Translations under genes and position numbers: made by a program
NCBI GenBank assembly: GCA_043767805.1
Contig: JAYUGC010000087.1
Coordinates: 1 to 64,000, forward strand
Source: Pseudomonadota bacterium
Lineage (GTDB): Bacteria; Bdellovibrionota; FAC87; UBA2466
Direction: 5' to 3'
Length of the DNA: 64,000 nucleotides
Shown: one piece after another, positions 1 to 64,000 of the stretch
Numbering within the stretch: position 1 is the stretch's first letter
How the letters are laid out: every line of letters starts with the position of its first letter
The notes under the pieces: generated by a model
Told to the model about the DNA's origin: nothing
Databases searched by the model: none
Seen by the model: the letters and a program-made list of their open reading frames with translations, nothing else

Positions 1-777
1 GGTGACGACCGTCTTCTTGGTGTCACGCAGACCGATGATTTCCACTTCGTCGTTCAACTTCACGATTCCGCGCTCGACACGGCCGGTGACGACAGTTCCG
101 CGACCTTGGATCGAGAACACGTCTTCAATGGCCATCAAGAAGGGCTTGTCCTTCTCGCGAGGAGGCTGGGGAATGTAGCTATCAAGAGCGTCCATCAACT
201 TCATGATGGCTTTGGAACCGTACTCGCCTTCGTCGCCGGCAAGAGCTTTCGTGGCAGAGCCACGAATGATCGGAACGGCGTCTCCGGGAAACTTGTATTT
301 GGTGAGCAACTCGCGCACTTCCATCTCGACGAGATCGAGAAGCTCGGCGTCGTCCACCATGTCGCACTTATTCATGAACACGATGATGTGAGGCACGCCT
401 ACCTGACGAGCCAGAAGAATATGCTCGCGGGTCTGAGGCATGGGACCGTCGGCGGCGGACACGACTAAGATCGCTCCGTCCATTTGGGCGGCGCCCGTGA
501 TCATGTTCTTAACGTAATCGGCGTGTCCGGGGCAGTCGACATGCGCGTAGTGACGATTTTTGGATTCGTACTCTACGTGACAGGTCGAGATCGTGATGCC
601 GCGAGCTTTCTCTTCAGGAGCCGCGTCGATCTGATCGTAAGCCATGGCTTTCGCCTGGCCCGTTTTCGCCAAAACTGTAGTAAGCGCCGCCGTCAAAGAC
701 GTCTTGCCGTGATCGACGTGACCGATCGTGCCGACGTTCAAGTGCGGTTTGCTGCGTTCGAATTTTGCCTTACCCAT
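1..777 (-). CDS. tuf: Elongation factor Tu (5' part; runs off window start)
   Basis: Reverse complement reads [26 protein letters not shown]..., includes RGITI and DMVDD; GGAG RBS upstream; absent from the ORF track because its stop is outside the window. Confidence 0.98.
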
Positions 778-807
778 TTGTTCTCCCGTTGAAGACCTAA
801 AAAAATC

Positions 808-879
<72 letters not shown>

Positions 880-1059
880 AAAGAAATTTTTCCGTTAGCC
901 ACAGTTCGGCTGAGCCGTAAAACCAATTCGCCTTTTGTAGCTAATGGCACAGGATGTGTCCACTGATTCTTTCATTGATATCGAGAACCTACCGGAGGTG
1001 GCGGCGAGTCGATGCGGCTCGTCTTTCGACCAGACCTGATCCCCCGAAAGTAAAGAAAA

Positions 1060-2298
1060 TCAACTACCTGTCGCGATGCGCGAGAGGGTGGCCGCCACCC
1101 GGGCGGTTAAATGACGGAGACCGAACGAACCGAGCTGGGCGGGATCGGCCCCCCGGGGACGATCGATCAGCGTCTCCCACGCGGCGCGCACCCCGGGAAG
1201 ATCCCCCGCCGGGACCGTAAGCCCCGCCCCGAAATCGGAGATCAACCGGGCCGCATCGCCTTCGGGGTCGCCGAGGGCGAGGATGGGTTTTCCCGATCGC
1301 AGGTACTCATAGAGCTTTGCCGGGATGCGTCCCTTTTGTCCGTCGAGTTGGTTGAGAAAGAGTAGGGCGACCTGAGAGTTTCGCAAAAGCTTCAGCGCCT
1401 CGGCTCGTGGCAAGAATCCGTGCAAGACCAGTCTTGGATGGCGGGCGGCGGCGGTGAAAGTACCCGCGACTTCCAAAGTCCACGGTTTTGGAAAATCGGC
1501 GAGGGCGTCCAGTACCGGCGTCGGATCGCGGTCGGCTCCCATGGTTCCCAAATGACAAAGTCTCATGCCGGTTGTCTCAGGCGCTTCCCCCTCGTCGGTA
1601 AATTCGGCTTCCTCAAATCCCCACGGCAAAAATTCCGGCGAGCGGGCTCCGCGCGCCTCGAGCTCGAGCCGCCAAGTGGGACTTGCGACCGTGACCGCAT
1701 CGGCGCGCGAAAGCGCGAGGGCTTCGAGACGCTCGTGACGGCCGCGCGCGAAACGCGTCAGAGGAAGCCGGCCGAAGTAGCCGAGCTGCGCCCAAGGATC
1801 TTGAAAATCGGCGAGCCAAGCAATGCCGAGGCGGTCTTTAAGTCGGCTCGCGACTTCGGTGTTCGTATGGGGAGGCCCCGAAGTGAAAAGCGCGTCCACG
1901 GGCCGATCTTTTAGATACGCTTCCAAACGCTTCAGCGTCGGGCGAATCCAAGGTGCTTTCGCGTCGGGAATGAAGCCGTTCGCCCGCACCCAAAGCGCGA
2001 GCTTTTGCCGCCCTCCGGTCCGCGCGGACGCGATGGCTTCCTCGGCGTTCTCCGTCGATCGGGTCCACGACTTATAGAGGTGATAGGGATTCCACGCGGG
2101 AATGCGCAAGACTTCCAGGCCCGCGGGCACTTCCGCGGCCAGAGCGTGGTCGTAAGTCTCGTAGGCGTCGGGAGTGGCGGTAGCGATGACCGGTTCCCAA
2201 CCGTGCTCGCGCAAGCGAGAGGCGAAACGCAAGGTTCTCAAGACCGTTACCCCGCCCGCAGGCGGCCAGTGGTAACTCACGATGAGAACTCGTTTCAA
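1060..2298 (-). CDS. Glycosyltransferase family 4 (GT-B)
   Basis: N-terminal KRVLIVSYHWPP, DFQDPW, C-terminal PAKLYEYLRSGKPIL; start chosen at TTG after AGGAG. Confidence 0.85.
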   Translation of the reverse strand: MKRVLIVSYHWPPAGGVTVLRTLRFASRLREHGWEPVIATATPDAYETYDHALAAEVPAGLEVLRIPAWNPYHLYKSWTRSTENAEEAIASARTGGRQKLALWVRANGFIPDAKAPWIRPTLKRLEAYLKDRPVDALFTSGPPHTNTEVASRLKDRLGIAWLADFQDPWAQLGYFGRLPLTRFARGRHERLEALALSRADAVTVASPTWRLELEARGARSPEFLPWGFEEAEFTDEGEAPETTGMRLCHLGTMGADRDPTPVLDALADFPKPWTLEVAGTFTAAARHPRLVLHGFLPRAEALKLLRNSQVALLFLNQLDGQKGRIPAKLYEYLRSGKPILALGDPEGDAARLISDFGAGLTVPAGDLPGVRAAWETLIDRPRGADPAQLGSFGLRHLTARVAATLSRIATGS

Positions 2299-2306
2299 AC
2301 CCACTC

Positions 2307-3134
2307 CTATCGGTAACGAAGCGACCAGCGACGCCAGCCCAACCAACTCTCTCTCAGCCGACCCAAAAGCGGAAGGCCTCGGACGGCCGCGAAAAGATGG
2401 GCTCTGAAGCCATTCATCCTTTGGTGCGCATGGTAACGGGCGTAGTCCAGGGGACGCACGTTGCCTCGCATTAGCTTTCGTCCCAAGTCCCGAAGCTCTC
2501 GGTAGCGCTGCTCAAAGCAACGGTGGGAGACACCGGTCGTGTCGAAGTAGACTAGCCGATCCGGGACGCAGAGACTCTTTCGGCGCGAAAGGAAAAAGCG
2601 GAGCAGAAATTCTTCGTCGCCCGCAATGGGGTACTGCGTGGAGTAGGGGCCAAGTTCGGCAAACGTACGGCGCCGAAAAAGCATGGCCTGATGGCAAAGG
2701 CTGCGGCCCGAAAGCAGCGAGCGATGGAGCGTGGTGCGAGGAAACGAGACGAAACTGAACTCTCCCTCGGCGACGAGATCGGCGGCGGCGCAAGTCAGTT
2801 CCAGCTCCGGATCCCGCTCGAACTCGGAAAGCATTTTTTCGAGGGCACCCAGGTCTTTTAGACGATCCCCGCCATTTAAGAACCAGACGACGTCGCCCGT
2901 GGCGCTCTGGGTCCCTGAGTTCATGGCCGAGTAGATTCCCGTGGGAGGCTCTCTAAGGAATACGAGCGGCCAGCCGTTTGGAATTTGCACGGCGGGCGTC
3001 TCTCCCGAACCATCGACGATGAGGTGCTCCCAGCGCAAACCCGAGCCCACGAGCGGCGCAAGCGACAGCAACGTTGCGGCGAGACCCTTGGGGTCGTCCT
3101 TAGTAATGGTGATGACGGAAAGCGAGGGCGCCAT
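2307..3134 (-). CDS. Glycosyltransferase family 2 (WcaE/PGL-type)
   Basis: LSVITIT, IVDG, GIYSAMNSG, FLNGGD, CHQAM motifs. Confidence 0.88.
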   Translation of the reverse strand: MAPSLSVITITKDDPKGLAATLLSLAPLVGSGLRWEHLIVDGSGETPAVQIPNGWPLVFLREPPTGIYSAMNSGTQSATGDVVWFLNGGDRLKDLGALEKMLSEFERDPELELTCAAADLVAEGEFSFVSFPRTTLHRSLLSGRSLCHQAMLFRRRTFAELGPYSTQYPIAGDEEFLLRFFLSRRKSLCVPDRLVYFDTTGVSHRCFEQRYRELRDLGRKLMRGNVRPLDYARYHAHQRMNGFRAHLFAAVRGLPLLGRLRESWLGWRRWSLRYR

Positions 3135-3190
3135 GGATGGCCGCCATTATACAGCAATTAAGGGAGAGATCCTTTGCTTGAGGCTCAGGA

Positions 3191-3220
3191 TAGTTTTTGG
3201 CGGCGCAGCCGCAAAAACTA
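3191..3220. repeat. Inverted repeat/hairpin overlapping the stop codon of the 3218..4264 gene
   Basis: TAGTTTTTG-GCGGC-GCA-GCCGC-AAAAACTA; the T tract precedes rather than follows the stem on both strands, so not a canonical intrinsic terminator. Confidence 0.5.
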
Positions 3221-4264
3221 GTTGTTCCGGTCGACTAGTTTCGCCTGGCCGCGGCGAATGGTGCCGTCGGCGGAGGTGCGGGTGATTTCCCCTCCGAAAA
3301 AGACGCGTCCATCCGGGTAATCGTACTTGGTGCGGCCGATGCGGAAATGGAACGTCTCCCGCAAATTGCTTTGCGCTTCGTCGGTGTACACGAACACGTC
3401 GAACTCGAAGATGCCACCGAGCTCGGTGTAGGTGACGTTGCCCATGGTAGGCTTTAGGCCTTCACCGGAATTCGTCGTGTAGCTGCGCGGACCGAGATCG
3501 TCGCCCATGTTCCAGCCCGTGATGGAGGCGGCGATGGTTCCGTCTTTTTGAAACTGAAAGGTGACCGAAGTCGGCTGATCTTTGTACCACTCGACGACCG
3601 TCATGATCTCGTCGACCTGCTTCCTGCCGGCTTCTTCGATGACGAGCTGACGGGCTTCCAAATCGTCCATTTCGGATTGCAAAGGATCCGCTACCGCCTT
3701 CTTCGCGGCGACGTCGTCCTCGGCCTTCTTTTTCTTCGGCGCGAGGGCTTCCAAAGTCGCCGTGTGCGTCGCGACATTGGCTTTTTGGGTCGCTAGCTCC
3801 GCCTCGAGCTGAGCGACTGTTTCCGGCGTGGGGACGGGCTTGTCTTTCTCTAGCTTTAATCCTTTTTCGGCGGCGGCAACGGCTTTCTCGGCTTCCGCCT
3901 TGAGCTTCGTGACTTTGTCGAATTGTGTTTTCAAGGGACGAAGCACGGAGTTCAACGCCTTCAGCTCGTCTTTGAGCAGGCTCAGTTGGGAATCGAGCTC
4001 CAAGTGCCGGCGGTTCAGCGGGAGGGCGGAGCCGTCGAGCTTATCGATCTCTTTACTGATGGCGACGGCGCGGGAAACTTGTTCGGGCGTCATGTCGTCG
4101 CGCCAGACGAAGAACTTATTGTTGGCGAGGCGCCAATCTTGTTTCGGGAACGTGCGAAGGGCGAGGGGCTGCACGTTGTCGCGGGGAGCGACGGCCGTGT
4201 CGACCTTGCCGCAACCGGCGAGAACCAAGAGCGCGAGGCACGAAATTTTCAAAGCTTGTTTCAT
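3218..4264 (-). CDS. Hypothetical lipoprotein with long central coiled coil
   Basis: Lipobox VLAGC after hydrophobic leader; K/A/E-rich helical middle; beta-rich C-terminus. Confidence 0.75.
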   Translation of the reverse strand: MKQALKISCLALLVLAGCGKVDTAVAPRDNVQPLALRTFPKQDWRLANNKFFVWRDDMTPEQVSRAVAISKEIDKLDGSALPLNRRHLELDSQLSLLKDELKALNSVLRPLKTQFDKVTKLKAEAEKAVAAAEKGLKLEKDKPVPTPETVAQLEAELATQKANVATHTATLEALAPKKKKAEDDVAAKKAVADPLQSEMDDLEARQLVIEEAGRKQVDEIMTVVEWYKDQPTSVTFQFQKDGTIAASITGWNMGDDLGPRSYTTNSGEGLKPTMGNVTYTELGGIFEFDVFVYTDEAQSNLRETFHFRIGRTKYDYPDGRVFFGGEITRTSADGTIRRGQAKLVDRNN

Positions 4265-4273
4265 TTCCAACCT

Positions 4274-5548
4274 CTAGAAAAAGAGCACCATTTCACCGGC
4301 GACGATGTCGTTCTTCGGCGCGTTCCGGCCACCCAGCGGATGGCTGTAAGACGCGTTCAGCTGGAGGGGAAGGGGAAAGGATTTTTGCTTGTACCAGTTC
4401 ACCGTCGAGAATCCGACCGAAGCGGAGACGGCGTGCAGGACCTGAGCGAGCTCGAGGTCTTCGAGAATCTTGTAGCGCTGCAAAGTGTAGGCGTCCGTCC
4501 CCGCGCCGGAGTAACGGGTCTTCGACAAGAACTGCGTGGAGACCCCCGCGCCGAGCACGAGACCCGCTTTGTGAATCGGATATTCGAGACCCGTGCCGAC
4601 GATGGCTTGATGGCCGAACTCGCGGGTGAGCTCTTCCTTGTCTTTAGAGAGAGTATCTTCCGCGGAAACCGGAAGGCGCTTTACGTTGTGGCTCGGCAAG
4701 AGCGTGGTGTACGTACCGTGCACGTTCCAACGCAAATCACCGAACAAAAAATAGTCGTGAACCGCGCCGAGCGCGATCTTAAAGCGGTTATCGCCCGTGG
4801 TGATGTCGAGCGCGCGGTTGGCGTTGACGCTCGTGCCGGTGGGCAAGATGAGGTTCAGCTTAGCGGCAAGGCCGCTGGTCGCCGTCGAGTACACGCGGTA
4901 CTTCGAGACGAGCTGAATGTCGCCAAGCCCCGCGACCGTCATGGAGCGGAGAGGCTCGTACCCGAGACGGGCGAGCTTCTTTTGCGTGGCATCGTTGAGC
5001 TTTGCCGCCGCCTCGTTGCACTTATCGGGCGAAGAGTCGCAGATGTAGTCGACGAACGTTTGTCCGTCGTTACCGCGGATGAAGCCCGTATCGACGGAGA
5101 CGTCGACGTTGACGATGGGAACCACGATTCCCACGGTCAGGTTCTCGGTGAGTCCCATGGCGAGCGCCGGGACCTTGATGTTCGCGTAGGTTTTCACCAC
5201 GCCGGAGGCGTTGCCGGGGGTGCCTTCCAAGGTGAGGCCGTTATCGTTCAAGACGGATTTGACGAGGTTCTTTTGGGACTCGTCGTCCTGAGCATCGAGC
5301 ACGTCCTGCCAGCTCACCCGCTTGTTGAGCCGCGTGCCGACGGGTTCCAAGCCGCCATTCGGATCGTACTTGGTGTCCACCGACGTCATGACGTCGATGA
5401 AACGGGGGTTTCTCACCCCGTTGGGAAGCGTCTGCGTGCTCTCCAAAGAAAAGGGGGCCGAAAGATTTGCGGCGAACAAGGGACCACCCAGGCCAAGTGT
5501 GAGCGCTACCTGGACGACCGTGATTTTTAACAACGAAGTGTTTTCCAC
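4274..5548 (-). CDS. Putative outer-membrane beta-barrel/transporter family protein
   Basis: Signal peptide, GLGDI and LPTG motifs, alternating hydrophobic strands, terminal Phe. Confidence 0.65.
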   Translation of the reverse strand: MENTSLLKITVVQVALTLGLGGPLFAANLSAPFSLESTQTLPNGVRNPRFIDVMTSVDTKYDPNGGLEPVGTRLNKRVSWQDVLDAQDDESQKNLVKSVLNDNGLTLEGTPGNASGVVKTYANIKVPALAMGLTENLTVGIVVPIVNVDVSVDTGFIRGNDGQTFVDYICDSSPDKCNEAAAKLNDATQKKLARLGYEPLRSMTVAGLGDIQLVSKYRVYSTATSGLAAKLNLILPTGTSVNANRALDITTGDNRFKIALGAVHDYFLFGDLRWNVHGTYTTLLPSHNVKRLPVSAEDTLSKDKEELTREFGHQAIVGTGLEYPIHKAGLVLGAGVSTQFLSKTRYSGAGTDAYTLQRYKILEDLELAQVLHAVSASVGFSTVNWYKQKSFPLPLQLNASYSHPLGGRNAPKNDIVAGEMVLFF

Positions 5549-5596
5549 GAAACCCTCTTTCGATCCTTCAAGTCTCTCGACCCCCAACCGAAACGT

Positions 5597-6397
5597 TTAC
5601 TTACCCAACTGCGTGCGCAACGTGCGCGCGTCCTTGAACTCCTCAATGGTCTCGGGAACGCGATCGAGGTTCAGAGTGTTGGGATCTTTCGCGAGCATCT
5701 CGTCCAAGATCTGTTTCGCCTTGGCCTTTTGCGAAGCGTTTCCGCCCGCGAGGCTTTCCGCGTACCAGACCATGTTCAGCGCGATCTGAGGTCCCTTGGT
5801 GTAAGAGACGTCGAGGTGCTTGATCGAGGTGGCGAGGTTGCCGCCCGCAAATCCCGGAAGCTTGAAATAGAGCCGGCCGAGGATGCGATCGGGACCGAAC
5901 CCTTCGAGGGTTTCGCCCGCGTCACCCGCGCGCGTGTTCAATTCGAAGATCGCTTCGAGGGTCTTCATGATCTCGTTCTTTTTGGAGAGCGAGGCGATGA
6001 TGCCTTTCGCTTCCGCCCAGCGGCCGAGATGAGCGGCGCTCCAGTAAAAGGCATCGGCGTAATCCGGAAGCAAAGCTTTCGCGGCATCGGCCGTTTGCTT
6101 GGCTTCGTCGTGGATCGTAATCTTGTTCGCGTCGCCCGTGGTATGCGTGCCCTTCCAGTAGAGGACTTTGCACTGGAGCATCATGAGATCGTATTTGACC
6201 TCGTCGGAAGTCGCTTCAGTGATGGCGGCTTTGATGAGCGCCAAGGCTTGGGTGACCTTCGCCGCGTCGGTGCGCGAGTTATAAAGGGCGATGGCGTCGG
6301 CTAGTTTCGTCGCCGCCGACTTATCGTCAGCGCGCGCGGGAAGGCTCGTAGCGAGCAGTCCCATCAGGAGGCTCAGGGTGAGTGCCGTCTTTTTCAT
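5597..6397 (-). CDS. Secreted all-helical TPR-like protein (TatT/BstC-like)
   Basis: Signal peptide ending ARA; helical repeats; YWSAAHLGRW and LGRLYFKLPGFAGG segments. Confidence 0.6.
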   Translation of the reverse strand: MKKTALTLSLLMGLLATSLPARADDKSAATKLADAIALYNSRTDAAKVTQALALIKAAITEATSDEVKYDLMMLQCKVLYWKGTHTTGDANKITIHDEAKQTADAAKALLPDYADAFYWSAAHLGRWAEAKGIIASLSKKNEIMKTLEAIFELNTRAGDAGETLEGFGPDRILGRLYFKLPGFAGGNLATSIKHLDVSYTKGPQIALNMVWYAESLAGGNASQKAKAKQILDEMLAKDPNTLNLDRVPETIEEFKDARTLRTQLGK

Positions 6398-6584
6398 TTT
6401 CTATCCTCTATTTGGATGATTAGGGCGGCGAAATTGCTCGTCGCGTTACCGCCGTGTGTGCCCGTTTGTAGTTTGGGGGCCAGTTCGGTGTCAAGGCACG
6501 TACCCCTCGGGGCGCGGGCAAAGTGTTCTCGGGGGGCTTCAGGAGCGGGAAACGGTACCGGTAAGTAGCTAAAAATAGGACTTA

Positions 6585-7067
6585 TTAGGCGTTGATCTCA
6601 GTGGGTCCGGAAACCATGCCGGAGGGCGCTGGGCGGTCGGTGAAGGGGCGGTGCCAGGCCTCCAAAACGAGAAGGCGAGCGAACCAAAGGACGAGGCTTG
6701 CCTGCCAGAGAAAGCCAAAAAAGAAGGGGGCGAAATGGGACTCCTTTATATAGAGAAATCCAAGAACGGTTGCTGCCGCGGCGGATGAGGCCAGGCAAAC
6801 CGTGCGGTAGGGCCAGCGTGTGGGAAAGGCGGCGGCGCAGGTGAAGGCCACGCCCTGGACCAGGAGGTAGAGGCCGCAGAGCAGCCACCACGACCCCGAA
6901 AGCTTCGCGGGCAAAGGCACTAGAAACGGCACGAGCTTACCCAGCGCATTGGAAGCCACGCCTAGGGAAGCGGGCTTGAAGAGGAAAAAATAGGCCACGA
7001 TGCCGTGGACCGTGGCGATCCCCGCCATCGAGCCCACGTAGCGCGACACGAGCTTCGAGCTATCCAT
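6585..7067 (-). CDS. Hypothetical membrane protein (about 4 TM)
   Basis: Four hydrophobic segments; fills the gap between neighbours. Confidence 0.6.
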   Translation of the reverse strand: MDSSKLVSRYVGSMAGIATVHGIVAYFFLFKPASLGVASNALGKLVPFLVPLPAKLSGSWWLLCGLYLLVQGVAFTCAAAFPTRWPYRTVCLASSAAAATVLGFLYIKESHFAPFFFGFLWQASLVLWFARLLVLEAWHRPFTDRPAPSGMVSGPTEINA

Positions 7068-7167
7068 GGAGGGATTTTTCTACACCACCCCGGGCCAGGG
7101 AAAAAGGACTTATCCCTGGAGGCCGCCTCCCTCATAATTAAGCATCCCCTCCAGGAGAGACTTCTCA

Positions 7168-9126
7168 ATGACTCGGCTACTCAGTGTCGCGGTGTGGCTC
7201 GGCCTCGTGAGCGCGGTAGGCTACGCGCATCCTTTAGACGATCTCTCCGCGGAGGAAATAGCCCGCGCGGTCAGCGCCATCCGGGCGTCGAAGCGTTTCC
7301 CCGAAAGCATCCGCTTTCCGATCCTCGCGACCAAAGAGCCGGAGAAAAAAGCGCTGCTCGCCGGGAAGGCCCAAGGCAGGCTGGCCGCGGCTACCGTGCT
7401 CGATCCGCCGTCGGGAAAATTCTGGGACGTGGTGGTCGACCTCGAAAAGAATCAGGTTACCAGCGCGGAAGAGCAAAAGGGAAGTCAGCCTCCCATTCTT
7501 TTGGAAGAGTACGAGATTACCTCCAAGCTCATTCGGGAAGACGCGCGCTGGCTCGCCTCCATCAAGAAACGCGGCATCGATAATCCCGATGACGTCGCCA
7601 TCGATTCCTGGGTACCCGGGCTCATGTCGAAGGCCGAGAAAAAAGGCGGCGCCCGCTTGATGCGAGGCGTGCCTTACCTTCGCGGCAAGAATGAGAACTA
7701 TTACGGCCGGCCCATCGAAGGGCTCATCGCCACGGTGGATATCGGAAAGAAGAAAGTCATCGAAGTCGTCGATACCGGTGTCGTTCCCATCGCAAAGGGC
7801 TCCGTGGAGCTTTCGGAAGCGGCGAACGGGCCCGTCCGCACCACCTTGAAGCCTATCGTCATCGAACGTCCCGAAGGCGTGTCCTTCAAGATAGAGAAGG
7901 GCGAAGTGCAATGGGAGCATTGGCGCTTTCGTTTCTCGCTGCACCCTCAGAAAGGCCTGACGATTTATCAGGTCGGCTATGAGGATGGCGGCAAGATTCG
8001 TCCAATCGCCTACAAAGTGGGTTTGAGCGAAATGGTCGTTCCCTACGGAGATCCGGATGCGACCTGGACGTTTCGAAATGCTTTCGATTTAGGCGAGTAT
8101 GGCGTGGGCCGTACCAGTCATTCGCTCGACCCGCTCGTCGATACCCCGGTGGGCACGCAGTTCTTCGACGCGGTTTTCGCCGAAGACGGCGGTACCACTT
8201 ACAATGTGCCCCGGGCCATTGGGCTCTACGAGCGAGAGACGGGACTGCTTTGGAAGCATGTCGATCAGGCGACGCATCGGGGAGAAGCCCGCCGGAGTCG
8301 TGAGCTCGTACTTACATTCATGACCACCGTCGGTAATTACGACTACGGCATCGACTACGTGTTTTACCTGGATGGCACGCTCGAGGTGCAGGCCGCGCTG
8401 ACCGGCATGGTCCAAGCCAAGGGAACGAAGCTCACCGAGAACCCTTGTGTCGAGGGCTGCTCTCATTTGGTCGAGGCCAATATTCTCGCCCCCAATCATC
8501 AGCACTTTTTTGCCTTCCGGGCGGATCTCGACGTGGATGGTCCAAAAAACCAAGCCGTCGAAATGAACGTGAAAGCGATCGCATCCACCGCCTTGAACCC
8601 GGCGCGAAATGCCTTCGACGCTTTCCTCACGCCACTCAAATCGGAGAAAGCCGCGGCTCGCGAATTGAATTTAGCGACGAGCCGCAAATGGAAAGTGATG
8701 AGCTCGTCGGAAAAGAACGCGCTCAAACACCCTACTGGCTACGCGCTCATTCCGGGAGAGAACGCGGTTCCCTATCTCGCGCCGGAGTCGCCTATTCGAA
8801 AGCGTGCGAGCTTCGTGAATCACCCCGTATGGTTTACGCGCTACAAGGATGCGGAGCAGGGGGCCGCAGGAACTTACCCGAATCAGCATCTCACCGGCGA
8901 CGGGCTCACCCGCTTTATCGCCGATAACGAGAAGCTCGAGAACGAGGACGTCGTCCTTTGGTACGTGTTCGGCATTACGCACGTGACTCGCCCTGAAGAA
9001 TGGCCGATCATGAACGTGCATAGAGCGGGATTTAAGCTGATTCCCGTCAATTTTTTCTCACGCAATCCCGGCATGGACTTGCCGGCCGTTTCCGCGAAGC
9101 TCATTGAGGCCGCGCGAGACAAGTAA
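7168..9126 (+). CDS. tynA: Copper/TPQ primary amine oxidase, exported
   Basis: HPLDDL start of mature protein, TTVGNYDY (TPQ precursor Tyr), NHQHFF and HVTRPEEWPIM copper ligands; AGGAG RBS; signal peptide. Confidence 0.93.
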   Translation: MTRLLSVAVWLGLVSAVGYAHPLDDLSAEEIARAVSAIRASKRFPESIRFPILATKEPEKKALLAGKAQGRLAAATVLDPPSGKFWDVVVDLEKNQVTSAEEQKGSQPPILLEEYEITSKLIREDARWLASIKKRGIDNPDDVAIDSWVPGLMSKAEKKGGARLMRGVPYLRGKNENYYGRPIEGLIATVDIGKKKVIEVVDTGVVPIAKGSVELSEAANGPVRTTLKPIVIERPEGVSFKIEKGEVQWEHWRFRFSLHPQKGLTIYQVGYEDGGKIRPIAYKVGLSEMVVPYGDPDATWTFRNAFDLGEYGVGRTSHSLDPLVDTPVGTQFFDAVFAEDGGTTYNVPRAIGLYERETGLLWKHVDQATHRGEARRSRELVLTFMTTVGNYDYGIDYVFYLDGTLEVQAALTGMVQAKGTKLTENPCVEGCSHLVEANILAPNHQHFFAFRADLDVDGPKNQAVEMNVKAIASTALNPARNAFDAFLTPLKSEKAAARELNLATSRKWKVMSSSEKNALKHPTGYALIPGENAVPYLAPESPIRKRASFVNHPVWFTRYKDAEQGAAGTYPNQHLTGDGLTRFIADNEKLENEDVVLWYVFGITHVTRPEEWPIMNVHRAGFKLIPVNFFSRNPGMDLPAVSAKLIEAARDK

Positions 9127-9989
9127 TGCCAAAACGCCTGTCTCATTTTCTGCTCCTGGTACTGCTCGCGACTTCGTTCGCCCCGAAGGCGGAAGCCGGT
9201 CCGTACGCTTGGATCATGATTTGCGGCGAGCACATGAAGCATTTCGCCGTGAAGCATTTCTCACTGGTACTGGCGGGCCGCAATTTGACCGGGACGGTCG
9301 AGGGGACCGGCGAAAAAATCACGCTCAACGTGGGTAAGCGCCTTGGCTATGGGTTTGTGGGCGGAGTGTACGACGTAGACATCACTCGCGCGGACGGTAC
9401 GGTGGTGAAAGACACCCTCGTCGCGAAAAGCGCTCACCGTTTTCGGGTTCTCGGTCAGCCCAATATTTTGGTCAGGAACATCAATCAGGAGATCGGCGTT
9501 CAGGGGAACTTACAGGCCCTGCTTCCTGCTTTGCAGAAGAATCCGCTCTATCCCAAGAGCTACCCGAAGAACGTGTTGCCACTCGCCCCCATCGCAGGGC
9601 TGGTGAAAACCAACAAGGGCATGGTGCTGCTCAAAAGGAAACTGAAAGGCCTTACGGTCGCCGATTTCGGCCGGAAAAATGCGGGCGAGCCTTACGGGAG
9701 CCTGCCGCCCGATATGGAGCAGGGGTTGAAGGACATGCATGCCTTCGCAAAGGCGGTGGAAGCGGAATCGGCAAAGACCGGTAAGGCGATTTCTCTCGAC
9801 GTCAATCCGAACAATCTCATGTGGGTGACCGATCGCGCGCTACTTGCCGAGATGGGATTTAAGCATCCCGCCTTCATCGCCTTCGAGATCACCGAGGCGA
9901 ATCCTGGTTTGGGGCCTGGCGATTGGGCGTCTTACCGGGAACTGTTCGTGGAGTACTCGCGCATGGCCGTCGACACCACGGTTCCCTAG
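9126..9989 (+). CDS. Secreted protein with degenerate protein-kinase-like motifs
   Basis: Signal peptide; LGYGFVGGVY, LVAK, DVNPNN; TAATG overlap with the amine oxidase. Confidence 0.6.
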   Translation: MPKRLSHFLLLVLLATSFAPKAEAGPYAWIMICGEHMKHFAVKHFSLVLAGRNLTGTVEGTGEKITLNVGKRLGYGFVGGVYDVDITRADGTVVKDTLVAKSAHRFRVLGQPNILVRNINQEIGVQGNLQALLPALQKNPLYPKSYPKNVLPLAPIAGLVKTNKGMVLLKRKLKGLTVADFGRKNAGEPYGSLPPDMEQGLKDMHAFAKAVEAESAKTGKAISLDVNPNNLMWVTDRALLAEMGFKHPAFIAFEITEANPGLGPGDWASYRELFVEYSRMAVDTTVP

Positions 9990-11227
9990 TCCTTCGGGGT
10001 AATGAGACGCGCGCCTTTTTGAAAGGTGAGGTAGTTCCACGCCCAGTGGAAGAGAACGAGCGCCCGATTGTGAAAGCCGATGAGATAGTAGACGTGCACC
10101 ACGACCCAGATGAGCCAGGCGATCAGTCCCGAAAGATGAGCGCCTCGCACGTCGGCCACCGCTGAGCTTCTTCCGATGGTGGCGAGGTTTCCTTTATCGA
10201 CGTAGCGGAACGGTCTCGGCGCGGGCTTTCCTCGGAGCGCGGCGTTGATGTGCTGAGCGACGTACTTCCCTTCTTGCTTCGCGACGGGTGCGACCCCCGG
10301 AAGCGGTTTGCCGTCCGGGCCCAGGACGAGGGCCGCATCGCCCAAGACATACACGTTTTCGAGTCCCGGGACTTTCAAGTCGGGGCCTACCGCGACGCGC
10401 CCCGCGCGATCGCCCTCGATCCCAAGCCACTTGGCAACGGGAGTCGCGGAGACACCGGCCGCCCAGATTGTCGTGCGCGCGTTCATCCATTCGCCCCCGA
10501 GATCGGTTCCGAGCGAGGTGATGTCTTTGACCGCGGTTTTCTCCCGCACTTCGACGCCAAGACGAACGAGCTTCGCGCGGGCTTTGGCCGCGAGATCTTC
10601 CGGAAAAGTTCCCAAAACACGGGGGCCGGACTCGACGAGCACCACGCGCGCGGAATGCGGCTCGATGTTACGAAAATCTTCTTTGAGCGCTTTGTGAGCG
10701 AGCTCCGCGATGGCCCCGGCCATTTCCACGCCCGTGGGGCCGCCGCCCACGACGACAAAGGTGAGAAACGCTTTTCGAATTTCCGGATCCGTTTCGATCT
10801 CGGCCGCCTCGAAAGCGAGCAGGATGCGGCGGCGGATGTCGATGGCGTCCGGAATGGATTTGAGACCCGGGGCGAGGGCGCGCCATTCTTCCCGGCCGAA
10901 ATAGTGAAATCGGGAGCCGGTGGCGAGGACCAGATAGTCGTAGGGCACTTTGCCGTGATCGGTGAGGACTTCCCGTGCTGTCGGATCGACTCCCGAAACT
11001 TCGGTGAGGCGTACTTCGACGTTGGCGTTTTTTCTGAGCACGCTGCGAATGGGAACCGAAATGTCGGCGGGAGAAAGCCCGGCGGTCGCGACTTGATAGA
11101 GGAGCGGCTGAAATAGGTGATGGTTATGGCGATCGAGAACGAGCAGGCGGGCATCGGCGCTGGCCAAGCGGCGCGCGGTCTCTAACCCTCCAAAACCGGC
11201 TCCTACGATGACGACGGTAGGTTTCAT
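9986..11227 (-). CDS. ndh: Type II NADH dehydrogenase (FAD-dependent)
   Basis: VVIVGAGFGG, HLFQPLLYQVAT, VVVGGGPTGVE; start set at ATG overlapping the photolyase stop (ATGA). Confidence 0.92.
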   Translation of the reverse strand: MKPTVVIVGAGFGGLETARRLASADARLLVLDRHNHHLFQPLLYQVATAGLSPADISVPIRSVLRKNANVEVRLTEVSGVDPTAREVLTDHGKVPYDYLVLATGSRFHYFGREEWRALAPGLKSIPDAIDIRRRILLAFEAAEIETDPEIRKAFLTFVVVGGGPTGVEMAGAIAELAHKALKEDFRNIEPHSARVVLVESGPRVLGTFPEDLAAKARAKLVRLGVEVREKTAVKDITSLGTDLGGEWMNARTTIWAAGVSATPVAKWLGIEGDRAGRVAVGPDLKVPGLENVYVLGDAALVLGPDGKPLPGVAPVAKQEGKYVAQHINAALRGKPAPRPFRYVDKGNLATIGRSSAVADVRGAHLSGLIAWLIWVVVHVYYLIGFHNRALVLFHWAWNYLTFQKGARLITPKD

Positions 11228-12699
11228 CCCCTGGCTCCTTTGTATAGCGCGAGCGCAAGGTCTCGCTGAGTGCCGTGATCGACGATGGGCGCTGGGTACT
11301 TGCCTCGCTCCGCAGGGGACGGCGCGTGAATGCCTTTCCCTATCACGTGAGCGAGCTCCGGAAGGTACTTTCGGATGTAGATGCCTTCGGGATCGAATCT
11401 CTGACTTTGCAAAAGGGGATTGAAGATACGGAAGTAAGGCTGGGGATCGCAGCCCGTGGAGGCCGCCCATTGCCAGCCGCCGTTGTTGGGAGCCAAATCG
11501 CCATCCAGGAGCTGCTCCATGAAGTAGCGCTCGCCCCACTGCCAGCTCACTAGGAGATCCTTCGTCAAAAAAGACGCGACGATCATGCGCACCCGGTTGT
11601 GCATCCAGCCGGTGGTTTTCAATTGGCGCATGCCGGCGTCCACGATGGGAAATCCGGTGAGACCCGCCTTCCACGCCTCGAACCAATCCTTGCGGTTGGG
11701 CCACTGGAGCTGGCCGTACTTCGCCTGAAACGATTCCCGCTCCACGCGGGGATGACGGCCGAGGATGTGATAGTAGAACTCGCGCCAAATGAGCTCGCTC
11801 AGGAATTTCTCGGCGCCGGAGCTCGCCTTCTTCTTATAGGGCTCGAGACCAAGGTGCGCGATGGTTTGAGCTACGGTGAAAGAACCATTCTTGTAGTAAA
11901 TGGACATGCCGGAAGTGCCGCTCAAGGAAGGCACTTCCCGGCCCTCCGAGTAGTCTGCCATCTTCTTTTTGAACTCATTGAGGCGCGCCAGCGCCGCAAG
12001 CGTTCCGGCGGGGGGCATTGGAATCGAGACCTTGGCGCCGTTTGCTTTGCGGTAGCGCTCCAAAAGGTCCTCGGCCTCAATGGGCTTGGAAAGGAGGTCC
12101 TTCCAAGTCAGATCGAACGGCGCCTTTTTCGTCTTTAAACTAGCAAGGCCCTTCTTTTGCCTCTGCACCCGGGCTTGAATCTCCGGCGTACGGAAAAGCT
12201 CTAGCCACCGCTTCGAGTACGGCGTGAACACTTGATAGAAGGAGGAGGTGTCCTCTCCTTTGTAAATTTCGATGGGCTCGATGAGACAGTGATCGGGCTC
12301 GGTGTGGTGAGCGATGCCGCGGTTTTGAAAAAACGCCGCGAGCCTCGCGTCCCGGTCGACCGCGAACGGCTCGTAGTCCCGGTTCCAGGAGACGCACGAA
12401 GGCAATCCGGCTTTGGCCGCGGTGAGCGCTTTCAGCAATTTGTCGTAGGCTTCGTCGGGTCCGACATCGAGAAAGAGTAAATCACTTCCTTGCGCGCGCA
12501 GCTCGTCGCGGAGGACGCGCAACGTCTCCAGGAAAAACTGAAACCGGTTAGCCGAGAAATCCGGGCGGGAAAGAAATTTGGCGTCGAAGCAAAAGAGACC
12601 GACCACGCGTCCGTCGTTTTGCTTCAAGTTCCACTGGAGCGCGGGATTTCCGGCGAGGCGTAGGTCGCGCCGGAACCAATGTATGCCGAAACTCTTCAT
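11224..12699 (-). CDS. phrB: Deoxyribodipyrimidine photolyase
   Basis: WFRRDLRL, ELIWREFY, GWMHNRVRMIVASFL, NNGGWQW, PYFRIFNP. Confidence 0.95.
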   Translation of the reverse strand: MKSFGIHWFRRDLRLAGNPALQWNLKQNDGRVVGLFCFDAKFLSRPDFSANRFQFFLETLRVLRDELRAQGSDLLFLDVGPDEAYDKLLKALTAAKAGLPSCVSWNRDYEPFAVDRDARLAAFFQNRGIAHHTEPDHCLIEPIEIYKGEDTSSFYQVFTPYSKRWLELFRTPEIQARVQRQKKGLASLKTKKAPFDLTWKDLLSKPIEAEDLLERYRKANGAKVSIPMPPAGTLAALARLNEFKKKMADYSEGREVPSLSGTSGMSIYYKNGSFTVAQTIAHLGLEPYKKKASSGAEKFLSELIWREFYYHILGRHPRVERESFQAKYGQLQWPNRKDWFEAWKAGLTGFPIVDAGMRQLKTTGWMHNRVRMIVASFLTKDLLVSWQWGERYFMEQLLDGDLAPNNGGWQWAASTGCDPQPYFRIFNPLLQSQRFDPEGIYIRKYLPELAHVIGKGIHAPSPAERGKYPAPIVDHGTQRDLALALYKGARG

Positions 12700-12784
12700 C
12701 GGGTCGCATCCTAGCGGCGCGGGCGGGGGCTGTCAGCCGAAAGGAAGCTTGAGCGTCACCGCTAGTTGGGGCAGAGTGGGCGCC

Positions 12785-13102
12785 GTGACCCAAAGCTATA
12801 TTTTTCTCGCGCTCGCCATTCTCTTCGAGGTGTCCGGCACCACCTGCATGAAGTTGTCGGAGGGGTTTAAGAACCTCGTTCCCTCCGTGCTCATCGTGAT
12901 TTTTTATACCCTCTGCTTTTCGTTTCTTACTCTCGCCTTAAAGCGGCTCGACATCAGCGTCGCTTACGCCATCTGGGCGGGGGTGGGCATGGCGCTCATT
13001 ACGCTCATCGGCATCTTCTGGTTCGAAGAGCCGTCCACCTGGCTCAAGTTCGCTTCCATCGGACTCATCATTTTGGGCGTCGCGGGCTTAAAGCTCACTT
13101 AA
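12785..13102 (+). CDS. SMR family small multidrug efflux transporter
   Basis: Membrane Glu in AILFEVSGT, MKLSEGF, AYAIWAGVG; 105 aa, 4 TM; GTG start. Confidence 0.9.
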   Translation: MTQSYIFLALAILFEVSGTTCMKLSEGFKNLVPSVLIVIFYTLCFSFLTLALKRLDISVAYAIWAGVGMALITLIGIFWFEEPSTWLKFASIGLIILGVAGLKLT

Positions 13103-13112
13103 GTTTGCGCTG

Positions 13113-14201
13113 GTGTCCTTAACCAAGACTCGGTACACCCAAAGGGTGGATCCCAAAGGTCGGGGCACGCCCGATAACCCCAAGAACCGATTTGAAAGTT
13201 TCGAGTACGAGGCCGGGGACTATGGTCAGGATCCCGACGAAGCCCCCGCGGCGCTGACTCACTTTTTGAGAGACGCCTCGAAATCCATCCTCACCCGCAA
13301 CGATAGCCCCGACGTGGGTTTTTCAGTCAGTATCAATCCTTACCGGGGCTGCGAGCACGGCTGCTCTTATTGTTACGCGCGGCCCACTCACGAGTATCTG
13401 GGATTTTCGGCGGGTCTCGATTTTGAAACTCGGATTCTGGTGAAAGATCGCGCGCCGGAGCTGCTCCGCGCCGAGCTGCGCTCAAAGAGCTGGGTACCGG
13501 AAGTCATCGGCATCAGCGGGGTGACCGACGCGTATCAGCCGGCGGAGCGCCGGTTCGAAGTCACCCGAAAATGCCTCGAAGTGCTCGCGGAGTTTCGTAA
13601 TCCCGTCGCCATCATCACCAAGAACGCTTTGGTCACCCGCGACATCGATGTGCTTTCGGAGCCTGCTTCCCATAAGGCCGCGCTGGTTTTTCTCTCGGTG
13701 ACGACATTGGACACCGAGCTGTGTGGGAAGCTAGAGCCTAGAGCGAGTCGGCCTTCCGCCCGGCTGGAAGCGATACGTCAGTTGTCGGAAGCGGGCATTC
13801 CGGTCGGCGTGAATATCGCCCCCGTCATTCCCGGGCTTACCGACGAGGAAATCGCGCCGATTTTGCAAGCGGCGTTCGCCGTGGGGGCGAGGTACGCAGG
13901 CTGCACGCCCTTACGCCTTCCGCTGGGAGTCGCCGATCTTTTCACGCAGTGGCTCGAGCGCCACTTTCCGGAGCGCGCCGCGAAAGTCCTGAACCGCGTG
14001 AAAGACATGCGGGGCGGTAAATTGAACGATCCCAACTACGGTTCGCGCATGCGCGGCGAGGGGGTCTTCGCCCAGACGATTCAGGCGCAGTTCAAGCTGT
14101 TTAAGCGTAGAGCCGGTTACCTTTCGGGGCCCGTGCTTTCCGCGGATGCCTTCCGCGTACCGCTGGGCTCCGGAGATCAGCTCGCGCTCTTTCCCGAATA
14201 A
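13113..14201 (+). CDS. PA0069-family radical SAM protein (spore photoproduct lyase-like)
   Basis: SINPYRGCEHGCSYCYARPTHEY, GLDFET, TDAYQP, C-terminal QLALF; start uncertain. Confidence 0.9.
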   Translation: MSLTKTRYTQRVDPKGRGTPDNPKNRFESFEYEAGDYGQDPDEAPAALTHFLRDASKSILTRNDSPDVGFSVSINPYRGCEHGCSYCYARPTHEYLGFSAGLDFETRILVKDRAPELLRAELRSKSWVPEVIGISGVTDAYQPAERRFEVTRKCLEVLAEFRNPVAIITKNALVTRDIDVLSEPASHKAALVFLSVTTLDTELCGKLEPRASRPSARLEAIRQLSEAGIPVGVNIAPVIPGLTDEEIAPILQAAFAVGARYAGCTPLRLPLGVADLFTQWLERHFPERAAKVLNRVKDMRGGKLNDPNYGSRMRGEGVFAQTIQAQFKLFKRRAGYLSGPVLSADAFRVPLGSGDQLALFPE

Positions 14202-14260
14202 GCGTTAACAAAACCTGTGTCATCAAAGAAGCCCACAGCATTTTCAAATAGTCTCTCGCC

Positions 14261-14605
14261 TCATTTTTCGGCGGCATTCTCCGTGAGATCCATGCGGAGC
14301 GTGCCGCCGTCCGAGAGATAGACCCGGCCTTGTGGAGTCGTCTCAAACTCGAGGCTCGCGAGCTTTACTGCTGGGTGTAAGCAGTAAAGGATCAGCCCGT
14401 CGGACGAAAGCGATACGAGCTTGCTGCGCTCGTCTTCTTTGCGGCTGAACTGGCCATCGAGCAAGTTTTGCGTCCAACTGTGGCCGGTCACTCTGGCGAT
14501 AGTCGCATCAAAATCGTCGACCGTACCGATGAAATAACGGGCCCTGTCCGACTCGAAAAGCCGCCGGTGCACTACCAATAGTTTGGAACCGCGCTCTAAG
14601 ATCAT
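14261..14605 (-). CDS. Hypothetical protein
   Basis: ATG with GGAGG RBS; LLVVHRRLFESD..RYFIG segment looks protein-like. Confidence 0.6.
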   Translation of the reverse strand: MILERGSKLLVVHRRLFESDRARYFIGTVDDFDATIARVTGHSWTQNLLDGQFSRKEDERSKLVSLSSDGLILYCLHPAVKLASLEFETTPQGRVYLSDGGTLRMDLTENAAEK

Positions 14606-14710
14606 AAGACCCTCCCTGTTGCGCCCCAGCAATTGCAAGCTCTGCGCCAGCGCTTTCCTGCCTGGCTCAGCGGACCCTCCGAAAATTCTGGTTTCCGGTA
14701 TAATGAAGGC

Positions 14711-16471
14711 TTGCGACAAGTCTGGTTGATTTTAGTCCTGCTCACGTGGGGCAATGTAGGTAGAAGCGGCCCTATAGTGCCGGGCGGCGTGCTGGCCGAA
14801 CTGGACTGTTTTTCCGCCTACAGCTTCATTCGCTCCAACCCGCCGGGCGCTCTGGCTTTGCTCAGAGCCATCTACGGCAAAGCCAATCCGATTCCTTTAT
14901 TAGGCACCGAGAACGCCGACAATCAGCACTTCGTCGATCTCGCCGCGTCTCCCGAAGGCAAAGACATCGTCTGGGTGCACGGGATGCTCAAGCCCATGAA
15001 GCGTCTGAACGACAAGATCTTCAACGACGAGGCGACCGCCGGGAAAGAAGATGTAAATCTCTATCGCAATTTGTTCCGGATTTTTCTAATGGACAATTTG
15101 AATGCCCATCCGGAGTTGCCTAAAGCGCTCGTCGCGAAGTTCACTGACTTCAAGACCGTGGAGCTGGGCTTCGACCTGAGCCGTCTGAAAGAACCAAAAA
15201 ATTTCGAAGCGGAGCTCGATCATGTCGTGCGCATAACGCAGCTGCAATTCTCGAAGGTCATGGAAATCGAAATGACGAGAAATCCCGCGTTGCTAAAAAA
15301 AGTGATGGAGGAGAGAGGTCTGACCAGCGATTTCCGCACCTGGCATCTTTTCGGTATGTCCAAGGGCAATCCCGACTTCGCGGTCTTCGCCGCTCGTCAA
15401 TCGGCCGGCCTTTTCGACCGCGAACACGGCATTGCTCTGAAGGCGCACGTTTTCACGGAAGACTCGGTGCTGAAGCCTCTGCGAGACATCGAAGAGACCA
15501 TCAAGCCGAGGCTTCTCAGGGGACTCGGGGCGGATTCGCCCCTCTTCGACCGCTACGAGGGCGGAGACCACCTCGTTCTCTCGAGAGACGCCATCGATAT
15601 CTTGCGCAAGGTGAGTGCCGCGACCTTCGAGGAGTACGCGGCTATCGTCCGTAAAGATTTCGAGGCGCGTTTCAACCGGACTTTGGGTGATCCGCAGATT
15701 CTCGATCTGCGCGACTACTTCGCTTTGGCCGATGATTTCCAGCCGACCGTGAGACTTGTGGAGCGGACTCAAATCGATTTGAAGAATGCGACCGACGGTT
15801 TGCTCAATGTGGATTTCGCGGCGCAAAACGTCGAGAACATGCACCACACCATGGGCGCCCTGGCTCAAGCCGGCGCGCATTTGAGAGCGAACAAGCCGGG
15901 CGCGGGGACGCTCGCCATCGAAAGAGCGCGGGAAGGGGAGAAGCTTGCGACTATTCGCCTCATGGAGCTTCAAGAAACTTTCGATGCCGCTCGCCAGGAA
16001 GCCGGCATCAGTGGCGAGTATCAACATAGTGGAGACGATGGCTCGGTCCTCGTGCGCGGTTCGCCCACGCCCGAGCAGCGAGAAAAATTCTATCGCGCTC
16101 TCCTGAGAGGGCGAACCGATAAGCCTTACCGGAGGGGCGTGCCTCCGGCTTCCGATTACCGCGTCGTCTTCTTGCCTCCCTTGAAGGGTAAGGACGGAGT
16201 GGACACCGTCGCTTTGAACCTCGAATCGGTGAAGGGCGAGAATTTCGAGAAAGCTTTGCGCGGCTCGCTCTATGGCAAAGTCGCCCTCACCGATCTCAAG
16301 CAGGTCGGTATCTCGGTGGACATGGACCCTGCGACGAAGACCTACCGCCTCGTTTTCTTCGGCCCCAAGGCAGCCGTGGAGGCTGTCCAGAAGGAGGCCC
16401 AGACCGTCATGAGCGCGAAGGGCCTGGCCCCCGACGGCTATCGCCTCACCGCCACCCAGGCTATCTGGTGA
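14711..16471 (+). CDS. Secreted hypothetical protein with possible degenerate GGDEF/palm-like motifs
   Basis: TTG start 6 nt after TATAAT (14699-14704); signal-like N-terminus; MKRLND, NVDF and SGDD motifs. Confidence 0.6.
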   Translation: MRQVWLILVLLTWGNVGRSGPIVPGGVLAELDCFSAYSFIRSNPPGALALLRAIYGKANPIPLLGTENADNQHFVDLAASPEGKDIVWVHGMLKPMKRLNDKIFNDEATAGKEDVNLYRNLFRIFLMDNLNAHPELPKALVAKFTDFKTVELGFDLSRLKEPKNFEAELDHVVRITQLQFSKVMEIEMTRNPALLKKVMEERGLTSDFRTWHLFGMSKGNPDFAVFAARQSAGLFDREHGIALKAHVFTEDSVLKPLRDIEETIKPRLLRGLGADSPLFDRYEGGDHLVLSRDAIDILRKVSAATFEEYAAIVRKDFEARFNRTLGDPQILDLRDYFALADDFQPTVRLVERTQIDLKNATDGLLNVDFAAQNVENMHHTMGALAQAGAHLRANKPGAGTLAIERAREGEKLATIRLMELQETFDAARQEAGISGEYQHSGDDGSVLVRGSPTPEQREKFYRALLRGRTDKPYRRGVPPASDYRVVFLPPLKGKDGVDTVALNLESVKGENFEKALRGSLYGKVALTDLKQVGISVDMDPATKTYRLVFFGPKAAVEAVQKEAQTVMSAKGLAPDGYRLTATQAIW

Positions 16472-16487
16472 ATACCATTGGTATTCA
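16469..16487. repeat. Perfect 9-bp inverted repeat
   Basis: TGAATACCA-T-TGGTATTCA, AT-rich, overlapping the stop codon of the upstream gene. Confidence 0.6.
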
Positions 16488-16588
16488 TGTCTACCTGCCT
16501 AAGGCACCCGTCTAGAAGCGAGACAAGCTAGCAAACTCAGATTAAGTCGAAATCCGATTCCTGCAAAAAAGGCAGCCGCTCGTCGTGC

Positions 16589-16663
16589 ATGGGACTGTTG
16601 GCCATCCTGGCGCGGCTCTTCATGAAAGCGCTGGCGCTCGCTTTTGGAATGCTGAAGATTTAG
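16589..16663 (+). CDS. Candidate 24-aa hydrophobic cationic peptide MGLLAILARLFMKALALAFGMLKI
   Basis: ATG..TAG in an otherwise empty intergenic region, followed by a strong terminator; no clear RBS. Confidence 0.3.
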   Translation: MGLLAILARLFMKALALAFGMLKI

Positions 16664-16700
16664 ATCACTCCCGACTAACCCTGTCTCCCCTGCTTAACCC

Positions 16701-16729
16701 GAAAAGCCCCTCTCTGAGAGGGGCTTTTC
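16701..16729. terminator. Bidirectional intrinsic terminator
   Basis: GAAAAGCCCCTCTC-T-GAGAGGGGCTTTTC hairpin between convergent genes. Confidence 0.85.
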
Positions 16730-16733
16730 CATT

Positions 16734-17597
16734 TTAGGAAGGGATCGGCCGAGCCGTGGCGACAATGGCGCGCACGACGACCGACGCACAGATGAAGCCG
16801 AAGGTGCCGGTGACGAAGCTGCTATTGCCCATGATGAGATTGCGGCTGTCGCAGTTGAAAAAGGGATTCTCGCCTTGAGGGCAAACGCAGCGGAAGCCTT
16901 TGCCGTTGTCGTAGTGCAGTTCCCTCGGCTCGGTCGCCGCTTCCGTCGAGTACACGGCCTGGATGCCAAACTCGGAACCCTCACCCGCGGGGAAATCGTA
17001 CTTCTCTCGCAAAATTCCTCTCAAGGCGCGTGCGAGGGGATCGACCGTGGTTTGTCCCAAGTCGGCGACTTTCACTTGAGTCGGATCCATTCGTCCGCCG
17101 GAGCCGGTGGAAGCTATGACCGGAATGCCCTGAGCCTTGCAGTAGGCGAGCAAGTGGCACTTCGCTGTCACGTTGTCGATGGCGTCCACGACCCAGTCAG
17201 GCCGTCGCTCGAAAATCTTGGGGCCGTTGTCGGCGTTGTAAAAAAGCGGAACGGAAGTCGCGATGACTCTGGGATTGATCTGCCGCATGCGCTCGGCCAT
17301 GACGTCTGACTTCTGCTGGCCGACGAGGTTCGAGAGCGCGTGGAGCTGACGGTTCAAATTGGTGACGCAGATCTCGTCGAAGTCGACGAGGGTCACTTCG
17401 CCCACGCCGGAGCGCACGAGGGACTCGGCCGCCCAGGAGCCCACGCCTCCGAGCCCGATGACCATGACGTGAGAGCCCATCAAACGGTTCATGGCGGAGT
17501 CGCCCACCAAGCGCCCCATGCGGTCGAACCGGCGGTGGAGCTTGTAAGTCTCCATCTCCTCGGTGCTCATGGGCTGGACGGGCTTAGTTTCGTTCAT
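16734..17597 (-). CDS. tcdA: tRNA threonylcarbamoyladenosine dehydratase (ThiF family)
   Basis: VIGLGGVGSWAAESLVRSGVG, TNLNRQLHAL, DPLAR, VYSTE, FVTGTFG. Confidence 0.88.
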   Translation of the reverse strand: MNETKPVQPMSTEEMETYKLHRRFDRMGRLVGDSAMNRLMGSHVMVIGLGGVGSWAAESLVRSGVGEVTLVDFDEICVTNLNRQLHALSNLVGQQKSDVMAERMRQINPRVIATSVPLFYNADNGPKIFERRPDWVVDAIDNVTAKCHLLAYCKAQGIPVIASTGSGGRMDPTQVKVADLGQTTVDPLARALRGILREKYDFPAGEGSEFGIQAVYSTEAATEPRELHYDNGKGFRCVCPQGENPFFNCDSRNLIMGNSSFVTGTFGFICASVVVRAIVATARPIPS

Positions 17598-18427
17598 AAG
17601 TGAAATAACCGTTTCAAGTTCGCGGTGCTCTGGTCGAGCACTTCGTTTCTCCCGGTGCCTCTGAGCCGCGCCACCGCTTCGGCTATGCCCAAGAGGTACT
17701 TCGGCTCGTTCAAGCCCCGGCGATCGACTCCCGGTAAATCGGGTGTTTGATCGGGCGCATCGGTTTCGAGAACCAGCCTGTCGAGAGGAAGGGAACCTAC
17801 CGCTTTCTTGAGATTTTGGAAACCCTCTCGGGTGACCGAGCCGCCGAGCGAAATGTGAAACCCGAGGTCCACGTAGGCCCGCATGACTTCCCGCGAGCCT
17901 CCAAAGGAATGCACGAGGCCACCGTGCGAGAACGGATGGTACCGGCTCAGAATTTCCAAGGCCTCGCCATGAGCGCTTACGATATGAAGGATGAGGGGCT
18001 TCGCCACTCGGCGAGCTATTTCGAGCTGAGCTTCGAACGCGCGCGCCTGCCTCCCCGCGGACTCCGGCGGGCAGTGCTTAGGATGGGAATCGAGCCCCAG
18101 CTCGCCCAGGGCTCGAGCTTTGGGAAGGCGGCGCTCCAGAACCTCGAGCCCTTCGTCCAGCTCGGCTCCCGTATGGGACGCGACCCACCAGGGATGGAGC
18201 CCGAACGCCGTCACGATGGAGGGACCGTATTTCGCGGCCAAGGCCTCCTGCCGATCCCAGTCGGCGGGGTCGATGCCGCCCTGAATCCAGCGCCCGATGC
18301 CGGCGGCTTTGGCCTCCTTGAGATAGCGCTCGAGCTCCGGCTCCAAGCGAGGGTCCGCCAGGTGGCAATGGCCATCCACCCAGAGGGGGGCTTGTGGCTT
18401 TGGGGCCGCTACTTTATGTTCAGGCAC
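17594..18427 (-). CDS. tatD: TatD family hydrolase
   Basis: DGHCHL, GLHPW, LGELGLD, LVHSF, LETDAPD; true start may be downstream (GTG 18379). Confidence 0.9.
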   Translation of the reverse strand: MPEHKVAAPKPQAPLWVDGHCHLADPRLEPELERYLKEAKAAGIGRWIQGGIDPADWDRQEALAAKYGPSIVTAFGLHPWWVASHTGAELDEGLEVLERRLPKARALGELGLDSHPKHCPPESAGRQARAFEAQLEIARRVAKPLILHIVSAHGEALEILSRYHPFSHGGLVHSFGGSREVMRAYVDLGFHISLGGSVTREGFQNLKKAVGSLPLDRLVLETDAPDQTPDLPGVDRRGLNEPKYLLGIAEAVARLRGTGRNEVLDQSTANLKRLFHL

Positions 18428-18429
18428 CG

Positions 18430-19986
18430 GTGCGTATCCTTCTTTCCACTTTAAACGCGACTTACCAGCATTGCGCCTTTGGGCTAAGGTATCTGTACGC
18501 GAACTTGGGCGAGCTCCAAAGCGAGGCGCGTCTTTTGGAGTTTACCATCGGCCAGAATCCGCGCGACATCGCGGAGAAAATTCTTAGCGAGCGCCCGGCC
18601 ATCGTCGGGTTTGGGGTCTACATCTGGAACACCAGGCAGACGGAAGAGGTCGTGTCGCTCATTAAGCGCGTCGCCCCCGAGACTTTGGTCGTGCTCGGCG
18701 GTCCCGAAGTCAGTTACGAGACCGAAGGGCAAACGCTGTGCACGAAGGCCGACTACGTTTTGAAAGGCGAGGGCGAGGAGCTTTTTGCGACTTTTTGCCG
18801 CGATTACTTGAGCAAGGGAAAGCTGCCGGCGATGAAGGTGCTCTCGGGTCCTTTGCCCGATCTAAAGCGCCTGCCTTCTCCTTACGCGCACTACACGGAC
18901 GAGGACATCAAGAACCGCGTGCTCTATGTCGAGGCGTCCCGGGGTTGCCCCTATAAATGCGAGTTTTGTCTCTCCGCTCTGGATACTTCGGTGCGAAACT
19001 TCGACGTGGAGCGCTTTCTCTCGGATCTCGAGGGCCTGCTCGCGCGCGGCGCGCGGCAGTTCAAGTTCGTCGATCGCACCTTCAATTTGAGCCCCTACTT
19101 GAGTGGGCGCATTCTGGATTTCTTTCTCGAAAGAATTTCGCTTGGGCTCTTCCTGCATTTCGAAATGGTGCCCGATCGCTTGCCCGAAGAACTGAGAAGC
19201 CGTATCCGCCGGTTTCCTCCGGGCTCGCTGCAGTTCGAGATCGGTATTCAGACCTGGAATCCGGAAGTCGCTCAGCGGGTGAGCCGCCGCCAGGATTACG
19301 CGAAGGTGCGCGAAAACCTCGCCTTTCTTCAGACCGAGACCGGCGTTCATCTCCACGTCGATCTGATCGCGGGCCTCCCTGGCGAGGGTTTGGCGAGCTT
19401 TGGTTCCGGCTTCGATGCCGTCGCGGCGATGAGCTCTCAGGAGATTCAAGTCGGCATCTTGAAGCGTCTGAAGGGAATGCCGCTCAGCCGGCACGACGCC
19501 GAATGGAAGATGGTTTACCAGGAAGCGCCGCCTTTCACCGTGGTCTCGACTGGCGCTCTGCCTTTCGACGAGCTGCAAGGCATGCAGCGGTTCGCGAAAT
19601 TCTGGGATCTGTTTAGTAACAGCGGCAACTTCAGAGCTTCCATGGCGCTCGTGCGGGAAGCCGCGGAGCGAGACGGCTCGCTCTTTAGCCGGTTTTGGGA
19701 CTTCTCGCGCTTTCTCGCCGTTCGCCATCCGCAAGGGTACGGCATTGCCTTGATGAACCAAGCCGAGTCCATGTGGCGCTATCTCACCGAGGAGATGAAA
19801 GTCGAAGCCGGGACGGCACGCGAAGCCATTGTGAAAGATTTCTGCGAAGGCGCCGTCAAACGCGACATTCCGCCCTTCCTGAAACGAGATAGGCTAGAGC
19901 GCGGTCCGCGCGCGGGACGGCTTTCCGCCCGGCAAAGCCGGTACCTTACTTCGACAGCCGTTCCCGACTCCGTTTCATCTCAGTAA
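18430..19986 (+). CDS. B12-binding radical SAM protein
   Basis: RILLSTLNA N-terminus, YIWN, VLGGPEVS, EASRGCPYKCEFC, FKFVDRTFN, HVDLIAGLP. Confidence 0.88.
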   Translation: MRILLSTLNATYQHCAFGLRYLYANLGELQSEARLLEFTIGQNPRDIAEKILSERPAIVGFGVYIWNTRQTEEVVSLIKRVAPETLVVLGGPEVSYETEGQTLCTKADYVLKGEGEELFATFCRDYLSKGKLPAMKVLSGPLPDLKRLPSPYAHYTDEDIKNRVLYVEASRGCPYKCEFCLSALDTSVRNFDVERFLSDLEGLLARGARQFKFVDRTFNLSPYLSGRILDFFLERISLGLFLHFEMVPDRLPEELRSRIRRFPPGSLQFEIGIQTWNPEVAQRVSRRQDYAKVRENLAFLQTETGVHLHVDLIAGLPGEGLASFGSGFDAVAAMSSQEIQVGILKRLKGMPLSRHDAEWKMVYQEAPPFTVVSTGALPFDELQGMQRFAKFWDLFSNSGNFRASMALVREAAERDGSLFSRFWDFSRFLAVRHPQGYGIALMNQAESMWRYLTEEMKVEAGTAREAIVKDFCEGAVKRDIPPFLKRDRLERGPRAGRLSARQSRYLTSTAVPDSVSSQ

Positions 19987-21238
19987 TCTTCTTCGCGCGG
20001 CTGCCATCGGCATCGCCCTTGTGCTGGATGTCGGCCTCGAGATCGGCGATGGCTTTGTCGTAATGCTCATTGACGAGATCAAAGCCGTTGGGATCTTCCG
20101 CGTAATGATCCACGGCTCTCTTTAGGCGCTCCGGCTCGATCTTTTCTGGCAGATGCTTCCACTCTTCCCACTGTTCCCGAAGCTTTCCCTTTTTCCAGTC
20201 GTCATAGAAGCCGTAGAGGGTCTTCATGAAATTGACGCTGACCAGGGCCACTAGAGTGTCTCGCCATCGGGTGACCGTCCAATCGAGAGCGGCGCGAGTG
20301 CGGTATTTTTCCCCGGCTTGTCCGAGCTTCGGAAAGTCACTTGGTTTGGGCTGATTGCGTAAGTCTTCGAGAAATTTTTCGTAATTTTCTTTCGTCGGCT
20401 TGAAGGGCCGGAAGACGGAGTAGCGGGGCACGAGGGCGTTCGACACGGCTTCGACGGCGGTCTGTAACTTTTGTTTTTTCCAAACATCGTCTTTTTCGGC
20501 AAGCGGTGGCGCCACGTCGGGAAAAGCATCCATGACGAGTTTCAAATTTTGATAAATGTGCCGTTCGGCCAGCTCGAGCTCTTGAGCAATGCGCTGAGGG
20601 TAAGACCAGGGGCCGTTTCCGAAAGGCAAAGACAGGAGCGGCGCTCTGCCCGCGACGCTCAGGCGATGCGTGGCGAGCGCGGTGGCGTACCCATACACTA
20701 GCTGCATCAGCTCGTCGGGAGTCCGCGGCGCTGCTTCGGGATAGGTGAGGGTCAGGTACTTTTGTTTAGCGAGGAACGGGGGCCAGGGGCGAACTTTTGG
20801 AAATACCGCGAGCGAGGGTTTCACTTTCGGATCCCGCGGTTTGCCGCCGCCATCCTCCACCTGATTTGCGTTGGCCCAGCCGTAAGGAAAGGCGTAATTG
20901 CGCGGCGTCGCCTCGATGCCGTGCGCGCCGAGCCAGCGCCACTGGGCGAGAAAATTCGACGAAGGATCCGGGTTCCACGCGTCGAGCAAACCGAAGAGCG
21001 CTTCGGGAGAATCGAGGGTTCCGTTTTCAAGCGCTTGCTTCAAAGCGGCGGCGACCGACTTGGCGTCACCGGACTCGGCCCGCGCGTTGCGATAGGGCGT
21101 GTGCTTGAAGGCGCGGGTTTCCGCGGTTTGGTGAACGGGTAAGAGGCGAGCCCAGTTCGTATCACAAGCAGAATACGCGCTGGGGGAAGTTAGGGCGAGC
21201 GTCGCTAGAATGACCAGCTGGCTGCCAATGTACTTCAT
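19946..21238 (-). CDS. Secreted hypothetical protein
   Basis: Signal peptide followed by ACDTNWARL; long ORF. Confidence 0.65.
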   Translation of the reverse strand: MKYIGSQLVILATLALTSPSAYSACDTNWARLLPVHQTAETRAFKHTPYRNARAESGDAKSVAAALKQALENGTLDSPEALFGLLDAWNPDPSSNFLAQWRWLGAHGIEATPRNYAFPYGWANANQVEDGGGKPRDPKVKPSLAVFPKVRPWPPFLAKQKYLTLTYPEAAPRTPDELMQLVYGYATALATHRLSVAGRAPLLSLPFGNGPWSYPQRIAQELELAERHIYQNLKLVMDAFPDVAPPLAEKDDVWKKQKLQTAVEAVSNALVPRYSVFRPFKPTKENYEKFLEDLRNQPKPSDFPKLGQAGEKYRTRAALDWTVTRWRDTLVALVSVNFMKTLYGFYDDWKKGKLREQWEEWKHLPEKIEPERLKRAVDHYAEDPNGFDLVNEHYDKAIADLEADIQHKGDADGSRAKKITEMKRSRERLSK

Positions 21239-21301
21239 TGCTTCTCTAACCAGACGTTGCCGGCCGGGAACCGACATTCGATTCCCAGCCGAATACGCGA
21301 A

Positions 21302-22297
21302 TTACTTTTGAGCGTCGAGATCTTGTTGAACCCGCTTCATGCGCTCGGCGATGTCTTCCGCCGTGGGGAGCAACTTCTTCATCGCTTCCCGGCGGTTAGC
21401 TTCGCTATGAGGCGAGGTCCGATTGCCTTCCGAGAAGGGGATCGGATTTCTCCACATGGCGCCGTCGGTCGAGGCCAGGAGACCGAAGTGCATCGCCTCG
21501 GCCGAAAACGTAATCGGACGGTCGGCGGTGCCGATACCCTTATACGCAAAGACCATGCCCGCCTGGGGGAACTTGACGACCTGATTAGGCTTGGCGAAAG
21601 CGCCGACCTGGATGGTCCGGGGCACTTCGAGCTGATTGCCCGAATCAAGCGAAAGCTCGAGGGCGCCGCCGAAGTACCAGCCTTGCAAATCGCCGAGAGT
21701 CATCATGGGAGTGGAATCGTTCATGGGAACAATCGCGGCGACGCCAACGAAAGTCTTGATGCCCGTCGCGCCCGCGCGCTTGGTGGCCACTTGAGACGTG
21801 CCGAGCTGCAGGTTCGGTCCGATCAAAGTGGAGATCCCGACGCAGAGGCTCGCGACGTGGCCCGTGCCCCGGTTCTTCGAGAACGCGAAGGTGATGCCGC
21901 CCGCGAGCTCGACCGCCGGAAGGCCGATACGGACTAACTGGCGCAAGAAGGTGAAGGGAATTTCCGTTCCGCCGACGATGGTGAGCGCGAAGACGACGGG
22001 GGAAATATTGACGATCCGATCGTGGAGAAGAAGCAGCTCGGCCACGCGAGCCTTGATGCGCTGGGCCTTCGCGCTTTTTTGTTCCGCGCTGTAAGTGCTG
22101 TCGGCTTGAATTTCTTTCAAGTCTTCTTTGTATGCGGCCAGCATGATGCGAAACGCGTCGGTCACCTGAAAGGCTTCGACTTTGGCGTCCGCGGTGAGGG
22201 GACGGATTTTAAATTCGGTATCAGCGGCTTTCGCCGTGGCGCTGTTAAGGGCAAGTAAGACGAGGGCGAGGGCGTTTACGAATAAGCGTCGGCTCAT
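21302..22297 (-). CDS. Secreted hypothetical protein
   Basis: GGAG RBS, signal peptide ending AKA; glycine-rich beta strands in the middle. Confidence 0.7.
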   Translation of the reverse strand: MSRRLFVNALALVLLALNSATAKAADTEFKIRPLTADAKVEAFQVTDAFRIMLAAYKEDLKEIQADSTYSAEQKSAKAQRIKARVAELLLLHDRIVNISPVVFALTIVGGTEIPFTFLRQLVRIGLPAVELAGGITFAFSKNRGTGHVASLCVGISTLIGPNLQLGTSQVATKRAGATGIKTFVGVAAIVPMNDSTPMMTLGDLQGWYFGGALELSLDSGNQLEVPRTIQVGAFAKPNQVVKFPQAGMVFAYKGIGTADRPITFSAEAMHFGLLASTDGAMWRNPIPFSEGNRTSPHSEANRREAMKKLLPTAEDIAERMKRVQQDLDAQK

Positions 22298-22511
22298 CGG
22301 TAATCTCCAGTTTCTGGTGGAAGGTTAAAGAGACAAAATCTATTTTTGAGAACGCGAGCTTATAGCTCAATGCGTCATATTGCGGCAAGGACTGGATTTA
22401 ACCTATTGATCTCAAAACCCTATTTTCCCTGTTGGCGACTTGTTTTTCGGTAAATGAAACTCAGGCCGGTTTGTCCATTCGACCGGCTATAATTTCCCCT
22501 GGGGGTCACCT

Positions 22512-23225
22512 TTGCGCTTCAACCTTGCCCGGTCGACGGTCGTGGCACTCGCCGTGTTTCATCTTGCCCTAATCCCGGCGGGGGCCGAGTGCCCCTTCCA
22601 ATGGGCGCTTGTGAACGGCGTTCATTCCCCTCAAATCCTTTCCGAGGGCTTGGCGAAGGGTCGCGGGACTTTGTCGGAAATGCTCGGTACCAAGGCGCTT
22701 AGCTCCGAAGCAAAACGCGAGATTGTCGAACGGCTGATAAACCAGCCCGAATCTGAGCGAGTGCTGCGAGAGGGAATCCAGGGCGCTTCGGATCCCGCTT
22801 TGCGTGGGGCCATCGCGGCCGCCTTAATCGGTCCGTCCAAAATGGCGGCGCAGTCGAAAACGGTTCGGCTTTTCGAAGGGAAGGGAACGACCAAAGCAAC
22901 GCTTTCTGAAGCCATGACCTTCGGCAATGGCGACGACGCTCGGTACGCCACGGCGCTTTTACTTCAGGCGCCTGTCGAGCTCAAGATTGAGTGGCTGGGC
23001 GAGCATCTTCCCACGCCCGGTTTGAATTACGACACTCGCATTCAGCTAATCGAAGCTTTCCAGGGGCTACCCGACCCCAGAATAGACGGTATCTTGAAGA
23101 GCACGCTCGGCGCGTTCGGAACCACGGAGCAACGGGATCCCGCCAAAGGAACCGATATGAAAGTCTTTCTCACGGAAGCCATCACGGACGCCGTCGCATT
23201 TAGAAAAAAAGCCTTCACTCCCTAG
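22512..23225 (+). CDS. Secreted hypothetical helical protein
   Basis: TATAAT at 22488-22493; signal peptide ending AGA, then ECPFQWALV. Confidence 0.6.
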   Translation: MRFNLARSTVVALAVFHLALIPAGAECPFQWALVNGVHSPQILSEGLAKGRGTLSEMLGTKALSSEAKREIVERLINQPESERVLREGIQGASDPALRGAIAAALIGPSKMAAQSKTVRLFEGKGTTKATLSEAMTFGNGDDARYATALLLQAPVELKIEWLGEHLPTPGLNYDTRIQLIEAFQGLPDPRIDGILKSTLGAFGTTEQRDPAKGTDMKVFLTEAITDAVAFRKKAFTP

Positions 23226-23239
23226 TTCTATTTCCTCTT

Positions 23240-24196
23240 ATGCCGACACCGTTTCGCTACTTAGCGCTTGCCGCTTTGGTGCAAGTAACCTGGGGAATTA
23301 CGCCGTGCGCGTCGAGGCTCGTGCTCGATTCTCTTCCGGTGGAAGTGTACTCGGCGCTTCGGTTCGGTTTTTCCGGAATCGTCTTCTTGGCGGTGGCCTG
23401 GGGAACGCGGCGAAAGCTTCCCACGCCGCGCGAAGCGCTGCCGCTCGCGGGCGTGGGTATTCTCGCGTTTGGCGTGGCGTCTCTCGGAACCCTCTATGGT
23501 TTAAAGATTGGGGGCGTGGTCAATCTCGCTTTGGCCAGTAGCTTCAATGCGCCGATAACGGCGCTCGTCGCTCTCGTCTTGCTCAAGGAAAAGCGCAGCC
23601 CGAAACTTCCGTGGGCGCTCCTGGCAAGCGTCGCCGGCGGAGTTTTGACCTTTCTCGGAAAACATTCCGTCTCGGGCTTTCAAGTCGCTTTTGGAAGTCT
23701 CGCGTGTCTCTGGGGAGCTTATCTTCTGGAGTCGCTGGGGCTCGTGACCTCGAAACAGGTGCGCGAGCGCTTTCCCGTCGTGTCGTTTCTAGGCGTTGCC
23801 CATGTCTCGGCGTCCGCCTTTCTTTTTGGATGCGCGCTCGTGTCCCAGCGAAGTTTCGAGTCAGTGGGACGGATGCCGGCGGCGGGATGGGCCGCGTTCT
23901 TTTTCGTCGCCATCGTGTCGTGCTGTCTTTGCTATTTTCTTCTCTACTGGCTGGTCGGACACGTGCCGGCGCACAAGCTCGCTTTCTTCGACGCGTTTCA
24001 CTCCGTGTCGGCGGCGGTGTTCGGTTACGTGTTCTACCGCGAGCCCATGACGCCGCTGATGCTCGCGGGAGGGCTCTTGCTCTTTCTGGCCGTGGGCCTT
24101 ATCCACTCAAGCCGGCTGGATGACCTTCATGTTACCGACGAGTTTCTGGATGAGGGACGGGCTGAATACGAAAAAATCCGTGCTGCCGGGATTTAA
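23240..24196 (+). CDS. DMT/EamA family transporter
   Basis: About 10 TM in two repeats; TWG, ALRF, LKEK, FYREP motifs. Confidence 0.85.
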   Translation: MPTPFRYLALAALVQVTWGITPCASRLVLDSLPVEVYSALRFGFSGIVFLAVAWGTRRKLPTPREALPLAGVGILAFGVASLGTLYGLKIGGVVNLALASSFNAPITALVALVLLKEKRSPKLPWALLASVAGGVLTFLGKHSVSGFQVAFGSLACLWGAYLLESLGLVTSKQVRERFPVVSFLGVAHVSASAFLFGCALVSQRSFESVGRMPAAGWAAFFFVAIVSCCLCYFLLYWLVGHVPAHKLAFFDAFHSVSAAVFGYVFYREPMTPLMLAGGLLLFLAVGLIHSSRLDDLHVTDEFLDEGRAEYEKIRAAGI

Positions 24197-24535
24197 CGAA
24201 AGCGCCACGGCGGAGCCGAGCATTCTCAAGAAGTGATGCGCGCGGACCTGGATGTAATCGAGGGTGCGAGCTTCTGCCCATTCCTTCGCGCGCTCGAGGG
24301 TGTCGAACGCGGGAACGATCTTCACTTCTTTTTTCGGGATGAAGAGCGGGAAGAACTTCTCGTCTAGCGCGAGCTGCGTCCACGTCCCCGTCTCGTTGCC
24401 TTGCTTCAGGACGGGAATGATCAAATCCCAGTTCAGGAAGGTGTCGTAAAAGTAGTTCGCCTGGTGCGGGTTTTCCCTCGCCACGGTCAGCGCTTTCGCC
24501 AGGTCTGAGGGCTCTTCGATCGGCTCGGATGACAT
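24107..24535 (-). CDS. SseB family protein
   Basis: FYDTFLNWDLIIP, VPAFDTLERAKEW, LSLNPG. Confidence 0.75.
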   Translation of the reverse strand: MSSEPIEEPSDLAKALTVARENPHQANYFYDTFLNWDLIIPVLKQGNETGTWTQLALDEKFFPLFIPKKEVKIVPAFDTLERAKEWAEARTLDYIQVRAHHFLRMLGSAVALSLNPGSTDFFVFSPSLIQKLVGNMKVIQPA

Positions 24536-24664
24536 CTATTGGGTTTAGGGGATGAGAGCCACTTTGTCATCCATTTGGCTGTCCGAAGACGCCCGGATGA
24601 CAGCCGATAACAGATCCCGGCGCTGTCCCCGAGACGGGCCCGGGAAGGGCGTTATCCTAAAAGT

Positions 24665-25114
24665 ATGAAACCTCAAACTTCAGTTCCGTTCTTGATGGTT
24701 CTTGTGGCGGCCATGGGTTGCGGGCAAAAAAGCTTGCCGCAACGCGAGACACCTGTGGTTCCTCCCTCCGCGTTGGAGAGTCCGCTCGCGTCGCTCCGGG
24801 GCGACTACCGTCTCCTGGACGTCGATGGGGAGACGGTGGGTAGCGGCCGGCTCTCGGTGGTCGAAGGGGAAGCCGGGGTTGGCGTCACCTACGCCGCGTC
24901 TCTCTCGGGATCGACCTACGGAAGAAAAATTCTGAGCCCCCGCGCCAAGACGGAAGTGACTCCGATCGAGGGCGGCGTGCATCAGAAGTACCAGGAGGGC
25001 GAAGATAAGCTTACCGTCGACTACGTCCTCTCGGACTCAACGCTCTCCGTGGAAGTCATCGAATGCCATCCCGGAAGCTGTCTCAGTACGGTGCTTTCGG
25101 CCGCGAAAGAGTGA
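24665..25114 (+). CDS. Hypothetical lipoprotein
   Basis: Hydrophobic leader with AMGC lipobox; beta-rich lipocalin-like body. Confidence 0.6.
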   Translation: MKPQTSVPFLMVLVAAMGCGQKSLPQRETPVVPPSALESPLASLRGDYRLLDVDGETVGSGRLSVVEGEAGVGVTYAASLSGSTYGRKILSPRAKTEVTPIEGGVHQKYQEGEDKLTVDYVLSDSTLSVEVIECHPGSCLSTVLSAAKE

Positions 25115-25260
25115 GTGCGTACCATCTTACCGGCTCTGCGTGCCCTCGACATAGTCTCGTTCCGGCATTCCGCGCGAATACGGCCTTTTTCCTCAGTGCG
25201 CTCTGATTCCCCTTTTCGGAATACGAATTGCAATCTTTCCCCCCAAGGGGTGGGTGGAAA

Positions 25261-27153
25261 ATGCATACACATGGAATACGTGGGGTCCTTTTCGGCTTGT
25301 GTATCGTGCTTGCGGCAACGGCGGCGGAGAATGCGTCGACTCCCGTTGCCGAAGTGAAACTCTCCGAAGCGTTTTTGCAGCAATTTCAATTTAGCGGAAG
25401 AAAGACCGCGCCCTTCATGAAGAAAGGGCACGAGATGCACCCGGACCTCACGCTCCTCGCGGCGCCTCGCCTGCGGGGCGGAGCCAACTCCGCGGAAGTC
25501 TCTCTCGACGTCAGCTTGTTCGGGTGGTCTACGACCGATTCCCAGAGAAAAATTCTCGGCCGCACCATCGACGTCAGAGTCCAAAGCAACATCAACGCGA
25601 ATTACACTCAACCCTTGAGCTTCAGCGGGCAGGGCTTGAAAGCGCTTCCGGTGAGTGGATACCCGACCATCACTCCTGATATCACCACGAAGAACGATTT
25701 CCGTAAGCCGCGCCGAAACGAGAAGGTGAACCGAAAGGCGTTCGGGGTCGCGAACGCCGCCGTGCAGGAGCGGCTTCCCGAAGAGCGGGAAGAGCTTCAC
25801 GACGAAATCACCCAGAGTGTTAACAAGAGCGTGGGGCAAGCGCGCCATATGGTCGATACGGGTCTCGCTCAGGCGAGCGGCCTCATGGCGAACGCGAAAG
25901 CGTTTCCCTTTGATGCCGCCTTTTCGAGTGAGGGCGGGGCCGGGGGCGCGATGCATTTAAAGCTCGTCGATAAGGCGGGAGTTAAAAAGACTCGCTCGCC
26001 TCAGCCGGTCCTCGAGCGCGAGGCCCAAGCCGCCTCTACCGTCTCCGTGCACGCCGACCTCCTGGCCGACACCATTTCTCCGGAAATCGCCGGCAAGGAG
26101 ATGTTTTTCTCGGATCTGAAAAACGTGCTCTGCGGGCCCAAGACGAAGAATCTACTCGATTTTTGCAAGACCGAGATGCCGGAAGACAGGAAAGGAATGT
26201 CGGTGGTCTTCGCCAAGGAAAAGCCCATCGAGTTCTTTTTCGAAAAGGGAAAGATCGGCATTCGTTTGAACGCGCTCTATCGCACGACCGACCCAAAGGC
26301 GCTTCCGGCCGGCCGCGATCTCCTGAATGCTCCCGAGCGCGGCGGAGTTGGTTTTCAAACCGTGCCTTACTCCATCGATTTGTCCTACCGTCTTAAAGAG
26401 GGCGGAGCGGTCCTCGATACTTTAGCGGTCAGAGACAAAGCGTCGCCTTTGGGAGGGCTTTTTAGAGCGGCGACGGGTGCAATTTTCGGCAGAGGCAATC
26501 ACGAAGGACCCGACGGAAAGAAGGAGGAGGTGCCTTCCGCCCTGGCGGAGACATTGAGTCCCGTCATCCGCGGGCAAATCGAAGCGGCGGTACGTGGGTC
26601 CATGCGCGAGACGATTGTTTTTCCGACGGTCTCTTTTCCGACCAAGCTGACCATGGATAATTTCGGCAGCAACAACGGGGCGAGCCCCACGGTTAGCGAA
26701 GCGGCAAGCCTCGTCCCTCTGGAGGCAAAGGCCGAGAGCGGCTGGCTCGTCGTGGCCAACGCTTATTGCAGCGACGGAATGCCTTCCCTCGGTGTCACCG
26801 TGGACGAGGTGGCGACGAGGGGCGGGGGACCGAAGGCGCTCCAGGTCCATACCTTTTACCCGGGGTCACCCGCGGCGCTGACCGGATTTAAGTCGGGAGA
26901 CGTCATCGAAAGTTTCGGCGAGCCCGGAGAGCGGGCGACCACCGCTCTCGAGGGAAAACGGGACGCGTTTCTTGATTTCGTGGCCGGGCGAAGCCTCGGG
27001 GCCAACCCGGGCGACCGGCTGCTGGAAATTACCGGACGAGACGCCTTGGGGAAGCCGTTCAAGCGCTCCGTGAGCGTTTGCCCAAGCCAGCTCAAGCACC
27101 GCGAGCTCGCGGCAAAAACCCTCGCCGCGGCGAAAAAGGCCGCAGCCCACTAG
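25261..27153 (+). CDS. Secreted protein with C-terminal PDZ domain
   Basis: Signal peptide; SLGVTV...VHTFYPGSPAALTGFKSGDVI PDZ signature. Confidence 0.7.
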   Translation: MHTHGIRGVLFGLCIVLAATAAENASTPVAEVKLSEAFLQQFQFSGRKTAPFMKKGHEMHPDLTLLAAPRLRGGANSAEVSLDVSLFGWSTTDSQRKILGRTIDVRVQSNINANYTQPLSFSGQGLKALPVSGYPTITPDITTKNDFRKPRRNEKVNRKAFGVANAAVQERLPEEREELHDEITQSVNKSVGQARHMVDTGLAQASGLMANAKAFPFDAAFSSEGGAGGAMHLKLVDKAGVKKTRSPQPVLEREAQAASTVSVHADLLADTISPEIAGKEMFFSDLKNVLCGPKTKNLLDFCKTEMPEDRKGMSVVFAKEKPIEFFFEKGKIGIRLNALYRTTDPKALPAGRDLLNAPERGGVGFQTVPYSIDLSYRLKEGGAVLDTLAVRDKASPLGGLFRAATGAIFGRGNHEGPDGKKEEVPSALAETLSPVIRGQIEAAVRGSMRETIVFPTVSFPTKLTMDNFGSNNGASPTVSEAASLVPLEAKAESGWLVVANAYCSDGMPSLGVTVDEVATRGGGPKALQVHTFYPGSPAALTGFKSGDVIESFGEPGERATTALEGKRDAFLDFVAGRSLGANPGDRLLEITGRDALGKPFKRSVSVCPSQLKHRELAAKTLAAAKKAAAH

Positions 27154-27198
27154 TTGGGCGTGCTCTTTGCAAGTTCTAAAATCGCAAGGAGCCACCCT

Positions 27199-27876
27199 TT
27201 GGATCTGAAAGCCATTCTTCTAGATATCGACGGAACTCTCATCGATAGCAACGACGCCCACGCGCGCGCTTTTCAGGAGGTCTTCGAGCTCCATGGGCAC
27301 TCCGTGGAGTTCAGAGTCATACGCCGCTGCGTCGGCATGGGCGGAGACAAGCTCATCGAGAAGGTTCTCGGCAAGGAGACAGCGTCCCGGGAAGGAGACA
27401 CTTTAGCTAAGGAAAAGAGCGCGCTTTTTCGCGAGAAGTACCTGCCGACTGTCGTGCCGTTTCCCAGAGCCAATGAGCTCTTGGTAAAGCTAAAGAATGC
27501 TGGCTTCCGTCTGGCGGTCGCCACCGCAGCGGACGAGGCAGAAAGGGCGGGGCTTTTGGAAATTTTAGGCGTCGAAAGCCTCATCGACGGTTTGCCCGAT
27601 CAGAAGAGCGTGGCCGAGACAAAGCCCGACCCCGATGTGGTGCGGGCGGCTTTGCATACCGTGCATGCGGCGCCGTCTCAAAGCGTCCTCATCGGGGACA
27701 CCCCTTACGATATCGAGGCCGCGGCTTCCGCCGGAGTGCCGTGTATCGCCTTCCGCTCCGGGGGGTGGGAGGATGCGGAGCTCAAAGGTTCTCTCGCGAT
27801 TTACGACGATCCCTGGGACTTACTTAAGCATCTCGAAACGTCTCCCCTACGAGACCGCTTCCAATTGGCCGGTTGA
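27199..27876 (+). CDS. HAD family hydrolase
   Basis: LLDIDGTLIDSN, KPDPD, IGDTPYD; TTG start after AGGAG. Confidence 0.9.
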   Translation: MDLKAILLDIDGTLIDSNDAHARAFQEVFELHGHSVEFRVIRRCVGMGGDKLIEKVLGKETASREGDTLAKEKSALFREKYLPTVVPFPRANELLVKLKNAGFRLAVATAADEAERAGLLEILGVESLIDGLPDQKSVAETKPDPDVVRAALHTVHAAPSQSVLIGDTPYDIEAAASAGVPCIAFRSGGWEDAELKGSLAIYDDPWDLLKHLETSPLRDRFQLAG

Positions 27877-28812
27877 TCGGACCTTTGCCGTCGTGGCGGG
27901 CGTCGGAGGCGCGACCTTTCCCGCCTTCTTTTCCCCTTCCTTAGGGAGACTCTTTTCGCCTTTTTCTTTACCTTCGGCGCTGTAGTGCTCGATGAGAGCG
28001 TTGATCTCCGAGCCAAGCAGCAAGACGATGCCGCCTATGTAGAGCCAAAGCATGAGACCGATGACCGCGCCGATACTCCCGTAGGTCGCCGAGAAATTGC
28101 TGAAGTTGGAAACGTAAACTTTGTAACCGAGGCAGGCGAGAATCATGATGAAGGTGCCGAAGATGCTGCCGGGAGTGATGTACTTGAATTTTTGCTCCAC
28201 ATCGGGACCGAAGTAATAAGCGACGGCGTAGGCGAGTAAAATAGCCCCGACGATGATGACCCATTTTCCAATGGGAATGAGCGTGACCAGGGAAGGACTC
28301 GACCAAAGCGTCCGCGCGAGCCAGGGATGGAGCACTTCTCCCAGGACGACCAGGAGAAACGCCAAAATCATTAAAATGCCGAGCCCGATGGTGAGCGCGA
28401 CCGCAACCCCTCGAGCTTTAAAGAAGGAGCGGCTCTCGACCACGTCGTAAGTGACGTTGAGCTCGTCCATGACGGCTTTGGTCCCGCTCGACGCCGCCCA
28501 AAGGGTCGCTAGAAAACCGAAAGACAAAAGGCCTTCTCGAGGTTTCGAGGTGATCTCGGTGACGACGTTCTTGACGAGGTCGGCGGTATCGCCCGGCAAA
28601 GCTTGGCGGAGCGTGTCCATGATGGCCTGATCGAGATGCGGGACCGGCAAGAAGGGAAGCAGACTCAGTACGAAGATGAGCGCCGGAAAGATCGCAAGCG
28701 TCAGGAAGTAGGCGAGGGCCGCCGCTCCCGTGAGTACGCGGTCTTCGTTAATTTCCCGCCAGAGGTCCTTAAAGAATTGTTTTGCGGTGAGCCCTTTAGG
28801 AAAAATTCGCAT
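27847..28812 (-). CDS. YihY/virulence factor BrkB family membrane protein
   Basis: AAALAYF..LAIFP, LWAASSG, TYGSIGAVIGLMLWLY, GSEINA. Confidence 0.92.
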   Translation of the reverse strand: MRIFPKGLTAKQFFKDLWREINEDRVLTGAAALAYFLTLAIFPALIFVLSLLPFLPVPHLDQAIMDTLRQALPGDTADLVKNVVTEITSKPREGLLSFGFLATLWAASSGTKAVMDELNVTYDVVESRSFFKARGVAVALTIGLGILMILAFLLVVLGEVLHPWLARTLWSSPSLVTLIPIGKWVIIVGAILLAYAVAYYFGPDVEQKFKYITPGSIFGTFIMILACLGYKVYVSNFSNFSATYGSIGAVIGLMLWLYIGGIVLLLGSEINALIEHYSAEGKEKGEKSLPKEGEKKAGKVAPPTPATTAKVRSTGQLEAVS

Positions 28813-28855
28813 GAAAGAAGCCAATGCAAATCACGTTCCTACTTTGACGAGCTCT

Positions 28856-31800
28856 TCAGAGTGTCGGGGAGTAAAGGCCATGAGTCGTGGGATAGGTGAA
28901 CAAGTCGGCCCCTCCCCACAAAATCATTTCGGACCCCGTCCATAGTAGGGCCGGCAGCGTGCGTTTCGTGGGAGCATGCGTTCCCGTAACCGTTGCCCAG
29001 GTGTCTAGGTCGGGATTGTAAATGGCTCCGGAGTCCGTCGTAGCACTGGTGTTTCTTCCCGACATGACGATCATGCGGTTACCAATCCAGACCGCGCTGT
29101 GATTTGTCCTCGCACTAGGAGCCGGGCCGGAAACGGACGTGGCAGTCCAAGTGCCGGAGCCGAGATCGTACTGAGCGCCCGTGTTGGTCGCCCCGCCCGA
29201 AGTCGTGCCACCCCAGATAATCATTTTCGATCCCGTCCAAACGGCGGTGTGCTCACGGCGCGCGACGGGAGGGGTTCCAAGGCTTGGAAGGGGAGCCCAA
29301 ATATTGGTTTGGGGATTGTAGCTCATGCCATCTCCCGCCTGGCCACCCAAATCCTGGCCTCCCCAGATGATCATTTTCGACCCTGTCCAAACCGCCGTGT
29401 GTCTCTTCCGAGCCGTCAAGCCGCTCGAGGGAAGCGCCGTCCAGGTGTTGCCGGCGGGATCGTAGCTGGCTCCATCGCTTAAATAGCCGGCGTTGCCCGA
29501 GCCCCCCCAAATAATCATTTTCGATCCCGTCCAGATCGTCGAGTGCTCAAAGCGCCCCGCGGGTTGGTTCGTGGTACTGATATTGGTCCACGTGTTTGAC
29601 GGAGGGCCGGTGAAGCTTGCGCCGTCCGCCAATCCAAAAGGCGCGCCGCCCCAGACGATCATCTTGTTGCCGGTCCACACGGCTGAGTGCCCCAAACGCG
29701 CGGAAGGAGAGCGGGTTGCTCCGCTCGCGGGAATGGCGGCCCAGGTATTGTCGGCGGGGTTGAATTGCCCACCGGTGTCCTGCATCAAGCTGCCTATTTT
29801 CCCTCCCCACACCAGCATGTCGGTTCCCGTCCACACGGCTGAGAACCCCTCTCGTCCAGAGGGAGCCGAGACGTCCGCCGACACCGCACGCCAAGCGTTT
29901 CCGGTTCCGAAGAGAAAGCCGTTAAAGAGGGTGTAGGATTGCGAGTCGGGGTTCGTCACTTTCACTTCCGCTTGACCCTGAGGGAGGTTCGGGACACAGG
30001 TGAGTTGTGCCGCGTTCACGTACGGGCTCGGGCACGAAGTTCCTCGGAAGCGCAAGGTGGTGGTGGGCGTGAAGCCGGATCCATTTACGGCAACGGAACT
30101 GAAGTTGGGAACGCCGACGGACGAAGGAGCGACCGAGGTAATCGCCGGGCCAACATTGTAGGTGTAAACGTTAAGCTCCGTGTCGCTTTGACCGTCGTCA
30201 TTGCTGACCGACACGTTCACGAGGCCCCCAGCGTGCGCGGGCGTCTTGCAACTGATTTGCGTGGCGCTGTTGACGCCCACGTCGGTGCAGCTCGCCCCGC
30301 CCAAGGTGACTGTGAGACCGGCAAGAAAGCCACTGCCGTTAATAAGGACGGTGGTCCCGCCCGAGGCAGGACCGGCGGCGGGAGAGAGGGGGCCACTGTT
30401 TACGTCGGGTGGATCTTGGTACGTGTACCCTCCTACTTTGGTATCGGAAGTAGTATCGATATTATCCACCTTGACGTCGACGGATCCCGTTAAGGCGCGA
30501 GAGGGCACGGAGCAGGTGATTTGAGTGCTGCCGCTGAGGACAACGGAGGTACACGGCATGGAGTCGATCGTCACTGTACTGGAGCTGAAGCCCGTACCCG
30601 CAATCGTCACTGTATTTCCCCCGATGATATTGCCTCCCTTCGGACTTAGGGAGGTGATCGCGGGGCCCGTTTGGTAAGTGTACAAGCTGGGCTGCGAGCC
30701 GGATTGTCCGTCCAAGTTAATGACTGTGACAGTCTGAAAAAAAGCGTTGGCGTGACTTCCGGTGAGAGCGTGAAGTTCCGTGCTTGAGACGACCTGTTCC
30801 GAGCTGCAAGGGGATCCGCCGATGGAGCACGTCGCCCCGGTCTTAAATCCCGTGCCGGTAATGGTCACCGGGGTTCCCCCTCCGGCTCCCCCCGCGGTCG
30901 GGGCGATGCCAGCGACCGTCGGAGCGGATTGAAAGGTATAGGCGCTCCCTAAAGTTCCTTGCTGAAGGTCGGGGTTGATCGCCACGACGGCAACGCTCCC
31001 GGCGGCGTGAAGAGGAGTCTGACACGTAAACGAGCTTGAACTTACGAACACGGGACTGAGGCAAAGGTCTACCCCAAATTTAATGACAGTCGAGGCGGAG
31101 TGAAAGCCGGACCCGGTAATCGTAACCGGAGTGCCTCCCGCAAGCGCGCCTTGATTCGGGGTGACGCCGGTCACGGCGGGAGCCCGGACATGGGTGAAGC
31201 CGCCGCTGAGAGTGGCCTGCTGAGTATCAGGGTTGGTTAACACCACGTCCGCCACGAGGTAGGGCACGGTATTTGAACCCGTCACGCAATGGACCTCGGT
31301 GGAAGAGGCGAAGACGAGATTTGAGCAAATGGCCGGACCCAACGCTATAGTGGCGTCCGAGTGAAAATTCGTTCCCCTGAGAGTAACCGGGGTACCTCCG
31401 GCGAGAGGCCCAGTATTGGGACTTATCGAGCCCAGGGTGGGAGGCGGTAAGGCCGAGGAACCCGTGCAAGCGACCACGGCATCTTTTGCAGCGGCTGCCG
31501 AGTAGACAGGCTTGAGCTCGATGGTTTTGGTGTCCCAAAGATCGGTCACCGCCACCCCAACCTCATAAAGCGCGGGCTTCTGATCCCTAAAAAGTTCCGC
31601 GAGCGTGGTCTTGCCGGTGCACGTCCCCGTCGCCCGGGAGACGACGCCGAGCACTTGAATTTTTCGCTTCGGCCCCGCGGGAACGGACAATTTAATTTCC
31701 ACTTCGGTTCGAGTGCCTAGCTGGACGAGCTCGGACGTCACGCCAAGCTTCATGCATTTCATGTCTGCTTTGGTCACCGAGTCGTAGGTGACTTTGGGAA

Positions 31801-32014
31801 CGATGTCTTCGGCCGAGATATTGACGACGAGGCAATCCATGTCCGCCACGGTGGCCGGAGGGTTATCACCGCGGACGGCGCGAAACACCTTCGCCTTCTG
31901 CGGAAGGCTGAGCTTCAAGCGCACGAGCGAGGACTGTGGGCGGTAGGTGCACGCAAAAAGCACGAGCACCAGCGCGGCAAGACTAAGAAGGGCTCTTGTG
32001 CGCAAAGTAAGCAT
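28856..32014 (-). CDS. Surface lipoprotein with about five IPT/TIG domains and C-terminal Kelch-type propeller
   Basis: LFAC lipobox; repeated P..GGT.VTI.G.GF units; repeated H(S/T)AVWTG.KMIIWGG units. Confidence 0.85.
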   Translation of the reverse strand: MLTLRTRALLSLAALVLVLFACTYRPQSSLVRLKLSLPQKAKVFRAVRGDNPPATVADMDCLVVNISAEDIVPKVTYDSVTKADMKCMKLGVTSELVQLGTRTEVEIKLSVPAGPKRKIQVLGVVSRATGTCTGKTTLAELFRDQKPALYEVGVAVTDLWDTKTIELKPVYSAAAAKDAVVACTGSSALPPPTLGSISPNTGPLAGGTPVTLRGTNFHSDATIALGPAICSNLVFASSTEVHCVTGSNTVPYLVADVVLTNPDTQQATLSGGFTHVRAPAVTGVTPNQGALAGGTPVTITGSGFHSASTVIKFGVDLCLSPVFVSSSSFTCQTPLHAAGSVAVVAINPDLQQGTLGSAYTFQSAPTVAGIAPTAGGAGGGTPVTITGTGFKTGATCSIGGSPCSSEQVVSSTELHALTGSHANAFFQTVTVINLDGQSGSQPSLYTYQTGPAITSLSPKGGNIIGGNTVTIAGTGFSSSTVTIDSMPCTSVVLSGSTQITCSVPSRALTGSVDVKVDNIDTTSDTKVGGYTYQDPPDVNSGPLSPAAGPASGGTTVLINGSGFLAGLTVTLGGASCTDVGVNSATQISCKTPAHAGGLVNVSVSNDDGQSDTELNVYTYNVGPAITSVAPSSVGVPNFSSVAVNGSGFTPTTTLRFRGTSCPSPYVNAAQLTCVPNLPQGQAEVKVTNPDSQSYTLFNGFLFGTGNAWRAVSADVSAPSGREGFSAVWTGTDMLVWGGKIGSLMQDTGGQFNPADNTWAAIPASGATRSPSARLGHSAVWTGNKMIVWGGAPFGLADGASFTGPPSNTWTNISTTNQPAGRFEHSTIWTGSKMIIWGGSGNAGYLSDGASYDPAGNTWTALPSSGLTARKRHTAVWTGSKMIIWGGQDLGGQAGDGMSYNPQTNIWAPLPSLGTPPVARREHTAVWTGSKMIIWGGTTSGGATNTGAQYDLGSGTWTATSVSGPAPSARTNHSAVWIGNRMIVMSGRNTSATTDSGAIYNPDLDTWATVTGTHAPTKRTLPALLWTGSEMILWGGADLFTYPTTHGLYSPTL

Positions 32015-32212
32015 CGAAAAAGGGACGCGGGCTGTTGAATGATTCCCCGTCATTTAACCGCTTGCCGGGCCAAAAGTAAAACGAGTGGCGTGCCGTCTTT
32101 GGCGCTCCGGGACAAGAATTGTCACCGCTCTTGCAGAGCCGGTCCTGGCTCGTGAGCGTGGGACGACTGGACTTGGTTTTGCACAAGTCCCCTCCTGGAG
32201 AGGTAGGGTCTC

Positions 32213-32698
32213 GTGGTCCGTAGAGTCACATTCTGGTTCGCGCTGATGTGTCTTGCGGCCTGCGGCCGCGGCGAGCAAAATGCCCAGCGCCCCCACGGCA
32301 CTTCCGACGATGGGATGCTTTCCCTCGTGAATGAAGCCCGCGCTCAAGGCGCCTATTGCGGTTCCGTCTATTATGAGCCCACCACCGCTTTGAGCTGGAG
32401 CGACACCCTCGGGTCCGCGGCCAAGGAGCACGCCGACGACATGTACGATCAGCGCTATTTCGATCACACGGGCCTCGACGGCAGCAAGGTCGGAGATCGG
32501 GTGACCGCTCAAGGCTATACGTGGAATCGGGTAGGGGAGAACATCGCCCGCGGGCAGACCTCACTGGCCAGCGTGATGGCCGATTGGCTGGAGAGTGAAG
32601 GCCATTGCAAGAATCTGATGAACCCCGGCTTTACCCAGATAGGCGCTTCTCAGGCTGGAAATTACTGGGTTCAGGTCTTCGCCCACCCCTCTCGCTAA
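32213..32698 (+). CDS. CAP/SCP domain lipoprotein
   Basis: LAAC lipobox; VNEAR, HADDM, GENIA, WLESEGHCKNLM, YWVQVF. Confidence 0.92.
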   Translation: MVRRVTFWFALMCLAACGRGEQNAQRPHGTSDDGMLSLVNEARAQGAYCGSVYYEPTTALSWSDTLGSAAKEHADDMYDQRYFDHTGLDGSKVGDRVTAQGYTWNRVGENIARGQTSLASVMADWLESEGHCKNLMNPGFTQIGASQAGNYWVQVFAHPSR

Positions 32699-32715
32699 CT
32701 GCGACCCCAAGGGAA

Positions 32716-32744
32716 TTGAACCGGATCGTCGACTTGTATATAGT
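32716..32744 (+). promoter_or_regulatory. Sigma70-type promoter of the helicase gene
   Basis: TTGAAC-17 nt-TATAGT, 45 nt upstream of the ATG. Confidence 0.6.
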
Positions 32745-32789
32745 GCCCGCTCTTTCGAGCCTTCATCCCTTACTTTCGGGGTCCCACGC

Positions 32790-34466
32790 ATGGATAGTTT
32801 CGCCGAACTCAAGCTCAGCCCAGAGATGACTCAATCCCTTACGGAGATGGGCTTCACCGCTCCGACCCCCATTCAGGCTCAAGCGTTGCCGCTCTTGTTC
32901 GAGGGACCAACGGACTTCTTAGGAATGGCCGCCACCGGCACCGGTAAAACGGCCGCGTTCGGCATTCCGCTGCTCGAAGGCATCGATGCTTCGAAGCGAG
33001 TCCTCCAAGGCATCGTGCTCTGCCCCACTCGTGAGCTCGCCGTTCAGACCTGCGAGCAAATCAATCTGCTCGGCAAGCACAAGCGCATTCAGGCGCTCGC
33101 CGTTTACGGCGGTACGGGATTCGTCGACCAGAACCGGGCGCTCCACCGCGGTGTCCATGTCGTCGTAGCGACCCCAGGCCGGCTTATCGATCATTTGAAG
33201 CAAAAGAGCTTGAAGCTCGAGAACGTGAAGACCGTCGTCTTGGACGAAGCGGACGAGATGATTTCCATGGGCTTCAAGGAAGAGCTCGAGTACCTGCTCT
33301 CGCACCTACCTCCCGGCGAAGCGCACACCTGGCTTTTTGCCGCGACCATGAGCCCCGAGCTCCGTCGCGTCGCCGATAAATATCTGCGCATGCCGAAGAT
33401 CGCTCAAGTCAACCGGACCGAGATGCTTTCCGGAACCGTGAAGCAGATCTATTACACCGTGCGGGACAAGAATAAGCCGAAGGCCTTGTGCCGGTTGCTC
33501 GACGTCGCCGACGATTTTTACGGGCTCATTTTCTGCCAGACCAAAGTTCAGGTCACCGGATTGACCGAGCACCTGCGCGCGCGGGGCTACGCCGTCGATT
33601 CTTTGCACGGCGATAAGAACCAATCCGAGCGCGAGCGCACCTTGGCCGCTTTCAAGGCAAAGACTGCTAAGGTCCTCGTTTGCTCCGACGTCGCGGCTCG
33701 CGGCCTCGACGTGAAAGAGCTTACCCACGTCATCAACTACTCTTTGCCCATCGATCTCGATTCCTACGTGCATCGCATCGGCCGCACCGGTCGAAGCGGC
33801 AAGCTGGGACTCGCCATGAGTCTCGTCGCGCCCGTGCAGCTGGGCCTTCTCGATCGCATTCAGCGTCGTACGAAGGTGCAGATGGAAGCGGGCGTCTTGC
33901 CCACGCAGGAAGATATTATCGCGAAACGGCTCTCGGCGCTTCTGCCGAAGCTCGCCTCAACCAAGTCTCACGAGGCGGCGAGAAAAATTCTCGACGCGAG
34001 CTGGACCGAAACTTTGGAAAAAATGTCCAAGACGGAAATCGCCGAGCGGATGCTCGTGCTTGCCATGCCTCATCTCTTCGACGAGCGCGAAAAGGCGGAA
34101 GAGCTCGACGTCGAGGAAGAACGCCGCAACCGGCCCCGCTATGACCGGCCTTTCCGGCCTAGCCCTCGTTTCGATCGCAGAGACGACCGCGGGGAAGCTC
34201 CGCGCTCTTTCGATCGCGGCCCGGCTCCCCGTTCCTTCGATCGCCGGGACGACCGCGGTGACCGAGGCGGATTCCGCCGGGACGACCGGGGACCCCGTCC
34301 GGATTTCCGGCGTGACGATCGCGGACCGCGCCCAGACTTTCGCCCTCAGCGTCCGGCCGGCGCGCCGTTAGTGTTCACGCCGCCGAAGCAGCACGTAGCG
34401 CCTCCGCCTCCGAGCAAGGTCTACGGAAAGAAGAAGCAAAAGGAAGACAGCGCTCCGCAGGCGTAG
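32790..34466 (+). CDS. DEAD-box RNA helicase (DeaD/CshA-like)
   Basis: PTPIQ, TGTGKT, PTRELA, TPGR, DEAD, ARGLD, HRIGRTGR. Confidence 0.95.
   Translation: MDSFAELKLSPEMTQSLTEMGFTAPTPIQAQALPLLFEGPTDFLGMAATGTGKTAAFGIPLLEGIDASKRVLQGIVLCPTRELAVQTCEQINLLGKHKRIQALAVYGGTGFVDQNRALHRGVHVVVATPGRLIDHLKQKSLKLENVKTVVLDEADEMISMGFKEELEYLLSHLPPGEAHTWLFAATMSPELRRVADKYLRMPKIAQVNRTEMLSGTVKQIYYTVRDKNKPKALCRLLDVADDFYGLIFCQTKVQVTGLTEHLRARGYAVDSLHGDKNQSERERTLAAFKAKTAKVLVCSDVAARGLDVKELTHVINYSLPIDLDSYVHRIGRTGRSGKLGLAMSLVAPVQLGLLDRIQRRTKVQMEAGVLPTQEDIIAKRLSALLPKLASTKSHEAARKILDASWTETLEKMSKTEIAERMLVLAMPHLFDEREKAEELDVEEERRNRPRYDRPFRPSPRFDRRDDRGEAPRSFDRGPAPRSFDRRDDRGDRGGFRRDDRGPRPDFRRDDRGPRPDFRPQRPAGAPLVFTPPKQHVAPPPPSKVYGKKKQKEDSAPQA
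34167..34346 (+). repeat. Coding low-complexity repeats (RRDDRG / PRSFDR / PRPDFR)
   Basis: Tandem imperfect peptide repeats in the helicase C-terminal tail. Confidence 0.8.
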
Positions 34467-34512
34467 GGTCGGTGTTAGGGTTCCGACGGTGCGCGGCCGC
34501 GCAAGGACAGCC

Positions 34513-35628
<1,116 letters not shown>

Positions 35629-35665
35629 CTATACCTGGTTCGGCGCTTCTAAGGTGGGTTATCGC

Positions 35666-38600
35666 CTAAACCCTGACGCGCACGGTGTGCTCGCGGCCGT
35701 CGGCGACAAGAGGAATCTCATCCGAAGGCAGCGCCTTTCCGTCTAACTCCACGAGCGGCGGGGATGCGGCATCGAGGCCCTCGTCTTTTTCGACGAAAAT
35801 GCGGTACTTGGTCGCGCCCCGGCGGTAGGTGATCTCGAAGTGCCGCCAAAGGGTCGGCAGGCAGGGGTGGAGCCGAAGCTTGTCGCCCCGAAGCTCGAAG
35901 CCCAAAATGCTTTCCAGCGCCGCGCGGTAGAGCCAGCTCGCCGAGCCCGTGTACCAAGTCCAGCCGCCACGGCCCACGTGTGGCCAAAGCCCGTACACAT
36001 CCGCCGCGGCCACGTAAGGCTCGACCTTGTACTTGTGTAGGCCCGCGCGGGTGGACGAGTGATTGATGGGGTTGATGAGCGCGTAAAGTTCGCCGGCCTT
36101 ATCTCCGTCCCCAAGTGCCGCGAAAGCCATCAGCGTCCAGATCGCGGCGTGCGTGTATTGGCCGCCGTTCTCGCGAACTCCCGGCACGTAGCCTTTGATG
36201 TACCCTGGATCGAGGGGACTCGTATCGAAAGGAGGCGTGAAGAGCTTCACTAAACCATCGCCTCGGTGGACCAAGTATTCGTCGACGGCCGCCATCGCGC
36301 GCGCGGTTCTTTGCGGGTTGCCGGCTCCCGAGAGTACGGCCCACGACTGAGCGATGGAGTCGATCTTACATTCCTCATTCGCGGCGGAGCCGAGCACCGC
36401 GCCGTCGTCGAAAAAGGCGCGCTTGTACCAGTTGCCGTCCCAGCCACTCAACTCGATGGCGGCGCGCAAATCTTCCATGTGCCGGCGGTAGGCCGTCGAG
36501 CGAGCCGTGTCGTTCGCGGCGTCGCAGAACGGGATGAACTCTTTGAGCGCGGTGAAGAGGAACCAGCCGACCCAAACGCTCTCGCCCTGGCCTTGGTGGC
36601 CGACGCGGTTCATGCCGTCGTTCCAGTCGCCCGAGCCCATGAGTGGCAGGCCGTGCGCGCCGACTTTCAAGCTGCGATCGAGACTGCGCGCGCAATGCTC
36701 GAGAATCGTGCCCTTCTCCGCGGAGACTTGCGGTTGCAGGTAAGAGTCTTCCTGGCCGGGAGCGAGGGGCTCGGCGTCGAGGAAAGGGACGACCTCCTCC
36801 AAGAGGGAACGATCGCCCGTGACGTTCACGTAGAAACTTACGACGTAAGGAAGCCACAACAAATCGTCGGAAAAGTGAGTGCGCACGCCGCGGCCGGTGG
36901 GCGGATGCCACCAATGCTGAACGTCGCCTTCTTTAAATTGGCGGGCCGCCGCTCTGAGGATCTGCTCGCGGGCGAGGTTCGGCCGGGAATAGATGAGCGC
37001 CATGACGTCTTGGAGCTGATCGCGGAACCCGTAGGCGCCTCCCGACTGATAGAACGCCGAGCGCGCCCAAAGCCGGCAGACCAAGGTCTGGTAAAGCAGC
37101 CATCGGTTCATGATGGTGTTCATGGCGAGATCCGGCGTATGGATCTCGATGGTGCTCAAAGTCTCTTCCCAGTACTCGAGAACGACGTCCAGGGCATCGG
37201 CGACCGCCGCTTTGTCCCGGTACTTCGTGAGGAGCGCGCGCGCTCCTTCCGCGCTCGCCGCTTCGCCGAGAAGGATCACGATTTCTTTTTCCTCGCCGGG
37301 AGCTAGGTCGAAGTGCGTTTGAAAAGCCGCGCAAGGATCGAGGCCCGCCCCGAAAAGACCGGAGAGTCCCACGCGCTTTAGCGCCGCGGGCTTGGCGGGG
37401 CTGCGGTTTCTGCCCATGAAAACTTTGCGATCGCAGGTGAAGCTTCGATCTTTCTCGCTGATGTCGGCGAAAGCGACGCGGCTCGCGAACTCATTGTTGT
37501 AAGGATTCCTCGCGAAGATCGCGCTCGTCGCGGGGTCGATTTCCGTGACGACGAAAGGCGCCGAGCTTCCGCGTTGCGTGCCGAGTACCCATTCCGCGTA
37601 ACTCGTGACCGAGAGCTTCCGGTCGTGCTCGGAAAGGTTTTTCAGCCGGAGGTGGCTGATTTTCACCGTCGAGTCGAGGGGTACGAAGACACGAAGGTGC
37701 TGAGATATGCCGTGGCTGACGTGCTCGTACTCCGTGTATCCTTGGCCGTGCCGGATGACGTAGGTTTCCGGCTCGCGCACCGGCAGAGGCGTCGGCGTCC
37801 AGAATTTCCCGGTTTCCTCGTCGCGGATGTAAATCGCTTCTCCCGGCGGATCGCTCACGGCGTCGTTCGACCAGGGTGTCAGCCGGTTTTCACGGCTATT
37901 GACCGACCACGTGAATCCGGACCCGCTCTCGGAGGCGAGAAAGCCAAAATCTTTTTCATTGGCGATGACGTTGATCCAGGGAGCCGGCGTCCATTGGCCC
38001 GCTTTCAGGATGGTCACGTACTGGCGCCCGCCCGCGGTAAATCCGCCGAGCCCGTTAAAGAACTCGAGCTCCGGCAGGGGCGGGGAAAGCTCGGGGTAAG
38101 CGCGGCCCGAGGTTCTGGGGGGCGCGCGATCGGGCAAAAGATTTTCCACCGGCCGGCGCTTTACCTGTTCGTCCAAGGTGCCTTTGCCCGCGCTCAAATT
38201 CACGCGCGCGACGGTCTGGAGCAGGATGACGTCTTCTTCGGGCATGATGTCGGTGCGGCGGATATAAACGCCACCCGGTTTATCGAGAAGCGTCTGGGCT
38301 CCGGACATGCGAATTTGCCGCTGCAGCTCTTCCTGCAGTTCTTGCAGGTAACTCACGGGACGCTCATTCAAGATGACGAGATCCATCTCGAGACCTTTGA
38401 GCCGGAGGTACTCGTGGCCGTGGAGGAGCTGGCGTACCATCGCCATGTCTTTCTCCTCGCTGATGCGAGTGAGCACGATGGGTAAGTCGCCGCTGATGCC
38501 GTAGCGCCATAGGCTCGATTGTGCTTTCGTATTGCGGGCGAGCGAATGGGACCGAGGCCTTAGGGAAGGATCGGAGTAGATGATGCGGCCCGCGAGGCGC

Positions 38601-41600
38601 TGAAAGGTGTGCGCCATGTCCGTGCTGATGTTCAGGTGGCGAAGCTGAACTTGAGTCTTGGTCCACGCGAGCTCGGCCTCACGGGCGAAGATGTGAATGT
38701 CGTGGTACTTGTCGGCGATCCGAACGGCGTCGTCCCGGGAGCCCGCGACTCCCGTCGTAAAGAGCACGCGCATGGTCTCGCCGGGCGGGATGCGGATGGA
38801 TTGCCTAAGCGAGAAAATGGGATCGAGAACGGCGCCCACCGTATTGGAAAGCGGGCGATCTTCGTGGATGACGAAGGCGTCGGAGGCGTCTCGCCCGCGC
38901 CCGAGAAAGCGCGAACGGTCGGTCTCGTACTGAACGGAGCCCACGGCGTCGCCTTCGGTCACGAGCACGTGGAAGGCCCAAACCTGATTCTCGCTCTGCG
39001 ACCGCTTACGGCGGGTCGCGAGTAACGCGCCCTCCTTTGGTAAGAGCTCGGTCTGCACGAAGAGATTGCTGAACGCGGGGTGAGCTATGTCATCGGAGGG
39101 TTTCGCGATGACCGTCTCCATCAAGCTCGTGACTTCGTACTCGCAGGTCTCCGACGAATGGTTGGTGAGTGAAATACGGCGGAGCTCCACGTTGTCTTCC
39201 GGAGAGACGATGATCTCCGTGTGGGTCGTGGTCTTGGCGTCCCGGCGCCGGATGTCGACCTTGTCTTCCGCGAAAGTCACTTCGTAGCTGTCGGGCTTTA
39301 GTCCCGTGGGATGGTAGCCCGCCGACCACACGCCGCCGGCGGTGCGGTTTCTGATGTAGAAGTAGTGTCCCCAATTGTCGCGCGTGACGTCCTCGCGCCA
39401 GCGGCTCACCGCGAGCGGGCCGCAGCGGGAATAGCCGGAACCCGCGGTCGTGACCATGACGGAATAGTAGCCGTTCGATAGGAGCTGGGTGCGCGGGGTA
39501 GGGAGATTCACGTCGGAGTAAACGCGCGGGTTCGACGTTTCCCAGAAACGAATGGCGCTACTCGTGTCCACTTCCTCGGCTCTCGGCCGAGTGATGGGGA
39601 CACTGTGCGGGATGCGCTCTTGAAGCAGAATTTGCGTCGCCTGCACCAGCGGTTCCTGATGGAAGCGCTTCTGCATGATGCCGTCGTGAAGCAGGTTGTT
39701 CAGAGCGACGAGGCTCATGCCCTGGTGATGGGCGAGAAACGATCGGAGAATCACGCTCTTTTGCTTCGCGGGCAGGCGCTCGGGCGTGTAGTCGATCGAT
39801 TCATAGAAGCCGTAACGGGCGAGCGCCCCGAGGCTCGCCAGCCGTTGCAAGTTGGCGAGCGCTTCCCACGGGACGATGACCGCGGCCAGCATGGTCGAAT
39901 AGGGCGATACGACCAGATCGTGACTAAGACCGCGCTTGAGGCCTAAGCCGGGCACTCCGAACGGACCGTACTGATAAGCCAACGAGAGATCGCGGGCGTT
40001 GTAGCCCGCTTCCGAAATACCCCAGGGCACGCCTCTTTGATTTCCGTACTCGATTTGGCGCGTGACGATGGCCTTGTAGGTTTGCTCGAGGAGCGTCTCG
40101 GGGTAGCGCTTCATGACGAGTAACGGCATCAAGTACTCGAACATGGTGGCCGTCCACGAGATGAGCGCGCGGCTTCTCTGGACGTTGGTCATCTTGCGCC
40201 CCAAGCGGAACCAATGTTCTTGCGGGACTTCGCCTTTCGCGATGGCGACGAAGCTGGTCAGCCGGGACTCGGAAGCGAGCAAATCGTAGAAGGAGTTATC
40301 GCGTCTGCCGTCGGTGACGTTGTAGCCGATGACGAAAATCTTTCTCTGTTCGTCGAAGAGGAAGCGGAAGTTCATGCCAAGCGCGAGCTCGTCGCACTGG
40401 CCCATGAGCTTCTCTCGCCGGCCCACCAGATCTTTGGCGACGGCGTCGCCGTTGGGACTTAAACCCAGTGTTTCGAGTAGGGTCCAGCCGAGCTTTCCCT
40501 TGGTGGTGCCCGGCCGCGTGGTCCAGGGCGCCAGAATCGTGAGATCGCGCTGGAACTCGCTCACCTGATGCACGGCCGCTTTCATCCAAAGCAGGACTCC
40601 GCTAAAGACTCCGGCCGGCGCATCGGCGGAGAGCGCGTTCAAAATGTCGTCGGCCTCGTTAAGCTGGCGCGAGAGGCGTTCCAGGAAACTCCGCCAGTCG
40701 ACGAGATTTTCCCACGGGGCCGTGCGCACTAGTTGAAGGGCCGCGGCCAGAACATCCTGCAGCTGACGAGAAGTGACCGCGCCGGAGCTCGGGCTTTGCC
40801 CTTGGATGGCGCGGGCTTCTTCGGAAAGCGTCCAAAGGGTGTCGATGAGACCGTCTCTCGCCCGCGGATTCAGTAAGGGGCGGCGCGTGAGTTCAGCGCA
40901 AGCCTGCTTCAGAGCAAGGAGGTGGCCCGCGAGGTTTCCGCTATCGACCGTGGAAATGTAGCGCGGCTTGAGGGGCTCGAGGGTCAGTGTGTCGTACCAG
41001 TTGAAAAAATGCCCGTGCTGCCGCGGCAGTTTGACCAAGGTCAGAAAGGTGCGCTCCAGACTTTCCAGGAACTCGAGCCAGCCCAGATAACCGAAGTCGT
41101 AAGCCGACGCCGTGGAGAGCAGTTGCAAGCCGATATTGGTCGGTGACGTACGATGGGCGATGACCGGCTGCGGATCTTCTTGAAAGTTATCCGGCGCGAG
41201 CCAGTTGTCTTCTTGGCTGACGAAGGTCTCGAAGAAATGCCAGGTCCGGCGCGCGTAACGGCGATAGGTCTCGATTTCCTTTTGGCCGAGCGGCCGCTCC
41301 GTGCTCGGCTGCTTTAGACTCACCCAGCGCTTTACCCAAGGCGTCGCGAGCCAGCAAAGCAGGAAGGGCGCGGCGTAGGGCAAGGCTTTCGGCTTCGTCA
41401 CGATGACGAGAAAGAGCGTGACGACGGAGAGGACCGGGCCAGGCCCGACCGCGGCCCAAAAGTCCCGTTTCTGCGTGCCCTGATGCTGGGCTTGCGCGAA
41501 GGTCATCCACTCCAGGAGTTTCTTGTGCGAAACGAGTTTGCGGTAGAGCGTGCGCACGATGGCGTCGAGCTGAGTCCACGCCTGGCTCGCCAAAAAGGTG

Positions 41601-44314
41601 ATCGTCAGAAAGATCTGGGCGAGCTGCACCCGGATTTCGTTCCAGTCGCTCCGAAAATGGCCGCGCCAGGGGACTCCCGGCCGGCGGTGCAAAATGCTAT
41701 TGGATACCGTCGTAAAAATGGGAAACACCAGCATGACGGCGATGAGCAGGGTCCAGAAGGCCGCCGTTCCGGGAAGTACCGTCCAGCCCAGCACCCACCA
41801 GAGCAGAACCGCGGGAGCGACGAGGCTGCGGCGGAGGTTGTCTAATATCTTCCACCGGGAAATGAGCGTCAGCCGGTTGGGCACGCGCCTTCCGTGGGCG
41901 GCCGGCACTTTGGGCAGGAGCCAGGGCAAGATCTGCCAGTCTCCGCGGATCCAGCGGTGCTGACGTTTAGAGAAGACGTCGTAATTGGCTGGATAATCGT
42001 CGATAAACTCGACGTCGGTCACCAAGGCCGACCGGGCATAGGAGCTCTCGAAGAGATCGTGGCTAAGGAGCGAGTTCTCGGGGACGCGATCGGCAAGCGC
42101 CGCCTCGAACGCGTCGACCACATAAAGGCCTTTGCCGGTGTAACTGCCTTCGCCGAAAAGATCCTGATAGGTGTCGGAGACCGCCGTCGTGTACGGATCG
42201 AGCCCCGTATTGCCGGAAAAAATTTGAGAGAACCGCGTCTGACCGGCGCTACCCAGCGAAATGCTCACGCGCGGTTGCAAAATGGCGTACCCCGCCGTCA
42301 CGTGATGGGTCTCGGGATCGAGAAGAGGCTGATTGAGCGGATGTAAAATCGTGCCGATGAGCTTATGAGCGGAGCCGCGCGGCAGCTGGGTGTCGGAGTC
42401 GAGCGTGATGACATAGGGAATCGTCTTCATCAACTCGTCGGAAGCGGTGGCGATGATGTAGCTCGTGTTCTTAGCGCCCCGGAGCAGGCGGTTGAACTCG
42501 TGAATCTTTCCGCGCTTTCGTTCCCAGCCGATCCATTTCCCTTCGGAAGGGTTCCATTGCCGGCGGCGGTGAAAGAGGAAAAAGCGCGCCGCGGATGGCT
42601 TCGCGTAACGGGAGTTGAGCTCGTCCAATCCCGATTGGACGATTTCGACGAGCGCGCTGTCGTCCGGCATGTGCTCCGCCGGGGAATCGGCGAAATCACC
42701 GAGAAGCGCGAAATAGAGATTGGGGTCCTGGTTGGCCAGGTATTGGACTTCGAGGGAAGCCACCAGCTCGCGCGCCACGGCGGGACTCGTAAAGAGCGTC
42801 GGTACGACGACCATCGTGCGGCCACTGTCGGGAAGCCCGTCCTCGGTCTCTATCTTGGGGAGCGTCCGGGGCTTGATGAAAAAGGGAGTGTAATGGTTGA
42901 TGAGACTCAGCGCGAACTCGCTCGCTGGAAACACCGCGAGTAACGAGAAGAGGGCCAGAAGCCACGGGTCCGCCCCGAACTTGTCCAGATAGGCGAGCGC
43001 CGGGAACAGAAGCCCCGCGGTGATCGCCACCAAAGAGCCGAGGTAAACGAACGTGGGATGCCGGCGGAAGACCCGTCCAATGGCGCCGCGAACGCTCGGC
43101 CGGTAAAAGAACGCGCGCTCGAGCTCGGGAAGGCCGTCTCCAATAAGGTAGTAGCCTACGTGACAGAGCCGCTGTTCCCCGGCTTTTCCCTTTCCCGATT
43201 CGGCGAGCACCACCGCCTGGCGGGCTACTTCCAGCTCGGTGGCTTTCGTGCGCTTGGAAAGCCGTTCGATGACGTGACGGTATCTGTCGCGGGTCGCGAA
43301 ATCCATTTTCGAATAGGCGCCCGCCGGATCGCGCGCGAGAATCGGATCGACGAGGCTCACGCTCTCGAAAAAATCCTTCCAGTCGAGATCGGACAGAAGC
43401 CGCATGCTCGTAATGAGGTTGCCCACGGTGACCTGGGCCGCGGCTTGGCGGTGATGCTCGAGCTGAGTGATCTGCTGCGTATTCGTTTCGAAAGCTTTCA
43501 GCTGCGTTTCCAGCCATTCGAAGGCCGGGCGGACGTCGGGATCTTGGTCGCGCAGACGCTGAATGAGCTGGACGATGAACGCCCGGTCGAAATGCTCCGG
43601 CCTGCCGAGCGTATCGGAGAGCATTTGCAAAAGATCCGCGGGGCGGCTTTCTGGAAGATTCGCCAGCTCGAGCAGGCGATCGGCCAAGCGATCGGCTTCC
43701 GCCCTTTTGTCGCGCGCGCTCACTATTCGTTGGGCCATGGGCAGAAGCTGCTCGACCAGGGCGATGCGCAAGGTGATCGCGACGGCCCAGATTTCTCCGA
43801 TGCGAAGCGGAGTCACCTGCTGGAAGGAGCGGATGAAGCGCTTGAGCGTATCGGCGTCCAGGCGGCAGTCCGTGTGGGCGATGATGGCGAGCGAGAGCGC
43901 GTAAACGCGAGGGTAGCCTTTTAGCTCACCGGTCTCGAGCTTGGGCAGCTCCGAATAATAGTCGGCGGGCAGATCTTCCTTAATCTCGCGAAGCTGATCC
44001 TCGACGATGTGAAAATTGTCGACGAACCATTCCGCGGCCGGAGAGACCGGTTGTTTGCTACGGATCGCGTCGGCAAGGGCGAGGTAAGCATCTAAAAGTT
44101 TGCGTCCGCTCTTTCGAATGGCCGGGGAGAGCGATCGCCCGCGCTTGGGCTTGGCCGAAATTTTGAGCTCCCCGGCGAGGTAAGCGGCGTAATGCTCGAG
44201 CCGCTCCACGCTGAAGAGCTCTTCGCGGATAGGATCTTCGTTCAAATGCGTGGTCGAACGCCGCAAAATGCGGAGAAAATCTTCATAAGTAGGGGTAACT
44301 TCGGCTGCGGTCAT
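35666..44314 (-). CDS. cgs: Cyclic beta-1,2-glucan synthase with C-terminal GH94 phosphorylase region (Cgs/ChvB/NdvB type)
   Basis: 2882 aa; WERKRGK, TLDSDT, LLSHDL, RQHRWIRGDWQ, HRTSPTNIG, YDLLASESR, PWGISEA, YQSGGAYGFRDQLQD, GDWNDGMN, RENGGQYTH. Confidence 0.92.
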   Translation of the reverse strand: MTAAEVTPTYEDFLRILRRSTTHLNEDPIREELFSVERLEHYAAYLAGELKISAKPKRGRSLSPAIRKSGRKLLDAYLALADAIRSKQPVSPAAEWFVDNFHIVEDQLREIKEDLPADYYSELPKLETGELKGYPRVYALSLAIIAHTDCRLDADTLKRFIRSFQQVTPLRIGEIWAVAITLRIALVEQLLPMAQRIVSARDKRAEADRLADRLLELANLPESRPADLLQMLSDTLGRPEHFDRAFIVQLIQRLRDQDPDVRPAFEWLETQLKAFETNTQQITQLEHHRQAAAQVTVGNLITSMRLLSDLDWKDFFESVSLVDPILARDPAGAYSKMDFATRDRYRHVIERLSKRTKATELEVARQAVVLAESGKGKAGEQRLCHVGYYLIGDGLPELERAFFYRPSVRGAIGRVFRRHPTFVYLGSLVAITAGLLFPALAYLDKFGADPWLLALFSLLAVFPASEFALSLINHYTPFFIKPRTLPKIETEDGLPDSGRTMVVVPTLFTSPAVARELVASLEVQYLANQDPNLYFALLGDFADSPAEHMPDDSALVEIVQSGLDELNSRYAKPSAARFFLFHRRRQWNPSEGKWIGWERKRGKIHEFNRLLRGAKNTSYIIATASDELMKTIPYVITLDSDTQLPRGSAHKLIGTILHPLNQPLLDPETHHVTAGYAILQPRVSISLGSAGQTRFSQIFSGNTGLDPYTTAVSDTYQDLFGEGSYTGKGLYVVDAFEAALADRVPENSLLSHDLFESSYARSALVTDVEFIDDYPANYDVFSKRQHRWIRGDWQILPWLLPKVPAAHGRRVPNRLTLISRWKILDNLRRSLVAPAVLLWWVLGWTVLPGTAAFWTLLIAVMLVFPIFTTVSNSILHRRPGVPWRGHFRSDWNEIRVQLAQIFLTITFLASQAWTQLDAIVRTLYRKLVSHKKLLEWMTFAQAQHQGTQKRDFWAAVGPGPVLSVVTLFLVIVTKPKALPYAAPFLLCWLATPWVKRWVSLKQPSTERPLGQKEIETYRRYARRTWHFFETFVSQEDNWLAPDNFQEDPQPVIAHRTSPTNIGLQLLSTASAYDFGYLGWLEFLESLERTFLTLVKLPRQHGHFFNWYDTLTLEPLKPRYISTVDSGNLAGHLLALKQACAELTRRPLLNPRARDGLIDTLWTLSEEARAIQGQSPSSGAVTSRQLQDVLAAALQLVRTAPWENLVDWRSFLERLSRQLNEADDILNALSADAPAGVFSGVLLWMKAAVHQVSEFQRDLTILAPWTTRPGTTKGKLGWTLLETLGLSPNGDAVAKDLVGRREKLMGQCDELALGMNFRFLFDEQRKIFVIGYNVTDGRRDNSFYDLLASESRLTSFVAIAKGEVPQEHWFRLGRKMTNVQRSRALISWTATMFEYLMPLLVMKRYPETLLEQTYKAIVTRQIEYGNQRGVPWGISEAGYNARDLSLAYQYGPFGVPGLGLKRGLSHDLVVSPYSTMLAAVIVPWEALANLQRLASLGALARYGFYESIDYTPERLPAKQKSVILRSFLAHHQGMSLVALNNLLHDGIMQKRFHQEPLVQATQILLQERIPHSVPITRPRAEEVDTSSAIRFWETSNPRVYSDVNLPTPRTQLLSNGYYSVMVTTAGSGYSRCGPLAVSRWREDVTRDNWGHYFYIRNRTAGGVWSAGYHPTGLKPDSYEVTFAEDKVDIRRRDAKTTTHTEIIVSPEDNVELRRISLTNHSSETCEYEVTSLMETVIAKPSDDIAHPAFSNLFVQTELLPKEGALLATRRKRSQSENQVWAFHVLVTEGDAVGSVQYETDRSRFLGRGRDASDAFVIHEDRPLSNTVGAVLDPIFSLRQSIRIPPGETMRVLFTTGVAGSRDDAVRIADKYHDIHIFAREAELAWTKTQVQLRHLNISTDMAHTFQRLAGRIIYSDPSLRPRSHSLARNTKAQSSLWRYGISGDLPIVLTRISEEKDMAMVRQLLHGHEYLRLKGLEMDLVILNERPVSYLQELQEELQRQIRMSGAQTLLDKPGGVYIRRTDIMPEEDVILLQTVARVNLSAGKGTLDEQVKRRPVENLLPDRAPPRTSGRAYPELSPPLPELEFFNGLGGFTAGGRQYVTILKAGQWTPAPWINVIANEKDFGFLASESGSGFTWSVNSRENRLTPWSNDAVSDPPGEAIYIRDEETGKFWTPTPLPVREPETYVIRHGQGYTEYEHVSHGISQHLRVFVPLDSTVKISHLRLKNLSEHDRKLSVTSYAEWVLGTQRGSSAPFVVTEIDPATSAIFARNPYNNEFASRVAFADISEKDRSFTCDRKVFMGRNRSPAKPAALKRVGLSGLFGAGLDPCAAFQTHFDLAPGEEKEIVILLGEAASAEGARALLTKYRDKAAVADALDVVLEYWEETLSTIEIHTPDLAMNTIMNRWLLYQTLVCRLWARSAFYQSGGAYGFRDQLQDVMALIYSRPNLAREQILRAAARQFKEGDVQHWWHPPTGRGVRTHFSDDLLWLPYVVSFYVNVTGDRSLLEEVVPFLDAEPLAPGQEDSYLQPQVSAEKGTILEHCARSLDRSLKVGAHGLPLMGSGDWNDGMNRVGHQGQGESVWVGWFLFTALKEFIPFCDAANDTARSTAYRRHMEDLRAAIELSGWDGNWYKRAFFDDGAVLGSAANEECKIDSIAQSWAVLSGAGNPQRTARAMAAVDEYLVHRGDGLVKLFTPPFDTSPLDPGYIKGYVPGVRENGGQYTHAAIWTLMAFAALGDGDKAGELYALINPINHSSTRAGLHKYKVEPYVAAADVYGLWPHVGRGGWTWYTGSASWLYRAALESILGFELRGDKLRLHPCLPTLWRHFEITYRRGATKYRIFVEKDEGLDAASPPLVELDGKALPSDEIPLVADGREHTVRVRV

Positions 44315-44451
44315 TTAAGCTCTCTAGTTAAGGCTGGAGAGAGCGAAATGGGAAGCAAAACTATGCAGATAAGCCATCAAAATGGAGGAAAATCCGCGCC
44401 GGGGAAAGGCCCGGTTTGCGCTTCGGTCCTCCAACCGGTAGAAGCGCGGTA

Positions 44452-45081
44452 ATGCCCACCCTTTCCGAAGCAGAGTTGACCGGAATCTCGGCTCAAACCA
44501 TCCGTCATTACGACGATTCCGCCGAGGCGTTTTGGCAGGGCACGAAGGATCACGACGTCACCCAGAACTACGAGGCTCTTTTGGGGGCGCTTCCGGGGAA
44601 GGGGCCTTTTCAGATCCTCGATTTTGGCTGCGGCCCCGGAAGAGATCTGGCGTACTTCAAGCGCCTGGGCCATTTTCCAACCGGGCTCGACGGAAGCATC
44701 GAGTTCTGTATGCGGGCTCTCGCCTCCACCGGCTGCCCGACTCTCCCGCAAGATTTTCTCAAGCTGACCCTGCCGGCCGGCGCCTTCGACGGGATTTTCG
44801 CCAATGCCTCCCTTTTTCACATACCGAGCCAGGAGCTCACGCGCGTTCTCGGCGATTTGAGACGCGCGTTAAAGCCGAAGGGAATTCTTTTTTCGTCGAA
44901 TCCGCGAGGCACGGGCGAAGGGTGGAACGGCCCGCGCTATGGCAATTACATGGAGCTCCCGGCTTACGAGACTTACCTTCGGCAGGCGGGCTTTCGCGTG
45001 CTCCATCACTATTATCGTCCCCAGGGACTTCCTTGCTCGGCCCAGCCCTGGCTCGCAGTCGTCAGCCGGTCAATTGAGTGA
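44452..45081 (+). CDS. Class I SAM-dependent methyltransferase
   Basis: ILDFGCGPGRD, FDGIFANASLFH. Confidence 0.9.
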   Translation: MPTLSEAELTGISAQTIRHYDDSAEAFWQGTKDHDVTQNYEALLGALPGKGPFQILDFGCGPGRDLAYFKRLGHFPTGLDGSIEFCMRALASTGCPTLPQDFLKLTLPAGAFDGIFANASLFHIPSQELTRVLGDLRRALKPKGILFSSNPRGTGEGWNGPRYGNYMELPAYETYLRQAGFRVLHHYYRPQGLPCSAQPWLAVVSRSIE

Positions 45082-45171
45082 AAAGCAGAATTTTCCTTTC
45101 CTACTCCTCCCACAATTAAAGCCGATCCTGGGAGTCTTAAGTCTAACGACCTGTCTCAAGGAGGAGATGGC

Positions 45172-45702
45172 ATGCGCTCGAGCTTTACTTCTATTTTGGT
45201 TCTCTCTTGTCTCGGCATGGGCGGCATCCGTCCACCGGCGTCCGAGCCCGGTCCGTCTCCCGCTCCGGTGGAAGCGCGCTTTCGCGAGCTCGGTAAGACT
45301 TACGGCGCGGTTTTCGTCGCTAGTACCGTCTCCCTTTCCTTTCGGTATTTCTTCGGCACCGCCATCGGCCTTTGCCGGTTCACGGGCGGACCCAGAAATC
45401 AGGTGGAGCTTTCCACGTCGGCTTGGACGAGCGGCTCGGACACGTTTCGGGAAATGCTCCTCTTCCACGAGCTGGGCCATTGCCTACTCGGGCGGGATCA
45501 CAAGAACAGCAAGCTGAGTAACGGGCAGCCGGAAAGCGTGATGAATAGTTATATCTTCGATACGCGGATCTATACCGCGAACCGCGACGGTTACTTGAAA
45601 GAGCTCTTCACGGCGGAAGGCAGCTCGCTCGGCCTGCAGCGGACGTCGGCGAAAGAAAAAACGTTTGGCGAGTGCGGTTTCGGACGGGCGCCGGCGCATT
45701 AA
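45172..45702 (+). CDS. Putative secreted zinc metallopeptidase (metzincin-like)
   Basis: HELGHCLLGRDH zinc motif and SVMN Met-turn; AGGAGGAG RBS. Confidence 0.75.
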   Translation: MRSSFTSILVLSCLGMGGIRPPASEPGPSPAPVEARFRELGKTYGAVFVASTVSLSFRYFFGTAIGLCRFTGGPRNQVELSTSAWTSGSDTFREMLLFHELGHCLLGRDHKNSKLSNGQPESVMNSYIFDTRIYTANRDGYLKELFTAEGSSLGLQRTSAKEKTFGECGFGRAPAH

Positions 45703-47048
45703 TCCGTTTTTTCAGCGGGGAGCCGGCCCGATTTTACGGCGGCGGTGAAAAGGGCGAAGTCTTGCTCCGTTTGATTGGCGTAGGAGACCGCGAACCGGGT
45801 GATGGCCTCGTCGAAAGCATCGCTTTTGCCGAGGTAACCCGCGATGGGCGCGGAATCGCTCGAGCGGGCGTGGGCGCGGGCGAGCACCCAGCCGCAGAGC
45901 TGAGCGTAGTCCGAAAAATCCTGGGGAGTCATCGACTCGATGTCCGCAGTGCCCTTCATGTCACGCAGCATGCGGAAGTAATAATGGTGACCGCCGTAGT
46001 TGGACCAGCCGAGAAAAATGTCGCTTGCCGCCTGAATGAGGCGCTGGCCGGCGACCACTCTTCGTCCGTGCTCGCGGTGGACGGAATTTCCCACGTGAGT
46101 CTCGAGTACCGAAGGGCGCGCTTCTTTCATTTGTAGAAGCAGGGGATCTTGCTCGTGGCTCGAATCGAGCAGCACCACGTAACAACGCGTTCCCACGCTG
46201 CCGACGCCCACCACTTTCAACGCGAAATCGACGATATGATACCGGCTGAGCAGCTCCTGCCGGTCTTCTTGCAGCGTGGTGAGATAGCGTTTGAAGAGGA
46301 CGTGTAAACTTTGGCTCAGTTTCTCGTCTTTGATGTGAGTCACGAGCGGCGGAGAGTCCTGGAGCTGCAGCTTGCCGTTCTCCCACTTCGCGAGCTTCGA
46401 GAGCGCTTGCAGGCTATTTCTGCCGCGCGCCTTTTCCAAATCCTTCGCCACCTGTTTTCGCCCGGTGCGGTTGAAGACGCCCAGAACCGCGTCGGCATCG
46501 ACTTTCGAGTACCAGACGTCGAGCAGATGCATGTCGGAGTATTTTCGCATCCATTCGCGGTAAAAGCGCGCGCAGTTTTTGGCGGCGTCGGCGCATTCGG
46601 CTTCCTTGAAGCCGTTGCAGCGGCCCGCGACCACGAAGCTTGTCGTGAGCCGCTTCAGGTCCCACTCCCAAGGGCCGGGAAGGGTCTCGTCGAAATCGTT
46701 GAGATCGAACAGCACGTTTCGCTCCGGGCTCGCATAAAGGCCGAAGTTTCTCAAGTGGGCGTCGCCACAGGCCTGAACGCGGATGCCGGTCACGGCATTC
46801 GTCGACAGATCGCTGGCCATCACCACGGGGGCGCCGCGAAAGTACGTGAATGGGTTAGTCAGCATCCGGCCGTAACGGATGGGAACCAGGTGTTGCAGCC
46901 GCGGCTTACTGGAGGCTTCGAGCAGAGCGATGGGATCCGGCCGATTCGCCTCCGCTTTCCATTCCCCGTGTACCGAGCGCGCCACTTTCGAGCGCAAGGC
47001 TTTTCCCAAGGAAAGTCTTTCTGCGGGAGTGGGGATTTTATTGACCAT
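45699..47048 (-). CDS. DUF2252 family protein
   Basis: PIRYGRM, CGDAHLRNFG, FDLNDFDE, WEWDLKRL, KVVGVGSVG, LARAHARS. Confidence 0.92.
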   Translation of the reverse strand: MVNKIPTPAERLSLGKALRSKVARSVHGEWKAEANRPDPIALLEASSKPRLQHLVPIRYGRMLTNPFTYFRGAPVVMASDLSTNAVTGIRVQACGDAHLRNFGLYASPERNVLFDLNDFDETLPGPWEWDLKRLTTSFVVAGRCNGFKEAECADAAKNCARFYREWMRKYSDMHLLDVWYSKVDADAVLGVFNRTGRKQVAKDLEKARGRNSLQALSKLAKWENGKLQLQDSPPLVTHIKDEKLSQSLHVLFKRYLTTLQEDRQELLSRYHIVDFALKVVGVGSVGTRCYVVLLDSSHEQDPLLLQMKEARPSVLETHVGNSVHREHGRRVVAGQRLIQAASDIFLGWSNYGGHHYYFRMLRDMKGTADIESMTPQDFSDYAQLCGWVLARAHARSSDSAPIAGYLGKSDAFDEAITRFAVSYANQTEQDFALFTAAVKSGRLPAEKTD

Positions 47049-47102
47049 CGGGTTGGAAGCTCGGCGACAAGCATAACCCAAACGGCTCTGTCTGTCGTCG
47101 GC

Positions 47103-47510
47103 TCAGCTAGCCCGGCGTAAAGCGGTCTGCGCCAAGCGTTCGCGGGTGACGAAGGCGGCGACGGGGAACGGGCGTTCCGCCGGGACGCGGGCGATGAGGT
47201 GCTTCGAGGCGTTGCGAAGCTCGACCCAGGAGCGCCCTTTGCCGGTTTGCGTCCGGACCGCGGGCTGCTCTTCGTTCGCCATGAAGTAGAGCTTGGCGGT
47301 GTTGTTCAAGAGCTGGCCGATCGCCACGGGAGAGTCTGCATAGGAGTGCTCCTCGACTAAAGCCGCGCAATCGAGAATGACGCCCTGAAGGGAGCCGTTC
47401 TTAATGACGTAAACGGCTTTCGGCTTGCCCTTGATGCCGGTCATCACCGTCCTTACGGGGGTATCGGGTGAGCATCTGAGTACCGCTTCGTTTCCTGTTC
47501 CTAAAACCAT
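47103..47510 (-). CDS. Hypothetical protein, weak CBS-like N-terminus
   Basis: AGAGG RBS; CSPDTPV...VYVIKNGSLQGVI pattern. Confidence 0.5.
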   Translation of the reverse strand: MVLGTGNEAVLRCSPDTPVRTVMTGIKGKPKAVYVIKNGSLQGVILDCAALVEEHSYADSPVAIGQLLNNTAKLYFMANEEQPAVRTQTGKGRSWVELRNASKHLIARVPAERPFPVAAFVTRERLAQTALRRAS

Positions 47511-47546
47511 GACTTCCTCTTTTGGCGTTCGTTCTGCCTGGTAAAT

Positions 47547-47562
47547 TGCAACCGCTGTGCCA
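47547..47562 (-). promoter_or_regulatory. Sigma54 (-24/-12) promoter
   Basis: TGGCACAGCGGTTGCA matches TGGCAC-N5-TTGCW exactly, 36 nt upstream of the 47510 ATG. Confidence 0.75.
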
Positions 47563-47785
47563 GTGCTTCGTGCCTGCTGAAACTGAACGTAAGACGCCCC
47601 CTGAATCCGGGACGTGACAGGTCTTGTCTCTTCGTCCCTTCACCCACGGTACGCGTGGATCGTACGCCGAAAGGCTCATGGGGCCGGATTAGCCGGGAGC
47701 TAACAGTAAGTTTGCCGGGCCCCGTTGCGGCGCACTGCATCGGATGTTAGCAGGGGTCCATCGAATGGATTTTTAGGAGGTCGCA

Positions 47786-48646
47786 GTGAAAATATCGCAA
47801 CGTCTCGCTTCTCTTTTGGCGCTAGCCGCCGTCTTGTTTTCAACTTCGTTAAAAGCGGAAGGAAGGGTTTATCCCACGTCGGATTTGAACGATCCTCTGG
47901 CCAATAAGGAACGCCGGGACGTTTCTTGGGGCGGAGTGCAGTGCGCGGTGAACACCCTGGTCCTTACGCTTTCGGGCGGGACCATCGCCGCGGCTCTCAC
48001 TCCCGACATGAGTAACCTTCTCTTCGGCCTCATCCGAGAGGAAATCGAAGCGGACCCAGCGAGCTTCGCGCTGCCCATGCCGATTGGTCAGCTTCAAGAC
48101 GCGTTTCATCTTTTACTCGAGCGGGTCTCCCAAAACCCGGGCCTCATCGCCAATACCGCCCTGGTCACCTTAATGAGCAAAGGCGGGGGACCTGGCGCGA
48201 TGGGGGGCATGAAACTTTTCTCCGACATCGCCGTCATCCGCACGCTCGCCGAATGCGGCATTACTTTGTATCGGGGCGTCGTTCAGCTTTCCAAAGACAT
48301 CCCGGCTCTCGTCAAAGACGTGAAAGCGATGCGGGCGAGTCAGATCGCGCTTAACCGCCGTTGCGCCGACTATGAAGGCTATACGGCTTGTAACCGAAAC
48401 TGTCTGGGCACCCGGCCCGCGCTGGAACGCTGGATTCCGAATTGCTCCCGCCACACGGACGCTTACCCCGAGGCTTTGAACGAAATCGCGGTCGGCCTGT
48501 TGCGAGCCTGTCATCAGGATTTCTGCGCGAGCCCGCGGCACCGCTGGAACCAGAAAAAGCTGCAGTGTCGCCTTGATGGAGTATCGGCCGAAGCGCTGGG
48601 TGGACGTCGCACGTCAGCTTGTTCGCGCATTTCGGAGTCCGCGTGA
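47786..48646 (+). CDS. Secreted hypothetical protein with Cys-rich C-terminus
   Basis: AGGAGG RBS, signal peptide, about ten Cys mostly in the last third. Confidence 0.7.
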   Translation: MKISQRLASLLALAAVLFSTSLKAEGRVYPTSDLNDPLANKERRDVSWGGVQCAVNTLVLTLSGGTIAAALTPDMSNLLFGLIREEIEADPASFALPMPIGQLQDAFHLLLERVSQNPGLIANTALVTLMSKGGGPGAMGGMKLFSDIAVIRTLAECGITLYRGVVQLSKDIPALVKDVKAMRASQIALNRRCADYEGYTACNRNCLGTRPALERWIPNCSRHTDAYPEALNEIAVGLLRACHQDFCASPRHRWNQKKLQCRLDGVSAEALGGRRTSACSRISESA

Positions 48647-48830
48647 AGCGCGCGGGCGGCAGCCTTTCGGTTGGCGGCGGGCAATCGCTGCAGGGCACTT
48701 CGCTCACGGTTCCGGGAGACACGTCTTCCGCGGCGTTTTGGCTCGCGGCCGGCGCCATCGTCCCCGGCGCGAAAATTTCCCTCTCCAATATTTTGCTCAA
48801 TCCCACGCGCACCGGCTTCTTCAAAGCTTT
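48619..48830 (+). pseudogene. aroA: Internal fragment of EPSP synthase
   Basis: FAHFGV...LTVPGDTSSAAFWLAAGAIVPGAKISLSNILLNPTRTG matches the AroA VPGDxSSAAF and LNPTRTG motifs; only about 70 codons; boundaries approximate. Confidence 0.8.
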
Positions 48831-49228
48831 GGCATGGTCTAGCGCCCAAAAACACGCTCCCCGCCCCCTGTTGACGAATTTGTCCACAGCAAACATACGC
48901 GCCGGGCCATTGATCGTAGCTGCGACGCGTTAATTCAGGTAAAAAGAAGGCGCTGAATTTTTTAAAAAAGCGGGCAGGGGCTAGTAAGGCCTTCTGCCCT
49001 TATTTATGCAAATTTTTTAATAATTTCGTTGAGGTAAGTAGTGTCCCACCCGTCAAATTTACAGAAAATTTGTCCCATGACGGCGGGCATTAACTCCCAG
49101 CAAACAGAGTTGGAACACTTAGTCCTTTTGGCCGGCCAAGCCCCTTGCCTCGGCACTTCGCGTTATGCGAAAAACACCGGACTTTTTTCGAAACCGATCC
49201 TATTTTCTGCTCACTCAGGGAGTTGTAC

Positions 49229-50350
49229 GTGACGCCGCCCACACCGGAACTAGTTCGCCAGAAGATCCATCACCAACGAGTTTTGCGGCAGGATCCGCTT
49301 TCCGCCCCCCAGACCATCGTTAACGAGCTTCCCGCGACGGCGGAAGACTTGAGCTTCGTCAACAACGCGCGTGAGTCCATTCAGAACGCGCTACTCGGCG
49401 GCGATTCGCGCCAGCTTCTGATTTTGGGCCCGTGCTCGATTCACGATAGGGAAGCCGCTCTCGAGTACGCTGACCGGCTTTCGCACTTGCAACCCCGGGT
49501 CTCGGAACACTTTCAGCTCATCATGCGCGTGTACTTCGAAAAGCCGCGCACCACGGTCGGCTGGAAGGGCTACATCACGGATCCGCACCTGGACGGCTCG
49601 GACGACATGGAGATGGGCCTGCGCAAAGCGCGCGAGCTCCTCTTGAAAATCACGCGCATGGGTCTTGCTTGCGCCACCGAGTTCCTCGATCCCATCGTTC
49701 CGCCTTACATCGCGGACTTAGTTACGTGGGCCGCCATCGGCGCCCGCACCACGGAAAGCCAGACCCATCGCCAGATGGCGAGCGGCCTTTCCATGCCGGT
49801 GGGCTTTAAGAACGCGACCGACGGAACGCTCCGCTCGGCTTTGAACTCGCTGCTCTCCGCGCGCCAGGCGCACACTTTCCTCGGCATCGACCCGAACGGC
49901 CGCACCGCCATCGTGCGCACCGCCGGCAACCCCGATGTGCATCTCGTGCTTCGCGGCAGCGAAGAGCAGCCGAACTACTCCGGTCCGCACATGGCATACG
50001 CCATGGCCGCCATTGGGACCTCCGGCCCCAGCCGCCCGATTCTCGTCGACTGTAGCCACGGCAACAGCAAGAAAGATTTCCGCCGCCAGGCCGATGTGTT
50101 CGACGACATCATCGATCAAGTGAACCGCGGCAACGAGCGCATTCTCGGCATGATGCTCGAAAGCCATCTTTTCGAAGGCCAGCAGAAGCTGACCGCTCCG
50201 AACACCCTGAAGTACGGCGTGTCCCTGACGGACGGTTGTATCAGCTGGGAAGCGACCGAACAGCTCGTGCTGCGGGCCTGCGATTCGCTCGCCCGCGCGA
50301 AACACTCGACGCGCCTGGAGTTCATGAACGGTCCCGGAGAGATGCCATGA
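49229..50350 (+). CDS. DAHP synthase, class I-alpha (AroF/G/H type)
   Basis: GPCSIHD, RVYFEKPRTTVGWKG, AIGARTTESQTHR, GFKNATDG, DCSHGNS, YGVSLTDGC; GTG after AGGGAG. Confidence 0.95.
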   Translation: MTPPTPELVRQKIHHQRVLRQDPLSAPQTIVNELPATAEDLSFVNNARESIQNALLGGDSRQLLILGPCSIHDREAALEYADRLSHLQPRVSEHFQLIMRVYFEKPRTTVGWKGYITDPHLDGSDDMEMGLRKARELLLKITRMGLACATEFLDPIVPPYIADLVTWAAIGARTTESQTHRQMASGLSMPVGFKNATDGTLRSALNSLLSARQAHTFLGIDPNGRTAIVRTAGNPDVHLVLRGSEEQPNYSGPHMAYAMAAIGTSGPSRPILVDCSHGNSKKDFRRQADVFDDIIDQVNRGNERILGMMLESHLFEGQQKLTAPNTLKYGVSLTDGCISWEATEQLVLRACDSLARAKHSTRLEFMNGPGEMP

Positions 50351-51357
50351 AGATCCTCATCGTTGGCGCCGGCGGCGTCGGCATGACGCTCGCGGCGCTC
50401 CTTACGGACGAGAAGCATTTGGTCAGCGTCATCGCGCGCGATCGGCACGTGAGCCGCATCCGTAAGCAGGGCATCCAGCTTTGGGGCTCCCTCGGCACGA
50501 TCTCGGCTCAGCCGGACCGCGCCGAAATCGTCGCCCGCGATCTTCCCGAAGAAGACTACGACTTGGTTCTGCTCACGGTGAAATCTTTCGATACCGCTTC
50601 CGCCATTTCGGCCTGCGAGCGGCTCATCGGACCGCGCACCACCATCGTCTCCGTGCAAAACGGCCTCGGTAACCTCGAAGCCATCGAAGCCATCGTCGGG
50701 CCCACGCAGCCGATCTTCGGTTGTGTCGCGCTTTTCGGCTGCGAGATCAGCGCGCCGGCCACCGTGCACATTTCGAGCTCCACTTGCGAAGCCAAGCTCG
50801 GGGCTTTCGGCCGCGCGGCGAGCTCTGGGCGCGAAGCTGCCGACAAACTTGCCGCGGCTCTGTCCGAAGCGGGCTTGAAGACCGTCGTCTCCGAGACTTT
50901 CCTGACCGACATGTGGGTTAAATTCATCATGAACACCATGACGAACGCCCTCTCCGCGGTGGAAGGCAAGACCCTCGCTGAGCTTTTCTCCGATGAGCGG
51001 ACCGTGACCACCATGGACGCACTTCTGGAAGAAATCTTTCCGGTGGCCGAACAGGTCGGTGTGCCGTTGCCGTGGCCCAGTCCGGCCGAGTTTTTGAGTT
51101 TCTATACGGCGAACATTCTTCCTCGCTTTGCAAATCACCGCACGTCCATGTCGCAAGACCTGGCGCACGGCCGCCGCACCGAGATCAGTGCTCTGAACGG
51201 GCATCTCGTAAAGCTCGCGCGTGATTTCAATACGCTTACGCCGGTGAATGCGTACCTCACCAATTTGGTTCAGAAGAAAGAGAGGCTCACCGCTTACCCC
51301 GTACGGTCCAAAGTCGCGACCGCCGGGAAACTTCGGACGGCGCAATATGCCGTATAG
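50347..51357 (+). CDS. Ketopantoate reductase family (PanE/ApbA) 2-keto acid reductase
   Basis: IVGAGGVG, LTVKSFD, VQNGLG, WVKF..N, TSMSQDL..GRRTEI..LNG; ATGA overlap with DAHP synthase. Confidence 0.9.
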   Translation: MKILIVGAGGVGMTLAALLTDEKHLVSVIARDRHVSRIRKQGIQLWGSLGTISAQPDRAEIVARDLPEEDYDLVLLTVKSFDTASAISACERLIGPRTTIVSVQNGLGNLEAIEAIVGPTQPIFGCVALFGCEISAPATVHISSSTCEAKLGAFGRAASSGREAADKLAAALSEAGLKTVVSETFLTDMWVKFIMNTMTNALSAVEGKTLAELFSDERTVTTMDALLEEIFPVAEQVGVPLPWPSPAEFLSFYTANILPRFANHRTSMSQDLAHGRRTEISALNGHLVKLARDFNTLTPVNAYLTNLVQKKERLTAYPVRSKVATAGKLRTAQYAV

Positions 51358-53410
51358 TTCGGATCACCCACGAGGCGACGAGCCCAAGACGCTCGTCGAA
51401 ATCCTGGGGCGCGCCGCGCTTCGTTTTCCGGAAAAGGGCATCACGTTCCTCGGCAACACTTCCGCCGAGAACAGGGCCGTGTCTTACGCCGCGCTTTGGG
51501 AAACGGCTGGACGTTGGCTCGCGGGCCTGCAAAAACAGGGCTTAAAGAGCGGCGATCGCGTGCTCTTCCAGCTCTCGGACAACGCCGACATGTTGACGGC
51601 TTTCTGGGCTTGCGTGCGGGGAGGGCTCCAGCCTCTCATCGGGCCGCTCGCTCCTTCTTACACGGAAGCGAATCTCGTCCTCGATCGCTTGAAGCACTCC
51701 TTCGGGCTCATGGAAGCTCCGGTACTCTTGACGCGCGAGTCGCTAGTCTCGTCGGTATCGCGGCTAACGGGCGGCAAGGCCGCGACCTTGACCATAGAGA
51801 CTTTGGAAATTGAAACGGCGGTGGCGCCCGCGTTCCGGCCTTCGCCCTCGGCTCCGGCTTTCTTCGTGCTTTCCTCCGGTAGCGGCGGAAAGACCAAGTG
51901 CGCGATCCTGACGCACGAAAATCTCATCGCGGCCCAAACCGGAGCGAACGTGAAAAACGGCCATACCTCCGGCGACGTCATCTTCAACTGGCTGCCCTTC
52001 GATCACGTCGGGGGCATGACCGACTGGCATCTGCGTCCCATGCTCCTCGGCTGTAATTTGGTGTATGCCCCCAAGGAGCTCATCATGAGCGCTCCTTTGA
52101 GCTGGCTCGATCGCATGGAAGGGTTCGTCGTAACCCATAGCTGGGCGCCCAATTTTGCTTACCTCGCCCTCGATCGCGCTCTCGATGAGGCGGGCGATCG
52201 CAAATGGGAGCTCTCGACCGCGCGTTTCCTACTTAGTGTCGGCGAGCCCATCGCGTACCGGGTGATCGAGTCCTTGAGCAAGAAGCTCGCGCCCCATGGG
52301 CTCCGCCCGTCGGCTTTGCGCGCGGCTTGGGGCATGACGGAGCTTTCCGGCGGCACGACGTACTCTTCACCCATCGAAGGCAGCCTTGCCAAACGGCACA
52401 CGGTGAACCGGCACGCGCTCGCGGCCGCTCACGTCCGCACGGTAGCGCCCGAGTCGCCGGATGCCGTGACGCTTCTCGATTTGGGGGGCCCCATTCCCGG
52501 CGTTTCCATTCGCATTGTGGATCCTCAAGGTAAAATCCTCGGGGAGAAAAGCGTCGGCCGAGTCGAAGTCGGCGGACCGGTGGTATTTCCCGGTTACTTG
52601 AACGATGCCGAAAGCACCCGCGCGGTACTTACGCCGGACGGCTGGTTCGATACGGGCGACATGGGTTACCTCGTCGACGGAAGCCTCGTGCTCGCCGGCC
52701 GCGAAAAAGCGATTCTTATCATCAACGGACAGAAGTTCTATTGTAACGACGTCGAGACCGCGGCCGAAGGCGCGCCCGGCGTGCGGCTATCCTCGACGGC
52801 AGCTTGCCTTGTCCGCACGGGAGACCAGTATGAGCGTCTCGCGATTTTCTTCGTTCCCAAAGACACGGAAACCGACGTGCGCACTATGGCGAGAGCCATC
52901 TGTGAACGTCTCACCCGTGAAATTGGCGTGACGCCTGAGCGCGTGATTCCGCTCGCGCCCCACGACGTGCCTAGAACCGCCATCGGCAAGATCGTGCGTC
53001 AGGAGCTCGTATGGCGTTATGCGGCCGGTCGTTATGAGAGCCTCCTCTTACAGGGCTCGGATCTGGTGGCTCGCCGTACGACGGGAACTCGCCGTCTCGA
53101 AGATCTCTCTCCCGTGGAAAGAGGGCTCGCGCGCCTCTGGCTCGAACTGCTCGGCGCGGGCGATCTCGCTCCGGACGATGATTTTTTCCGTCTCGGCGGC
53201 AATTCTCTTTTGGCGACTCGTCTCGTCGGTAGAATTCGTAAAGTATTCAACGTTGAGATGACCATAGCTTCGATCTTCCAGGCCCCCACGCTTTCGGGCA
53301 TGGCGAAAGCCATCCAGCAGAAGGAGGCGTCGAAGGGCCTCACCGAGAAAATTGCGTTCCTTTTGGATCGCATCTCCGCGGGACCCCAGGCGCAGGCGGC
53401 CCGCGTATGA
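51347..53410 (+). CDS. Adenylation-thiolation (A-T) loading didomain
   Basis: SSGSGGKTK, NWLPFDHVGG, WAPNFAY, WGMTE, WFDTGD, PRTAIGKI; carrier FFRLGGNSL. Confidence 0.9.
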   Translation: MPYSSDHPRGDEPKTLVEILGRAALRFPEKGITFLGNTSAENRAVSYAALWETAGRWLAGLQKQGLKSGDRVLFQLSDNADMLTAFWACVRGGLQPLIGPLAPSYTEANLVLDRLKHSFGLMEAPVLLTRESLVSSVSRLTGGKAATLTIETLEIETAVAPAFRPSPSAPAFFVLSSGSGGKTKCAILTHENLIAAQTGANVKNGHTSGDVIFNWLPFDHVGGMTDWHLRPMLLGCNLVYAPKELIMSAPLSWLDRMEGFVVTHSWAPNFAYLALDRALDEAGDRKWELSTARFLLSVGEPIAYRVIESLSKKLAPHGLRPSALRAAWGMTELSGGTTYSSPIEGSLAKRHTVNRHALAAAHVRTVAPESPDAVTLLDLGGPIPGVSIRIVDPQGKILGEKSVGRVEVGGPVVFPGYLNDAESTRAVLTPDGWFDTGDMGYLVDGSLVLAGREKAILIINGQKFYCNDVETAAEGAPGVRLSSTAACLVRTGDQYERLAIFFVPKDTETDVRTMARAICERLTREIGVTPERVIPLAPHDVPRTAIGKIVRQELVWRYAAGRYESLLLQGSDLVARRTTGTRRLEDLSPVERGLARLWLELLGAGDLAPDDDFFRLGGNSLLATRLVGRIRKVFNVEMTIASIFQAPTLSGMAKAIQQKEASKGLTEKIAFLLDRISAGPQAQAARV

Positions 53411-54648
53411 AGCAAAAGCCGGTCGTCTTCCGCAATTTCGATTTTCTGCGCCTTTGGCTCGGCCAGATCCTGAGTCAGTCCGGCACGCGCATGTATCAGA
53501 TCGCGGTCGTCTGGTGGCTGGTGACCTCCTCGCGCGCCGACTCCGGCAAAGTGGCCGCGCTCTTTCTCGTCCTTTGCGCACTTCCCGGCGTCCTTTTCTT
53601 AAAAGGAATCGGCCGAGTCGTCGATACCTACCGCACCCGTAGCGTGCTTCTCGCGGCGGACGGTTTGAATGCCCTCGTTGTCTTGTCCCTCTCCGCGATC
53701 CTTTATCGGTGGCCGGGCGTCCACGTCGGTGTGGTTTACGCCTGCGGCTTTCTCATCTCGCTCTTACAATCGATTACCGATCCCACGCTGACCAAAGCCG
53801 TTCCGGAAATCGTCGCTCCCGAGGACATTGAAAGCGCGACCGCCTTCCAGACTTCGACCATTTCGCTCGGTTATTACCTCGGTGCGGGGGCGGGCGCGTT
53901 TCTCATCGCTGCGCTTCACACGCCGGGAGTCATCGCCGTCAACGGGCTGACCTATCTGGCGTCCTTCCTTCTGGTTTTGTTCTCTCGTTTTCAGTACGCG
54001 CCTCCGGCACGGCCCCCCGCTACCGCCGAGAACTTGAGTGTTTCCGCTTGGAAGTACCTCGAGAAAAAGCCGCTCTTTAAGAAGCTTCTCATCGGCATGG
54101 GCTTTGCGAACTTCTTCTGCGTGCCGACGTTTTTGATTCTCCCCATCTACGTGAGCCGCGCCTTGCACGCGGAAGCATCGACGCTAGCTTGGATTGAGTC
54201 CGGCCTTTGGCTCGGCATTATCGCCGGCACCTACCTTTCCCGTAAGTTTCGTTTCACGGAGGATCCGGAGCGGCTCGGTGCGATTTGTGCTGTCGTGCTC
54301 GCTATCGGGCTTTTTGTTCCCGGCCTCTTCGTCAGCGTTCCGGTCTACTTCTGCATGATCTTCCTACAGGGCTTGGCCTTCTCCTTCATGCCGGTTCGGT
54401 TCATCCCGCTTTTTCATCAGGGCATTCCGCCCGAGATGAAAGGCCGGTTCTTCGCCCTCATGGGCTCGATCCTCACCGTCGCTCAGCCCATCTCGCATTT
54501 CGCGGCGGGAGCTCTGGCCGACGTTATGCCCGTGACGAACCTTTGTCTCATTCAAGGCGTTGGTACTTTGCTGGTGACGGCGTATTTCCTCGCTCCCAAG
54601 CCCGGTCCAAAGCCCGGAGCGCTCTCGGTGGGGACTGACCGTGGGTGA
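53407..54648 (+). CDS. MFS exporter (macrolide-efflux/EntS-like)
   Basis: DFLRLWLGQILS, GRVVDTY, about 12 TM, IPPEMKGR. Confidence 0.9.
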   Translation: MKQKPVVFRNFDFLRLWLGQILSQSGTRMYQIAVVWWLVTSSRADSGKVAALFLVLCALPGVLFLKGIGRVVDTYRTRSVLLAADGLNALVVLSLSAILYRWPGVHVGVVYACGFLISLLQSITDPTLTKAVPEIVAPEDIESATAFQTSTISLGYYLGAGAGAFLIAALHTPGVIAVNGLTYLASFLLVLFSRFQYAPPARPPATAENLSVSAWKYLEKKPLFKKLLIGMGFANFFCVPTFLILPIYVSRALHAEASTLAWIESGLWLGIIAGTYLSRKFRFTEDPERLGAICAVVLAIGLFVPGLFVSVPVYFCMIFLQGLAFSFMPVRFIPLFHQGIPPEMKGRFFALMGSILTVAQPISHFAAGALADVMPVTNLCLIQGVGTLLVTAYFLAPKPGPKPGALSVGTDRG

Positions 54649-57600
54649 GCTCGATTTCAATCTCGATGACGATCCGCTAGCGTTACTCAATGCGCTGCTT
54701 GCGGAAAATGCGGTGCCCACAAATCCTGGCATCCCGCTCCGTTTAAAATCGCCCGCCACCGCCGCGTCTTTCGCGCAACGCGGCCTCTGGTTCCTGAACC
54801 AACTGGACCCGGCGAACGCGGCTTACCACGTGCCTTTGATCTTCTCGATCGAGGGAGAGCTCAAGACGGACGTTCTCGCCAAAGCACTCGAAGCCTTGGT
54901 GCGGTTGAACGAGCCCTTGCGCACGGTATTTCGTCTCGAAGGCAGTGAGCTGCAACAAGTCGTACTCCCGGCGTTCTCCCCCGAATTAGCGCGTACGGAT
55001 TTGAGCGGGCTGACCAAGGAAGGCGCGGCCGCAAGCTTCCAGGCCCTCGCTTCTCGCTTAGGCGCCGAGACCTTTGATTTGGCGCGGGGCCCGCTGGTGC
55101 GCGCTAACTTCGTGCAAATCGAGCCGGGTAAACAAGCTTTGCTCCTGAATATTCACCACGCGGTCATCGATGCATGGTCGGGCGACTTGCTTTTCGCTCA
55201 ATTGATGGAGCTTTATCGTCGGCTTGAAGCCGGGCAGGCTTTACCTGAGATGGCTCTACTGCAGTACGCGGACTATGCGGAATGGCAGAGCACCGAGGAT
55301 AAAGACGGACGTTATGAGGCGTCTCTCGGTTATTGGAAAGCGAAGCTCGACGGCGTAACGCCGCTCGTTTTGCCGACCGACCGTCCGCGCGCGGGGGCTC
55401 GTAGCTCCAAAGGCGAGAAAGTCCGCTTCACGCTTCCCGCCGACATCGTTCAGAAACTGAACGAGCTCTGTCAGCGTGAAGGCACGACGCTTTTCGTCGG
55501 ACTTGTCACGCTCTTTAAGATTTTGCTTCACCGCCAGACCGAGCAGACGGATATCGTCATCGGGTCGGGAAGTGCCAGCCGCGGTACGCCGGAGCTCCTC
55601 GATATGGTCGGGCTCTTCCTGAACAACCTGGTGCTCCGCACCGATTTCTCGGGCGACCCTACGTTCCCCCAAGCTTTGGAGCGCGTGCGCTCGGTCGTCG
55701 TCGATGGGCTCAGCCATCAGGAAGTTCCTTTTGAAAAGATTCTGGGCGCGGTCGTCACCGAGCGCACCTCCGATCCCAACCCGCTCTTTCAGGTCGTCTT
55801 CACTTTCAATGAAAAGTCCGTACAGGAAGTCCGGCTTCCTTCGGCTTTAGTGACCCTTGCCGACCCGAACCTCGTCGAGGTTGGTTCGGCGAAGCACGAC
55901 CTCTCGGTCCATTGCTGGACGACGGGCGGCGCGGTGGAAGGTGTCTTCGAGTTCAGTCTCGATCTCTTCGATCGCGTTACGATCGAGGCGATGACCGCGC
56001 AGTTCGAGCGCATTGCCCGCCAAGCGGTGGACGGCTCGGCCCTTCCTGTCTCTCGCTACGAGCTGCTCGATCCGGCGGAGCGCGAAAAGATCTTAGTCGA
56101 ATGGAACCGGACGGAGCGCGCGGTTTCGGGCGAGACCTTTCTCGACGGTTTCTTGCGGTTCGCCCGTACGCAACCTGAGCTCGTCGCCGCGGTTTGCTGT
56201 CACGAGTCGCTTACCTACGGTGAGCTGCACGCAAAGAGCGATCGTTTGGCCGGCGAGTTAGTGCGCTTGGGCCTCACGCGCGAATCCCCGGTCGCGGTTT
56301 GTCAGGGCCGCACCACGGATCTTCTGGTCAGCTTCCTCGGCGTCCTCAAGGCGGGTGGCGCGTACTTGCCTCTCGATGCGGGCCAGCCGGCTCAGCGCTT
56401 AAAAGCCATGGTCGAGGTGGCGAAGCCTCACGTCGTGCTTTGTGACGCCGGAACGAGAGCACTCGCCGAACAACTTGGCGTGCCGGTTCTGTCTCCTTCG
56501 GAGCCGAGCCAAGGTTTGACCGAGCTTCCGCCTCCGCCGACTCCGGGTCAGCTCGCGTACGTCTTGTTCACCTCTGGCTCCACCGGAACTCCGAAGGGCG
56601 TCATGGTCGAGCACCGGTCGCTGGGTCACTTGGCCGACTGGGCGCGCGCGCAATACGATTTGAAACCGGGCGACCGGTGCGCGCTGCTCACCAATCTCGG
56701 TTTCGATCCCACCTTGGAAGAGCTTGCGGCTTATCTGTCGAGCGGCGTGACGCTTTATCTCGGTGGCGATCATTTACGTATTTCGCCGGACGAAATGCGG
56801 CAATGGCTCATCGACATGGGTATTACCATTTGTCAGCTGCCCGCGCCAATCTTGGAAACAATCGTTGATAAAGAGTTCCCGGCGAGTTTCCCGCTCCGTC
56901 TCTTTTTGACCGGCGGCGAACGGCTTCGCAAACGGCCGCACCTGAGCTCCCAGTTCGAAGTGGTCAATCGGTACGGACCCACGGAGTGCACGGTGTATTG
57001 CACGGAGCAACGGCTCACCCGTGTCGGCGACCGGCCTTTTTCCATCGGCCGTCCCATCGCCAATACCAAAGTTTATGTTTTGAATGCGCACCGCCAGCCG
57101 GTTCCGGCCGGCGTTAAAGGCGAGATATACGTGAGTGGCCTTTCGCTCGCGCGCGGCTACTGGAACGAGCCCGGCAAGACCGCGGATGCGTTCGTACCCG
57201 ATCCGTTTACCCCGGACGGCCGTTTGTACCGGACGGGCGATCTCGGACGTTTCACGAAGGACGGCGTTTTAGAGTTCTTGGGACGCGCGGACGGCCAGGT
57301 CAAGATTCGCGGCATGCGTATCGAGATCGGCGAGATTGAGACCGCCTTGAAGGCTTTCCCGGGCGTTAAAGACGTGCTGGTGCTCGCTCAGAAGCAAGCC
57401 TCCGGCGATTCGGCGCTGGTGGCTTACGTCATCTCGGACGAAGCCCAGGAAAACTCGTGGAGAACGTGGCTTCGCGCGCGATTGCCCGAGCCCATGGTTC
57501 CGGGCCGCTACGTTTCCCTGAAAATTTTTCCGCTGACGGCCAATGGCAAAGTCGACGTGCGAAAGCTTCCCGCTCCGAAGGAAGTTACCGAAGTTAGGGC

Positions 57601-57940
57601 GGTTTCCACCGCAGCTCCCGCCTCGGGAACGGCCGCGACTATCGCCCAAATCTGGGGCGAAGTGCTCGGCGGGACAAACTTCGGCACCGACCAGAATTTT
57701 TTTGATCTGGGAGGGCATTCTTTGTTACTCGCCCAGGTACAGAACAAGCTTGGAAAAGCCCTCCAGAGACCCGTCAAACTGACGGACCTCATCAAGTACC
57801 CGACGATTTCCGCGCTTGCGGAAGCCCTCGGGGGCGCCACTCCCGGAACGATCCGGAAGGAGCAAGCGGTCCTGTCCGACGCACGCCTTAGAGCGGAACG
57901 CCGAGCGAAGCTCTTAGGGTTAGGCGCCCGGGGCAAATAG
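54641..57940 (+). CDS. Single-module NRPS (C-A-T)
   Basis: SFAQRGLWFL, HHAVIDAWS, YADYAEWQ, FTSGSTGTPKG, YGPTE, YRTGD, NGKVD, FFDLGGHSL. Confidence 0.95.
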   Translation: MGELDFNLDDDPLALLNALLAENAVPTNPGIPLRLKSPATAASFAQRGLWFLNQLDPANAAYHVPLIFSIEGELKTDVLAKALEALVRLNEPLRTVFRLEGSELQQVVLPAFSPELARTDLSGLTKEGAAASFQALASRLGAETFDLARGPLVRANFVQIEPGKQALLLNIHHAVIDAWSGDLLFAQLMELYRRLEAGQALPEMALLQYADYAEWQSTEDKDGRYEASLGYWKAKLDGVTPLVLPTDRPRAGARSSKGEKVRFTLPADIVQKLNELCQREGTTLFVGLVTLFKILLHRQTEQTDIVIGSGSASRGTPELLDMVGLFLNNLVLRTDFSGDPTFPQALERVRSVVVDGLSHQEVPFEKILGAVVTERTSDPNPLFQVVFTFNEKSVQEVRLPSALVTLADPNLVEVGSAKHDLSVHCWTTGGAVEGVFEFSLDLFDRVTIEAMTAQFERIARQAVDGSALPVSRYELLDPAEREKILVEWNRTERAVSGETFLDGFLRFARTQPELVAAVCCHESLTYGELHAKSDRLAGELVRLGLTRESPVAVCQGRTTDLLVSFLGVLKAGGAYLPLDAGQPAQRLKAMVEVAKPHVVLCDAGTRALAEQLGVPVLSPSEPSQGLTELPPPPTPGQLAYVLFTSGSTGTPKGVMVEHRSLGHLADWARAQYDLKPGDRCALLTNLGFDPTLEELAAYLSSGVTLYLGGDHLRISPDEMRQWLIDMGITICQLPAPILETIVDKEFPASFPLRLFLTGGERLRKRPHLSSQFEVVNRYGPTECTVYCTEQRLTRVGDRPFSIGRPIANTKVYVLNAHRQPVPAGVKGEIYVSGLSLARGYWNEPGKTADAFVPDPFTPDGRLYRTGDLGRFTKDGVLEFLGRADGQVKIRGMRIEIGEIETALKAFPGVKDVLVLAQKQASGDSALVAYVISDEAQENSWRTWLRARLPEPMVPGRYVSLKIFPLTANGKVDVRKLPAPKEVTEVRAVSTAAPASGTAATIAQIWGEVLGGTNFGTDQNFFDLGGHSLLLAQVQNKLGKALQRPVKLTDLIKYPTISALAEALGGATPGTIRKEQAVLSDARLRAERRAKLLGLGARGK

Positions 57941-57967
57941 TTTTTTTGGTACGTTTTAGGGGATCTG

Positions 57968-60937
57968 ATGGACGGCGAGAGCAATTTGACGGGCGTGGCG
58001 ATTATCGGCATGGCGGGACGTTTCCCCGGCGCTTGCGATGTGAACGGGCTATGGCGGATGCTTGCCGAGGGAAAATCCGGCGTCACCATTTTCACCGATG
58101 AAGAGCTCAAAGCGGTCGGCGTTCCCGAAGATCGCTTTCAGTCCCCGGACTTCGTGCGCCGCACGGCTTTGGTCGCCGACGTCGATAAGTTCGATGCCGA
58201 GTTCTTTCAGTTCAGTCCCGGCGAAGCGGAAAAGATTGATCCCCAGCAGCGCCTCTTTCTCGAAGCGTGCTGGGCCGCCATCGAAGACTCAGGATACGAC
58301 CCCTTGGGTGGAAACCGCTCCATCGGTGTCTTCGCCGGTTGCAGCATCAACACCTATCTCCTTCAGAATCTTTTGCCGCGCATGGGCGCGGAGCTGAGCC
58401 TTTCGGGTCTTCAAGCCGGTATCGCGAGCGATAAAGATTTCTTGAGCACCCGCGTTTCGTACAAACTCAATCTCCAGGGACCGAGTCTTACCGTGCAGAC
58501 GGCGTGCTCGACGTCTCTCGTGGCGGTGCATCTCGCGATGCAGAGCCTTCTCCTCGGCGAGTGCGATATGGCGCTCGCGGGCGGCTCGTCGCTCCGCCCG
58601 AACACGCGCGGCTACCTCTTCGAAGAGGGCAGCATTCTTTCTCCGAGCGGCGAATGCCGCCCGTTCGATCACAAAGCTCAGGGCACCATTCCCGGTAACG
58701 GCGTCGGCGTCGTTTTCCTGAAGCGTCTCGAAGACGCGGTCGCCGATCGCGACCCGATTTACGCCGTCATCAAGGGCACGGCGGTCAATAACGACGGTTC
58801 CATGAAGATTGGCTACACCGCGCCGAATCCGGAAGGACAGGCCCGGGTCATTGCCGAGGCGATGGCGGTCGCCGGTATTTCCCCGGAGAGCATCAGCTAC
58901 GTGGAAACCCACGGTACGGGAACACCGCTTGGCGATCCGATCGAGATCGAGGCGTTGTCGCTCGCGCACGGCCAAGAAGCCATGTCCGCGTCGTGCGCGT
59001 TGGGCGCGCTGAAGAGCAACGTCGGTCACATGGACGCCGCGGCCGGTATCGGAGGGCTCATCAAGACGGCTCTGTCCCTTCATCATAAAAAGATCGCGCC
59101 GAGCGCCTATTTCGAAAAGGCGAATCCGAAGCTCGGCTTGGAGCAGACTCGCTTCTTTTTGAGTAACCAGCTCGCCGACTGGAACCACGGCTCGCTTCCC
59201 CGTCGCGCGGGCTTGAGCTCGTTTGGCATGGGCGGCACCAACGCGCACGCCATTCTCGAAGAGGCGCCGCAAGCCACGTTCTCGGCAAGCGAGCAGAAGA
59301 AACACGTGCTCGTACTGAGCGCCGCGAGTGAGGCTTCTCTCGACAGAATGACCCGCGATTTGGCGGTGTTCCTGAAAGACAATCCCGAGGTAAACCTCGC
59401 CGATGTCGCCTACACGCTTCAAGTGGGCCGTCATCCCTGGAAGTTCAGAAAAGTCGTGGCGGGAGCCACCGCGTCTGAAGTGCGGGAAGCCATCGAGCAA
59501 AGAGATCCGACGCGCGTCTTCACTCACACCGTGGGCGAAAAAGTGTCGACTGTATTCTTGTTCCCGGGGCAGGGCGCGCAGTACGCCGGCATGGGCCGTG
59601 ACCTCTATCAGGACGAGCCCGTGTTTCGGGCCGCCATGGATACCTGCGCGGAGTTCTTGAAGCCTTACCTCGATCTCGATTTGCGCAAAGTGCTCTTCGA
59701 GCAGACGGACGACGCGCGCGCCGCCACCACCTTCCTCGAGCAGACTTGGATTACGCAGCCTTCGCTTTTCGCCATCGAGTACTCCTTGGCTCAGCTTTGG
59801 AAGAGCTGGGGCGTCGAGCCCGAAGCGATGCTCGGCCACAGTGTCGGCGAGTACGTCGCGGCTTGCTTGGCCGGGGTCTTCTCCCTGGAAGACGGATTGC
59901 GTCTGGTCGCCGAGCGCGGTCGCTTGATCCACGCTTTGCCCGCGGGCTCCATGCTCTCCGTCAATTTGCCCGCCGAGGAAATTCCTTCCTATGCGTTGGC
60001 CGAGCTCGAAGTGGCGGCTATCAACGCGCCCAACCGCTGCGTCCTCTCGGGAGAGACGGCCAAAGTGGAAGCGGTGATTGAGAAGCTCACCGAGGCCGGC
60101 ATCGAGTGCCGAATGCTGAAAACCTCTCACGCATTTCACTCCGTGATGCTCGACCCCGCGCTACCGGCTTTCCTTAAAGTCCTTGAAGGCGTGAAGCTCT
60201 CGCCTCCCCAGATTCCCTTCCTATCCAACCTGACGGGAACTTGGATTAAGGCGGAACAAGCGACCTCGCCCGAGTACTGGGCGCAGCACGCTCGCCGCGC
60301 GGTCCGTTTTGGTGACGGCATCAGCACCTTGATGAAAGCCGCGCCTCGGCTCTTCATTGAAGTCGGCCCGGGCCGCACGTTGAGCGCGTTCACGAAGCGT
60401 CTGACCGACGCTCAGGTCTTCAATACTTTGCCGCATCCTCAGGAAACGTTCTCCGCCTCGGTCTGCGCCTTGAGCGCGTTCGGCCGGGTTTGGGCGACGG
60501 TGCCGGGCATTCGCCTGGAATCCCGGTACGAGAACGAAACGCGGTCTCGTCTCCATTTACCGACGTATTCTTTTGAGAAGAAGAAGCATTGGATCGACGC
60601 GCCTCTGGTGACTCAAGCGCCCGAGGCGCCGGTGCAAGTGCCGGTCCCTGTCGCGGCGGCCGTCGAAGTTGCGGGGGAGTGCCCTTTGAGCGAAGTCGAG
60701 CAACTCGTCTCCAAGGCCTGGAAGCAAGCGTTGGGCGCGACTCACATCGGCCTGCGCGATAACTTCTTTGAGATCGGGGGCGACTCCATGATCGCGACTC
60801 AAATCGTGAACTCGCTCAAACGCGATCTCGAGGTCGCTTTCCCCGTCGCGCTCCTTCTCCAATCGCAGACCATCCAGAAATTCGCGGTCGCGGTCGAAGA
60901 CCGCCTCATGATCGAGCTGGCGAGGCAAGAAGGCTGA
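57968..60937 (+). CDS. Type I PKS module (KS-AT-ACP)
   Basis: DPQQRLFLE, VQTACSTSL, HGTGT, KSNVGH; AT GHSVGE and HAFH (malonyl type); ACP FFEIGGDSM; no KR/DH/TE. Confidence 0.95.
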   Translation: MDGESNLTGVAIIGMAGRFPGACDVNGLWRMLAEGKSGVTIFTDEELKAVGVPEDRFQSPDFVRRTALVADVDKFDAEFFQFSPGEAEKIDPQQRLFLEACWAAIEDSGYDPLGGNRSIGVFAGCSINTYLLQNLLPRMGAELSLSGLQAGIASDKDFLSTRVSYKLNLQGPSLTVQTACSTSLVAVHLAMQSLLLGECDMALAGGSSLRPNTRGYLFEEGSILSPSGECRPFDHKAQGTIPGNGVGVVFLKRLEDAVADRDPIYAVIKGTAVNNDGSMKIGYTAPNPEGQARVIAEAMAVAGISPESISYVETHGTGTPLGDPIEIEALSLAHGQEAMSASCALGALKSNVGHMDAAAGIGGLIKTALSLHHKKIAPSAYFEKANPKLGLEQTRFFLSNQLADWNHGSLPRRAGLSSFGMGGTNAHAILEEAPQATFSASEQKKHVLVLSAASEASLDRMTRDLAVFLKDNPEVNLADVAYTLQVGRHPWKFRKVVAGATASEVREAIEQRDPTRVFTHTVGEKVSTVFLFPGQGAQYAGMGRDLYQDEPVFRAAMDTCAEFLKPYLDLDLRKVLFEQTDDARAATTFLEQTWITQPSLFAIEYSLAQLWKSWGVEPEAMLGHSVGEYVAACLAGVFSLEDGLRLVAERGRLIHALPAGSMLSVNLPAEEIPSYALAELEVAAINAPNRCVLSGETAKVEAVIEKLTEAGIECRMLKTSHAFHSVMLDPALPAFLKVLEGVKLSPPQIPFLSNLTGTWIKAEQATSPEYWAQHARRAVRFGDGISTLMKAAPRLFIEVGPGRTLSAFTKRLTDAQVFNTLPHPQETFSASVCALSAFGRVWATVPGIRLESRYENETRSRLHLPTYSFEKKKHWIDAPLVTQAPEAPVQVPVPVAAAVEVAGECPLSEVEQLVSKAWKQALGATHIGLRDNFFEIGGDSMIATQIVNSLKRDLEVAFPVALLLQSQTIQKFAVAVEDRLMIELARQEG

Positions 60938-61677
60938 TGCGGGCGGAAACCCACTTCGCCACCGCCGTTTCACCGCTCGCGTGGGATCGTTTTCCCACGA
61001 CCGATGGGGCGGATGAGATTCAGATCTGGCAGGTTCGCCTCGATCTCTCGGAGGCTTCGCTCGCGGTGGGATGGAGCTGGCTGAGTCTCGAGGAAAAGCA
61101 GCGCGCCGAAGCATTTCGCACGGAAGAGTTGCGCTCGCGTTTCGTGGCGGCGCACGGCGCGGTTCGCTATCTGCTCGCGAACGAGCTGGGCACCCGTCCG
61201 GAAACCCTCGAGTTCACCGAGACCGAGCGAGGAAAACCCGTGCTCGTGACGGCCGAGGGCCGGCTCCATTTTAATTTGGCTCATTCCGTCGATCGCATGG
61301 TGCTCGCGCTCTCGCCCTTTTGTCCCATCGGCGTCGACATCGAAGCGCTCGGCCAGGGTCCCATCGAAGACGGGCTCTTGGAGACTTGTCTCACGCCAAG
61401 CGAGCGAGAGTTCTTACTGGCCACGTCGCGGGACGTGCAGCGGGATCTCTTCATTCGGTTCTGGACGGCGAAAGAAGCCGTTCTGAAGGCGGAGGGTTCC
61501 GGCTTCTGGATCGAGCCCAGCCAGGTGGAAGTCGAGCTCGCAAGCGATCTCCTGTCGGGTAGGGCTATGATTTTCGCGGACGATAAGCCCAGCCGAGAGT
61601 TCACCGTGAACGCCCTGGATGTGGGTCCCGATTTCCGAGCGGCCGTGTCCGCCGCCCTCCCGTCCAACCAGGGCTAG
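60937..61677 (+). CDS. Sfp-type 4'-phosphopantetheinyl transferase
   Basis: GKP, FNLAHS, IGVDIE, FWTAKEAVLKA; TGATG overlap with the PKS. Confidence 0.93.
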   Translation: MRAETHFATAVSPLAWDRFPTTDGADEIQIWQVRLDLSEASLAVGWSWLSLEEKQRAEAFRTEELRSRFVAAHGAVRYLLANELGTRPETLEFTETERGKPVLVTAEGRLHFNLAHSVDRMVLALSPFCPIGVDIEALGQGPIEDGLLETCLTPSEREFLLATSRDVQRDLFIRFWTAKEAVLKAEGSGFWIEPSQVEVELASDLLSGRAMIFADDKPSREFTVNALDVGPDFRAAVSAALPSNQG

Positions 61678-61792
61678 GGCGGTTCTCCAGCAAATCCTTA
61701 CCGGCCTTCTGCAATAATGCGTTGAGTAATACGCCCTTCTTAAGTACGGTCTTTGAGATCCGTTCTTACCAGTCTTTTTTTTGGAGGGTTGT

Positions 61793-63442
61793 ATGATGAA
61801 GCTGTTTAATTTCGGTCTCTTATTGTCCATTTTGGCCTTTAGCGCCCAGGGCACGCCTTTGGTCGGTCGCTACCTCGTGGCGGGCGGCGGTTTCTATCCG
61901 GAGCATTCCGAAGTCGTTCTCGAAAAGAACGTGGAGCTCTTCCGGGAAACGGCGACTCTCTTCAATTTGCTCCCGTCGAACCTCTTCACTCTGTTTGCCT
62001 CGGGCACGGACACGACGATTAACGACGTTTCCATTCAGAATCCCGCGCTCGCGGACGAAGAGCTGCTCTTCTCCGTGAACTTCATCAAGGGCGGTCACAA
62101 GAACCTGACCCTCCGGCACAACAAGCTCCCGAATCTTCTCGGCAGCACGGAAGCGAAGCATTTGTCCCAGCAACTCGCCGACGCTTCTAAGGTAGCGTCT
62201 TCGACGGTGCCTTTCCGCTTCTATTACACGGGCCATGGCGCGTACGAGCGTCCGGCCCCGCCGCCTCAGACTCCGAATCCGTTAAACCTCTGGCGCCCTT
62301 TTTTTACCCAGTCTGACTCGGCTCTCACGGGCTCGACCCAGCGGATGTGCGATGCCGATATCCAGAGCGCCTGGGCCGCGAGCCAGCTCGACATTCCGGT
62401 CGCTTCCGTTTCAGCAGCGAAGATGACTCAGTATCGCAAGAACTACATGGCTCTGTGGAACAGCACCCAGATGAACGTCGAAGAGTATACGACTGCGCTC
62501 GACGCATTCCCGGCCGATGCTCCCATCCAGACCGTGATGGTTCAGTGCTTCTCGGGCGGTTTCGCTCAGATGAACTTCGTCAAAGGAGACGCCGGTGGCG
62601 CGGTCTCCAAAGCCAATCGCTGCGGCTTCTTCGCGACCGTTCCTTCTCGCGTCGCCGCGGGTTGCTCGGCCGACATCAATCAGCGCGAAGAGTACAGCCC
62701 GTACTTCCTCGCCGCCATCCGCGGTAAGACCGAGACTGGCCAGGCGGTGAACGCGGATTTCGACGGGGACGGCAAGGTCACCTCCGACGAAGCCCACGCG
62801 TACGTCATCTTGAACGAGCGCGCTTTGGATGTGCCCATCACGACTTCCAGCGCGTTGCTTCGCGAGCTCGACGAAGGCTTGCCCGAAATCGCCTTGAAGG
62901 CCGACTGGGCCTGGTACGAGCAACGCTTCACCAAGATCGAGCGCGCGGTCGTCGACGGTCTCTCCAAAGAGCTCGGATTCGACGCGACGAAGTTCAAGTC
63001 GCCGGTCACCACGATTCGCTCTCAGATCGTGAAGCTCTATGGCGCCCTGAATGCCGCTTCTCAGCAAGCGCAGTATGCGAGCGCGATATTCTCTCAAGGC
63101 TTGAGCCAGATCGTCGCGGAGACGCGTAAGGCCAATCCCATTCTCGATGCCGACTACGAAGTGATCACCAAAGACCCGGCTCGCGTCGCCGACGTGCAAA
63201 AGGCTCGGGATGCTTTCAAGGCGCACGCCCATTACGGCGATCTCTTGAAGCTCTACACCCAGCAGAAACAGCTGCAGGAACAGGCGGACAAGATCCAGCA
63301 CGTCATCGCGAAGGTGGAGCGCTTGGGTTATGCCTTCGAGACGAAAGCTCTGGAAGATTTGCTCGCAAACGCGGGTAACGCCGAGCTCACCGATAAGTAC
63401 CGCCAGCTCAAGGCTTGCGAGCACGAGCCTTTTTTCCGCTAG
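61793..63442 (+). CDS. Secreted caspase/legumain-fold (clan CD) peptidase-like protein
   Basis: Signal peptide; FYYTGHG (His) and MVQCFSGGF (Cys) dyad pattern; EF-hand-like DFDGDGKVTSDEA; helical C-terminus. Confidence 0.7.
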   Translation: MMKLFNFGLLLSILAFSAQGTPLVGRYLVAGGGFYPEHSEVVLEKNVELFRETATLFNLLPSNLFTLFASGTDTTINDVSIQNPALADEELLFSVNFIKGGHKNLTLRHNKLPNLLGSTEAKHLSQQLADASKVASSTVPFRFYYTGHGAYERPAPPPQTPNPLNLWRPFFTQSDSALTGSTQRMCDADIQSAWAASQLDIPVASVSAAKMTQYRKNYMALWNSTQMNVEEYTTALDAFPADAPIQTVMVQCFSGGFAQMNFVKGDAGGAVSKANRCGFFATVPSRVAAGCSADINQREEYSPYFLAAIRGKTETGQAVNADFDGDGKVTSDEAHAYVILNERALDVPITTSSALLRELDEGLPEIALKADWAWYEQRFTKIERAVVDGLSKELGFDATKFKSPVTTIRSQIVKLYGALNAASQQAQYASAIFSQGLSQIVAETRKANPILDADYEVITKDPARVADVQKARDAFKAHAHYGDLLKLYTQQKQLQEQADKIQHVIAKVERLGYAFETKALEDLLANAGNAELTDKYRQLKACEHEPFFR

Positions 63443-63835
63443 GAGCGGGGCTCTTTAAGGTCTTTGCGATTTTCTCGGCTGCCCGGGCTTCCTCGGGCAT
63501 GCCGAGGTCTCGCATGACTTTCGCTTTGTACTCGAAGATGGCGCTGCTGATGCCGATCGGGTTTTCCTGCGAGTAGACTTCTATCGTCTGCAGGGCCGGC
63601 CCGATGTCGCCTTCCTTTATGTCGGGGTCGTATAAGCGTCTGCGAATCTCGTCCGTGCGCATCCAGCCGTATCTCTCACTGGGAATGACCCAATGCCCTT
63701 TTCCGTGAGCCGCGGCGACTCGCGTGGCTTCGTCGTTCTGGGCGTCGATTTCCTCTCTTGCTTGGCGCGCTCGAGGAGACGGATGTCTTGATCTTGGGGA
63801 TTTCTCCGGGCGATGGATTGGACGTCCTTCAGCAT
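63408..63835 (-). pseudogene. Possible frameshifted hypothetical gene
   Basis: Two overlapping frames join into a protein-like sequence near 63755. Confidence 0.3.
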
Positions 63836-64000
63836 GGACTATCGGAATGCGGGGCGAAGACGAAAGGTCGCAAGGTCAGTTTCCCGCCCTCCCGCCGTTT
63901 CGCGGTGGTCTATGGCTCGTGATTGGCTCGCCCATGGCTCCCTTATACAAATAGATAAGTGTTTTATCGTTCTGTCCAAATATCGCAAACGGGACAGTAG

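Follow-up and report, generated by a model that had tools for sequence, protein, structure and literature searches.

Gene organization of the locus

The window analysed here, a stretch of 64,000 nucleotides, contains between 49229 and 61677 seven co-oriented genes on the + strand whose ends mostly overlap. The ORF listing and the Pfam and NCBIfam scans bore out both this gene set and the domain order that the first-pass annotation had given: DAHP synthase, PanE/ApbA reductase, A-T, MFS, C-A-T, KS-AT-ACP and Sfp-type PPTase. The 12.4-kb operon and the region preceding it comprise the following features.

48619..48849, + strand: aroA (EPSP synthase) relic covering residues ~200-275, from the aro lineage that is linked to the cluster (tblastn)
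48930..49228, + strand: AT-rich intergenic region, presumed promoter/leader, with AGGGAG preceding the GTG start (read directly)
49229..50350, + strand: type I-alpha DAHP synthase, second copy (PF00793, 4.6e-78; TIGR00034; NF009395)
50347..51357, + strand: PanE/ApbA (ketopantoate reductase family) 2-oxoacid reductase (PF02558, PF08546, TIGR00745)
51347..53410, + strand: stand-alone 2-keto-acid-type A domain with carrier (KAL-T), without embedded KR (PDB matches, Pfam)
53407..54648, + strand: MFS exporter, EntS/MFS_3-like (PF07690, MFS_1; PF05977, MFS_3)
54641..57940, + strand: NRPS elongation module C-A-T (Pfam Condensation, AMP-binding, AMP-binding_C, PP-binding)
57968..60937, + strand: minimal cis-AT PKS module KS-AT-ACP, malonyl (Pfam ketoacyl-synt N and C, Acyl_transf_1, PP-binding)
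60937..61677, + strand: Sfp-type 4'-phosphopantetheinyl transferase (PF01648, ACPS; PF22624, AASDHPPT_N)

Neighbouring genes overlap by 4, 11, 4, 8 and 1 nt, the first overlap being an ATGA shared by the DAHP synthase stop and the reductase start, and the single gap measures 27 nt. Such overlapping and abutting ends indicate operon-like translational coupling. None of the seven frames is interrupted, and the motifs needed for catalysis are whole (Cys/His/His of the KS, GHSxG of the AT, HHxxxD of the C domain and three carrier serines). The region at 48930..49228 may serve as promoter or leader; a consensus scan detected no sigma-70-like site in it, and promoter and terminator consensus sites were no more numerous than expected from shuffled sequence, none of them falling at either end of the operon. 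The only tRNA found in the scan, a tRNA-Thr at 808-879, is irrelevant to the cluster.

Three runs from a single sediment-metagenome study, not independent of the assembly, gave contigs that cover the cluster region about 5-9x, and one X1 contig spans 54145-62984. A rare skip joint from 49636 to 53525, with a 20-letter side and seen in one low-depth contig, was taken as noise. The genome, G000, from an uncultured bacterium of the sediment, is a bin of 204 contigs with 2.8% contamination and a second mreB copy of 94.6% identity; the cluster contig C87 and contig C91, which carries the usual aro locus, probably come from one cell.

Distribution of the cluster

An identical gene order was found in one congeneric genome, G001, at 58-76% amino acid identity, on a contig that stops inside the PKS gene. 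A scan of genome contigs with the C-A-T protein yielded relatives in 450 of 507 stretches, and 77 loci were kept. These were all generic NRPS modules (33-39% identical) and none had a KAL, DAHP synthase or PanE-like match; where C-A-T was followed by KS-AT-ACP, the loci were multi-kb megasynthases. A metagenome scan with the KAL-T alignment gave 78 loci at 32-42% identity, and the flanks of none of them contained a DAHP synthase or PanE-like match. Neither scan returned a close relative of the cluster, with identities of at most 39% for C-A-T and 42% for A-T, in agreement with the earlier statement that the gene set was not recognised as a described cluster.

The DAHP synthase and its linked aro genes

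The first gene encodes a type I-alpha DAHP synthase (AroF/G/H) by equivalog cut-off, with 437.8 bits for TIGR00034 (cut-off 173.2) and 478.7 for NF009395 (cut-off 343). Its identity is 76-77% to the copy in the G001 cluster as against 57-62% to housekeeping copies. G000 has another DAHP synthase at the usual aro locus on C91, 58% identical to the cluster copy. The cluster thus does possess a DAHP synthase of its own, as first proposed, in the form of a diverged extra copy.

The aroA relic tells a similar story. By tblastn it shares 64% identity with the aroA next to the cluster of G001, versus 43-45% with the housekeeping aroA genes of G000 (C91), G005 and G014. In G001 the cluster is preceded by paralogues of tyrA (CM_2 and PDH domains), aroA, aroE, aroC and aroK. 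Across three genera, the housekeeping copies resemble one another (64-73% for DAHP synthase, 63% for aroA) more than they resemble this G001 set (57-62% and 55-58%, respectively). The diverged DAHP synthase, the relic and the G001 tyrA-aroA-aroE-aroC-aroK set together point to a cluster lineage once equipped with a route of its own to 4-hydroxyphenylpyruvate. Upstream of the cluster, G000 and G001 have no genes in common, so that aro genes and cluster travel as one block. Judging by the relic and the paralogues, the cluster is a clear example of one that brought along a complete operon for precursor supply and later lost the greater part of it. The absence of a housekeeping aro set from G001, a genome 93% complete, may be an assembly gap. 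The aro linkage could instead provide the second A domain with Tyr or Phe.

The loss of the linked aro genes down to an aroA relic, together with the lack of a release enzyme described below, might also be taken as signs of a decaying remnant whose product is no longer made. We consider this highly improbable, since the seven frames are open with intact catalytic motifs and are likewise intact, in the same order, in G001, at a protein-level divergence of 24-42%.

A keto-acid-type adenylation domain

Only AMP-binding and PP-binding domains were recognized by Pfam in the 687-residue A-T protein; it has no embedded KR as in A-KR-T proteins and in this respect resembles the KR-less McyG didomain. 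Its best PDB matches were StsA (8e-119, 401 bits) and McyG (3.5e-105, 356 bits); the best FAAL reached 2e-42 (149 bits), and no amino-acid A domain exceeded 93 bits. The Val of its PFDHVGG stretch aligns with StsA I306 and McyG V227 at the position of GrsA D235, so that a hydrophobic residue replaces the Asp. In WGMTE a Met (StsA M415) takes the place of the conserved Pro of A5, and all 10 of the class members aligned have G-M-x-E. The functional meaning of the two positions is given in PMC11253843, and the KAL class is described in PMC13643306. By sequence, the first A domain (A1) belongs to the StsA/McyG/AerA class of 2-keto-acid ligases and groups neither with amino-acid A domains nor with FAALs.

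The best NCBIfam matches of the A-T protein were long-chain fatty-acid ligase and FAAL models, all far under their cut-offs. Following these names, the first module would be a fatty acyl-AMP ligase-ACP and the product a lipo-amino-acid ketide, with DAHP synthase and reductase as unrelated neighbours from primary metabolism. We rejected this on the PDB scores, 356-401 bits for keto-acid/McyG-class domains against at most 149 for FAALs, and on the Val and WGMTE hallmarks. The neighbouring genes also argue against it: the reductase occurs nowhere but with the cluster and shows translational coupling on both sides, an arrangement conserved in G001, and the DAHP synthase is the diverged copy. The probability left to this explanation is very small.

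At its pocket positions (VGTWLVAGG), A1 agrees with neither McyG nor StsA. When the nine GrsA-equivalent positions were read in the 78 metagenomic relatives, two codes dominated whatever the downstream context, and that of A1 was unique. Codes that are not sorted by context predict nothing, and the attempt to read the specificity of A1 from its pocket was dropped.

A cluster-specific PanE-type reductase

The second gene product belongs to the PanE/ApbA family (PF02558, 1.1e-30; PF08546, 1.5e-26; TIGR00745, 210 bits against a cut-off of 141). Ketopantoate reductases (KPRs) were its best PDB matches at 4e-30, and its VQNG, WVK and SQD..GRRTE stretches align with KPR, in which we take them to have a catalytic role. 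Among the 34 genomes of the family it had matches in three, namely G000, G001 (63%) and G002 (a 25% match only). This distribution follows the cluster and speaks against a housekeeping function in pantothenate synthesis. With confinement to the two cluster-bearing genomes, the weak G002 match aside, the reductase probably fills the role of the KR absent from the A-T module. Literature searches on PanE-type reductases within NRPS clusters, and on clusters of the presumed lineage, returned nothing relevant.

The first-pass annotation had proposed an aryl-pyruvyl or aryl-lactyl starter. The keto-acid/McyG class of A1 and the cluster-specific reductase strengthen that proposal; its aromatic part has no readable code behind it and comes from the gene context, by which an aromatic 2-keto acid is probably the substrate.

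The exporter, the elongation modules and the PPTase

The MFS protein has a counterpart in G001 that is 69% identical and occupies the same position. The C-A-T protein contains the HHAVID motif, and the code of its A domain, read by motif, is DPEQFTRVYK, the same as in G001; it does not resemble the usual aromatic (Phe/Tyr) codes and is not known to match any other assigned code.

The translated PKS gene contains QTACSTS, HGTGT, NVGH, GHSVGEY and HAFH; QTACSTS lies in the KS, GHSVGEY and HAFH lie in the AT, and QTACSTS and HAFH had been quoted in the earlier annotation. The protein is a cis-AT type I PKS with Cys/His/His in the KS, GHSxG and HAFH in the AT, and an ACP. HAFH, which presumably denotes malonyl specificity, is present in the translation, and the malonyl reading made from it holds. 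Pfam detected no KR, DH, ER or TE domain in this protein, which ends 16 residues past the ACP. For the PPTase the best NCBIfam match was a HetI-like model, under cut-off.

Proposed pathway and product

The domain content, the A-domain class, the malonyl motif, the gene coupling, the distribution and the aro paralogy, all directly observed, can be arranged in a pathway of five steps. The stand-alone KAL-type A-T would activate a 2-keto acid and load it onto its own carrier; 4-hydroxyphenylpyruvate or phenylpyruvate would be the most likely substrate, with supply raised by the extra DAHP synthase and, ancestrally, by the cluster-linked tyrA-aroAECK set. The PanE-fold reductase, standing in for an embedded KR, would convert the 2-keto to the 2-hydroxy acid before loading or on the carrier. 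C-A-T would then append one amino acid to give an N-(aryl-lactyl)-aminoacyl thioester, and KS-AT-ACP one malonyl unit to give a beta-keto-acyl-ACP. The Sfp enzyme would prime the three carriers and the MFS protein export the product, which is likely an amino acid that bears an aryl-lactyl (or aryl-pyruvyl) group and is lengthened by one malonate unit. What the substrates are, when reduction takes place and how the product is released are points that we infer.

The aromatic starter has to be weighed against an aliphatic one. PanE-family enzymes include branched 2-keto acids among their natural substrates, and the KAL domain and the reductase might make 2-hydroxyisovalerate or 2-hydroxyisocaproate, while the DAHP synthase and the ancestral tyrA would feed Tyr or Phe to C-A-T; the product would resemble the Hiva-dolapyrrolidone end of dolastatin 15. 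StsA, a KIC selector, indeed tops the PDB matches, and according to PMC13643306 the dolastatin 15 order is KIV, then Phe, then malonate. The score of McyG, however, is close to that of StsA, and the second A-domain code, charged or polar at positions 239, 278 and 322, is unlike the usual codes for Phe or Tyr. Moreover, the keto acid comes directly from tyrA and the cluster has no aminotransferase. We regard the aliphatic starter as rather unlikely and retain the aromatic one.

By Pfam, TE, R and terminal C domains are all absent from the seven genes, and release is not encoded there. Release would most likely proceed by lactamisation to an N-acyl pyrrolidine-2,4-dione (tetramate), spontaneously or via a TE in trans, and the product is perhaps such an N-acyl tetramate; alternatively, hydrolysis and decarboxylation would give a methyl ketone. 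The initial description of the cluster as self-contained is for this reason doubtful, the more so as the sole good TE of the genome is encoded next to a second NRPS, on a different contig.

That second NRPS, a C-A(nMT)-T-C protein with a stand-alone TE, occurs elsewhere in G000 (tail only, contig C13) and in G001. With no release domain in the operon, the assembly line may exceed it: the operon may be a front half whose ACP intermediate passes to the second NRPS and is freed by its terminal C domain or by the adjacent TE. The second NRPS begins with a C domain, without a loading module, and is followed by the only strong TE of the genome; both genomes contain both loci; and, according to PMC5061366, kasumigamide lines finish in a C domain without a TE. 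On the other side, the loci lie on separate contigs in both genomes among unrelated neighbours (an FG-GAP protein, a hydrolase, an HNH protein), co-occurrence in two congeners has no weight, and the operon has its own PPTase and exporter, as expected of a complete unit. A split assembly line seems to us rather improbable.

Taken as a whole, the reading with an aromatic keto-acid starter, comprising an intact, vertically conserved and very narrowly distributed hybrid NRPS-PKS operon that performs three carrier-bound steps, has in our judgement an even chance of being correct. A bolder version would have the PanE-fold enzyme replace an SDR KR in trans, acting on the aryl-pyruvyl thioester while it is bound to the carrier, the line without a TE self-cyclise its product to an N-(4-hydroxyphenyllactyl) tetramic acid, and the whole unit, with its chorismate-to-4-hydroxyphenylpyruvate operon, move as one block into a lineage otherwise without such chemistry. 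In this full form it is speculative and we give it little credence.

Comparison with known systems

Keto-acid-primed NRPS lines, such as those of aeruginosins, kasumigamide, dolastatins and cereulide, yield protease inhibitors, cytotoxins and ionophores. According to PMC10143770 and PMC5061366, the AerA and KasA A-KR-T modules load phenylpyruvate or 4-hydroxyphenylpyruvate and then reduce it, and as proposed for the present cluster a keto-acid-class A domain starts the line and C-A-T follows to give an N-(aryl-lactyl) peptide. Kasumigamide, again according to PMC5061366, further shares a KS-AT module, later in its line, and the absence of a TE. In contrast to both, the A-T protein described here has no embedded SDR KR and is accompanied by a free PanE-fold reductase, the operon has three modules only, without Choi genes, an R domain or further NRPS modules, and none of the relatives found exceeds 44% sequence identity. 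By Pfam, the seven genes include no AerA A-KR-T, no aerD/E/F Choi genes and no R domain or C-A-T-R, and the cluster is not an aer cluster.

The terminus of dolastatin 15 (Dol15D-M2 KAL-KR, Dol15E, Dol15F PKS-TE and the O-methyltransferase Dol15G) follows the same chemical order. As described in PMC13643306, a KAL-activated 2-keto acid is reduced and then extended by an amino acid and one malonyl unit, closable to a pyrrolidine-2,4-dione; there, hydroxy acid, Phe and malonate give the pyrrolidinedione. The hydroxy acid of dolastatin 15, however, is internal and ester-forming, its KAL lies inside a five-domain module, a TE is proposed for cyclisation and the O-methyltransferase finishes the product. 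Our operon has neither a C-terminal TE nor a partner O-methyltransferase: the nearest methyltransferase gene, at 44416-45081, is 4 kb off, past an opposite-strand gene, and is absent near the G001 cluster.

The nearest structural-database relatives of the A-T protein, the McyG loading didomain (PDB 4R0M) and the StsA/cereulide-type A-KR-T (PDB 6ULW), share with A1 the hydrophobic residue for Asp235 and the Met for the A5 proline. McyG is fused to a PKS module beginning with KS-AT, and StsA has an embedded KR and forms esters, whereas the A-T protein here stands alone and feeds a C domain. Bacillaene, according to PMC10999986, has a keto-acid loading module without KR, and its module 1 resembles our proposal in that the keto-acid starter is reduced by a separate enzyme before amino acid and malonyl extension. 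Unlike here, the system is of the large trans-AT type, and an SDR KR domain further down the line carries out the reduction instead of a free PanE-fold enzyme. The amino acid incorporated in bacillaene is glycine. In fungi, ketoisovalerate reductase is a free enzyme of the ketopantoate reductase family whose 2-hydroxy acid is activated by the enniatin and beauvericin synthetases; in those systems, however, the substrate is aliphatic, an ordinary-class A domain takes the hydroxy acid and there is no PKS step.

In the bacterial keto-acid-primed examples that we checked, the reducing KR lies within the module or is borrowed from a PKS. Orphan hybrid clusters are very frequent in metagenome bins, and known logic is not overturned here. 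What the analysis adds is the class of A1, the KR-less A-T with a free reductase, and the diverged DAHP synthase with its aro lineage. If our reading is true, a three-carrier line with a separate PanE-fold reductase would amount to a small, portable system for aryl-lactyl capping, easily expressed at 12.4 kb.

Operon layout and gene neighborhood

The cluster consists of seven plus-strand genes within positions 49229-61677 (ORF listing), for which the likeliest starts are:

GTG 49229, + strand: DAHP synthase (PF00793; TIGR00034 and NF009395 above cut-off)
ATG 50347, + strand: PanE/ApbA reductase (PF02558, PF08546; TIGR00745 above cut-off)
ATG 51347, + strand: A-T protein (687 aa, two Pfam domains)
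ATG 53407, + strand: MFS transporter of the EntS/MFS_3 kind (Pfam/NCBIfam)
GTG 54641, + strand: C-A-T protein (Pfam/NCBIfam)
ATG 57968, + strand: KS-AT-ACP protein (Pfam/NCBIfam)
ATG 60937, + strand: Sfp-type PPTase (Pfam/NCBIfam)

With these starts the genes overlapped by 4, 11, 4, 8 and 1 nt and left a single gap of 27 nt. The Pfam and NCBIfam assignments of all seven agreed exactly with the gene set of the first-pass annotation, and the QTACSTS and HAFH motifs quoted there were both found in the translation, together with GHSVGEY, HHAVID and three carrier GGxS sites. A Pfam scan across the whole operon found no KR, DH, ER, TE or R domain. The source genome is a bin of 204 contigs and 4.5 Mb, with 2.8% contamination and low coverage (about 5-9x); the cluster is a real, intact, orphan hybrid NRPS-PKS.

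Several other features were observed in and near the window:

28856-32053, - strand: 1065-aa protein carrying six IPT/TIG repeats plus a Kelch beta-propeller
34513-35580, - strand: mreB
35666-44314, - strand: 2882-aa protein with two GH94 supersandwich stretches, a GH94 catalytic and a glucoamylase-like domain
44416-45081, + strand: 221-aa SAM methyltransferase
61781-63442, + strand: 553-aa protein directly after the PPTase gene
64059-66985 of the contig, just past the window: weak TetR-like gene, DUF4423 gene and a second MFS_3 (EntS-like) transporter, which runs off the contig end

The domain layout of the 2882-aa protein is that of cyclic beta-1,2-glucan synthases. A second mreB lies on contig C64 (13668-14723) at 94.6% protein identity; the gene may have duplicated recently, or the bin may combine two strains. 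The 553-aa protein has a signal-peptide-like start and contains DFDGDGKVT, which resembles a calcium loop, as well as QCFSGG; it has neither a Pfam match nor a paralogue in the source genome. The methyltransferase gene lies 4 kb upstream of the operon, with an opposite-strand DUF2252 gene in between. No copy was found in the 18 kb preceding the cluster in G001, a congeneric genome with the same cluster order, and the gene is therefore probably unrelated to the cluster.

A keto-acid-type loading didomain

In the NCBIfam ranking of the A-T protein, fatty-acid ligase/FAAL models came on top, all far under their cut-offs. Against solved structures, it matched StsA (6ULW), a keto-acid-selecting A-KR-T module, at 8e-119 and 401 bits and the McyG A-PCP didomain (4R0M) at 3.5e-105 and 356 bits, whereas FAALs reached at most 149 bits and amino-acid A domains at most 93. 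In the structure-match alignments, the Val of its PFDHVGG motif fell on StsA I306 and McyG V227, the position of GrsA Asp235 according to a review (PMC11253843). The Met of its WGMTE motif stood at the position of StsA M415, where amino-acid A domains carry Pro; G-M-x-E was invariant in 10/10 aligned class members. From the structure-match scores, the Val position and WGMTE, we assign the A-T protein as a KAL-type loading didomain, "2-keto acid AMP ligase" (KAL) being the name given to this sequence-distinct class in the dolastatin 15 paper (PMC13643306). StsA, AerA, KasA and CrpD-M2 have an embedded KR, whereas the cluster protein has none. The nine pocket positions, read from the alignments, were VGTWLVAGG for this first A domain (a unique set), VGVWVAASG for McyG and IGVWIGASA for StsA. 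Among 78 environmental relatives, no tracking of pocket positions with context was seen.

Orthologues of the A-T protein were rare in the records searched, which may leave out some very close to this genome. Three of 34 family genomes had one: the source genome, G001 (63% identity) and the more distant G014 (41%), where a C-A-T gene comes directly after it on a 5-kb contig. The nine remaining family matches at E <= 1e-40 were FAAL-like and 27-30% identical. Three of 401 phylum-sampled genomes had a match at E <= 1e-70, and in a collection of 5.8 billion proteins the best after G001 was 44% identical. A KAL-T alignment searched against metagenomes gave 78 loci at 32-42% identity, none with a DAHP synthase or PanE-like hit in the available flanks; two had the order KAL, C-A, KS-AT, with about 2.4 kb between KAL and C (room for KR-T). 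A scan with the C-A-T protein, one genome per species, returned only generic modules (33-39% identical), with no KAL, DAHP synthase or PanE-like neighbors beside them.

The reductase and the aromatic supply genes

The cluster reductase aligned end to end with ketopantoate reductases. Its matches among the 34 family genomes were confined to the source genome, G001 (63%) and G002 (a 25% hit), and the source genome has no paralogue. It is thus not the housekeeping enzyme of the family and travels with the cluster. Full-text literature searching found no report of a PanE-type reductase within an NRPS cluster.

The claim that the cluster has its own DAHP synthase held, since the source genome has another on contig C91, 57-58% identical and divergently oriented beside tyrA-aroA-aroE-aroC-aroK, an arrangement that G005 and G014 share. 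The cluster enzyme was 76-77% identical to the copy adjoining the G001 cluster and 57-62% to housekeeping copies, which from three genera were 64-73% identical among themselves. It is thus, on sequence grounds, a second copy belonging to the cluster. Five further genes adjoin the G001 cluster:

first in the block directly before the cluster, same strand: tyrA (chorismate mutase II and prephenate dehydrogenase domains)
after tyrA in the block, same strand: aroA, aroE, aroC and aroK

No other aro set was found in G001 (93% complete), and the housekeeping genes of the source genome were no closer to this one than those of other genera. Housekeeping aroA were 63% identical among themselves vs 55-58% to the G001 copy, and aroC 72-73% vs 68-70%. 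In the window, a 76-residue aroA (EPSP synthase) fragment at 48619-48849, lying 380 nt before the DAHP synthase gene, was 64% identical to the aroA adjoining the G001 cluster and 43-45% to housekeeping aroA (43% to the genome's own full aroA). Farther upstream, the two genomes had no genes in common. The simplest reading would be that the cluster lineage had its own DAHP-to-4-hydroxyphenylpyruvate operon, which moved with it, and that the source genome has since lost this operon except for the DAHP synthase and the aroA relic.

Two observations concern the same region. Where G001 has its aro genes, the window holds a 286-aa Cys-rich ORF (47786-48646, + strand) that begins like a signal peptide and matches no Pfam family, its end running into the aroA relic. 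Summed depth in metagenome contigs was about 170-270x at 49204-49754 vs 5-10x elsewhere, presumably from a conserved DAHP synthase core common to other organisms in the sample.

The end product of a bifunctional TyrA is 4-hydroxyphenylpyruvate, a 2-keto acid and so the kind of substrate that a KAL takes. Two papers describe phenylpyruvate or 4-hydroxyphenylpyruvate as the substrate of AerA (PMC10143770), and the same substrate kind for KasA, with a measured phenylpyruvate selectivity of MakasA-A1 (PMC5061366). Context evidence, namely the linked tyrA and the likeness to AerA and KasA, points to 4-hydroxyphenylpyruvate as the candidate starter.

Elongation and the end of the chain

The C domain of the C-A-T protein has an intact HHxxxD motif. 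The code of its A domain, taken by motif against LgrA with GrsA numbering, was DPEQFTRVYK; G001 has the same code, and the G014 homologue has DPWYVTLVNK. With charged and polar residues at 239, 278, 322 and 331, DPEQFTRVYK is not known to resemble aromatic codes. The KS has the Cys/His/His residues and the AT has GHSVGEY and HAFH, the latter linked to malonyl-CoA in the literature. The PKS protein ends 16 residues past the ACP, so the expected last intermediate of the chain would be an N-acyl-aminoacyl-derived beta-keto-acyl-ACP.

Only one strong thioesterase-family hit came up in the source genome, on the 7-kb contig C13. It follows a condensation domain that is cut by the contig edge and of which the C-terminal half is present (both within 5603-7055). 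In G001, the orthologous locus (88% and 60% identical; C46 6918-13834) encodes a 2048-aa C-A(nMT)-T-C protein followed by a stand-alone TE, with an FG-GAP protein, a hydrolase and an HNH protein as neighbors. Lacking a loading module, this second NRPS could in principle take over the chain from the cluster. In each of the two genomes it is encoded apart from the cluster, and such a transfer is the less likely, rival reading. The description of the cluster as self-contained is not established, because the operon has no TE and a second NRPS with a good TE lies elsewhere.

Comparison with known systems

The initiation of aeruginosin and kasumigamide and the dolastatin 15 terminus follow the same logic: a keto-acid starter, an amino acid and one malonate. 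For dolastatin 15, it is proposed that a TE closes the equivalent intermediate to a pyrrolidine-2,4-dione (PMC13643306), whereas the present cluster encodes no such cyclising TE. The cluster further departs from these known lines by having no release domain at all, by its stand-alone, KR-less KAL-T protein, by its free PanE-fold reductase and by a dedicated, partly decayed aro supply operon.
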